This document shows, piece after piece, positions 1-47,151 of a stretch of 47,151 bases of DNA. The position numbers and the translations under genes are program-made. Source of the DNA: Fibrobacteria bacterium (lineage in GTDB: Bacteria; Fibrobacterota; Chitinivibrionia; Chitinivibrionales; FEN-1185); NCBI GenBank assembly GCA_037447435.1, contig JBBIGR010000013.1, positions 1 through 47,151 of the forward strand, read 5' to 3'. The notes beneath the pieces are model-generated. The model was not told where the DNA came from, ran no database searches, and was given only the letters and a program-made list of their open reading frames with translations. Within the stretch, counting starts at the first letter, position 1; every line of letters begins with the position of its first letter.

Positions 1-858
1 GTGGTCAGTCATATCCGTGTTGTCGGCAATACGATTATCAACACTGTTGTTCCCAACCAGCCTTTTAAAGGACAATTGTACGGTATTGCATGCTTTGACG
101 GTATTTATGACGATTGGTATGTTGAAAATAACGTCGTGTGCGCAAATACCTGGTACGGTATTGCTTTTAACGGGGCGCGCCATTGTCGTATTGTCAATAA
201 TTCGGTGTGCAGGCTCGACACGGAGAATTGTACTCTGCCGTGCATAACCGTTTCCGATTATCAGGGAAATATAAAAAGCTCCGATTGCTTCCTGCGAAAT
301 AATATAAGCAGTATTATTGTCAATGCCGGAGATTCAACCTGCCGAAACGATCACAATATCGCTTTTTGCAACCCCGACAGCCTGTTTACGGATTATAAAA
401 ATGGAAACCTACGGTTGAAAGCCGGGTGTATGGCCATAGACAGCGGCAGTGCCGATCTGGCGCCTGCATTCGATATAGCGGGAGTTAGCAGGCCGCAAGG
501 AAAGAGTGTTGACATTGGAGCCTTCGAGTATGTCGATCCGACAATCGTCGCGGCCAAGAACATCGGTGTTGCAGACAACGGGGGGAAAAAGCTTTTGATC
601 GTCCATAATCGGTTGGGAGGAACAATCCGTGCGTATATCCGGACCTCGGAATCGACACGATTGATAAATGAGTCCGACGGATTTACCTTTGTCGTTTACG
701 ATATGCACGGAAGGCGATGCACGGGTGCAACAATCGGATTATCTGAAAATGCACGGTCGGACTCGAAAAATAACATAACTCCGGGCATTTATATCGTTAT
801 AGCCAAAAACGGCAGCGTACGAATTGCTACTCAGCTTGTGGTTAGTAACTATAAATAA
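1..858 (+). CDS. Secreted right-handed beta-helix protein with choice-of-anchor-Q-like segment and T9SS-like C-terminal domain (5' truncated)
   Basis: Asn-rich beta-helix repeats (VVGNTI, VENNVV, IVNNSV, LRNNIS), AIDSG...DIAGVSRPQG..VDIGAFEY motif, and a C-terminal VVYDMHGRR...PGIYIV tail. The ORF is open at the window edge. Confidence 0.75.
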   Translation: MVSHIRVVGNTIINTVVPNQPFKGQLYGIACFDGIYDDWYVENNVVCANTWYGIAFNGARHCRIVNNSVCRLDTENCTLPCITVSDYQGNIKSSDCFLRNNISSIIVNAGDSTCRNDHNIAFCNPDSLFTDYKNGNLRLKAGCMAIDSGSADLAPAFDIAGVSRPQGKSVDIGAFEYVDPTIVAAKNIGVADNGGKKLLIVHNRLGGTIRAYIRTSESTRLINESDGFTFVVYDMHGRRCTGATIGLSENARSDSKNNITPGIYIVIAKNGSVRIATQLVVSNYK

Positions 859-1210
859 AATATCAACGCATTTGCGTAGATAGTATCACAACTGCAACAG
901 CGAAGCAAAGGATTAGGTGATAAATATGTAAGTATTATTCCGCTCAGAGATTTCTTCAAGTAGCCCGCATTTCAATCCGCGTTAAAACCGCCCATGGCAC
1001 TGTATTCTAAAAAAACACGAATTTTTAAAAAATAGGTATTTTTTGTTTTAAATTAACGTATCTTTGGAGAAATAGGCATGCCCAAATAGTTCATAAGAGG
1101 AAAAAGAAGGAGGATTATTGGAATAAGTTTTTATTTTCGAACTTCTAAAATATCGGGTCCGTAGAAATTCAAATCATCCAGGATATGGGAAGAGAGCGGT
1201 TTGGTTTCGG

Positions 1211-1225
1211 GTTGACATTGTCAAC
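1211..1225. promoter_or_regulatory. Perfect 7-1-7 palindrome GTTGACA-T-TGTCAAC, candidate operator
   Basis: Read directly, about 100 bp upstream of ORF 1326. It carries TTGACA on both strands. Confidence 0.45.
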
Positions 1226-1325
1226 ATTTAATAACGCAAAGGAATACTGTCTAAACAAGGCAAACTCTTTGTATGGAGTGTGCTATACTTGAATTGTTAA
1301 TCGCTTAACAAAAATGGAGTAAAAA

Positions 1326-4300
1326 ATGTACAAAAAAAGTTTGCTACTTTTGCTGATTACAAGTTCCTTGTCCTGGTCTACAACATACTATGTCGATTAT
1401 GTAAATGGGATAAACAGCAACACGGGAAAATCTCAAATAAGTGCGTGGAAAAATTGTCCCGGTGACGCTGCCGCCACCTTGCTTCCGATGCAAACGACCC
1501 TCGTTGCAAACGATACGGTGATATTTAAAGGAGGCATAGTATACAAAGGAGAAACATGCGTGAAATGGTCGGGATCCGGTGATGCGAACCGTATTACTTA
1601 CGACGGAAACACGGGTGGCACCTGGGGTAGCGGAAAAGCCATGATCGATGGGGAAAATGTGCGCTCATACGGATTTAGTGCGACAACGGGTACGACGAAT
1701 TACGTCACTATAAAAAATTTCGAAATCATGAACATGAAATATACGGGAGTTCCGTGGCAAGGCGGAGCTGCTATCAAAATCGACGATGCAAGCTATGTTA
1801 CCATCTCGAATTGTTATTTGCACGATGTTGGCTATTGGAAAAACGACGGCTCAATTATTCCGGCAGGTAATGGTGTGCATATGCTGCGGCCGAAAAACTG
1901 CCTTATTTCGGGTTGTGAAATAACCCGCACCGGATTGGCAGGTATTGAAGTCGATGGCTCGGTCAATTGTACTTTTTCGCGAAATAATATTCATGATTAC
2001 ATTACCTGGGGAATCGATATCGGCGGCGATTTTAATTTGTGCACCGGCAATGTGGTTTGTGATAACACTGTTCATGATTTATACCAGTACGATGCCGGTT
2101 ATTGGGGAATCCCAAACGATCCGAACATTCCGCATACCGATTATATATTCCTTCGTCAAGGTGGCGGCCAGCGCCCTATAAATAACACCATAGAAAGAAA
2201 CCTTTTTTATAATAATCAGGTTTTCCACGAATTCGGCGGCACCGCAATTGTCTTTCTTTCCTATGCCGACAATACAATCATCAGAAACAACGTTTTTATT
2301 AATCCTCACGGGTATTATGCGACCCGTTTTTCCTGGACTTCATCGGGCACCAAATTTTACAACAACACGATTTATGCGCCGAATGCGGTCACCGGAAGCT
2401 CCGGTGTGGCAGGCGTTTTTCTTGAAACAAACGGCAATACCGACATCCGGAACAACATTATCGTTACGTATCAATCATCCATCGCATATACCTCGGTTAC
2501 GGATGAATCCGGTTTGATTTCCGATTATAATCTTTTTTATAATGTCACTTCGTCACAGGATTTCGTGCGGATCACACCTGCCCGATACGCGACATATGCA
2601 CAATGGCAAACCTTCGGCTATGATGCGCACAGCCTCAAAGCAGCGGCAATTTCCGATATCAAGTTTGCCAATGTCGCGGGCTATCCCACTTCATGCCAAA
2701 CCATGGATCTGAGTATCGTGTCGTCAAGCCCTGCCGTAAACACGGGTACGACACTGACGGGATTTACTAATGATATAAAATCGACGCCGCGTCCCCAAGG
2801 AACAGCGTGGGATATCGGCGCATGTGAAGCAATGTCGGCAGGGGCGGCTCCCACGGCGCCCGCATTCACGTTACAGCCGCAAAACCAGACCGTTACCGCG
2901 GGACAGACCGCATCGTTTACAATTGCAGCATCGGGTACGGCCCCGCTCGCGTTTCAGTGGCAGAGAAGCAACGATTTAGGTACGACATGGGCGAATATCA
3001 GCGCAGCCACTGCTGCGTCAATAACAACGGGCGCACTAAGCACTTCCGACAATAATGCACAATTCCGTTGTATTGCAACCAATGCCGCAGGTACAGCCGC
3101 TTCGGCAACTGCCAAGCTGACCGTGAATGCCGTGAATACCGGCACCACAACTGTTTCAAAATTGAGCGGAACCGCTTTTGGCGCAAGTCCGGCAATGAGT
3201 GCCGGAACCGAATTCGACAAAGCTATGGATAACAATATAAGTACCCATTACGAATTTGCACTGAACAATGGAGGGTATGCGGGAATAGATCTTGGCGCAA
3301 CGGGAGTGTCGAAAATAGCCAAGATACGTTTTTACCCGCAACCGGGTTTTGAGTTCAGAATGAGCGGCGGAAAGTTCCAAGGCTCTAATACGTCAAGCAC
3401 CAGCGGATATGTTGATCTGTACACGATACCGACAACGCCGCTTGCAGGATGGAACGAGGTTCAGATAACCGATCAAAATGCCTACCGGTACGTACGGTTC
3501 GTTTCGGCTGTAAATACCTATTGCACAATTGCTGAAATGGAATTCTACAGTTCTTCTGCAGCAATGCCGGTTGTTACGTCTCAGCCCATAAGCCAAACTG
3601 TCGTTGCCGGTACACAAGCAACGTTCGGCATTGTCGCATCGGGCACTGGTCCTCTGGGGTATTTGTGGCAAAGAAGCAACGACAAAGGCGCCACATGGAT
3701 TACCATAAGCGGGGCGACATCCGCTTCGTATACGACAAGTACCTGCGCAGTGACCGACAATGCGGCGCAATTCCGATGTGTTGCAACCAATTCAGCCGGA
3801 ACCGCGACGTCTAATGCGGCAACATTAACGGTAAATGCGCCGGTAGTTTCAAAACTGAGCGGAACTGCTTTTGGCGCAAGTCCGGCATGGGCTGCTGGAA
3901 CCGAATTCGATAAAGCCACGGACAACAATATAAGCACGCGCTATGAATTTGCCCTGAATAATGGCGGTTATACCGGCTTGGACCTTGGCGCTACCGGTGT
4001 GGCGAAAATAACCAAAATACGTTTTTATCCTCAACCGGGTTTTGAGTTCAGAATGAGCGGCGGAAAGTTCCAAGGCTCTAATACGTCAAGCACCAGCGGA
4101 TATGTTGATCTGTACACGATACCGACAACGCCGCTTGCAGGATGGAACGAGGTTCAGATAACCGATCAAAATGCCTACCGGTACGTACGGTTCGTTTCGG
4201 CTGTAAATACCTATTGCACAATTGCTGAAATGGAATTCTACGGCAGCGCTCCCACGACGCTTCCTATGGTAACAGCCGTAACGGTTGCGGCGCTGGAACG

Positions 4301-4580
4301 TGTTTTGCCGAAGGAATTCGGCCTTACCGCGGTCGCGGCCGACGCAAAATATGCATATGTAAAGGTACAGTTCTCGGCTCCATTCGCTTTGAATGAAATC
4401 CGGTTCGAGGTTTTCAATCTTCTGGGAAAATCCCTGCAAACCGTTTCGATGCACGAAATACATGCAGGAAATACTATGGTGAGTTTCGATAATAGGAATC
4501 ACCAGTTTTCCGCTGGTAATTACCTATGCAGGGTGCATGCGGACGGGCTGGATAAAGCGATTATTATGCCTGTTCGCTGA
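1326..4580 (+). CDS. Secreted beta-helix (pectin-lyase-like fold) protein with 2x(Ig + F5/8-discoidin/CBM32-like) modules and T9SS-like CTD
   Basis: Signal peptide, TTYYVD..G.NSN.G..AWK start, beta-helix Asn ladders, RPQGTAWDIGA motif, two QP..QTV..G..A.F...QWQ...FRC Ig units, two KITKIRFYP..YRYVRF..IAEMEFY units, and a FNLLGK...AGNYLCR CTD. RBS GGAG. Confidence 0.85.
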   Translation: MYKKSLLLLLITSSLSWSTTYYVDYVNGINSNTGKSQISAWKNCPGDAAATLLPMQTTLVANDTVIFKGGIVYKGETCVKWSGSGDANRITYDGNTGGTWGSGKAMIDGENVRSYGFSATTGTTNYVTIKNFEIMNMKYTGVPWQGGAAIKIDDASYVTISNCYLHDVGYWKNDGSIIPAGNGVHMLRPKNCLISGCEITRTGLAGIEVDGSVNCTFSRNNIHDYITWGIDIGGDFNLCTGNVVCDNTVHDLYQYDAGYWGIPNDPNIPHTDYIFLRQGGGQRPINNTIERNLFYNNQVFHEFGGTAIVFLSYADNTIIRNNVFINPHGYYATRFSWTSSGTKFYNNTIYAPNAVTGSSGVAGVFLETNGNTDIRNNIIVTYQSSIAYTSVTDESGLISDYNLFYNVTSSQDFVRITPARYATYAQWQTFGYDAHSLKAAAISDIKFANVAGYPTSCQTMDLSIVSSSPAVNTGTTLTGFTNDIKSTPRPQGTAWDIGACEAMSAGAAPTAPAFTLQPQNQTVTAGQTASFTIAASGTAPLAFQWQRSNDLGTTWANISAATAASITTGALSTSDNNAQFRCIATNAAGTAASATAKLTVNAVNTGTTTVSKLSGTAFGASPAMSAGTEFDKAMDNNISTHYEFALNNGGYAGIDLGATGVSKIAKIRFYPQPGFEFRMSGGKFQGSNTSSTSGYVDLYTIPTTPLAGWNEVQITDQNAYRYVRFVSAVNTYCTIAEMEFYSSSAAMPVVTSQPISQTVVAGTQATFGIVASGTGPLGYLWQRSNDKGATWITISGATSASYTTSTCAVTDNAAQFRCVATNSAGTATSNAATLTVNAPVVSKLSGTAFGASPAWAAGTEFDKATDNNISTRYEFALNNGGYTGLDLGATGVAKITKIRFYPQPGFEFRMSGGKFQGSNTSSTSGYVDLYTIPTTPLAGWNEVQITDQNAYRYVRFVSAVNTYCTIAEMEFYGSAPTTLPMVTAVTVAALERVLPKEFGLTAVAADAKYAYVKVQFSAPFALNEIRFEVFNLLGKSLQTVSMHEIHAGNTMVSFDNRNHQFSAGNYLCRVHADGLDKAIIMPVR
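3339..3548 (+). repeat. 210-bp exact direct repeat, copy 1 (discoidin-like domain 1)
   Basis: Compared base by base with 4032-4241 and found identical (offset 693). Confidence 0.95.
4032..4241 (+). repeat. 210-bp exact direct repeat, copy 2 (discoidin-like domain 2)
   Basis: Identical to 3339-3548. Confidence 0.95.
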
Positions 4581-4596
4581 TAAGGTTCTAGTCCTT

Positions 4597-4643
4597 GTTG
4601 AATAGTCCTGCTGAAAAAAAGCAGGACTATTTCAACTTTTTTT
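4597..4643 (+). terminator. Rho-independent terminator
   Basis: GTTGAATAGTCCTGCT / AGCAGGACTATTTCAAC stem followed by a T7 run, just after the stop at 4580. Confidence 0.85.
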
Positions 4644-4729
4644 AATTTTTACACACTTTTAAGCAAGTTATATCGTATCATTAGGGTATAAGATGAGGAA
4701 TTTGGGAGAAGAGATTAGTTTGGATAAAG

Positions 4730-4745
4730 TGGTAAAGTTTATGCA
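4730..4745 (+). promoter_or_regulatory. sigma54 -24/-12 promoter candidate (weaker match)
   Basis: TGGTAAAGTTTATGCA, GG-N10-GC spacing, 36 bp before ATG 4782. Confidence 0.5.
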
Positions 4746-4781
4746 AAAACGATTAAACGCTTAAGGAGAGTGGAGTAAAAA

Positions 4782-6608
4782 ATGAACAGAAAGCTTTTTC
4801 TCATTGTGCTTATTTCGAGTTCATTGACCTGGTCTGCAACATATTATGTTGATTTTGCAGCCGGATTAAATTCCAATTCAGGACGCTCCCAAACGAGTGC
4901 ATGGAAAAACTGTCCCGGCGATGCTATGGCAACACTTATAGCCGGTCAAACAAATTTAGCCGCGGGCGATACGGTTATTTTTAAAGGCGGTGTTGTATAC
5001 AAAGGAGAAATATGCGTAAAATGGTCGGGCTCGCAAGATGGGGCACGTATAATTTATGATGGTAATTCGGCTGGAACATGGGGTGGCGGCAAAGCAGTAA
5101 TAGATGGAGAAAATGTTCGGTCGTACGGATTTAGCGTGACAACGGGTACGACGAATTACGTTACAATTAAAAATTTCGAAATAATGAATATGAAATATAC
5201 CGGCGTTTCCTGGCAAGGCGGCGCAGCAATAAAAATTGACGATGCAAGTTACGTCACCATTGCAAATTGTTATCTGCACGATGTCGGGTATTGGAAAAAC
5301 GACGGATCGATTATTCCCGCCGGAAATGGCGTGCATATGCTGCGGCCGAAAAACTGTTTGCTGACGGGCTGTGAAATCACGCGTACCGGACTCGCAGGCA
5401 TAGAGGTCGACGGCTCGGTTAATTGCACATTTTCACGCAACAATATTCACGATTACATCACATGGGGAATCGATATCGGCGGCGATTTCAATTTGTGTAC
5501 CGGCAATGTGGTTTGCGACAATACCGTTCACGACTTATACCAATTTGACGCGGGTTATTGGGGAATACCAAACGACCCCAACATTCCTCACACCGATTAT
5601 ATATTCCTTCGTCAAGGTGGCGGTCAGCGTCCAACAAATAACACCATAGAAAGAAACCGGTTCTATAATAACCAGGTATTTCATGAATTCGGCGGAACTG
5701 CCATTGTTTTTCTCTCCTATGCCGATAATACGATAATCAGAAACAATGTTTTCATAAACCCTCATGGTTATTATGCGACTCGATTTTCATGGACATCGTC
5801 GGGCACCAAATTTTACAATAACACGATTTATGCGCCGAATCCGGTCAACGGAAACACCGGTGTGGGGGGCGTTTTTCTTGAAACCAACGGCAATACCGAC
5901 ATTCGAAACAATATCATCGTAACCTATCAATCCTCCCTTTCCTACACGGCTGTTGCCGATGAAAACGGCTTAACAAGCGATTATAATCTTTTCTACAATG
6001 CGACGAGTGCGCAGGATTTCGTGCGAATAACCCCTGCCCGGTATTCTACTTTTGCGCAATGGAAAACCTTCGGTTATGATGCGCATAGCAACAAAGAAAC
6101 CTCTGTTTCGGACATCAAATTTACAAATGTCGCAGGTTACCCGACCGCTTGCCAGACCATGGACCTCACGATATTGCCGACAAGTCCGGCGGTAAACGCT
6201 GGCACCGTGCTTCCGGGATTTTCCAATGACATTAATGCCAACCCCAGACCGCAAGGAGGTGCCTGGGACATCGGCGCCATCGAGGTTATTGCCGGTAAAC
6301 CCACGACTGCGATTAGCCAGAATCCGGCACTGGGAATGTCCGCATCTTTCAACCTTGTTCCTATCATTGCGGCAAGAAATTCGGCAGTGCAAGTCAGGTT
6401 TTCAACTCCCGTTGCCATTGGTGAAGTCCATTTTGAATTATTTAATCTTCTTGGAAAATGCCTTGAAAGCGTTGTTCTGTCCGAAAGTGCGCCGGGCGAC
6501 CATATCGTAACATTTACCAATGCTTCCCGTCAATTATCAGCAGGCAATTATCTGTGCCGCGCGCATGCGAGCGGTTTGGATAAATCGGTAATGCTCACCG
6601 TTCGTTAG
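4782..6608 (+). CDS. Secreted beta-helix protein with T9SS-like CTD; paralog of 1326..4580 without the Ig/discoidin modules
   Basis: Beta-helix core nearly identical to the preceding ORF, same CTD type, same RBS context TGGAGTAAAAAATG. Confidence 0.85.
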   Translation: MNRKLFLIVLISSSLTWSATYYVDFAAGLNSNSGRSQTSAWKNCPGDAMATLIAGQTNLAAGDTVIFKGGVVYKGEICVKWSGSQDGARIIYDGNSAGTWGGGKAVIDGENVRSYGFSVTTGTTNYVTIKNFEIMNMKYTGVSWQGGAAIKIDDASYVTIANCYLHDVGYWKNDGSIIPAGNGVHMLRPKNCLLTGCEITRTGLAGIEVDGSVNCTFSRNNIHDYITWGIDIGGDFNLCTGNVVCDNTVHDLYQFDAGYWGIPNDPNIPHTDYIFLRQGGGQRPTNNTIERNRFYNNQVFHEFGGTAIVFLSYADNTIIRNNVFINPHGYYATRFSWTSSGTKFYNNTIYAPNPVNGNTGVGGVFLETNGNTDIRNNIIVTYQSSLSYTAVADENGLTSDYNLFYNATSAQDFVRITPARYSTFAQWKTFGYDAHSNKETSVSDIKFTNVAGYPTACQTMDLTILPTSPAVNAGTVLPGFSNDINANPRPQGGAWDIGAIEVIAGKPTTAISQNPALGMSASFNLVPIIAARNSAVQVRFSTPVAIGEVHFELFNLLGKCLESVVLSESAPGDHIVTFTNASRQLSAGNYLCRAHASGLDKSVMLTVR

Positions 6609-6620
6609 TTTCAACTTCTT

Positions 6621-6670
6621 ACCTTTGCCGAAGGCTCGGGTTTTTCCGGGTCTTCTGCAGAGGTGTTTTT
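6621..6670 (+). terminator. Probable Rho-independent terminator
   Basis: ACCTTTGC..GAAGGCTCGG / CCGGGTCTTC..GCAGAGGT imperfect stem followed by a T-run. Confidence 0.6.
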
Positions 6671-6851
6671 ACAAATCCTTCAACACATTCTCCTTCACGA
6701 TCGTGCGGCTCTTCATCAAATTTCTCTCTATAATTCGGGTTTAATTAAATCTGCATCTGCCAAGAAACTTTCTTATATCCGGAATTTTTTTTAATTTTGC
6801 GAAAATGCCGGCAAAATAAAAGCTTTTGTAGTCTAAAAGACGTAAAATTCC

Positions 6852-6867
6852 GGGCATAGTTCTTGCA
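6852..6867 (+). promoter_or_regulatory. sigma54 -24/-12 promoter candidate
   Basis: GGGCATAGTTCTTGCA, 35 bp before ATG 6903. Confidence 0.65.
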
Positions 6868-6902
6868 ACTATATATAGTAGAAACATATAAATAAATTAA
6901 GA

Positions 6903-8150
6903 ATGAGAAGAGGTTTTATAAACAGGCTCATTGTACCGATAATATGCATATGTTTCTTTTTCCCGCCCATTGCGGGCTATGGGCAATGGATAAAAAGCAA
7001 CGGACCAAAGGCAACGGTGACCCGAACTTTGGCCGCAAAAGGAAATATTGTTTTTGCCGGTACCGATAACGGTATGTTCAGATCGGTAAATAACGGGTCC
7101 TGTTGGACTCCTATTAATTCAAGACTGCCTGCGACGGACACGGTACTTTCGATGGCCGTTGTCGACAGTTTCATTTTTATCGGTACTTTACATGATGGAA
7201 TATTCCGCTCGGCGGATAACGGCGATTCTTGGATTTCGACAAACAATGGGTTTCCCAAAGACTCCGGCACTTCGAATGACTTTTGCTCCGTCAGCAGTAT
7301 CAGCGTTATCGGTAGTTCAATGCTCGCAGGAACATTTCAAAAAGGAATATTTCTCTCGACGGACAAAGGCGAATCGTGGCAACCGATGAATTCCGGTTTG
7401 ACGAATTTGAACGTGTTTGCGCTTATTTCCAGCGGCAATGATTTTTTTTCGGGAAATGGAATGGGGGGTGGAGTATTTCTTTCGTCAAATGCCGGCATAA
7501 CATGGACAAAAGCGAATAACGGATTGTTCTACATTGATGGCATGGTATACAGCGTATTGGGGCTTATAGCAACGAAAAACAGCCTTTTTGCCGTTACCTT
7601 GTACGGCGGCATATATTCGTCTCAAAATAAAGGCCAGACCTGGAATTCCGCAAATAGCGGTTTGTCCACTAATAATGTCCTTTCGTTGTTTCCTTACAGC
7701 GATACATTGTTCGCCGGTACCGATCTTGACGGCGTTTTTATATCCTCGAACAACGGCACATCGTGGACAAGTTTCAGTGCAAATTTACCGCAAAGCGATG
7801 CCGTATTGTGTTTCTGCGTAAGCAACGGTATGCTTTTAGCCGGTTTATACGGAAGCGGCGTATGGCGGCGCCAACTTTTTGATATGACGATAGCTGGGTC
7901 AAAAAGCCCGCAAAAGAGGAAATTAGAGGCAAGCATCAGCTCGTCGCAGGGACTTGTCCGATACACGGTTCCGATACAAGGAATTGTCAGCATAAAATAT
8001 TATGATCTGCAGGGACGATTATTGGCTTCATTTGTTAACCGTGTTCAATCCGCAGGTACGTATTCCGTGGTCATGCCGGCTATGCCTAAAGGATTTTTTA
8101 TACGCGATTTCAGGGTTGGAGACTTTACTCTAAAAGAACGGGTAAATTGA
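6903..8150 (+). CDS. Secreted BNR/Asp-box beta-propeller protein with T9SS-like CTD
   Basis: Signal peptide, six G(I/V/M)(F/Y)xSxxxGxxW Asp-box repeats, and a YYDLQGRLLA...AGTY CTD. Confidence 0.8.
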   Translation: MRRGFINRLIVPIICICFFFPPIAGYGQWIKSNGPKATVTRTLAAKGNIVFAGTDNGMFRSVNNGSCWTPINSRLPATDTVLSMAVVDSFIFIGTLHDGIFRSADNGDSWISTNNGFPKDSGTSNDFCSVSSISVIGSSMLAGTFQKGIFLSTDKGESWQPMNSGLTNLNVFALISSGNDFFSGNGMGGGVFLSSNAGITWTKANNGLFYIDGMVYSVLGLIATKNSLFAVTLYGGIYSSQNKGQTWNSANSGLSTNNVLSLFPYSDTLFAGTDLDGVFISSNNGTSWTSFSANLPQSDAVLCFCVSNGMLLAGLYGSGVWRRQLFDMTIAGSKSPQKRKLEASISSSQGLVRYTVPIQGIVSIKYYDLQGRLLASFVNRVQSAGTYSVVMPAMPKGFFIRDFRVGDFTLKERVN

Positions 8151-8224
8151 CAGCGATGTGAAATGGAAACCATCAATATCGGCGAACCGTTTTAAATTCC
8201 GGTATTTTGCAAACAGAAAATTTG

Positions 8225-9406
8225 TCAGTAGTTTCCTTCGTCCGGCCCTCCCAAATGCTCCTTGAATTCCACTGTGTAAATTTCGATGATGGAGACGAAA
8301 AAAGCCATTATAACCGGTCCGGCGATTACTCCAACGGGGCCAAACATGGTCAAGCCCCCAATGCTGGAGAAAAAAATCAGCAAATCGTGCATATGGGAAC
8401 CCCGGCCGACCAATTGAGGACGAAGGATATTGTCAATGGTGGAAATGACTCCGAAACTAAGTGCAAGGATAACTATCCCTTGCCAAGGATGGCCCATTGC
8501 CATCCGAATAATTCCTGCGGGAATAAGTATCGGCCATGCGCCGAGCATGGGGACAAGGGCCAAGGTTATCATAACGACGCCCCACAAAAGCCACGTTTTA
8601 ATCCCGAAAATCAAAAGTATGACGCTTCCGAGGGATCCTTGTATAAATGCAATTATCAGTGTGCCCTTAACCGTTGCGCGTGACACAAGGAGAAACCGGT
8701 TAATTATCATATCCTGATAGGTTGTCTTGAGCGGAAGCAGTTGACGGAACTTTGTAACAATAGCCGGGCCGTCGATAAAAAAGTAAAACATGATAAAAAG
8801 AGTCACTATGAAACCCGCCAATACTTCAATAACTCCAAGCGAGGTTTTGTTAGCGGTTTTTGCAAGGGCCGCGCCGATCGTCTTAATCATATTGAGCATA
8901 GTGTTTTGCCAATCGATGTTGTGTGCGGTGAGCCACGACAGTATCAGGTTATTTGCAAAATGGTCGAGAAACCCGGTATTATTCCCCTTTACAAAAGCTT
9001 GTACGGCGGGGTAAACCTGCTGGTAAAGCGCGAGCAACTGATGGACCACCAAGTATCCTATAAAGTAAATAGGGATCGCGAATCCAAGCACCAAAATGGC
9101 GCAGCATGCGGCAGAAGCGGCTGCACGGTTTTGCCTGAAAAATTTAAGAAGAAAAGTGTAAAAAGGGAATAACAGCGATGCAAAGGTACAGGCCAAAAGT
9201 ATGGGAGTCAAAAAAATATTGAGCATGGGAACAAGAACAAACAGTGCTGTAATGATGAGAATAAGCACGACCGCCCGGTTAACTGTTTTATGTTTTTGGA
9301 TAAATGACTTTTTCCTGTCTTTGGCAGTGGGATCCGATAAGACTTGATTGCCGGATAAAATAGTATTCGAAATTTGATCCTGTGGTATTGGTTTAAAAGA
9401 TGCCAT
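8225..9406 (-). CDS. AI-2E family transporter (PerM/YdiK-like)
   Basis: Multiple TM helices, FYFFIDG, IDNILRPQLVG and GGLTMFGPVGVIAGP motifs. Start taken at ATG 9406 (MASFKP); the ORF track start is 9475. Confidence 0.9.
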   Translation of the reverse strand: MASFKPIPQDQISNTILSGNQVLSDPTAKDRKKSFIQKHKTVNRAVVLILIITALFVLVPMLNIFLTPILLACTFASLLFPFYTFLLKFFRQNRAAASAACCAILVLGFAIPIYFIGYLVVHQLLALYQQVYPAVQAFVKGNNTGFLDHFANNLILSWLTAHNIDWQNTMLNMIKTIGAALAKTANKTSLGVIEVLAGFIVTLFIMFYFFIDGPAIVTKFRQLLPLKTTYQDMIINRFLLVSRATVKGTLIIAFIQGSLGSVILLIFGIKTWLLWGVVMITLALVPMLGAWPILIPAGIIRMAMGHPWQGIVILALSFGVISTIDNILRPQLVGRGSHMHDLLIFFSSIGGLTMFGPVGVIAGPVIMAFFVSIIEIYTVEFKEHLGGPDEGNY

Positions 9407-9565
9407 ACTATCTCTTTTCGCATTTTTAGGAATTGATTTCCTGTAACCCGGAATGAAACAGCAGCAACGGTTCACTTATCACGCGCATATATCGAAATTC
9501 TTTTGACCTGTAGGGAATCCCACCTTCAAAAAAAAATTATTCCGGGAACCTTTCTATCATAAAAC

Positions 9566-9581
9566 CGCAAGACTAATGCCA
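9566..9581 (-). promoter_or_regulatory. sigma54 -24/-12 promoter candidate for the AI-2E transporter
   Basis: Minus strand reads TGGCATTAGTCTTGCG. Confidence 0.7.
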
Positions 9582-9626
9582 ATTGCTGTCTCCGTGTTAA
9601 AGCGCAAGCACTTTGAATGCCTTGCC

Positions 9627-9642
9627 CGGCATGGTGATTGCT
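9627..9642 (+). promoter_or_regulatory. sigma54 -24/-12 promoter candidate for mlaEFD
   Basis: CGGCATGGTGATTGCT. Confidence 0.7.
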
Positions 9643-9735
9643 GATACATAACCAGGATACCTCAAATAAATCAAATCATTTATAGTCAATAGCCGGGTTT
9701 TAAGATGCTGCCTATATAATGAAAGTAACCAGTAT

Positions 9736-10539
9736 ATGGAAATCACAAAACAAAAAAATAAAAATTTCGACAATCCATCTGGAAAAATCAATAGCGTAAA
9801 TAAATATCTGATGGAGACTGCCAATGTCATTTTATTTATGTGGAGAATGGTTAAGGAAACTTTTTCTCTCGATTTTGAATTCAAGGAATTTTTGCGACAA
9901 TGCTTCCAAATAGGATATAAGTCTCTACCGCTTATTTCAATTACCGGGGTCATTTTAGGGCTTGTGCTTACCATTCAATCACGGCCTGCATTGGTTAAAT
10001 TCGGAGCTGTTGCCATGCTACCGGGTATGGTGGCTCTATCGCTTATTAGAGAAATAGGACCGGTCATAACATCACTTATTTGTGCCGGTAAAATCGGTTC
10101 CGGAATGGGTGCAGAACTCGGTTCGATGAAGGTGACCGAGCAAATTGACGCAATGGAAGTATCCTCGACCGGGCCGTTCAAATTCCTTGTTGTCACGCGG
10201 GTGTTGGCTGCAACCCTAATGATTCCACTTTTAGTTTTATATGCCGATGCGCTTGGGATAATTGGAAGCTGGGTAGGGGCGAATATAAAGGGCGACGTGT
10301 CGCTCATTCTGTATTTTTCACAGGCTTTTAGCCATATAGAACTGAGCGATTTCCTGCCGGCAATAATCAAGACGTTTTTTTTTGGCGCCGTCATAGGGTT
10401 TGTCGGGTGTTATAAAGGATACAATGCGGGACGTGGAACCGAAAGTGTGGGAATTGCGGCAAATTCGGCCGTCGTATTAGCATCTTTACTGGTGATAATT
10501 GTAGACATGATAGCCGTTCAGATCACGGATTTATTATAG
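9736..10539 (+). CDS. mlaE: MlaE family lipid ABC transporter permease
   Basis: REIGPVIT...GAELGSMKVTEQIDAMEV signature. Confidence 0.93.
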   Translation: MEITKQKNKNFDNPSGKINSVNKYLMETANVILFMWRMVKETFSLDFEFKEFLRQCFQIGYKSLPLISITGVILGLVLTIQSRPALVKFGAVAMLPGMVALSLIREIGPVITSLICAGKIGSGMGAELGSMKVTEQIDAMEVSSTGPFKFLVVTRVLAATLMIPLLVLYADALGIIGSWVGANIKGDVSLILYFSQAFSHIELSDFLPAIIKTFFFGAVIGFVGCYKGYNAGRGTESVGIAANSAVVLASLLVIIVDMIAVQITDLL

Positions 10540-10553
10540 AAACGCACCTGATT

Positions 10554-11303
10554 ATGAATTCAGAAACAAAAAATGGCGAACAGGTTGTTGAAATACAAAA
10601 TCTTAAAAAAAGATTTGGAAGCCAGGAAGTATTAAAAAACGTGTCGTTGCAGCTATTTTCCGGTGAGAATCTGGTGATATTGGGAAAATCGGGTTGCGGA
10701 AAATCGGTATTGATAAAATGCATTGTCCGGTTGTTGAATCCGGACGAAGGCACGATAACGGTTCTCGGCGAAAATGTGAATTCATTGACAAATGAATCAT
10801 TGTCAACGATGCGGAAAAATGTCGGATTTCTTTTTCAAAGCGGCGCACTGTATGATTCGATGACCGTGAAACAAAATTTGGAATTTCCTTTGCGAAGGAT
10901 CAGAAAAGGTCTGAGTCAAAAAGATATCGATGAGAAAGTAAAGGAAGCATTGGAACATGTGGGGTTACCCGATGCGATAGATAAAATGCCCTCACAATTA
11001 TCGGGCGGCATGCGCAAACGCATCAGTTTGGCAAGAACTATTGTCGCCGACCCCAAAATAATGTTATACGATGAACCGACAACCGGTCTTGATCCGGTCA
11101 CCTCGGACGAAATCAGCATGCTGGTAAATGAGGTGCAAAAGAAATATAAGACGTCGTCAATAATCATAACCCACGATATTGCCTGTACCCGGACCGTCGC
11201 GAACAGAGTTATCATGCTGCAAGATGGGGAAGTTCATTTGGAAGGCACAATTGAAGATTTCGAAAAGTCGAACGATACGGCGATCAAGGCGTTTTTTAAA
11301 TAA
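10554..11303 (+). CDS. mlaF: MlaF family ABC ATPase
   Basis: Walker A GKSGCGKS, FQSGALYDS, LSGGM, YDEPTTGLDP, ITHD. Confidence 0.93.
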   Translation: MNSETKNGEQVVEIQNLKKRFGSQEVLKNVSLQLFSGENLVILGKSGCGKSVLIKCIVRLLNPDEGTITVLGENVNSLTNESLSTMRKNVGFLFQSGALYDSMTVKQNLEFPLRRIRKGLSQKDIDEKVKEALEHVGLPDAIDKMPSQLSGGMRKRISLARTIVADPKIMLYDEPTTGLDPVTSDEISMLVNEVQKKYKTSSIIITHDIACTRTVANRVIMLQDGEVHLEGTIEDFEKSNDTAIKAFFK

Positions 11304-11330
11304 AATCGGACAATAGCGCGCTCTATAAGG

Positions 11331-12086
11331 ATGTTACTTATGAATGAAAATGTCCAAAAATTCAAAATCCGATTAGGCCTTTTTATTACTGGGGGCCTGG
11401 TTCTATTTACTGTTGCAATCTTTATAATCGGAAAGCAGAAAAATTTATTCAGTCCGGTTTTTAGGCTTTCGACAACGTTCCATAATGTTAGCGGATTGCA
11501 GGTAGGATCCAATATCCGGTTCAGCGGAATCAATGTGGGGACGGTCGACAACATTACAATAATCAACGATTCCACGGTGCGGGTCGATATGATCATTAAA
11601 AAGGACGTGCACCAATTTATCAAGGCCGATTGCGAAGCCGGTATAGGGTCGGCGGGGATAATCGGTGATCGAATATTGATTATTACCCAAGGCGGCAACG
11701 ATGTTTCTCTGGCAAAAGACGGCCAGCGGATATTGTCGAAAGAACCGATCGAAACGGACGCCATCATTGCAAGCCTCAAAGTGACGGCGGATAATACCGA
11801 AATCATTTCAAATCAAATTGCAGAAATAGTCAGCAAGATCAATAGCGGAAAAGGAACACTGGGTAAATTAATTCAAGACCGGGCAATGGCCGAAAATGTG
11901 AGCCAGACAATAGTGAATCTTAAGCAAGGGACAAAAGGCCTAGATGAAAATATGAATGCCGCCAAGGATAACTTCCTTTTAAAAGGCTATTTCAAAAAGA
12001 AAGAAAAAGCCGAACAGAAAGTGAAGGACAGTACTGAGCAAAAAAAGGCCGAAGATAAAAAAGAAATGGAAAAAAAGAAAAAGTAA
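11331..12086 (+). CDS. mlaD: MlaD/MCE family protein
   Basis: N-terminal TM helix, VSGLQVGSNIRFSGINVGTV MCE motif, helical tail GKGTLGKLI. Alternative start 11340. Confidence 0.9.
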   Translation: MLLMNENVQKFKIRLGLFITGGLVLFTVAIFIIGKQKNLFSPVFRLSTTFHNVSGLQVGSNIRFSGINVGTVDNITIINDSTVRVDMIIKKDVHQFIKADCEAGIGSAGIIGDRILIITQGGNDVSLAKDGQRILSKEPIETDAIIASLKVTADNTEIISNQIAEIVSKINSGKGTLGKLIQDRAMAENVSQTIVNLKQGTKGLDENMNAAKDNFLLKGYFKKKEKAEQKVKDSTEQKKAEDKKEMEKKKK

Positions 12087-12211
12087 AGTATTCCGCGTTA
12101 CCTTGTGAACATGGATTACAATAATAACACTGAACAGACCTACCGATGACTCGACATTGGATTTCTCGATCCGAAGGAAGCGTACTTGTTCAGAAGTCGG
12201 AAGGCATTATA

Positions 12212-13636
12212 ATGACAAATCATAAAGCTGTAAAATATGACCTGGGTATTATCGGTTTAGGCGTTATGGGGCGCAATCTCCTTTTAAACATCGCCGGACA
12301 CGGTTTTTTTGTAGCCGGTTACGATAAAGAAATCGCAAAAGTAAGGGATTTAAAAAAGGATTCCCAAAAATATAGGGCTTTGTGTTCGAGCGAAATAAAG
12401 GATTTTGTCGCAAGTCTTAAAAAACCGCGTACGTTTATGCTGCTTGTCCCGGCAGGTGAGCCGGTTGATGCGGTAATTAATGAATTGTTGCCGTTTATAG
12501 ACAAAAGAGACCTTATTGTAGATGCGGGAAATTCCTGGTTCAAGGACACCGATATCCGTATTCGGACCCTCGCGGAAAAAGGAATACAATTTCTCGGGGT
12601 TGGTATTTCCGGCGGAGCCGAAGGGGCGCGAAAGGGGCCCAGTATTATGCCCGGCGGTTCGAAAGAGGCATATGAACGCGTCAAGCCGATTTTCGAAGCA
12701 ATAAGCGCAAAAGCCGACGGCTTTCCCTGTGTGGCATGGTTAGGTCAAAAATCGGCCGGTCATTTTGTGAAAATGGTACACAACGGGATAGAATACGCAA
12801 TGATGCAACTCATTGCAGAAACATACGATCTTTTGAAACGCGGCCTTGACTTAGACGAAGAGGAATTGCACGACGTGTTCAGCGTTTGGAATATCGGCGA
12901 AACAAACAGCTATTTGATGGATATTACCAGTCATATTTTTTCAAAGCAAGATTCGGAAAACGGTACTTATTTAATAAATAAAATTCTCGGCGTGGCCGAC
13001 CAGAATGGAACGGGCAAATGGACTTCTCAAATCGCCACGGAGCTGCAGGTCCCCGTACCGACAATAGATCAATCTGTCGCGATGAGAAGTTTGTCGCGAT
13101 TGATACACGAACGCAATGCTGCGGGTTCCATTTATAATCGGCCGATGAAACCGTTTACCGGTGACCGGCAAACTTACATTTCCCATGTGCATCGAGCGTT
13201 TGGCTTGAGCATGATCATCGTGTATGCACAAGGCCTGGCATTATTAAGGGTTGCGTCCGACAAATACGAATACCGGCTTGATTTTGAAACCCTGGCAACT
13301 GTTTGGCAAGGTGGATGTATCATACGGGCCGAACTTCTTAAAGATATCCGTGACGCATTTCATGCAAACAGCGGCCTTTCGAATTTGCTCTTGGACCCCG
13401 AGCTTTCGAGAAGGGTAATTGCCAACCAGGAAGAATTGCGCCATGTCGTATGCTTTGCGATCGATTTGGGCGTTCCGGTTCCGGCTTTTACTTCAGCGTT
13501 GAGTTATTTCGACGCATATCGCAGCGTTTGGCTCCCGGCCAATCTCACCTCTGCGCAACGAGATTTTTTCGGTTCGCACCCGTATCGAAGAATCGATGCC
13601 GAAGGTATGTTTCATACCCAATGGAAAAATGAATAA
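12212..13636 (+). CDS. gndA: NADP-dependent 6-phosphogluconate dehydrogenase
   Basis: GLGVMGRN, ISGGAEGA, GHFVKMVHNGIEY, GTGKWT, AQRDFFGSH. Start taken at ATG 12212. Confidence 0.95.
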   Translation: MTNHKAVKYDLGIIGLGVMGRNLLLNIAGHGFFVAGYDKEIAKVRDLKKDSQKYRALCSSEIKDFVASLKKPRTFMLLVPAGEPVDAVINELLPFIDKRDLIVDAGNSWFKDTDIRIRTLAEKGIQFLGVGISGGAEGARKGPSIMPGGSKEAYERVKPIFEAISAKADGFPCVAWLGQKSAGHFVKMVHNGIEYAMMQLIAETYDLLKRGLDLDEEELHDVFSVWNIGETNSYLMDITSHIFSKQDSENGTYLINKILGVADQNGTGKWTSQIATELQVPVPTIDQSVAMRSLSRLIHERNAAGSIYNRPMKPFTGDRQTYISHVHRAFGLSMIIVYAQGLALLRVASDKYEYRLDFETLATVWQGGCIIRAELLKDIRDAFHANSGLSNLLLDPELSRRVIANQEELRHVVCFAIDLGVPVPAFTSALSYFDAYRSVWLPANLTSAQRDFFGSHPYRRIDAEGMFHTQWKNE

Positions 13637-13674
13637 AACGAATTTCATTGTTGTTTAAAAAGGAGAAAATAGAT

Positions 13675-14235
13675 ATGGAGCCACGGGGTCCTCTCATGAT
13701 TGAACACAGACTCATCATGCGTATGTTAGCGGTGATAGAAAAAGAGGCTGATAAAATTGATAAGGATAATGTAATAAATCGACCATGTATCGATATCGCC
13801 GTCGATTTTATCAAAACCTATGCCGACCGGACCCATCATGGGAAGGAAGAGGACATTTTATTCCGGAAGCTGGAAAAAAAAGAGCTTTCTAAAGTTGATA
13901 TCGGAATTATGAACGAATTAGTCCAGGAACATGCTTTCGGACGCATCACAACCGCCGACCTGAGTAAATTTACAGATGCCTATCAAAACGGCGATGCGGA
14001 GGCGGTTCAATTGATATCGGTAGCTCTTCGGAAGTTCATTGATTTTTTTCCCAAACATATTGAAAAGGAAGAAAAAATATTTTTTCCTCTGGCTATGGAA
14101 TATTTGTCGGAAGTCGAACAACAAGCCATGCTGGATGAATTTTGGGAATTCGATAGGAAATTGATACATGAAAAATATTCGTCCGTCGTTGATTCGTTGG
14201 AAAATCGGATGGATAATATGGATGCGGTGTATTAA
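13675..14235 (+). CDS. Hemerythrin/HHE domain protein
   Basis: EHRLI, HHGKEE, EHAFGR and HIEKEE metal-ligand motifs. AGGAG RBS before ATG 13675. Confidence 0.88.
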   Translation: MEPRGPLMIEHRLIMRMLAVIEKEADKIDKDNVINRPCIDIAVDFIKTYADRTHHGKEEDILFRKLEKKELSKVDIGIMNELVQEHAFGRITTADLSKFTDAYQNGDAEAVQLISVALRKFIDFFPKHIEKEEKIFFPLAMEYLSEVEQQAMLDEFWEFDRKLIHEKYSSVVDSLENRMDNMDAVY

Positions 14236-14266
14236 AATCCGAAACCGCGAAAGAATGGAGGCAACA

Positions 14267-14521
14267 ATGAGCGACAAAGAATCACGTTTGCATGCTATCC
14301 AGATCCAATTGGAGGACTGGAAAGAAGAAATCGGAAAGCTTAAGAAAAAAGCTTTGAAAACCAATCTCGAGTATCAAGTAGAATTAGGCAACCGGATCTT
14401 GCTGCTTGAAGCAAAAATTGAAGAAGCAAGGGCAAAACTTTTTGAACCGGGAATTGAGAATGATGATATTTGGGAATCGATCAGGAACGGTATAAAGTCT
14501 GCATGGGAATCACTCAAATAA
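14267..14521 (+). CDS. Small coiled-coil protein (sll1863-like stress protein)
   Basis: GGAGG RBS; 84-aa amphipathic helix with QLEDWK.EI..LK...WESI..G...AW pattern. Family call is from recall. Confidence 0.6.
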   Translation: MSDKESRLHAIQIQLEDWKEEIGKLKKKALKTNLEYQVELGNRILLLEAKIEEARAKLFEPGIENDDIWESIRNGIKSAWESLK

Positions 14522-14524
14522 GTG

Positions 14525-14570
14525 AGGTCTTTGAAGAACCCTCGCTATAGCGCAGGTTCTTCAAAGACCT
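14525..14570. terminator. 16-bp perfect hairpin between convergent genes (probably a bidirectional terminator)
   Basis: AGGTCTTTGAAGAACC / GGTTCTTCAAAGACCT with a 14-nt loop. Confidence 0.8.
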
Positions 14571-14581
14571 ATCAATAAAAT

Positions 14582-14929
14582 TTAATGGGGTAGGACATAC
14601 ACGATGACCAGCACGAATCCGACGACGGCAAAAAGCGCATGAAGTCCGATAATTGTTGTCGGAAGTTTTTTCTTAGGAAGATAAAACCCAAAAAACAGAG
14701 TCAACCCGCCGATTGCCGCTAAAATAAAAAGCACAAGCGAAAAGCTTAGGACGCCCATTTTCGCTTGATTCACAACCTTCGTAATCAAAATGATCAGCCC
14801 TGTTACGGCAAAAACTCCGTGAAACACCGCAATACTCAGAGGAAGGTTCTTATTCCCAAAATGCAATGCGGCCAAAATAATGCCGGCAATAGCGGTAATA
14901 GCAAATACGACGATCATTGCTGCGACCAT
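14582..14929 (-). CDS. Small four-TM membrane protein with an internal duplication
   Basis: AAGGAGG RBS, 4 hydrophobic helices, repeated LP.....H..FAV.G motif. Confidence 0.75.
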   Translation of the reverse strand: MVAAMIVVFAITAIAGIILAALHFGNKNLPLSIAVFHGVFAVTGLIILITKVVNQAKMGVLSFSLVLFILAAIGGLTLFFGFYLPKKKLPTTIIGLHALFAVVGFVLVIVYVLPH

Positions 14930-15089
14930 GATACAGTCCTCCTTTTGAATAGTGAATTGACCAAAATAACGTTTAAGAAATGGGTCTTACCAATGCATTT
15001 GCGTAGTTATGATCTCGGCCGAAATTATCGAGTTGCGGCATGCCCTTCTAAACCGCAGTGAAGTCACAATCGACGTGATTGAAATAAAG

Positions 15090-15105
15090 TGCGATAATCG
15101 TGCCA
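15090..15105 (-). promoter_or_regulatory. sigma54 -24/-12 promoter candidate for 14582..14929
   Basis: Minus strand reads TGGCACGATTATCGCA. Confidence 0.65.
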
Positions 15106-15329
15106 ATGTCCCACTTTTGGGCGAATGAGTAATTTTTGTTCCCATTAAGGTTGAATTTCTTGATACTGATATTGTTTTTCTCATAATTGGAATATTTTTT
15201 TTTCAGAATCTGTCCTTAACTATTATTGGCCGATGTGCCACCGCCTCTGTGGTGAAATCGTTTTGGAATAATTCCTGTCGTTGACGGATGGTATTTACAA
15301 TTCTATTGAGTCAGAGAACATGAAAAGTG

Positions 15330-15345
15330 CGGTACATAATTTGCT
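15330..15345 (+). promoter_or_regulatory. sigma54 -24/-12 promoter candidate for treS
   Basis: CGGTACATAATTTGCT, 50 bp before ATG 15396. Confidence 0.65.
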
Positions 15346-15395
15346 CTTTACCTTATGTATCGCATTAATATGACGGCGGTAACGAGGATAATGTT

Positions 15396-18737
<3,342 letters not shown>

Positions 18738-18756
18738 TAGTCGAGGTGTGCGTATT

Positions 18757-18858
18757 ATGTGGATAAAATGGTTCCCCTGGCGATTTATTATATGCGTCCG
18801 CAGATACTGTGACCCAACTCAAAAAGATGTATTCATCCGGCATGAAATATACGGGTAA
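18757..18858 (+). pseudogene. 33-codon ORF, possibly the 5' remnant of a deleted gene
   Basis: GAGGTG RBS, then MWIKWFPWRFIICVRRYCDPTQKDVFIRHEIYG*. It is below the ORF track cutoff. The resemblance to a longer hypothetical family is from recall only. Confidence 0.4.
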
Positions 18859-18911
18859 GAAAAGCAAATGATAGAAGAAAAATTGGCAGGCATCATGTGG
18901 GGGATCAGAAA

Positions 18912-20393
18912 ATGAACCGAGGGTACGGAATTCTCTTACCCCTGTTTTCTCTGCCCTCCGGACACGGTATCGGGGATTTCGGGCCTGCTTCATACAGCTT
19001 CGTGGATTTACTTGCTCATCACGGTGCCGGGTATTGGCAGGTCCTGCCCCTCAGTCCGGGTAATCCTGAAAATGGTGAATCGCCCTATTTCAGTACGTCT
19101 GCCTTTGCAATCAATCCGCTTCTCATTTCCCTTGAGGGGCTTTCGGGGCTTGGGCTACTTTCCGTGGAGGAAATGGCCTCCATGCCAAAGGCAAATTCTG
19201 TAGAAACCATTTACTATTCCGAGGTACGGAGAGTAAAAATGCCATTGCTTGAGAAAGCGGCACAGCGGGTTCATCCCGACCGAAGCTATGAACTTTTTTG
19301 TCAATCAAACCGTTTCTGGCTCGATGACTTCGCACTGTTTGAAGTTGCGAGGCAAGAATATGGTATTCCATTTCCAGGCTGGCCATTTACTTTACGTCAA
19401 CGAGATTCCAAAGCAGTCGAGGTTTTCGGTAATGCACACGGTCTTCAAATCGAGACGTGTAGAAGGATACAATTCTTCGCATGGAACCAGTGGAGGAATT
19501 TGCGGCATTATGCCAATGCTCACAACGTGACGATCATTGGTGATATGCCCATATATGTTGCACATGACAGTGCCGATGTATGGCGTGCGCCCGAACTCTT
19601 CAGGCTCGACAACGACCGCCATCCGATTGCACTTTCCGGTGTTCCACCCGATTACTTCAGCGCAACCGGTCAACTCTGGAATAACCCGGTCTACGATTGG
19701 AAAATTCATTTGGCACGGAATTTCTCCTGGTGGGTTGAACGAATGCGATATTTGTTTTCATTGTACGATATGGTAAGGATCGATCATTTCAGAGGCCTCG
19801 TCCAATATTGGGAAATTCCCGAAGGAGAAGTAAACGCGATGAATGGGAATTGGAAAGATGTTCCTACACGTAAACTCTTTGATGCGCTTCTGTTGGAATT
19901 GAAAAAGTTTCCGGTATTGTGTGAAGACCTGGGTATCATTACCGATGATGTTCGTCGCATCATGAGGCATTACGGATTTCCTGGAATGAAGGTTTTGCAA
20001 TTTGCCTTTGACGATGATGATCCAAAAAATCAGTACCTTCCCCTGAACTACGAAGAGAATTGTTGTGCGTACACGGGGACGCATGACAATCTTCCCACGC
20101 TTGCTTGGGTGAAACGTTTGTCAAATAAACAAACGTTTGAAAGAGTCATTCGTCTGGTTGGAAAACAGCCCAGCGATAAGGAAATCGTCTGGGCTCTTAT
20201 CGAGGAAGTGATGCGATCAAAAGCCGCGGTGGCGATTTTCCCTGTGCAGGATATTCTGTGTATTGGTGAAGAATCCCGGATAAACGATCCTGCCAATGTT
20301 TTGGGAAACTGGAAATGGCGCTGGAATCGTCGAGAAGTCGATGAAGAGGCGTTTACCTGGTTGGCTGAAATAAAAACCCGGACCGGACGTTAG
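18912..20393 (+). CDS. malQ: 4-alpha-glucanotransferase (amylomaltase, GH77)
   Basis: GIGDFG, YWQVLPL, GVPPDYFS.TGQLW, VRIDHFRG, EDLG, YTGTHDN. Confidence 0.95.
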   Translation: MNRGYGILLPLFSLPSGHGIGDFGPASYSFVDLLAHHGAGYWQVLPLSPGNPENGESPYFSTSAFAINPLLISLEGLSGLGLLSVEEMASMPKANSVETIYYSEVRRVKMPLLEKAAQRVHPDRSYELFCQSNRFWLDDFALFEVARQEYGIPFPGWPFTLRQRDSKAVEVFGNAHGLQIETCRRIQFFAWNQWRNLRHYANAHNVTIIGDMPIYVAHDSADVWRAPELFRLDNDRHPIALSGVPPDYFSATGQLWNNPVYDWKIHLARNFSWWVERMRYLFSLYDMVRIDHFRGLVQYWEIPEGEVNAMNGNWKDVPTRKLFDALLLELKKFPVLCEDLGIITDDVRRIMRHYGFPGMKVLQFAFDDDDPKNQYLPLNYEENCCAYTGTHDNLPTLAWVKRLSNKQTFERVIRLVGKQPSDKEIVWALIEEVMRSKAAVAIFPVQDILCIGEESRINDPANVLGNWKWRWNRREVDEEAFTWLAEIKTRTGR

Positions 20394-20407
20394 AGGCATC
20401 TTCCTAG

Positions 20408-20423
20408 CGGCATGATGTTTGCT
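20408..20423 (+). promoter_or_regulatory. sigma54 -24/-12 promoter candidate for the lmo0937-like/YihY/tamBA unit
   Basis: CGGCATGATGTTTGCT. Confidence 0.7.
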
Positions 20424-20474
20424 TTAATTACCCTATGAGCGTTAACATCTTCATCCCTTCGAAAGGATAATAAC

Positions 20475-20624
20475 ATGCTTTACACTATCGCTATTCTTTT
20501 GTTCATACTGTGGTTGGTCGGGCTAATTTCCTCCTATACTCTTGGAGGTTTCATCCACATTCTTCTTATTCTTGCCGTCATAGCCATACTGATCAGAATA
20601 ATCCAAGGAAGAAATCCGGTGTGA
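20475..20624 (+). CDS. lmo0937/DUF5670-like small membrane protein (49 aa; not in ORF track)
   Basis: Translated by hand: MLYTIAILLFILWLVGLISSYTLGGFIHILLILAVIAILIRIIQGRNPV. AAGGA RBS. Confidence 0.88.
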   Translation: MLYTIAILLFILWLVGLISSYTLGGFIHILLILAVIAILIRIIQGRNPV

Positions 20625-20693
20625 CATCCGAAATAGGGAATAATTCCTGCTTACTATTTGACAGAGGATTTGACTATAGGGAGAGGCGTAGTA

Positions 20694-21626
20694 ATGACCA
20701 ATACGCACGCTCTGGAAATGCTGAAAACAGCCTTTGACGAATGGCAAAAACAAAAGGTGCCCCGAATGGCGGCAGCCATCGCATTCTACGCAATTTTTTC
20801 TGTTGCCCCGATCCTGGTTATTGCGATAGCCGTGTCAGGGCTTGTCTTCGGTAAACAGGCGGTGCAAGGACAATTGATGGATCAGATGAAAGGCATGTTT
20901 GGCACCAACGGTGCTGAGATCGTGCAATACATGATTTCAAAGGTAAGCAAGTTCTCATCAAATGTCATCGCTGCCGTCGTTGGCGGGTTGATCCTCATAA
21001 TCGGAGCAACAGGTGTTTTTGTAGAAATGCAGGACGATTTGAATACGATCTGGGAGGTTAAGCCCAAGCCCGCAAAAATACAGATTGCAATATTGGAAAC
21101 TATCCGAACCCGGCTTTTTTCATTCGGTTTGATTCTGGCCATTGGTTTCCTGCTCATTATTTCCCTCGTGATCAATGTGTTTCTCGAAGGATTAGGAAAC
21201 TATTTCTTGCATTTTTCAAGAGAACTTACCGGGTTATTGAACCTCGCCAACCATCTCGGTTCTTTTGTCATTTTTACGCTGCTCTTTGCTTTGATCTTCA
21301 AGCACCTCCCCGACGTCATTATACCATGGAAGGATATTTTCGCCGGGGCCATTCTGACGGCTGCTCTATTCTCTATTGGTAAAGCTCTCATCGGATTGTA
21401 TTTGGGTCAAAGTTCGGTAACTTCCGAATATGGCGCAGCTGGATCGTTGGTTATCGTTTTATTGTGGTTCAATTACACCTCACAGATATTGTTTTTCGGA
21501 GCTGAGTTTACAAAAGTATTTGCCCGCAGGCGCGGGTCAATTATCGCACCCAAAGCCTATGCAACATCATTGGCACATGAAACACTCGAGAAAACGGGGA
21601 CACGCAACAAGTATGAAACGCACTAG
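20694..21626 (+). CDS. YihY/virulence factor BrkB family membrane protein
   Basis: AAAIAFYAIFS.AP, LNTIW, YGAAGSLVIVLLWFNYTSQILFFGAE. Confidence 0.92.
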   Translation: MTNTHALEMLKTAFDEWQKQKVPRMAAAIAFYAIFSVAPILVIAIAVSGLVFGKQAVQGQLMDQMKGMFGTNGAEIVQYMISKVSKFSSNVIAAVVGGLILIIGATGVFVEMQDDLNTIWEVKPKPAKIQIAILETIRTRLFSFGLILAIGFLLIISLVINVFLEGLGNYFLHFSRELTGLLNLANHLGSFVIFTLLFALIFKHLPDVIIPWKDIFAGAILTAALFSIGKALIGLYLGQSSVTSEYGAAGSLVIVLLWFNYTSQILFFGAEFTKVFARRRGSIIAPKAYATSLAHETLEKTGTRNKYETH

Positions 21627-24600
21627 CGATAATTCCGGTAAGCATCGTTTTCAGTTCTATTATGTTATATGCTGCGTTACTTTGTTTTTGTTCGTTGCTT
21701 TTGGCGGAATATGGATGCTTTCAAGAACTTGGTGGTTTCAGAATTACGCAAAAACTTCAGTTCAAAAAGCGTTTTCCTCAAACTTAAATGGAAAAATTTC
21801 ATGGCAATCCATCCATTTGGAAACATGGTCTGCATTTTCCATTTCCGGATTATCCATTGCAGATACTACCGGTAAGCCTGTCATTGCCATTGCCCGTATT
21901 TCAATACAAATAGCAATCCTCCCTCTGCTTAAGAAGCGAATTGTTCTGCCCCGGGTTTTTCTTAAGGGAATATCGGCAGAATACAATCAGCAAGTTCATC
22001 CAAATCTCCAAGATGTTTTTACTCCAAAAGCTAAGCCGGTAACAAAATCCTCCGCGGAAGCTTGGAGGTTTACAATCAGAGACTTGCGTGTAGATTCACT
22101 GCAAGCCTATTATCGCGATTCAATAGGAAGGACTTCAAGTATCGCCTGTGCTGCCATTACGGGCCGTCTTACCAGTGCATCCGAATTGCAATTAACCGTC
22201 AGCGGTCGATCATTGCGTATGAGAATACCAAGTCATGTTTTAAGCGTAGACACGCTCTCTTTTTCTATAAAAAGTAACGCCAGCAGATTTGTTTGTGAGG
22301 ATATCGTTTTAAAATCAGGTGGGCACATGGACATGGAAGGAGCTTTTGTATTCCCTTTCAGTAACCTCGACGGCATTCGTGCCCATTTCTCTATTGTTGC
22401 CGACAATACTTTTTTTTCCGCAATTAGTGCCCCCGCATGGGGAGTCGATCATTGTGACAGTTTGGTTTGCGTCGTCAATGCCCACGGTTTGCGCGCGCAT
22501 CCAAATATTGCTCTTGATATCGCGGTTTATAAACTACGGGCGAAAAAGATTTCGCTCAATAAAATCAGCTTGAAACTAAACCATGATTCTCTTGGGGTCG
22601 CGAATTGTCGCCTTGTTCTTGACGATCAAGCTCTTCATGGAGCTTTTACCGTTAAAACCCATATCGGAAATCTTTTATCAAAACCGGTTATTGATAATTA
22701 CAAGGTACGGGGAAATTTTATTGCACCCAGCATACCCAGGCTCAGGCGTATGATATTGAAAATTAATTCGCCGGATCTGCTTAAAAATGGCGTTGCCCGA
22801 TTTGCTATAACTGCATCGGGTCGTTCAGTGAGTAGGATGCCTGATTTACTCCATTGTACGCTCGGGCTAACGAATTTATCCTTTTCAAACGGTGCAACGA
22901 TTTCTTCTGCCGGCCTCAGGATGTACCTGGTCCGTGATTCGTTTATAATAAACGGAAATTGGCCAAAGGTTTTGTCCTTAAATGCGGCCGGATCTTTACT
23001 TCATGATAAAGGTTCCGGAAACGGGGCTTTGCAGATCATGGATCTGCGACCTTTAAGCATGGTGCTTTTAAACAAAGAAATTATAGGAAAAATGGATTGC
23101 AATTTTACGTTGAGCAAATTCCTTTCGAGCCCATCGGCCCGGGTAAAGCTGGAAGGATCGGGAGTATCGTGGGAAGGATTAGCCGTTAAGAATGTGAAGT
23201 CTGATTTTTCATACACAGGCAAAACAGGCATAATAATAAACGCAGCATCTGCGGATGTAAATGGACAGATTGAGAATGCCTTAAAAAGCAACGGAATATC
23301 CGGGATGCGAGGCTTTTTGACGGCTTCGATTACCGCCCGGGGTCCGGTTCTGTATCCGAATGCGGACATCCAAATAGGCATCGATTCCCTGGTTTCGGGA
23401 ATACCGGTTGCTCATTCGCTGAGAACGGCATTCTCTCTGCACGATAGCATAATCGAGCTGACCACGCTTACGTTGACCAATGGACCGGTTTTGATCGGCG
23501 GTAAAGGGTTTTTTGACCGCGCGCGGAAAGATATTTCAGCAGATTTGTCTATCGTCTCGGACAGCGGAAAATCCTCAGCCGGGACCATATCGATAAAAGC
23601 CCGGGCAATCAAAAACACAGTTGCAAATGGCGTTTGCGTCATGACCAATGTTCCGGTGCAGGCCGCCCGCGCTTGGGCCCCATCGATGTCGATTCCCTCT
23701 GGCATATTGTCTATGCAATTGTCAATGAACGGGAAACTTTCCGATCCCAGGGTAAGTGCGGCTGTCCGGCTGTCGAATATCGCTTATGTCAAAGCTTCGA
23801 AGCTGCCGGCATTACATGCCGACCTCGAACTGGAAAAACATCAAGCACTTGCGTTATGCACTCTCAGCGTTAACGATTCCTGCAGCCCCTTGCTTTTTGC
23901 TGGTCACGCCGCTCTGCTGCCGTCTTTTCAGTTGGATACTGCCTCTTCCCTGCCGGCTGAAATAAAAGTATCCGGACAAAACGTTTGTCTTCAATCGTAT
24001 GTCCAGGCTTTTTCAAAAAACATAACCGCGACCGGACGCTTAACCGCCGATGCCGCGGTAACATTGCGACATGGAGTATGGTACCCGGAAGGCTTTCTTT
24101 CCCTTGTTTTGGATAAGCTTGCATATCCCGGGCTGAATTTGAGTGCAGACACACTATCACTCCAGGTCAAGCCACGGGAAACTGCTTCCTCCTCGTCGAT
24201 GCAACCGATCGGCATTTTACTGACAACGGGGGGAGTGCGTTACGCCGGTATTTCATTGCCCAAAATGTTTATCAGGACCACCTTTGACAATGCCATATTG
24301 ATTATAGATACTTCCGATATTTTTTTTGAAAAAGGGAAACTAAAGGTTTCGGGAAGAATACCGCTGGCACCATCTTTGTCTTTTCTGGCTAACCGCGATT
24401 TTCGAATGGCGTTGAGCGTAGACAGCATCGCGGCAACCAATTTCAATCCTTTTATAAATGGTGTTCATTTTCTGTCGGGAACGGTCAACGGACGTCTGAA
24501 TATTTCTTCCGGGCATTTTGTGGCTGGAAATGAAAGTATCCTGAAGGCCGATGATATCGTGTTTGCCGTTGAGGATGTTGCGCCTGCAATAGGTCCTTTA

Positions 24601-25686
24601 CGGTTTGCGCTGAGAACCGATGGTGATGCGATATTAATAAATGGTAAGGGATCATGGGGTAATGGTACGATCGATCAGTCCGGGTACATCACCCTGGCAG
24701 GCAAATCGCTCGGTCCATCACAAATAACCCTTGTCTCAAGGAACCTTAAAATCAATTATCTGGATGACACGCAGGTCCGTATCGATTCTTTGGTTGCGGG
24801 TCTTTCCAATCCGCTTGGTCGATGGGGAATTGACGCATACGCGTTGCTCGGTGAATCGAAAGTCACCTATGAGGTGCCCTTAAATCAAAAGGTTGTGGCA
24901 CGGGTGAACCTTCCTTCGCAAAACAAACCGTTGCAGCTTAACATTAGATTAAATATTCCTAATTCGCTTTCGACTGATGTAAAGATTGGGAATGTATTAT
25001 CGGGATCGGCAAGTGAAATCAAAACCTTTATCGGGGGAACATTACTGTTAACGGGTAACAGCACTACGCCAAAATTCGCCGGCCAGATACGAATCGACAG
25101 CGGCACGGCAACGTATTTAAATCATGAATTCATCATACGGAAGGGATACGCAAGGTTGACAGGAGTGAATGAGATCGATCCGTTTATCGATATACTGGCG
25201 ACAACCAGCATGTCCGGGGAAGAGCCAAGTAACGACAGAGACAGCATTGTTATTACCTTGCATATTTCCGGGGAAATGAAAAAGCCGAATATTGAATTGA
25301 CTTCCAATAAGGGATTCAGTCAGCGTGAAATCATCACTCTTCTTGTATTCGGCTCCGCAGGCTCGGGCAATATAAACTCGACCTCACTAATCAGTAATTC
25401 CTTGTCAGGGATTATTTCGAAAGAAGCCGGAAAGACTTTGGGACTGGAGCAAGTCCAGATCAAAGGTAATCTTTTTGCCGAAGGAACATCGCAGGCTGAC
25501 GCCTCGGTTTCAGTAAGCAAGAAAATCAGCCCCAATGTCATAGTTACCTATAAAGGAGGTATATCCGATACTGTTTCTCGTCAAGGTGTTGTTTCCTGGA
25601 AATTGAATCCGTTTTTGTTTCTTGATTTTGAGTCTAATGACAAAGGGAATGCCGGCATCCATCTCAAATACAGGGTAACAAAGTGA
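21613..25686 (+). CDS. TamB/AsmA-like protein (C-terminal DUF490-like)
   Basis: N-terminal TM anchor, long beta-strand-rich body, C-terminal DPFIDI...LHISG..KPNIELTS...EIITLLVFG pattern. Directly upstream of an Omp85 gene. Start taken at ATG 21613. Confidence 0.78.
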   Translation: MKRTSDNSGKHRFQFYYVICCVTLFLFVAFGGIWMLSRTWWFQNYAKTSVQKAFSSNLNGKISWQSIHLETWSAFSISGLSIADTTGKPVIAIARISIQIAILPLLKKRIVLPRVFLKGISAEYNQQVHPNLQDVFTPKAKPVTKSSAEAWRFTIRDLRVDSLQAYYRDSIGRTSSIACAAITGRLTSASELQLTVSGRSLRMRIPSHVLSVDTLSFSIKSNASRFVCEDIVLKSGGHMDMEGAFVFPFSNLDGIRAHFSIVADNTFFSAISAPAWGVDHCDSLVCVVNAHGLRAHPNIALDIAVYKLRAKKISLNKISLKLNHDSLGVANCRLVLDDQALHGAFTVKTHIGNLLSKPVIDNYKVRGNFIAPSIPRLRRMILKINSPDLLKNGVARFAITASGRSVSRMPDLLHCTLGLTNLSFSNGATISSAGLRMYLVRDSFIINGNWPKVLSLNAAGSLLHDKGSGNGALQIMDLRPLSMVLLNKEIIGKMDCNFTLSKFLSSPSARVKLEGSGVSWEGLAVKNVKSDFSYTGKTGIIINAASADVNGQIENALKSNGISGMRGFLTASITARGPVLYPNADIQIGIDSLVSGIPVAHSLRTAFSLHDSIIELTTLTLTNGPVLIGGKGFFDRARKDISADLSIVSDSGKSSAGTISIKARAIKNTVANGVCVMTNVPVQAARAWAPSMSIPSGILSMQLSMNGKLSDPRVSAAVRLSNIAYVKASKLPALHADLELEKHQALALCTLSVNDSCSPLLFAGHAALLPSFQLDTASSLPAEIKVSGQNVCLQSYVQAFSKNITATGRLTADAAVTLRHGVWYPEGFLSLVLDKLAYPGLNLSADTLSLQVKPRETASSSSMQPIGILLTTGGVRYAGISLPKMFIRTTFDNAILIIDTSDIFFEKGKLKVSGRIPLAPSLSFLANRDFRMALSVDSIAATNFNPFINGVHFLSGTVNGRLNISSGHFVAGNESILKADDIVFAVEDVAPAIGPLRFALRTDGDAILINGKGSWGNGTIDQSGYITLAGKSLGPSQITLVSRNLKINYLDDTQVRIDSLVAGLSNPLGRWGIDAYALLGESKVTYEVPLNQKVVARVNLPSQNKPLQLNIRLNIPNSLSTDVKIGNVLSGSASEIKTFIGGTLLLTGNSTTPKFAGQIRIDSGTATYLNHEFIIRKGYARLTGVNEIDPFIDILATTSMSGEEPSNDRDSIVITLHISGEMKKPNIELTSNKGFSQREIITLLVFGSAGSGNINSTSLISNSLSGIISKEAGKTLGLEQVQIKGNLFAEGTSQADASVSVSKKISPNVIVTYKGGISDTVSRQGVVSWKLNPFLFLDFESNDKGNAGIHLKYRVTK

Positions 25687-27617
25687 TGAAAGCCTTTTGT
25701 CATAGATGCCGTTCCACGAGTCTACAAAATGTGGCAGTCCGTCGTATTTGCTTTACGCTGTTTTTGATCGCATTTCCCGGGCATTCTCAAGCCGCGAAAC
25801 ATGTACAAGATTCAATAGCGACCTCTACAATACAAACGCGAGTCGGCAGGCTGATAATAAAGGGTAATAAATCATTTTCGAGCCTAACCTTAAAGGGGCT
25901 TGGATTGGCCCTTGATCCGAAAATCTATTCGCGCAAAAAACTTTTTTATAAGCCGGCATTTTCCTTTCCCCGACTTCGGCAAGATACGGCGCTGATTCGG
26001 CAATGGTATGAGAGCAACGGTTTCCTTAAAATCGCGATTCAAGCGGATACGATCACAAACTCGGCGCATGAGCATATTGTCAATGTACGCATACACATTA
26101 CGGAAGGTCCGCGCACTACCGTAACGGGCGTCATATTTTCGGGAATTCCGCCCGACAAAAAACTGGACCTCGGAAAGGATATGCTTGTGCAAAAGCAAGG
26201 CCCGTTGAAAATTGCGGATATCGACGCGGACATTAGGATGTTCATCGAGACGCTCGGCAACCGTGGTTATCTGGAAGCAACGGCCAATTATCATTGTACG
26301 TTTTCTTCTGATTCATTGGGCGCTCAGGTTGAGTATACTATCCATACCGGTCCTCATATACGGGTTGATTCGATTCAAATATCGGGACTTCATGGTGTCC
26401 GGGATCGAGTCGTACGGAGAGAATTGCGTTTTAAAGAAAAACATGTTTTAACCAATAAACAGTTGCGAAATACGATTAACAATCTGTATGGCACAAATTT
26501 ATTCGGTTTCGTTGTCGTAAGTTACGATTCACCGGCTTCTCCGGACTCTTTGAATGATTCATTACGAATTGTCCGGATAACTGTTTTGGAAACAAGTTTT
26601 CTTACTGTAGAAACAAGCATTGGATATCAAACGTACGAATCGATCTGCGGTCGCGCGGATGCATCTTACGACAATTTTGCCCAGCTTGGGATAAGAGGAT
26701 CCGCCTCCCTCTATGCAAATTATCTGCTTCAAGGGATAGATTTAGGCATCGTCTGGCCATGGATATTTGAGGTGCCGGTAACGTTCAATCAAACAGCTTC
26801 TTTTTATCATCGAAGAGAGGGCGGACCACAACCCGCGCTCTTTGAATTTCCCAATATTCTATGGGCAGGATATTTCACCGCGCTGCATTCCTGTCTGTCA
26901 TATCAACTCACCAGTCGTATAAAAACATCGATAACCCATACTCTTGAGACCAGGAGTATCGACTATATCTCAGCGTCTATCAATCCGGATTCGGTTGGTA
27001 ACCCATTTACCCACAGCATCGGGTTTTCGATAACTCAAGATTCGCGAAGCGATATGGTAGATCCTCATAAAGGAAATTTTTCAAATGCTTTAATTGAGGT
27101 TTCCGGCATAACCGGCACAAAAAGCAATCATTATGTACGGCTCGAAGGGGATGAGCGCGTTTACTTTCCATTGGGCGAATCTTTCATAATTGCATCGGCG
27201 CTGCGGGCCGGTATAGAACGACTTTACGGACAAAGCACCGTCGTACCTATTGATCAGAAATTTTACATCGGCGGTCCCGATGTCATGCGTGGATTCTATC
27301 CAAAAACTCTTGGATCCGATACGACAGGCGGGACATTTTATATGGCATGGAATGTAGGAGAGCTGCGTTTTCCTATTTACAAATGGTTCAGAGGTGTTGC
27401 TTTTTTCGATATGGGAAATTTATGGAATATTCAGGGAACGTCTTTTGGCGATTATCGTTCGGTTTTTAACAAGCCCGATTTTCGATATAATGCCGGAGCG
27501 GGTATCAGAATTCATTTGCCTATTTTTATTCTCAGCCTCGATGCCGGTTTTAAGCTTGATAAAAGGCCGGGTGAAGGTCTTTACGCAATCCAATTTAACC
27601 TGGGGAACTCTTTTTAG
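25683..27617 (+). CDS. BamA/TamA (Omp85) family outer-membrane protein with POTRA domains
   Basis: POTRA motifs (IKGNKSFS, ITEGPR, VVRREL), FYIGGPDVMRGF loop, ELRFPI, terminal FNLGNSF beta-signal. Start is GTG 25683 or ATG 25686. Confidence 0.9.
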   Translation: MMKAFCHRCRSTSLQNVAVRRICFTLFLIAFPGHSQAAKHVQDSIATSTIQTRVGRLIIKGNKSFSSLTLKGLGLALDPKIYSRKKLFYKPAFSFPRLRQDTALIRQWYESNGFLKIAIQADTITNSAHEHIVNVRIHITEGPRTTVTGVIFSGIPPDKKLDLGKDMLVQKQGPLKIADIDADIRMFIETLGNRGYLEATANYHCTFSSDSLGAQVEYTIHTGPHIRVDSIQISGLHGVRDRVVRRELRFKEKHVLTNKQLRNTINNLYGTNLFGFVVVSYDSPASPDSLNDSLRIVRITVLETSFLTVETSIGYQTYESICGRADASYDNFAQLGIRGSASLYANYLLQGIDLGIVWPWIFEVPVTFNQTASFYHRREGGPQPALFEFPNILWAGYFTALHSCLSYQLTSRIKTSITHTLETRSIDYISASINPDSVGNPFTHSIGFSITQDSRSDMVDPHKGNFSNALIEVSGITGTKSNHYVRLEGDERVYFPLGESFIIASALRAGIERLYGQSTVVPIDQKFYIGGPDVMRGFYPKTLGSDTTGGTFYMAWNVGELRFPIYKWFRGVAFFDMGNLWNIQGTSFGDYRSVFNKPDFRYNAGAGIRIHLPIFILSLDAGFKLDKRPGEGLYAIQFNLGNSF

Positions 27618-27653
27618 AACAAGCAAGGCTTTAGGATGACGACCAACACCCTC

Positions 27654-29831
27654 TTACCGATGCGGATTCGGCAGCACGGTTGCACACATGGCCTGGACTT
27701 TTTCCCATTTCCCTGGTCTCGGCACCATCAAGAGACAAAGTGATTTCCCTTCCATCTCATAGGTTGATCCGTTTCGAGCTTGTTGCGAGGGCATGCCTTG
27801 CGGATAGCGGGTGTCGAGGATAACGGCCCAGGTACTATTTGCAAATGCGGGCGGCAAATTGAACGACGCGGTCTGCTGGCTTGCATTGATCAGAATAAAA
27901 AGTGTATCGTCTCTGAGTTTGTTTCCATGGTAGTCCTCTTCGTCATTTGCTTCGCCATTGAGCAAGAGGCCGAAGGTGCCTGTTTTTGGATCATTCCAAT
28001 TTTCCTCGGTCATTTCATTGCCGTTGGAAAGCAGCCAGGAAATATCCTTCTTTTTGGGTAATATAGAGTCTTGACCGTTGAAAAAGGTTTTTCGCTGTAG
28101 CATAGGATGATCTTTTTTTATGCCCACCAGATACGTGCAGAAGGCCAGAAAATCTGTTTGTGTGTTATCCAAGTCCCAATTGATCCATGAGAGTTCATTA
28201 TCCTGACAATAGGTGTTGTTGTTGCCCTGCTTGGAAAATCCGAGTTCATCGCCTGCAAAGAGCATTGCCACGCCTTGTGATAAAAAGACGGTGCTCAACA
28301 AATTTCTCTTTTGTTTTTCACGGAACTTCAGGATTTCGGCATTATCGGTCTTTCCTTCGGCTCCGTTGTTAGAACTGTAGTTTTCCCTTTCTCCGTCCGT
28401 GTTGTCTTCCTTGTTTGCTTCGTTATGTTTGGTATCGTAAGACACGAGATCGTGCAGTGTGAATCCATCATGCGAGGTGACAAAATTTATGCTGGCATTG
28501 GGCTTTCTTCCGCCTTTTTCATACAAGTCGCTACTGCCTGTCAACCGGTACCCCATTGTTCCGGCCACGCCAGTATCTCCTCTCCAGAATCGCCGGACCG
28601 TGTCACGATAACTGCCATTCCATTCGGCCCATAAAACGGGAAAGTTTCCCACTTGATACCCGCCGGGTCCAAGGTCCCAGGGTTCGGCAATGAGTTTTGC
28701 TTGCGATATCAACGGATCCTGGTGGACCAGATCAAAAAATACGGACAATTTGTCGACATCGTAAAATTCACGGGCCAGCGTTGCAGCAAGGTCGAACCTG
28801 AATCCGTCAACGTGCATTTCGGTGATCCAATATCTCAGACTATCCATAACAAGCTGAAGGAAGCGTGGGTGCCCCATGTTCGGTGATATACCGCATCCGG
28901 TATAATCCATATAGAAGCGGGGATCATCCGAGACCAGTTTGTAATAACTGGGATTGTCGATTCCGCGAAACGAAAGTGTCGGACCAAGATGATTGCCTTC
29001 GGCAGTGTGGTTGTAAACTACATCGAGAATCACCTCGATGCCTTCCCGATGAAGAACTTTAACCATAGATTTGAATTCCTCGACCTGTTTTCCCGGCGAT
29101 TGCGCGCTCGCATAGGCGGCATGGGGAGAGAAGAACCCGATGGAATTGTATCCCCAATAATTCCTTAATCCCTTGTCAATAAGCACCCGGTCATGTATGA
29201 ATTGGTGCACGGGCATCAACTCGATTGCCGTGATGCCGAGGGACTGAAAGTATTCGATCATTTCGTGTGTAGCAATTCCAGCATAGGTTCCTCGGTACTC
29301 CTCCGGAATTTCCTTGTTTAAAGCGGTCAAGCCCTTCACATGCGCCTCGTAAATGATACTCTTGTTCCACGGGGTTCTGAGCGGTACATCGTTTCCCCAA
29401 CTGAATGCCGAGTCAATAACAACACTTTTAGGCATGAATGCGGAACTATCTCGCTCGTCAAAACTCAAATCTTCGTCCTTGTGTCCTATTGTGTAACCAA
29501 AAAGCGCGTCATTCCATTCTATGTCCCCGGAAATAGCTTTTGAATAGGGATCGATCAGCAATTTGTTGTGATTGAACCGAAGACCATTCTTAGGCTCGTA
29601 AGGACCATACACGCGGTACCCATAGAGAAGTCCGGGCCGGACATCGGGGAGATAACAATGGAAAACCTGATCGGTTTTTTCGGACAATGCAATTCTGGCG
29701 GTTTCTTTTCCGGACATGTTGAACAAACATAATTCGACTTTCTCAGCCTGTTCGGAAAAAAGTGCGAAGTTCACACCGGCACCGTCCCATGTTGCACCCA
29801 GCGGATAGGGTTGACCGGGCCAAATTTTCAT
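27654..29831 (-). CDS. glgX: Glycogen debranching enzyme (isoamylase)
   Basis: PYPLGATWDG, NYWGY, DVVYNHT, DGFRFDLA, IAEPWD, HDGFTL, QGNNNTYCQDN. Confidence 0.96.
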   Translation of the reverse strand: MKIWPGQPYPLGATWDGAGVNFALFSEQAEKVELCLFNMSGKETARIALSEKTDQVFHCYLPDVRPGLLYGYRVYGPYEPKNGLRFNHNKLLIDPYSKAISGDIEWNDALFGYTIGHKDEDLSFDERDSSAFMPKSVVIDSAFSWGNDVPLRTPWNKSIIYEAHVKGLTALNKEIPEEYRGTYAGIATHEMIEYFQSLGITAIELMPVHQFIHDRVLIDKGLRNYWGYNSIGFFSPHAAYASAQSPGKQVEEFKSMVKVLHREGIEVILDVVYNHTAEGNHLGPTLSFRGIDNPSYYKLVSDDPRFYMDYTGCGISPNMGHPRFLQLVMDSLRYWITEMHVDGFRFDLAATLAREFYDVDKLSVFFDLVHQDPLISQAKLIAEPWDLGPGGYQVGNFPVLWAEWNGSYRDTVRRFWRGDTGVAGTMGYRLTGSSDLYEKGGRKPNASINFVTSHDGFTLHDLVSYDTKHNEANKEDNTDGERENYSSNNGAEGKTDNAEILKFREKQKRNLLSTVFLSQGVAMLFAGDELGFSKQGNNNTYCQDNELSWINWDLDNTQTDFLAFCTYLVGIKKDHPMLQRKTFFNGQDSILPKKKDISWLLSNGNEMTEENWNDPKTGTFGLLLNGEANDEEDYHGNKLRDDTLFILINASQQTASFNLPPAFANSTWAVILDTRYPQGMPSQQARNGSTYEMEGKSLCLLMVPRPGKWEKVQAMCATVLPNPHR

Positions 29832-29927
29832 ATGCGATCCTTTCTATATCACGTCGATAGGTTCAGTTGAGGTACGCGTCTGGCGTAGATATTTTTTATT
29901 GAGCTGCTAATCTCTCATATCTAAGAG

Positions 29928-29943
29928 AGCAAAGACTTTGCCA
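29928..29943 (-). promoter_or_regulatory. sigma54 -24/-12 promoter candidate for glgX (between treY and glgX)
   Basis: Minus strand reads TGGCAAAGTCTTTGCT. Confidence 0.6.
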
Positions 29944-29959
29944 GAACTTTGAAATGCCT

Positions 29960-32764
29960 TCACGCTTCCAGAATGGCAAGCGGGAACGAGGAAAAAAGGT
30001 CGCCCACAAGCGTATTGCTTACGCCGGGAACTGTTTCGTTTGTCAATATGTTGCGCCAAGACGAGGGCATTGCCTCGGAAGGCATGGACATGGCCGTGTC
30101 TCGCCACAAATCCCTGCCCAGAGGAAGCCGTCCTTCGGGAACAAAACCTGTAAGAAATCTGGGCACAACAACCGCAATGCATGAGCCTGCGTATTTTTTG
30201 ACGAATCCCACGACCGAGTTTTTATGAGAACCTTTGAAACTCAAAGGAAGGTATTGTCCTTTTTCAAAAACGTCATGCTTCGTTTTCCGCAAGTTCAGGG
30301 AACGGTGATACAGATACATTTTAACGTGCCCGTTTGTCATGCTTGTGAGCAGATCCTTCACAAGTGCCTGTAAATCGCCACCTTCCCTGGCAACGATAGC
30401 GTCAAGGGCTATTTTACGGTTTGCAAAGTCGACTTGGCGTCGGTTGTCCGGGTCAACCAGGTTCAAGTCCCAAGTCTCTGCTCCTTGATAGCAATCCGGT
30501 ATTCCCGGGGTAGTAAGCTTAAGTGCGGTTTGCGAAAGGGAATTAAATATGCCGTACCACGCGATCTTCCGTTGAAACGGGATGAAATCGGCCAGGAATT
30601 TATTTGACGGATCGTTATCGAGGATCGCGGTGATGAATTCGGCGATGCCTCCTTCGTAATCGCTGTCGAATTTTATCCAGTTTGAATTTTCTTTCGCTTC
30701 CCGTACCGCTTTGAGCGCATATCCCCGTACCCTGCCGGGGTACGACGCCAACGCATTTTGATCGAAAGGAAATGATCCGACCAGCGTCTGGTACAGCATA
30801 TATTCGACATTTGCGTCGGGCACCGGTTTGTCATCGATGATCTTGACAAATCCGCGGTTCATCGAGCGCCATTTTCTGACCTGCTTGCTCCATTCCGTGG
30901 GAATTTCGGACAAAACGTTAATCCGTGCACGAGTGTCTGCGCCTTGTTTGGTATCGTGCGTCTCGGTCGAATTGAACGACGACGGCCAGTGTTCCTGGCG
31001 GAATTTGCAGAAATCATGGAACGACTCGTTTTTATCCCCAAAGCGTCCGGGATCGCCGCCTACTTCATTGAGGGAAATGAGGCGGTTATAATTGTAAAAA
31101 ACCGTATCTTCAAACCCCTTTGCCATCAGCGCACCGGAAAATTGCTGCAGTCGCATGATGAATCCGAGCCGGTCGGACGGCCTCTGATCATGCTCCGCGC
31201 TTTCGCCGGTTTGAATGAGGAATTTGTTAATGAAATGAAGTTCGTTGATAAGCGACGGGTTTTTCATCTGTGCTTTTGTGATCGCCTGCGTCAAGTATGC
31301 ACGGTCCCGTTCGGCAATATTGTCCGGATTGATGTAGGTGCGGTACACCGGAAAATACGCCAAAAGCTCGACAATGGCACGACGAAGCGCATACATGGTG
31401 ATGTCGCTGCCCATACGGTCTTTCCCCGCGATACGTTTTAGAAGTAAGGCACAATTGTCAATGTCTCCGGCCATATATTTTTCGATGATGACCCGTTTCT
31501 TTTCAACAACCAGATCGTCAAAAGAAAAAATCCTCTCCGTGAATTCGGCGTAGATCTTGTCAAAGGCTTGTTGACTGTCGCTACGAATGAAAAGAGTATT
31601 GACGGCGCTTAGAAATTCGTAGCCGGTCGTACCTTGCACAGGCCATTGTTCCGGGAGCGTTTCGTTGCGGCTTAAAATCTTCTCGCATACGATAAAGGTT
31701 TCCGGGAATCTCATTCGTATCCGTTTCAGATATTCGAGGGGATCGTAGAGTCCGTCGATGTGATCGATTCTCAGCCCCTGGACAATGCCTTTGTCCAGCA
31801 TGTCAAAAATCATTGTGTTGATACTATCGAATACTTCGGGTATTTCCACTCTAACTCCGATCAGATCGCTTATAGTGAAAAATCGCCTGTAATTGAGTTC
31901 TTCCGAAGCGACTTTCCAAAACGCAAGCCGGAAAAACTGGGATGCATGCAACTCGTCGAACCGCTCATACCCCTTTGGATTTTCCATTGATCCGTTGAAA
32001 CCGGCTATTGCCTCATCCATTGCTGTCCTTACGAGATTGCTTTCTATATAAAGATCCCTGAGTATTGTGCGCGCCATGGAAATTGTGGCATTCCGTTCTT
32101 CGGGGAGGATCTGTTTTGCGGGCTTTTGAAAAGACAATAGCGCGCCGATGAACTTTACTAGGATCGGATTATCCTCATGCAATTCCGCTTTGAGCTTGTC
32201 TGTGCAACCGCTGAATACCTCAGCATATGTCTCTGGCTGGACCGGAAAGCGCTTTCCATAACAACCGATAAAAAGGCCCTTTTCATCCATCTTCAGGGCA
32301 AGATCGCCTGCCTCGAGACTGCTGCCGTATGTCGTCCCCAGGAATGGTAAAAGAATTTTTCCCCGAAGATTTTCGTACGGATGGTCCCAGGTAACGTCGA
32401 AAAACTTTCCGTACACCGAGTCCTGGCCATTTTCCAAAACATCGGCAAGCATTTTGTTGGCAGGATCAAACGCCATGTGATTCGGAACGATATCCTGAAT
32501 CCATCCGATACCATTTTCCTGAAGTTGTTGGATGAGTTCCGAAAATTCCTCGGTTGAGCCCAACTCGGGATTCAGCGAATTGTCGTCGCAGATGTCGTAG
32601 CCGTGAGTGCTTCCCGGACGTGCCTTAAAAATTGGAGAAGCGTATACATGTGAGATTCCCAGGGAAGCGAGGTACTCCACGATTTCAGTGCAGGATTTGA
32701 ACGTGAAATTCGAATTGAACTGAATCCTATATGTAGACAAAGGCAAGCGTTTGGTTGTGTCCAT
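29960..32764 (-). CDS. treY: Malto-oligosyltrehalose synthase
   Basis: STYRIQF, GSTHGYD, DIVPNHM, NYRRFF, GLRIDHIDGL, EKIL, THDTK, LVDPDNRR. Start taken at ATG 32764. Confidence 0.95.
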   Translation of the reverse strand: MDTTKRLPLSTYRIQFNSNFTFKSCTEIVEYLASLGISHVYASPIFKARPGSTHGYDICDDNSLNPELGSTEEFSELIQQLQENGIGWIQDIVPNHMAFDPANKMLADVLENGQDSVYGKFFDVTWDHPYENLRGKILLPFLGTTYGSSLEAGDLALKMDEKGLFIGCYGKRFPVQPETYAEVFSGCTDKLKAELHEDNPILVKFIGALLSFQKPAKQILPEERNATISMARTILRDLYIESNLVRTAMDEAIAGFNGSMENPKGYERFDELHASQFFRLAFWKVASEELNYRRFFTISDLIGVRVEIPEVFDSINTMIFDMLDKGIVQGLRIDHIDGLYDPLEYLKRIRMRFPETFIVCEKILSRNETLPEQWPVQGTTGYEFLSAVNTLFIRSDSQQAFDKIYAEFTERIFSFDDLVVEKKRVIIEKYMAGDIDNCALLLKRIAGKDRMGSDITMYALRRAIVELLAYFPVYRTYINPDNIAERDRAYLTQAITKAQMKNPSLINELHFINKFLIQTGESAEHDQRPSDRLGFIMRLQQFSGALMAKGFEDTVFYNYNRLISLNEVGGDPGRFGDKNESFHDFCKFRQEHWPSSFNSTETHDTKQGADTRARINVLSEIPTEWSKQVRKWRSMNRGFVKIIDDKPVPDANVEYMLYQTLVGSFPFDQNALASYPGRVRGYALKAVREAKENSNWIKFDSDYEGGIAEFITAILDNDPSNKFLADFIPFQRKIAWYGIFNSLSQTALKLTTPGIPDCYQGAETWDLNLVDPDNRRQVDFANRKIALDAIVAREGGDLQALVKDLLTSMTNGHVKMYLYHRSLNLRKTKHDVFEKGQYLPLSFKGSHKNSVVGFVKKYAGSCIAVVVPRFLTGFVPEGRLPLGRDLWRDTAMSMPSEAMPSSWRNILTNETVPGVSNTLVGDLFSSFPLAILEA

Positions 32765-32765
32765 A

Positions 32766-34577
32766 TCAAATTTCCCCCAGGAGCATGATCGCGTTCCACG
32801 GGTGAAGCGAGAGCACCGTACCCTTGACAATTGTCTGCGGTACTCGTGAACCGGGCCCCATCCATTGTGTGTCCGCGGAATCAAAAACCTCTTTCCATTC
32901 TCCCGTATAGGGCATAGTCAAATCAAGCGGCTCGGCTGTAAAATTGAAGAAACAAACGGATCGCCAATTTTCTTTGCTTCGGTCAAGTGCAACAACACGG
33001 CCATTTCCGAAGGTTGTTACCCGTATGCGTTTCCTGTCGAATTGGCTGAGTGGGGGACATGTCTTTCTGAGGAGAATAAGTTTCTTATACATGCCGAGGA
33101 TAGCGCCATTATTTATGCCCGATCGTTTCCGCCAATCCAGTTTGGAGAGTAAAAACGTCGAACGGTCAAAGGGGTTTACGGGATTGCCCGAGGAGAACTC
33201 TTCCGCTTTTGCCTTCCGCACGGCATTCACGACCGTTTGGTCGGAATGATCGGCAAAAAAGAGGAACGGGGTGTTTTCGGCATATTCTTCGCCCATGAAA
33301 AGCAAGGGGACAAAGGGGGACAAAATAACGGCCGAGGCGGCCAGTTTCAACGCCTCAAAAGAAACGAGCGAACTAAGCCGTTCGCCAAGCATCCTGTTAC
33401 CGATCTGGTCGTGGTTCTGAGAACACACGACAAAACGGAACAGGGGTATTTGGGCCGTAGAATTCCCATGATCCTTCTTTCTGAACTGCGAATACTGTCC
33501 GGAATAAACAAAACCGTTTTTAAACGACAGGGCCATGTGATCGATCGATCCGAAATCACAATAGTAGCGGGTTACATCTTTTGTCAATAACGATTGGAGC
33601 GAGTGATGGAAGTCGTCGGTCCATTGGCCATCAAGGCCTGTTCCGAATTCCGATGTCGGCCGCACGATGCGTGCGTCATTGAGGTCGCTTTCCGCAACCA
33701 GATATCGTTTCCGCCCGTTTTTTCGGCTAAAAGATTCGACGTGTTTTGCCAGGTCGGAAAGAAACGAACGCGCGCTGAAATCGTATATGGCTTGAATCGC
33801 ATCGAGCCTCAGTCCGTCGATATGGAAATCCCGCAGCCAGTATATCGCATTCTCTATGAAATAATTACGGACTTCATTTGAATACTCGCCGTCGAAGTTG
33901 ATCGGCGATCCCCAGAGCGTACTGTATTTTTTTGAAAAATACGGGCCGAATTCGCCAAAATAGCTTCCTTCCGGTCCGAAGTGATTGTATACGACGTCGA
34001 GAAAGACCGCTATCCCGGATTTGTGGCACAGGTTGACGAATGTCTTGAAACCGTTGCATCCGCCGTACGAATTTTGAACCGCAAAAGGATATGCGCCGTC
34101 GTATCCCCAGTTTCTTTCGCCCGGAAACGCGGCAACAGGCATGATTTCCACCGCGTTTACTCCCAGGTTTGACAAATGCTTCACGAAGTCTTGAGCCGAT
34201 GCAAACGTTCCCTCAGGGGTGAAGCATCCGATATGGATTTCATAAAATATCGTTTCTTCGATAGGAATTCCCTTCCAATCAAGGTCGTCCCATTGGAATT
34301 CGCACTGGTCGATCACTTCCGAAGGGCCGTGAACGCCCTGCGGCTGAGATTGCGATGCCGGATCGGGCATCGTTTTTTCTTCGTTAAGCAAATAAAGGTA
34401 CGAAGTGCCCGATTCAATATTTCCTATTATGCAAGACCAATAGCCTTTTTCGTCCTTTTCCATCGGGAACCGTTGTCCATGAGGCAAAAGGATTTTGACA
34501 TCAATTCGCTTGAGAAACGGCGCCCAGACGGTAAAAGTACATTTACCTTGTTTGTTGAGCCATGCTCCAACCTGCAT
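32766..34577 (-). CDS. treZ: Malto-oligosyltrehalose trehalohydrolase
   Basis: FTVWAP, PDPASQSQPQGVHGPS, RNWGYDG, GLRLDA, QNHDQIGNR, PLLFMGEEY. Start taken at ATG 34577 because the longer start overlaps the promoter motif. Confidence 0.95.
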   Translation of the reverse strand: MQVGAWLNKQGKCTFTVWAPFLKRIDVKILLPHGQRFPMEKDEKGYWSCIIGNIESGTSYLYLLNEEKTMPDPASQSQPQGVHGPSEVIDQCEFQWDDLDWKGIPIEETIFYEIHIGCFTPEGTFASAQDFVKHLSNLGVNAVEIMPVAAFPGERNWGYDGAYPFAVQNSYGGCNGFKTFVNLCHKSGIAVFLDVVYNHFGPEGSYFGEFGPYFSKKYSTLWGSPINFDGEYSNEVRNYFIENAIYWLRDFHIDGLRLDAIQAIYDFSARSFLSDLAKHVESFSRKNGRKRYLVAESDLNDARIVRPTSEFGTGLDGQWTDDFHHSLQSLLTKDVTRYYCDFGSIDHMALSFKNGFVYSGQYSQFRKKDHGNSTAQIPLFRFVVCSQNHDQIGNRMLGERLSSLVSFEALKLAASAVILSPFVPLLFMGEEYAENTPFLFFADHSDQTVVNAVRKAKAEEFSSGNPVNPFDRSTFLLSKLDWRKRSGINNGAILGMYKKLILLRKTCPPLSQFDRKRIRVTTFGNGRVVALDRSKENWRSVCFFNFTAEPLDLTMPYTGEWKEVFDSADTQWMGPGSRVPQTIVKGTVLSLHPWNAIMLLGEI

Positions 34578-34608
34578 ACCGAACCTTCTTTCATATAAGA
34601 AGTATAAA

Positions 34609-34624
34609 AGCAATTAGTATGCCT
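34609..34624 (-). promoter_or_regulatory. sigma54 -24/-12 promoter candidate for treZY
   Basis: Minus strand reads AGGCATACTAATTGCT. Confidence 0.7.
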
Positions 34625-34631
34625 GTCGGCA

Positions 34632-34647
34632 TGGCATAATTGTTGCT
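34632..34647 (+). promoter_or_regulatory. sigma54 -24/-12 promoter candidate for the PRC-barrel/H+-ATPase unit
   Basis: TGGCATAATTGTTGCT. Confidence 0.72.
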
Positions 34648-34791
34648 CCTTCTTGAGTAACTTATGGGTGCGCTTCAACTATCCGGAAAATGCGGTTCGC
34701 CCCCATGATTGGGCCGGATAATTTTTGGATCAATTTTTGCATAATTCTCAATTAAAATGTTCCGGGAATGACTTCAATCGAAAGACCCTAT

Positions 34792-35493
34792 ATGTTAACA
34801 AAAGTGAAAAAACTCAAAGGTTACAAATTGGAATGTCTTGATGGAGAAATAGGGAAAGCCGAAGAATTTTATTTTAACGACCAAACCTGGGCCATACGCT
34901 ATCTGGTCGTAGACACCGGCCTTTGGATAATACGCAGACAGCTATTGATTTCTCCAAAATCGCTCCTCGGCGTAGACTTGGAAAAACAGCATATCATTGT
35001 CAAATTGACAAAAAAGCAGATTGAGGACTGTCCAGCTTCGAGCAGCGACAAACCCGTCTCACGGCATTTTGAAGAAGACTTCTTTGTCAGTCTGGGTGTG
35101 CCTCTGGATTGGGACAATCAAGGACAAGGCCCTGATGTATGGGACCCGCATTTACGCAGCACCCACGATGTATGCGGTCATCGCCTGCACGCGGAAGACA
35201 GAGATATTGGCCATGTCGATGATTTTATCGTTGATGCGGCGTCGTGGACAATTCGTTATCTCGTGATCGAGACCGGAGACTGGTGGCCGGAAAAAAAAGT
35301 TCTGATTTCGCCGGAATGGATCGAACGAATCAGTTGGAACCAGGGAAAGGTTTTTGTCAATGTTTCCAGCACGACAATCAAGCTGTCACCGGAATACAGC
35401 GAAGATGCTTTGCTCAGCAGGGATTATGAGACAAAATTACACAGCCATTATGGTCGCAATGGATATTGGACCGACAACCCTACGCGTCAATGA
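34792..35493 (+). CDS. Tandem PRC-barrel domain protein
   Basis: Two repeats of IG..(E/D)F....W.IRYLV..TG.W....LISP, linked by DPHLRST. Alternative start 34768. Confidence 0.88.
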   Translation: MLTKVKKLKGYKLECLDGEIGKAEEFYFNDQTWAIRYLVVDTGLWIIRRQLLISPKSLLGVDLEKQHIIVKLTKKQIEDCPASSSDKPVSRHFEEDFFVSLGVPLDWDNQGQGPDVWDPHLRSTHDVCGHRLHAEDRDIGHVDDFIVDAASWTIRYLVIETGDWWPEKKVLISPEWIERISWNQGKVFVNVSSTTIKLSPEYSEDALLSRDYETKLHSHYGRNGYWTDNPTRQ

Positions 35494-35569
35494 GATATTT
35501 TTCCGTACGAGTAATCGCGAAATTACTCCGAAAATAAATGTAATTCTAAATAAACGGGAAGGGTAGTTT

Positions 35570-38044
35570 ATGGAAAAAGAAATTGAAAGGCCCGGTCCTC
35601 CCGAATCTAAGTCAGAGTCTCAAGACGATCTGAAATCTCTTCCTATGGCTGACCTGCTTGTTCGATTGGCGTCCTCGTCTGAGGGAATCAGCCAAGAGGA
35701 AGCGCAAAAACGGCTCACGAAATATGGTCCGAATGAAATCGTGGAAAAGAAAACAAATCAACTCTTAAAATTCCTCGCCTATTTTTGGGGACCTATTCCA
35801 TGGATGATAGGGGTGGCGGTAATTCTTTCTGGCGTTGTTGGCCACTGGCCGGATTTTTTCATCATTCTTCTTTTGCTCATTGCCAACGCCGTTGTCGGAT
35901 TCTGGGAAGAACGCGAGGCGGGCAACGCCATTGCGGCCTTGAAGTCCAAGCTGGCTGTCAAGGCTCGGGTGAAGCGAAATGGAAAGTGGGTAAACCCGGC
36001 AGCCCGCGAGTTGGTCCCGGGCGACGTCATTCGTCTGCGTATTGGCGATATCGTGCCGGCAGACGCCAGGTTGTTTGACGGCGATGGGGTGGAAGTGGAC
36101 CAGTCGGCATTGACAGGAGAGTCTTTGCCGGCAACGCGCAAGGCGGGCGAGGCGGTGTTCTCGGGGTCGATTATTCGCCAGGGCGAAATCGATTCAATTG
36201 TGTATGCGACAGGTGCAAGCACCTTTTTCGGTACAACCGCACAGTTGGTGCAGGGAAAGCAAAGTATCAGCCATTTCCAACGAGCAGTTCTTAAAATAGG
36301 AAATTATTTGATCATCCTTGCCGCAGCATTGGTTGCAGCGATTATCATTGTCGCCATTGTGCGCGGCGACCCGTTTCTCACTACATTACAATTCGCGTTG
36401 GTATTGACCATTGCCGCGATTCCGGTCGCAATGCCCACGGTATTGTCCGTCACCATGGCCGTGGGAGCGCGCCTGCTTGCCAAAAAGCAAGCGATCGTGA
36501 GCAGGCTGACGGCTATCGAGGAGTTGGCGGGCGTGGATATATTATGCTCCGACAAGACCGGAACGCTCACCCAGAACAAGTTGACGTTAGGTGACCCCTT
36601 CTCCGTTAACGGTGTCCCGGTTGAGCAAGTTATACTCTGTGCCGGTTTGGCCTCCCGAGCGGAAAACAATGACACCATTGACCTGGCCGTTTTGAGCGGC
36701 CTGAAGGATGACCGGGTCTTAAAATCCTACGACGTGGTCCATTTCCAACCGTTCGATGCCGTAAACAAACGAACCGAAGCAATTGTCAAGGCCTCGGACG
36801 GAAGCACATTCAAAGTCACCAAGGGCGCTCCGCAGGCAATCCTGGAATTGTCTGCTAATGCCGCACAGATAAGGCTTGTTGTCGAAAATGCGGTCAACGA
36901 ATTTGCCGGCCGAGGTTTTCGATCGATCGGCGTTGCCCGGGCCCACGGGCAGGATCAATGGCAATTCCTTGGTGTGTTGCCTTTGTTCGATCCGCCGAGA
37001 GAAGATGCCAAGGCAACCATCGAGACGGCCGGAAGAATGGGCGTAAAAGTCAAGATGGTAACCGGGGATCAGCTTGCAATAGCTCGGGAAACCGCCAATA
37101 AATTGGGTATGGGTGCCGCAATTCTCGATGCAAGCAGCCTGGGTGACTCGAAACGCAAGGAGACCGCGGAGACGGCCGAGTCCATTGAAAAAGCCGACGG
37201 TTTTGCCCAAGTATTTCCTGAGCATAAGTTTCACATCGTGGATGTTTTGCAAAAACGAGGACACATCGTCGGGATGACCGGAGACGGAGTAAATGACGCG
37301 CCTGCTCTTAAGAAAGCCGACTGCGGCATAGCGGTTTCGGGCGCAACCGACGCGGCACGCGCCGCCGCCGCCATCGTATTGATGACGCCGGGGCTTTCCG
37401 TGATTATTGAGGCAATAAAGGAGAGTAGGAAAATCTTCCAACGCATGAACAGCTATGCAATCTATCGCATTGCCGAGACCTTGGGTGTGTTGTTGTTCAT
37501 GACTCTCGCGATTCTGATCTTCAATTTTTACCCATTGACAGCCGTGATGATCGTGATGCTTGCATTACTCAACGACGGCGCCATATTGTCAATTGCATAT
37601 GACAACGTTCATTACAACGATCGACCGGAGTCGTGGAATATGCGTCTGGTCATGGGCATCGCCTCGGCGGTAAGCGTGATAGGGCTTTTGGACTCCTTCG
37701 GCTTGTTCTATCTTGGCGAACGAGTCTTTCACCTCGATCGTGCGCTCATACAAACGCTGATGTATTTGAAATTGTCCGTTGCGGGTCATTTCAAAATATT
37801 TCTGACGCGAACGCGCGGCCCTTTTTGGTCTATACGGCCCGCGCCGATCTTATTGGCAGCGGTTATTGGAACGCAAGTTATAGCAACTATAATTGCCGTA
37901 TATGGGCTGTTTATGCCGCCGATCGGCTGGGGGTGGGCGCTTTTGGTGTGGGGATATTCATTGGTATGGTTCTTTGTGAATGACCGGGTTAAACTCTTTG
38001 GATACCGGGTTTTGGATTCTGCCAACCCGATTCGTGAAGAATAG
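35570..38044 (+). CDS. Plasma-membrane proton-efflux P-type ATPase (P3A)
   Basis: TGESLP, IPVAMP, DKTGTLT, KGAP, GDGVNDAPALKKAD, FQRMNSYAIYRI, and LNDG in M6. Confidence 0.93.
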   Translation: MEKEIERPGPPESKSESQDDLKSLPMADLLVRLASSSEGISQEEAQKRLTKYGPNEIVEKKTNQLLKFLAYFWGPIPWMIGVAVILSGVVGHWPDFFIILLLLIANAVVGFWEEREAGNAIAALKSKLAVKARVKRNGKWVNPAARELVPGDVIRLRIGDIVPADARLFDGDGVEVDQSALTGESLPATRKAGEAVFSGSIIRQGEIDSIVYATGASTFFGTTAQLVQGKQSISHFQRAVLKIGNYLIILAAALVAAIIIVAIVRGDPFLTTLQFALVLTIAAIPVAMPTVLSVTMAVGARLLAKKQAIVSRLTAIEELAGVDILCSDKTGTLTQNKLTLGDPFSVNGVPVEQVILCAGLASRAENNDTIDLAVLSGLKDDRVLKSYDVVHFQPFDAVNKRTEAIVKASDGSTFKVTKGAPQAILELSANAAQIRLVVENAVNEFAGRGFRSIGVARAHGQDQWQFLGVLPLFDPPREDAKATIETAGRMGVKVKMVTGDQLAIARETANKLGMGAAILDASSLGDSKRKETAETAESIEKADGFAQVFPEHKFHIVDVLQKRGHIVGMTGDGVNDAPALKKADCGIAVSGATDAARAAAAIVLMTPGLSVIIEAIKESRKIFQRMNSYAIYRIAETLGVLLFMTLAILIFNFYPLTAVMIVMLALLNDGAILSIAYDNVHYNDRPESWNMRLVMGIASAVSVIGLLDSFGLFYLGERVFHLDRALIQTLMYLKLSVAGHFKIFLTRTRGPFWSIRPAPILLAAVIGTQVIATIIAVYGLFMPPIGWGWALLVWGYSLVWFFVNDRVKLFGYRVLDSANPIREE

Positions 38045-38125
38045 AAATGTTTTTGACGACAGGACGTATTCTGCGGGCGGGAATGTACAATCTGCCTGAA
38101 TTCCTCTGAAAAACAAACCATTCTG

Positions 38126-38153
38126 TTGCAATTAAAACAGAGTATTTTATAAT
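38126..38153 (+). promoter_or_regulatory. sigma70-like promoter candidate
   Basis: TTGCAA-N16-TATAAT ending 9 bp before ATG 38163. Confidence 0.4.
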
Positions 38154-38162
38154 AAGCTATAT

Positions 38163-38753
38163 ATGAGACAAAAACAAAAATCGTTTTTCATTTCCTATCT
38201 GTGGGCCGGGATTTTTATTTGTTTTTTCAGCGTGCAGGCTCAAGCTCTGGTATTTGTGCCGATTAACCACACATTTCAAGAAAAACCCGTATGGTGCTGG
38301 AATGCTTGTGTAAAAACCATTCTTGAATATTACAACCAGAAGGTCACTCAAAAAGAAATTGCCGACTGGGCGGTAGGCGGTCAGGCTGTTTGTGATTTTT
38401 TCTACGGCAATTGCAGCGGAAGAAAATCAATTGAAGCCATCCTTAATCATTTTGGGATAGATACACAAAGATATACGCGACCCTTGACTTTTGAGGAATT
38501 GACCGGACTTTTCGATGCCCAAAAGGCGGTTATAATCAGATGGAGTCTGGGAAACAACCAGGGGCATTTCGTTGTCTTACACGGTTATGTACCCAAAACC
38601 GATTCGATTTTCGTTATGGATCCCCAGGAGCCCATTGATCACACATGGAAATATGATTCTGTAGTTAAAGACAATGAACATGTTTGGACCAATAGTCTTG
38701 CAATAACCACGCTTCCTCCTCACAAAAACGGTACGCATAAACTACCGGGATAA
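38163..38753 (+). CDS. Exported papain-like/C39-like cysteine peptidase
   Basis: Signal peptide (AQA), Q....WCWNAC, GHFVVLHGY, VMDP (Cys-His-Asp triad). Confidence 0.8.
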   Translation: MRQKQKSFFISYLWAGIFICFFSVQAQALVFVPINHTFQEKPVWCWNACVKTILEYYNQKVTQKEIADWAVGGQAVCDFFYGNCSGRKSIEAILNHFGIDTQRYTRPLTFEELTGLFDAQKAVIIRWSLGNNQGHFVVLHGYVPKTDSIFVMDPQEPIDHTWKYDSVVKDNEHVWTNSLAITTLPPHKNGTHKLPG

Positions 38754-38757
38754 GAAA

Positions 38758-38788
38758 GGCCGGTTCTTCGATTTTTGAAAAACCGGCC
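38758..38788. terminator. Hairpin between convergent genes
   Basis: GGCCGGTT.TTC / GAA.AACCGGCC stem. Confidence 0.55.
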
Positions 38789-38889
38789 CCGGTGCATTAT
38801 AAATTCTTTATTTCCAAAAAAACAGTCGGATTTTCCGCTTTTTAGATTTCCACGCTTTCCTGACCGCTATTTACATGTATGAATTACTT

Positions 38890-39177
38890 CTAATAATGAC
38901 TGATTTTTGCCGTATCTAGAATTTTAGGCTTTGCAGTCGTATCCCCATTGTTTCGCCCGCCGCCCATTCCTCCATTGGCCGTATCTTGGGGTGCGGATCG
39001 GTATGCCGTATCTTTACCTCCACCCCAACCGCCAAGATCCGAATCGCCGGCGGTTTTTACCGAGGATTTGTTTACTGACGGAGAAGATTGCAAAGGAGGA
39101 TCCGCCGCGTTCGGCGCCATCGCCAATCCGCAAATCAGAACATATATACTTACTTGAATCATTCTTATCGTTTTCAT
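38890..39177 (-). CDS. Small exported low-complexity Gly/Asp-Thr-rich protein
   Basis: AAGGAGG RBS, signal peptide, GGWGGGKDTA / GGMGGGRNNGDTTA repeats. Confidence 0.65.
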   Translation of the reverse strand: MKTIRMIQVSIYVLICGLAMAPNAADPPLQSSPSVNKSSVKTAGDSDLGGWGGGKDTAYRSAPQDTANGGMGGGRNNGDTTAKPKILDTAKISHY

Positions 39178-39419
39178 GATTAGCCTCCTTAAAATCCTGA
39201 ATGCCGCTCTTGCTCGTGGAATTCATACTCGGACGGCTAATCCCAGCTTTTTCGGAAAAAGAACCCTTCATAACTCCACCTCATGTTTTGCAAATAAATA
39301 CGAATCGTTCGGGGCGATTATTTTTATTAATCCGCAAAAAACGGGAATTATCAAAATTGGGAAAGGATTGTCATTTTTGCAAATCCTCAAATTCGGATCA
39401 TAACCCTCATATATCGTAC

Positions 39420-39435
39420 TGGCACCGATATTGCG
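39420..39435 (+). promoter_or_regulatory. sigma54 -24/-12 promoter candidate for ppk2-lipoprotein-ldh
   Basis: TGGCACCGATATTGCG. Confidence 0.72.
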
Positions 39436-39507
39436 TAAAGGTATTATCAGCAGTTACGATAGTTTCCGTGGTGAAAAAATCCGGGCATCCCAACAATCGG
39501 AGATTCC

Positions 39508-40371
39508 ATGAAAATCGATACGGAAAAATTTCGTGTTCGGCCTAAAGAAAAAGTAGAACTTAAAAAACAACGGACACGAATAAAACCTTTCTACAAATCC
39601 ACGGAAAAATATAAGGAAATCCTCGTTGAGCACGTTAAAAAAATGAACGGTCTGCAATCTTTACTTTATGCATACAACCGCTATTCGGTGTTGCTGATCG
39701 TGCAAGGCATGGATGCAGCCGGAAAAGACGGAATCATCAAACATGTATTGTCTGGTGTCAACCCGCAGGGCTGCGAGGTTTTCAGTTTTAAAGAGCCCAG
39801 TGCCGAAGATCTTGCCCACGATTTCCTCTGGCGTACCACCTGTAAGTTACCCCGGCGCGGGCGGATCGGCGTATTCAATCGTTCGTATTACGAGGAAGTG
39901 CTCATCGTTCGCGTGCATCGCGAAGTCCTTTGCAATCAAAGAATTCCGGAGGAATTGCTCGATGAGAAAACGGTGTGGAAGGAACGGTTTCGCTCCATTG
40001 TGGATTTGGAAGATCATCTTTTTCGCAACGGTACCAAAATCATCAAGATATTTTTGCATGTATCTAAAGACGAACAGCGGAAACGTTTCCTTGAGAGAAT
40101 TGATGAACCAGATAAAAACTGGAAAATCGGGTTGGCGGATATTTCGGAGAGGAGGTTTTGGAGTGATTATATGGAGGCATACGAAGATTGTCTGACCGAA
40201 ACGAGTACCCATAATTCACCTTGGTACATTGTTCCGGCCGATGACAAGGAAAATGCCCGCCTCATAGTTTCTCAAATTGTACTCAATGTGCTTGACGAGC
40301 TTTCGATGTCGTATCCCAAAACAACATCAAGACATAGGCGGGAATTGAAAAATGTCCGAAAACGGATTTAA
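39508..40371 (+). CDS. ppk2: Polyphosphate kinase 2 family protein
   Basis: [42 protein letters not shown]. Confidence 0.93.
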
Positions 40372-40391
40372 TAAGGAATAAAGATATTTAT

Positions 40392-41003
40392 ATGAATAAA
40401 GTTATCATGTGTGTAGGACCTGCTAAAATTCTACGAGAGAAGGCACTGACATCTCTTTTGAGAATTTTCATTGTTGTTTTTGTGTTTGCGAGTTTGTCGG
40501 GGTGCATGAGGTACCTTACTCACGACCGCTCCAAGGTCCTGCTTCCCGGTGTCGACATCGATCAAACTCTCAAAATTGCCGCCATAGAAATCGACAAAGG
40601 GACTTTAGGCTGCGTGCTCGGACTATGGGTAATCCGAGATCAGGTCGTGACAAATGACCAGGCAAATAAAATCAGCGACCTTTATTTTACTCATATTGGT
40701 TTACTTAAGCAAAGTTTCAACATTTGGCATTTGACATGGACCATTGCCGATCTTTATAAAAATGGAGATGAAACGACTAAAGCCGAACTTAAAAAAGCAT
40801 ACGAAGATGCAAAAAGTCGGGCAAAGTCTTTAGGCGGACTTGCCAATAAAATGGTTAATGGAGATAACGTTTATATGGGCGATGCCCACTTTCTTGGTCG
40901 GCGTTATGCCGAACTCCATGTTGTTGTTCCGGGAAATAAACAATATCTTCAATCGTTCGAAGAATATCTTAAGAAGCATCCAAAAAGTATTGGAACTAAT
41001 TAA
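40392..41003 (+). CDS. Hypothetical lipoprotein
   Basis: Hydrophobic stretch ending in the lipobox LSGC. Tightly spaced between ppk2 and ldh. Confidence 0.65.
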   Translation: MNKVIMCVGPAKILREKALTSLLRIFIVVFVFASLSGCMRYLTHDRSKVLLPGVDIDQTLKIAAIEIDKGTLGCVLGLWVIRDQVVTNDQANKISDLYFTHIGLLKQSFNIWHLTWTIADLYKNGDETTKAELKKAYEDAKSRAKSLGGLANKMVNGDNVYMGDAHFLGRRYAELHVVVPGNKQYLQSFEEYLKKHPKSIGTN

Positions 41004-41020
41004 TTAAGCGAGGTGCATTC

Positions 41021-41986
41021 ATGGAAAGCAACGAAAAACAGAATAACTCCCGAAAAGTCGTGATTGTTGGGTCGGGTGATGTCGGCGCGTCGTTTGCATA
41101 CGCCCTTCTCATGAGCGGAACAGCGGAAAGCATCGTGTTGATTGATGCGAAACAGGAACTTGCACAAGGACAGGCGCTCGATTTGGCGCAAGGGCTTTCT
41201 TTTGTTCCTACAACGATAGTCCGTGCAGGAACTCCCGATGACTACGCCGATGCGGCGGTTATCGTGATAACAGCCGGATCAAAGCAAAAACCGGGGGAGT
41301 CACGCCTGAATCTTTTAACACGAAATGCACGCATAATGGATGAGATCGTCGACCAGATAACTGCGCGCAACTCACAGGCTATTATTGTGGTGACCTCAAA
41401 TCCCGTCGATGTCCTTACCTATACCGCATTAAAGCGGACGGGGTGGCCGCGAAATCGTATCATCGGATCCGGCACTGTTCTTGATAGCGCCAGATTCCGA
41501 CACCTGCTCAGCGAACATTGCGGTGTGGATGTCCGAAGCATTCATGCTTACATTCTCGGGGAACACGGGGACAGCGAAGTACCTGCCTGGTCTATGACCC
41601 ATATTGCGGGTATGTTGATGGATGATTATTGTTCGTTTTGCCACAAATGCGATTGGGAGAATCAGCGGAGTAAGATCGACACACAAGTACGGGATTCCGC
41701 ATATCATATAATCGATGCGAAAGGATCCACTTGTTATGCTATCGGGCTGGCATTGGTGCGTATCGTTGAAGCTATATTGCGCAATGAGCACGGCGTATTG
41801 ACCGTATCGTCACTTCTTGACGGCGAATACGGGCTTGCGGATGTTTGTCTGAGTGTTCCCTGTATCGTGTCACAATGCGGCGTTGAAAGAATAATAGAGG
41901 GAAAATTGACAGACCAAGAATTGGTCTCTCTTCGCGCATCGGCATCGGTGATCAAGAAAAACATTAATGAATTAGTGACTAAATAA
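41021..41986 (+). CDS. ldh: L-lactate dehydrogenase
   Basis: GSGDVG, AGSKQKPGESRL (Gln specificity residue), NPVD, GTVLDSARF, LGEHGDS. Confidence 0.93.
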   Translation: MESNEKQNNSRKVVIVGSGDVGASFAYALLMSGTAESIVLIDAKQELAQGQALDLAQGLSFVPTTIVRAGTPDDYADAAVIVITAGSKQKPGESRLNLLTRNARIMDEIVDQITARNSQAIIVVTSNPVDVLTYTALKRTGWPRNRIIGSGTVLDSARFRHLLSEHCGVDVRSIHAYILGEHGDSEVPAWSMTHIAGMLMDDYCSFCHKCDWENQRSKIDTQVRDSAYHIIDAKGSTCYAIGLALVRIVEAILRNEHGVLTVSSLLDGEYGLADVCLSVPCIVSQCGVERIIEGKLTDQELVSLRASASVIKKNINELVTK

Positions 41987-42093
41987 AAATTATAACTCGG
42001 TACCATGGTCTACGCATCCCGCGAGATAAGAAATCGGCTAAAACTATCGAGTTGCGAAGCTACGGGCTGGTCGGGTAAAAGGAATGAAAATAT

Positions 42094-42109
42094 TGGCATT
42101 GTATTTGCG
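42094..42109 (+). promoter_or_regulatory. sigma54 -24/-12 promoter candidate for rubredoxin-DUF302(-TPR-U32)
   Basis: TGGCATTGTATTTGCG. Confidence 0.7.
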
Positions 42110-42192
42110 TTCTTTTTGTCCGTCATATTTCATTTCAGATTTTACCAAAATTCATTAATTCTTTTTAATGTTAAATGCTAGAATGAGGGCTT

Positions 42193-42351
42193 ATGGAAAA
42201 GTGGCAATGTTCGGCTTGCAGCTATGTGTATGACCCTGCAAAGGGCGATCCGGATAATGGCATTGCAGCGGGAACAAAATTCGAGGATTTGCCGGATTCA
42301 TGGGTTTGTCCCGATTGCGGTGTAGAAAAGGCTATGTTCGAAAAAATATAA
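42193..42351 (+). CDS. Rubredoxin (52 aa; not in ORF track)
   Basis: Translated by hand: [52 protein letters not shown]. Two CxxC knuckles, GAGG RBS. Confidence 0.96.
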
Positions 42352-42372
42352 TCCTGTTAAAGGCGGCAGCCG

Positions 42373-42759
42373 ATGTCGTATTATCATTCAAAACGTATAA
42401 ACGTTAATTTCGAGGATGCAATAACGAGTGTCATCGAAGCCCTTAAAATTGAGGGCTTCGGTGTATTAAGCCAAATTAACATGTCGGAAAAATTAAAGGA
42501 AAAGCTCGGCATCGACATTCCTCGCTATGTGATCATTGGTGCATGCAATCCTCCTTTGGCGTATAAAGCCTTGCAGGCGGATGACAAAATAGGTGTTATG
42601 CTTCCGTGCAATGTTATTGTCCAGGAAAAGGAATCGGGCCATATTGAAGTGGCCGCCATAGACCCTATCGCATCGATGGCAGCAACAGGAAATGCCGCAT
42701 TGGAAAACATTGCCGCCGAAGTGAGCGGAAAATTAAAAAGAGTCGTGAATTCATTGTAA
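42373..42759 (+). CDS. DUF302 domain protein
   Basis: EGFGVL..I, IIGACNP..A..AL, IGVMLPCNVIV. Confidence 0.9.
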   Translation: MSYYHSKRINVNFEDAITSVIEALKIEGFGVLSQINMSEKLKEKLGIDIPRYVIIGACNPPLAYKALQADDKIGVMLPCNVIVQEKESGHIEVAAIDPIASMAATGNAALENIAAEVSGKLKRVVNSL

Positions 42760-42811
42760 AAAAACGTCGTATGGGAATTTATTCTCGAGCCGAATTCGGC
42801 ATGCGCATGAA

Positions 42812-43570
42812 ATGAAAAACCTGTTTATCATTCTTATTGCGTTATTGGTACGCCCTATTTGTGCCGACACTGCACCATGCAAGGGGTTGATTGACAGCGG
42901 AGATTATTTTTATAATGAGTTCAACAATGCCATTGCCTTCGACCTGTATTGTCATGCGTATGCGCATTGTCCGCAGAGTTACGAAGCTTTAATGAAAATG
43001 ACGCGCGCCTATATTGATAGAGGACAGGAAATAGAAGCATACCGAAGAGAATCGGTGCTTGTTACCGGATTACGCTTCACCGATACTTTGCGACAACGGT
43101 ATCCCGATTCGGCGCAAGGGTATTTTCTTGCCTCGGTTGCCGCTGGCAACCTTTGCTTTATTCGAAAAGGCGCCCGAAAAGTGGCACTGGTAAGAATGGT
43201 GGAACGCAATGCAAAAAAAGCAATAGAATTGTCGCCCGGGTTTGCTCCTTCATATGTGGTTTTGGGAATTTATTACCGGGAAATCGCGGTCGCGAACCCG
43301 ATTCTTAAATTGTTGGCACGGCTTCTTCTGGGCGGAATGCCCGACGGGACACTTGTAGAATCGGAAGCTGCACTTAAGCAGGCATTACAATTATCTCCAA
43401 ACAATATTTTCGCCTTATTGGAAATGAGCCGGACGAATTTGCTCATGGGAAAAAAGAGAGAAGCAATCGAAAATTTGACGCTGTTGCGGAAATCCGAACC
43501 CGCATGGTTTTTGGATGAAAAAATCAAGAAAAAAGGCGAGCAATTGCTTCAAACGATTACGCGCCGGTAA
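42812..43570 (+). CDS. Exported TPR protein (RMDN/PTPIP51-like helical repeat)
   Basis: Signal peptide; TPR units (AKKAIELSP...YVVLG.YY, LKQALQLSPNN); hydrophobic LKLLARLLLGGMP insertion. Confidence 0.7.
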   Translation: MKNLFIILIALLVRPICADTAPCKGLIDSGDYFYNEFNNAIAFDLYCHAYAHCPQSYEALMKMTRAYIDRGQEIEAYRRESVLVTGLRFTDTLRQRYPDSAQGYFLASVAAGNLCFIRKGARKVALVRMVERNAKKAIELSPGFAPSYVVLGIYYREIAVANPILKLLARLLLGGMPDGTLVESEAALKQALQLSPNNIFALLEMSRTNLLMGKKREAIENLTLLRKSEPAWFLDEKIKKKGEQLLQTITRR

Positions 43571-43622
43571 GATGACTTATGATAAAAAATAAACGAAATA
43601 GAATCTGAAACGGGGGGCCTGC

Positions 43623-44897
43623 ATGAAGTTAAGCGTTGCGTACAATTTTGATACGTCCCTTATTCCGAAGCTTGCGAAATACCCCGAAGTTTCCGAAGTA
43701 TACGGGAAGCTTGACAAAGATATCATCGGCGGCGGACGTTCGACCTACACACTTAAGCCGACCTCATGGTCTGCTTTGGTTTTTGCAATACGGCAGGCTC
43801 ATGAAAATAATATCGCATTCAATTACCTGCTTAATGGCGCCACTTTGGGCGGTTTGGAGCAAACCAGAACCGGACAGCGCGCATTACGAAAGTTCATCGA
43901 ATCATTGGAAGACATCGGCGTCGATAATCTGACGGTCGCGTCTCCTTATCTTTTACGATTGATAAAAAACAGGTATCCGCATTTTAAGGTGCGAGTCGGC
44001 GTATTTGCATTGATCAATGACCCGATAAAGGCGAAAAGCTGGGAAGACATGGGGGCCGACACGCTGTGCATCAGTGCGACGTCGTGCAACCGGAATTTTC
44101 CTCTTTTGGCAACAATTCGAAGCGCCGTTTGTTGCGACGTGCAACTCATTGCCAATGCAAGCTGTCTTCCCAGCTGCACTCACGAGCTTACCCATATGAA
44201 TTTAATGACTGCAAGCTCCCGCAAAGGCGATGTCAATAAAGGGTTTTGCCTTGACCATTGTTTTCTTCACTGTTCCGCAAAGAAGATTATGGAACCGATC
44301 AATTTCATCCGCAGTACCTGGATACGTCCCGAAGACCTTACTATATACGAGCAACTGGGATATTCGAATTTTAAACTGGTCGAACGCTCATGCTCCACCG
44401 ATTTGCTTATGAAACGAGTGGCAGCGTATACGGCCAGGTCTTTTACCGGGAATTTGTTGGAAATCGCCGGTCCTGTAGCACAAATCAACAAGCAACAAGG
44501 CGCCTCGATTCGGCAGAGGATACGAATGGCACTGCTTATGTTCAAACCTCTTAAAATTAGGATTTCCACGTTACTGAAAACAAAACACTATGCTTCGACA
44601 ATCTTATTTTCCGATTTTAGCAGGGACAACGCGCCGGTATACATTGACAATAGTGCGCTGGACGGATTTTTAAACGGACTTATATTCCGCACCTGCGCGA
44701 CTCTTTCCTGCAAAGAATGCGGTTATTGTTCGGCATGGACAAAAAAAGCGGTGTCCATAGAACAATCGTACCGCCTGAATGCCTTGACACAGGCCAACGA
44801 ACTCGATGATGGCCTGCTGAGCGGCGCGCATTGGTTCGGGTCACGCCCTGTATTCGCGGAGCACGAGGCCGGCATTATGCCCTCCAAAAGCGAATGA
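43623..44897 (+). CDS. U32 'peptidase' family protein, Cys-rich (probable Fe-S enzyme)
   Basis: GGGR, AH...FNYLLN, GVDNLTVASP, WIRPEDL, FKLVER. Cys motifs C181xxxC185, C209, C213xxxC217 and a C-terminal CxxxxCxxCxxC. Confidence 0.8.
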   Translation: MKLSVAYNFDTSLIPKLAKYPEVSEVYGKLDKDIIGGGRSTYTLKPTSWSALVFAIRQAHENNIAFNYLLNGATLGGLEQTRTGQRALRKFIESLEDIGVDNLTVASPYLLRLIKNRYPHFKVRVGVFALINDPIKAKSWEDMGADTLCISATSCNRNFPLLATIRSAVCCDVQLIANASCLPSCTHELTHMNLMTASSRKGDVNKGFCLDHCFLHCSAKKIMEPINFIRSTWIRPEDLTIYEQLGYSNFKLVERSCSTDLLMKRVAAYTARSFTGNLLEIAGPVAQINKQQGASIRQRIRMALLMFKPLKIRISTLLKTKHYASTILFSDFSRDNAPVYIDNSALDGFLNGLIFRTCATLSCKECGYCSAWTKKAVSIEQSYRLNALTQANELDDGLLSGAHWFGSRPVFAEHEAGIMPSKSE

Positions 44898-46181
44898 CTG
44901 GGTAAATGCCGTTCTAATGTCGAACATCGCCGGTTTTGTGACAAAACTAAGTGGCCGTACCGGCTCGTCAAGATTTTTGCAGGCATGGGTTGTCTTGCGA
45001 GCGATACTCAGCGCCGTCACTGCAGTTTCGATGGCTCCAGCAGCGCCAATAGTATGGCCGGTCAGAGACTTGGTAGCATTTATCAATGGACGCGTACCAA
45101 AAATAGACTCGATGGTATTTGCTTCTATTTCGTCGTTTTGTTCGGTCGAGGTCCCGTGCGCGTTAATGTAATCGATTTCCCGGGGTAAAACATTCGCTTT
45201 TTCGAGGGCCAGCAGGATCATACGGCGGATTTGCTTTGCCGAAGCATCTATGCTCATTATCGAATGGGCATCGAAGGTTTCGGCATGAGAAAGCACTTCC
45301 GCAATAATGGGAGCGCCTCGATCTTTCGCTTGTGAAAGTTCCTCCAGGACAAGCACTGCACTACCGCCCTCCGCAAAAAGGAACCCGGATCTCTTTTTAT
45401 CGAACGGCCGGTTGGCCGTTTGGGGATCGGCGCATTGTTTTACCAGTGTTTTTGCGACATCGAAGCCGCGAAAAACCCCACCGTAATCATCGGCAACATA
45501 TTCCGCGCCTCCAGCAAGTGCGGCATCGGCCGTGCCATGGCTAATGGCCTCGAAGGCTTGGCCAATAGCCATGGTTCCGGAAGCGCAGGCATTGCAAAGG
45601 GTACGATTCGGCCCTGTTATCGAAAACCTGATGCCGAGAATCGCCGAACACGAATTGGGCATTGCCATGGAAACCGCAAACGGGTTGAAACGCGCAGGTG
45701 CGTGTACGACTTCGGAGAAATCGTTCGGTGAAAGCGATTTCTTTTGCAATAAGGTCGAGCATGGCGAGAGAATATGGTTTCCTTCATTTTGGGCAAATGA
45801 GGATATACCCCCGATGCCGGTGCCCATGAAAATGCCGGTACGGTCTCCGGAAAACCCCTCTATGGAAAACAGGTTTTTTTTCTCGTCTGTCAGCTTTGGA
45901 GGCAATCGCGCGTTTGTAAGCGCTTCCTGGGCCGAAAGTATCGCCAGAATGGTCGATTTGTCGAGTTGCATCCGCTCGATGCGAGTGATGCCGCGCGCAT
46001 CGAAATCGATTGTCGGAAGCGATGCCCAGAGGCGAGATTGCGGCTGCCAGTAATTGAGCCAATGCTCGGGAATGTGTTGAACCGATGAACGTGCCGCAAT
46101 GCTATTGTCCCAAAATTCCTCGGTTGTTGCGCCATTGGGCGCGACGACGCCGATTCCGGTGATGACAACGCGCCGTTTCAT
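44841..46181 (-). CDS. FabF-like beta-ketoacyl-ACP synthase (KAS II / type II KS)
   Basis: RRVVITGIG, NACASG (catalytic Cys), INAHGTST, KSLTGHTIGAAG, SFAFGGHNA. Confidence 0.92.
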   Translation of the reverse strand: MKRRVVITGIGVVAPNGATTEEFWDNSIAARSSVQHIPEHWLNYWQPQSRLWASLPTIDFDARGITRIERMQLDKSTILAILSAQEALTNARLPPKLTDEKKNLFSIEGFSGDRTGIFMGTGIGGISSFAQNEGNHILSPCSTLLQKKSLSPNDFSEVVHAPARFNPFAVSMAMPNSCSAILGIRFSITGPNRTLCNACASGTMAIGQAFEAISHGTADAALAGGAEYVADDYGGVFRGFDVAKTLVKQCADPQTANRPFDKKRSGFLFAEGGSAVLVLEELSQAKDRGAPIIAEVLSHAETFDAHSIMSIDASAKQIRRMILLALEKANVLPREIDYINAHGTSTEQNDEIEANTIESIFGTRPLINATKSLTGHTIGAAGAIETAVTALSIARKTTHACKNLDEPVRPLSFVTKPAMFDIRTAFTQSFAFGGHNAGLVLREYRA

Positions 46182-46447
46182 ACCGCAGCCACTTGGTTTT
46201 TTCGGGAATTGATAAACGCAACAACGTCGCCCACAGTTTCCAATGTCAAAGCCGTTTCGTCGGAAATCGGTTCCTTGAATACGTCCTCGAGCGACATGAG
46301 CAGCGATACGGTGTCGAGCGAATCGGCTCCCAGGTCGTTCTTGATATGGCTTTCCAGTTTTACCAATTCCGGCTTGACTTTAAGTACTTCGCATACGACC
46401 GCGACGGTCTTTTCATACAATGGGTCTTGTACCTGAACTGAGTCCAT
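46178..46447 (-). CDS. Acyl carrier protein
   Basis: DLGADSLD phosphopantetheine site. AAGGAG RBS before ATG 46447. ATGA overlap with the KS gene. Confidence 0.92.
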   Translation of the reverse strand: MDSVQVQDPLYEKTVAVVCEVLKVKPELVKLESHIKNDLGADSLDTVSLLMSLEDVFKEPISDETALTLETVGDVVAFINSRKNQVAAV

Positions 46448-46666
46448 GAATGCTCCTTTGTGAAAGTGAAATCGAATTCTCCGTAGTCCAATTACTAAAT
46501 TATTGATCGTTAACAATAACTAACCCCATGGGATAAATTTACTTTATATATTATCTACGTAAAAGCCTAAATAATTCCGATATAGGTACTAAAACACCTG
46601 TTGCTTTGTTTTTTGCGATAATTATATTTCCATCAATTATTCACTCGACTTCAACAAAGGCTTCGG

Positions 46667-47151
46667 ATGTTGCATTTGCCAATAGCCCGTATACGTTCCT
46701 GCGGAACCGCAAATCCGCCGGTGAAAATCGATCAGCGCAACGCGTTAGAACTTCTTTTGGTCCATTACAAAGACCAACTTTCCGATCGCGGGCTCGACGT
46801 GTTGTCGCAAACCCTTTCGCATCCATCAATTGCCTCCCGGTATTTTTCGTTCGATACCGCCGCCGAGCTCGTCAAAATGCGCGATGAGGATCCCGACGTA
46901 CGCGTCGCACGCTTTTCCCGATTTTCCGTCGAACTTTCGGCACAGGCGCTTCGCAATGCTCTAGCGCACATCGGGATGGCCCCTCAGTCTGTAGACATGG
47001 TCATTGTCAATACTTGCACGGGCTATCTTTGCCCTGGCATTTCGACCTATCTTACCGAAAAATTCGAATTCGCTCCCGGCGTCCGACTTTACGATTGCGT
47101 TGGCAGCGGATGCGGCGGGGCTGAAGGCCGGTGTCGCGCGGATCGACATCA
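46667..47151 (+). CDS. Type III polyketide synthase (chalcone/stilbene synthase family), 3' truncated; not in ORF track
   Basis: Translated by hand: MLHLPIARIRSCGTANPPVKIDQ...HPSIASRYF...ELSAQALRNAL...DMVIVNTCTGYLCPGIS...RLYDCVGSGCGGA. Catalytic Cys149 at 47111-47113. No stop before the window end. Confidence 0.88.
   Translation, partial: MLHLPIARIRSCGTANPPVKIDQRNALELLLVHYKDQLSDRGLDVLSQTLSHPSIASRYFSFDTAAELVKMRDEDPDVRVARFSRFSVELSAQALRNALAHIGMAPQSVDMVIVNTCTGYLCPGISTYLTEKFEFAPGVRLYDCVGSGCGGAEGRCRADRH

Follow-up and report, generated by a model that had tools for sequence, protein, structure and literature searches.

A U32 protein linked to a type III polyketide synthase in Fibrobacterota suggests an O2-independent route to ring-hydroxylated phenolic lipids

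Results

In Fibrobacterota, genes for a U32-family protein are linked beyond chance to genes for a type III polyketide synthase (PKS), a ketosynthase (KS) and an acyl carrier protein (ACP). With two methyltransferase genes they make up a six-gene set found repeatedly in one order of the phylum. We propose that this cluster is an O2-independent version of the SrsABC, HidABC and PkqABC alkylquinone pathways, a prediction of both product and chemistry to which we assign a rough probability of 0.55. The predicted product is likely a methylated, ring-hydroxylated phenolic lipid (alkylhydroquinone or alkylquinone). The direct observations from which the proposal starts are the gene content, the catalytic motifs, the co-occurrence of the genes, the lack of a linked flavoprotein, the U32 fold and the conserved cysteines. 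Literature searches of titles and abstract starts, with subscription papers and supplements outside their reach, returned no relevant paper on U32 with type III PKS or with oxidosqualene, and none combining anammox, type III PKS and radical SAM.

Organisation of the locus

The window, the whole stretch of 47,151 nt that was analysed, belongs to a contig of 102,868 nt that extends beyond it; coordinates past the window are in contig numbering, continuous with that of the window. The features are:

42193-42351: rubredoxin, bystander gene
42373-42759: DUF302 protein, bystander gene
42812-43570, + strand: TPR protein, RMD1-3-like, probably exported (hydrophobic N-terminal stretch)
43623-44897, + strand: U32-family protein, 424 aa (PF01136)
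44841-46181, - strand: FabF-like KS, 446 aa
46178-46447, - strand: ACP, 89 aa (TIGR00517 over cut-off)
46667-47151 (window end), + strand: type III PKS, N-terminal part; stop at 47742 on the contig
47152-47161: scaffold gap, 10 N, inside the type III PKS gene
47768-48541, - strand: UbiE/MenG-like methyltransferase (PF01209, E 4.8e-28), outside the window
48543-49322, - strand: second methyltransferase, PRK06202-like, hid-type, outside the window

All open reading frames named in the preliminary description are present. They include a type III PKS divergent from the ACP-KS pair, with the motifs NTCTGYLCPG and GSGCGGA, and the proposed translational coupling of that pair is borne out by an ACP gene that overlaps the KS start by ATGA. 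The reported overlap of KS and U32 is real (57 nt), but these are convergent, tail-to-tail genes with no translational coupling, and the overlap is due to a non-conserved U32 tail of low pLDDT. The cluster had also been described as cut off, with tailoring genes perhaps lying further on. It is truncated at the window edge, but the contig itself carries the rest of the PKS, and recovery of the downstream sequence supplied both this remainder and the two methyltransferase genes.

The PKS reading frame was assembled from the two parts that flank the 10-N gap, with continuity assumed across it. Contigs of run X1, which may be where this DNA comes from, end at 47093 and restart past the gap. The PKS copy that spans the gap has about 10 off-consensus residues. 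The catalytic C149 and GSGCGG lie in the N-terminal part, and HPGG and GNMSS past the gap. The Cys-His-Asn triad is thus spread over two gene parts, and together with the chalcone-synthase domains PF02797 and PF08392 it identifies the protein as a type III PKS. A second U32-PKS-methyltransferase operon is found in the same genome, on contig C24.

U32, PKS and KS genes occur together

Strong U32 matches were found in 27 of 41 genomes of one Fibrobacterota order (G000, the genome that carries the window, included). The PKS was found in exactly those 27, and the remaining 14 jointly lack U32, PKS and the dedicated KS. The linkage is beyond chance: 27/27 against 0/14 is far from a random split, bearing in mind that related genomes are not independent. 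Presence and absence vary within six families, and the co-occurrence persists in three genomes (G015, G026 and G034) in which U32 is separated from KS-ACP-PKS.

Linkage was also followed locus by locus. Of the 25 Fibrobacterota-clade loci that extend 4.5 kb or more downstream, 22 have a PKS no further than 8 kb from U32, 20 a KS and 21 an ACP; the second (hid-type) methyltransferase is present in 19 and the UbiE-like one in 15. The preliminary description had staked its case on conserved linkage of U32 to type III PKS, KS and ACP, and that linkage held. Of the other-clade loci flanked on either side by 3 kb or more, 21/37 contain a PKS and 16/37 have none within reach. The U32-PKS-methyltransferase link is seen in several other phyla and is kept across many gene orders and orientations and several PKS clades. 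In total, 79 U32s are PKS-linked, 62 of them with a methyltransferase and 3 with a flavoprotein; a DAHP synthase/chorismate mutase gene lies near none of the 79. The later locus maps omit c3 and c17, which are antisense shadow clusters.

The KS retains its catalytic residues C199, H342 and H376 and has two clade-specific insertions. Its score against TIGR03150 (FabF) is 325 bits, below the cut-off of 493.75 for a housekeeping KAS II, and it is 32% identical to an ACP-linked FabF-like copy on contig C27 of the same genome. Matches at E<1e-110 occur in 26/27 U32-positive and 0/14 U32-negative genomes. Judged by sequence, the KS is a FabF-like enzyme dedicated to the cluster. The ACP carries the DSL serine at position 43.

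Shared descent could produce similar patterns, in which case U32 would be an unrelated protease or RNA-modifying enzyme and would merely travel with the PKS genes. Related genomes keep gene order, the U32, KS and PKS distance matrices correlate (r 0.46-0.53) as vertical inheritance predicts, and databases name the protein 'collagenase-like protease'. We consider this explanation highly improbable: the linkage survives varied gene orders, several phyla and PKS clades and physical separation in three genomes, the three genes are missing together in 14 genomes, and the protein is only distantly similar to TrhP, UbiU and RlhA (E 9e-12, 8e-4 and 9e-3, respectively, in a four-sequence search).

The PKS probably acts on acyl chains

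In a FastTree phylogeny of 86 PKSs, in which the C24 copy and relatives stood in for the split copy of the window, the Fibrobacterota PKSs form a separate 36-row clade (99) outside the hid-type clade, defined here as the hid-type operon PKSs sampled. The alkylresorcinol product proposed earlier is therefore less certain than had been implied. Among relatives without a linked U32, the nearest are 11 PKSs from planctomycetes, of which 10 sit behind a B12 radical SAM gene. No U32 was found in the genomes of these 11, so the PKS clade can exist without U32.

The distinct clade is one reason to consider a short, soluble aromatic instead of a long-chain lipid as the PKS product. Candidates are a DpgA-like 3,5-dihydroxyphenylacetate, an orsellinate-type acid or a pyrone, which would be built from a short starter given by KS-ACP and later oxidised by U32. 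Another is that the best NCBIfam match is DpgA, which falls far below cut-off (NF042429 against the C24 copy, 155.5 bits, E 1.6e-45, cut-off 425). The best solved relatives, however, include PKS18 besides other type III PKSs, and PKS18 accepts long-chain starters. A FabF-like KS with an ACP also indicates acyl chains, and genes for lipid handling recur beside the cluster: MMPL-type transporters in 3/25 Fibrobacterota-clade and 6/37 other-clade loci, and YceI-like lipid-binding proteins in 3/25 and 13/37. A short aromatic product accordingly seems to us improbable.

The U32 protein is a predicted Fe-S oxygen-insertion enzyme

Membership of the U32 family is supported by PF01136 (32.3 bits, cut-off 22.4, E 8e-8), and the clusters nearest to the protein in the Atlas are U32. 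The AlphaFold model is a TIM-barrel (pLDDT 91.5). The archaeal U32 protein Mk0906 (PDB 5D88) is the best match both in sequence (E 1.4e-5) and in fold (Foldseek E 2.8e-12, target TM 0.74), a likeness of 18% identity that covers the barrel only. Two sets of residues are conserved, C181, C185, H191, D211, C213 and C217, and the C-terminal C358, C363, C366 and C369, each residue in 177-186 of 186 homologs. The NCBIfam TrhP model scores 14.8 bits against a cut-off of 534, too low for orthology, and no other NCBIfam model matches at E 0.01.

The protein resembles UbiU-UbiV, TrhP and RlhA of E. coli in its U32 TIM barrel, its conserved cysteine sets and an aligned first cluster cysteine (C181 with TrhP C170 and RlhA C169). 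As the accessible portions of PMC6747719, PMC5727448 and PMC10990095 describe, those proteins replace flavin hydroxylases without O2, a role that is predicted for this U32. It differs from them in its cysteine spacing, CX3C-X5-H...DXC-X3-C plus a C-terminal CX4CX2CX2C instead of CX6CX15CX3C. The latter motif, searched in its X3 form, occurs in 0/186 homologs, and UbiU and UbiV themselves depart from CX6CX15CX3/4C. Here there is also a single U32 gene, not the UbiU-UbiV pair, and the predicted substrate is a polyketide. According to the portions of PMC10990095 and PMC11574389 available, the characterised U32 proteins have aromatic or heteroaromatic rings as their targets, and direct in vitro hydroxylase activity has been shown for no U32 member. 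We predict that this U32 is an Fe-S oxygen-insertion enzyme. O2-independent hydroxylation would be consistent with its family, the missing flavoprotein and the related clade beside oxidosqualene cyclase described below.

U32 as a proposed replacement for a flavoprotein

Ring hydroxylation in the srs, pkq and hid pathways is a step assigned to a flavoprotein, and the oxidoreductases or hydroxylases of SrsABC and PkqABC are flavin-dependent. No flavin hydroxylase or FAD oxidoreductase was found near the cluster in any of the 25 Fibrobacterota-clade loci, and hid-type flavoprotein queries had no match in G000 at E 1e-4. The second methyltransferase is a homolog of the hid-type SAM methyltransferase (27% identity over 220 aa, E 8e-19, to that of the L290 operon), but no FAD oxidoreductase lies between methyltransferase and PKS. 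One Planctomycetota sample contains both arrangements, methyltransferase-flavoprotein-PKS (L287, L288, L290) and U32-methyltransferase-PKS (L278). Among 25 PKS-bearing planctomycete genomes, 2 have U32 and only 3 a hid-type flavoprotein operon; the pattern is thus no clean swap.

The closest operons are hidABC (Cyanobium hierridins) and the planctomycete methyltransferase-oxidoreductase-PKS operon, which share with our cluster a type III PKS, a homologous methyltransferase and a proposed ring hydroxylation (available portions of PMC6836626 and PMC10896814). This comparison drew on planctomycete loci of the hid type and not on the named HidA/B/C sequences. Unlike them, the cluster has no FAD oxidoreductase, a PKS of another clade, and in addition U32, a UbiE-like methyltransferase and a KS-ACP pair. 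In those portions, the hydroxylase role of HidB is proposed only (PMC6836626) and the planctomycete flavoprotein has no assigned activity (PMC10896814). SrsABC (Streptomyces griseus) and PkqABC (Mycobacterium smegmatis, Streptomyces sp. MNU77) likewise proceed from alkylresorcinol through methylation and hydroxylation to alkylbenzoquinone. The comparison here is one of pathway logic; in our case U32 would replace the oxidoreductase, and MenD is retained. In hypoxia, PkqABC polyketide quinones provide an alternative electron carrier, according to the accessible part of PMC9927152.

These comparisons suggest a four-step pathway, following the alkylresorcinol-methyltransferase-hydroxylase logic set out in the available parts of PMC6836626, PMC10896814 and PMC9927152. 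On the dedicated ACP, the dedicated KS would first lengthen an acyl chain, giving a beta-ketoacyl-ACP or else drawing on housekeeping enzymes, because the cluster has no reductase or dehydratase. The PKS, as its family suggests, would then add malonyl units and cyclise the chain to an alkylresorcinol, on which the UbiE-like and hid-type methyltransferases may place C- and O-methyl groups. Finally, U32 would hydroxylate the ring via cysteine-bound Fe-S clusters, probably with prephenate as oxygen donor, as for UbiU-UbiV (accessible portions of PMC10990095). Few U32 subfamilies have an assigned function; alkylresorcinols would be a defined, accessible substrate class for a single U32, making oxygen insertion by U32 testable. 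Polyketide quinone synthesis would also extend to anoxic life in several phyla.

A related U32 clade adjoins oxidosqualene cyclase

A related U32 clade (100/100) adjoins oxidosqualene cyclase (OSC). A squalene epoxidase was found in only 1 of 12 distinct genomes with this adjacency, which supports an oxygen-donating role for U32. In 12/22 loci of the clade, a chorismate mutase-DAHP synthase gene lies close by. PF04116, a fatty-acid-hydroxylase-type alternative epoxidase, was not found in any of the five genomes tested. The flavoprotein encoded between U32 and OSC was rejected as the squalene epoxidase; it is of the GGR family, for which the sterol C-24 reductase Bsr served as comparison (available part of 10.1101/2024.11.01.621555). 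The clade is nested inside the PKS-linked U32s at 82/85, with an AU p of 0.176 that leaves the nesting not established.

We tentatively suggest, at less than even odds, that these U32 proteins form an undescribed Fe-S, prephenate-dependent lipid-oxygenase family that replaces flavin monooxygenases in two pathways, phenolic-lipid ring hydroxylation and squalene epoxidation. If so, polyketide phenolic lipids fed by their own KS-ACP would lead to respiratory alkylquinones, and squalene epoxidation by the related clade to O2-free sterol synthesis. A U32 in the place of squalene epoxidase would bear on the strict O2 need of sterol synthesis and on sterane biomarkers.

The position of the OSC-linked clade also suggests an alkene as substrate, and raises the alternative that U32 acts in the lipid pathway but not on the ring: it would epoxidise, hydroxylate or desaturate the alkyl chain, or else serve as a redox partner of a methyltransferase step. 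The cysteine spacing unlike that of UbiU and TrhP, the extra C-terminal four-Cys site and a methyltransferase fused to U32 in locus L170 point the same way, as do three loci in which U32 stands alongside a flavoprotein (L048, L131 and L078) and B12 radical SAM genes in 6/37 other-clade loci. Two methyltransferases, one of them UbiE-like, nevertheless suit ring tailoring towards a quinone, known PKS-methyltransferase operons come with a ring hydroxylase, and characterised U32 proteins target rings. We therefore regard action away from the ring as unlikely and favour ring hydroxylation.

Neighbouring genes and genome context

The TPR protein had been put forward as a carrier of the product. This idea fared poorly: the gene is near the cluster in 4/25 loci, and among 10/40 relatives that have it, only 2 place it within about 6 kb of U32. 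Such rarity rules out an obligatory carrier and marks an occasional neighbour, not a core component. Rubredoxin and DUF302 occur in none of 307 U32- or PKS-bearing loci except two cut from this region, and locus comparison excluded both, as well as LDH, as cluster members.

G000 encodes a heme-copper oxidase and MenD (over cut-off), with no MqnA/D or MqnC over cut-off. The organism is thus probably no strict anaerobe, and the cluster lipid is not needed as its only quinone; MenD rules out a role as sole respiratory quinone. A UbiA search did not discriminate, as it matched 41/41 genomes; UbiA-like genes neighbour U32 at just 6 loci, which represent 4 distinct places.

Layout of the cluster

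The genes of this region lie in the window as follows:

42812..43570 (+), TPR protein
43623..44897 (+), U32 protein
44841..46181 (-), FabF-like ketosynthase (KS)
46178..46447 (-), ACP
46667 onwards (+), type III PKS

Outside the window these are followed by a UbiE-like methyltransferase (MT) and a second MT, both in reverse orientation, so that the tailoring genes which the preliminary description thought might lie beyond the edge are indeed present on the contig. The translational coupling of ACP to KS that it proposed is seen as an ATGA overlap. U32 and KS are convergent and overlap by 57 nt; the overlap is made by the U32 tail, which is dispensable. The host genome is 5.05 Mb and scored 99.6% complete, and the window starts a 102,868-nt contig on which the PKS gene is interrupted by a 10-N gap (47152-47161). 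A single sequencing run, of a subsurface metagenome, was found to contain this DNA and may be where it came from. Both PKS parts contain catalytic motifs, and the spacing across the gap is within ~1 nt of that of homologs. Approximately ten residues upstream of the gap deviate from the consensus, and a search of read contigs across it found no bridging.

U32 is linked to PKS, KS and ACP

We surveyed 41 genomes of the order, the host included, counting U32 matches at E<1e-75. Strong matches were found in 27; G013 had just a weak match. PKS was present in exactly these 27 genomes and in 0/14 of the others. A dedicated KS (E<1e-110) was present in all but one of the 27 (26/27) and in 0/14 of the rest; the exception, G005, has only a KS of 40% identity. 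Presence of U32 and PKS differs inside six families, implying concerted gains or losses, although relatives are non-independent and some genomes incomplete. In three genomes (G015, G026 and G034) U32 is kept though physically separate from KS-ACP-PKS.

Locus collection gave 186 distinct U32 sequences. Because each of two scans gave just its 80 best matches, out of over 550 that were confirmed, the locus sample is biased to close relatives. From the Fibrobacterota clade 39 of 41 rows were used, and 25 loci, among them that of the window, had at least 4.5 kb downstream. These contained PKS (22), ACP (21), KS (20), MT (19), UbiE-like (15) and TPR (4) genes, and none of the 25 a flavoprotein near U32. 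The conserved linkage to PKS, KS and ACP by which the preliminary description proposed to judge its reading thus holds. The genes differ in order and orientation from locus to locus, and some loci are wholly co-directional (U32, ACP, KS, PKS). In one locus (L208) the UbiE-like and second MT form a single open frame. In three Fibrobacterota loci (L210, L213 and L214) a flavoprotein whose N-terminus was labelled by eye as phytoene-desaturase-like lies at most 6 kb from PKS.

Among 37 loci of other clades that had 3 kb or more of sequence on each side, PKS was found in 21, in arrangements including U32-MT-PKS and YceI-PKS-MMPL-UbiE-U32. By record title these loci span Desulfobacterales, Geobacter, Planctomycetota, Verrucomicrobiota and Nitrospinales, among others. 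Since KS occurs in 2/37 and ACP in 0/37, KS-ACP was essentially added in Fibrobacterota. U32 is fused to a methyltransferase at L170:5282-7180. The host itself carries a second U32-PKS-MT operon (C24:63257-66387, equal to L002:15258-18388), which lacks KS and ACP, encodes a U32 47% identical to that of the window, and follows bioC/bioD/bioA/bioF/bioH-like genes (identified by sequence features) that run in the same direction. It is nearly certain that U32 is part of the PKS pathway. That it merely hitch-hikes with PKS genes is very improbable, and ranked behind ring hydroxylation.

Proteins of the cluster

The predicted U32 fold is a TIM barrel resembling Mk0906 (pLDDT 91.5). The CX6CX15CX3C motif, described in sections of PMC6747719 and PMC11574389, was found in 0/186 homologs. 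Residues C181, C185, H191, D211, C213 and C217 and a C-terminal CX4CX2CX2C are conserved in 177-186 of 186 sequences, and C181 aligns with the essential C169 of RlhA; because of these cysteine sets and this alignment, U32 likely carries one or two predicted metal clusters. KS retains an intact Cys-His-His, has two insertions specific to its clade and shares 32% identity with the FabF-like copy that is linked to an ACP in this genome. The second MT is homologous to that of hid-type operons (methyltransferase, FAD oxidoreductase and type III PKS, as in hidABC), and PKS is placed outside the clade of hid-type PKSs. The TPR protein is similar to RMD1-3-like TPRs, whose human relative PTPIP51 binds lipid; it occurs in 10/40 relatives, all U32-positive, at no more than ~6 kb from U32 in just two.

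U32 as a putative ring hydroxylase

Known PKS operons combine a methyltransferase with a flavoprotein assigned ring hydroxylation (excerpts of PMC6836626, PMC10896814 and PMC9927152). A flavoprotein is near 3/79 PKS-linked U32s, and hid-type flavoprotein queries found none in the host. We consider O2-independent ring hydroxylation of a phenolic lipid by U32 the best mechanism, with a probability of roughly 0.55. The cluster would work like SrsABC, HidABC and PkqABC, and its U32 would perform chemistry similar to that of UbiU-V, but membership tests placed it in neither group. Against ring hydroxylation we count the heme-copper oxidase and MenD of the host, and the absence of a prephenate gene beside any of the 79 PKS-linked U32s. 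Oxidation of the alkyl chain by U32, or a role as redox partner, is a doubtful alternative ranked behind it. A short, DpgA-like PKS product is less likely still and also ranked behind; DpgA is the best profile match of PKS, far under the cut-off. A search of open-access full text found no paper on a U32-PKS link.

The nearest U32-less PKS relatives, in 11 planctomycete genomes, are likewise counted against ring hydroxylation. A B12 radical SAM gene precedes PKS in 10; in these ten genomes (L270-L277, L280 and L281) PKS is nested in the Fibrobacterota clade and U32 was not found. Hydrazine synthase alpha was present in 4/4 radical SAM-PKS genomes tested and absent from one further genome tested, which lacks the radical SAM gene, indicating that these planctomycetes are anammox-type, and the pair is possibly an anammox lipid pathway. 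Of 25 sampled planctomycete PKS loci three are hid-type and one U32-linked, so the sample shows no clean exchange between flavoprotein and U32.

A related U32 clade beside oxidosqualene cyclase

The U32 tree adds further evidence on what U32 does. PKS-linked U32s and those beside oxidosqualene cyclase (OSC) group together, apart from distant representatives (99/99), and all OSC-linked U32s fall in a single clade (100/100). Three genomes of the window's genus (G002, G003 and G004) carry both kinds. The OSC-linked U32 lies directly upstream of OSC in L080, L081 (U32 at 8001-9215), L082, L085, L087, L094, L098, L103, L107, L112, L201, L202 and L204, loci that often also hold chorismate mutase-DAHP synthase, squalene synthase and mevalonate genes. 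The cyclases have a DCTAE/DCTSE motif and best match lanosterol synthase, and squalene epoxidase (PF08491) was found in 1/12 distinct genomes with adjacent OSC and U32.

An OSC-centred sample covered 251 genomes (80% completeness filter) of the phylum to which a Myxococcota record belongs, 23 with OSC. With the seed excluded, epoxidase alone was found in 15, U32 alone in 4, both in 2 and neither in 1 (Fisher p 0.009, a significance that kinship overstates). The U32 clade was present in 6/22 OSC genomes versus 2/228 without, and no cyclase exceeded the cut-off in those two. The OSC-adjacent U32 is a candidate O2-independent squalene epoxidase. Parts of PMC7306690 and PMC12324236 state that epoxidation needs O2, and the sections consulted of these and of PMC8237579 do not mention U32 at this position. 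Taking the PKS-operon and OSC contexts together, the U32 family would occupy the expected oxygenase position in two unrelated lipid pathways. Prephenate is the O donor for UbiU-V (PMC10990095, in part); by analogy, the chorismate mutase-DAHP synthase gene near 12/22 OSC-linked-clade loci would be compatible with the same donor.

Seven further loci (L068, L073, L161, L069, L070, L077 and L300) pair an OSC-linked-clade U32 with chorismate mutase-DAHP synthase remote from sterol genes. Elsewhere in G052, G054, G055, G056 and G114 both squalene epoxidase and OSC are present, pointing to an aerobic and an anaerobic route in parallel. G053 has U32 with DAHP synthase and no OSC match at E 1e-30. L328 (G088; B12 radical SAM-like gene upstream) and L329 (G250) have a U32 near the OSC-linked clade; in neither genome does a triterpene cyclase exceed the cut-off. 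L294 (G277:C14) has OSC, and squalene epoxidase, U32 and PF04116 were not found in its 3.1-Mb genome, which may be incomplete; the 551-aa upstream frame had no NCBIfam match.

Other genes of the window

1326-13636, two beta-helix proteins (one with Ig domain), BNR-repeat protein, AI-2E transporter, MlaE/ABC/MlaD, 6-phosphogluconate dehydrogenase
15396-34613, carbohydrate block of glycogen/trehalose type (alpha-amylase-family, 4-alpha-glucanotransferase and CBM48 proteins)
35570-42759, P-type ATPase, polyphosphate kinase 2, lactate/malate dehydrogenase, rubredoxin, DUF302
38163-38753, C39-like peptidase
40392-41003, unannotated 203-aa protein

The carbohydrate block is broken up by BrkB-like, TamB-like and Omp85 genes.
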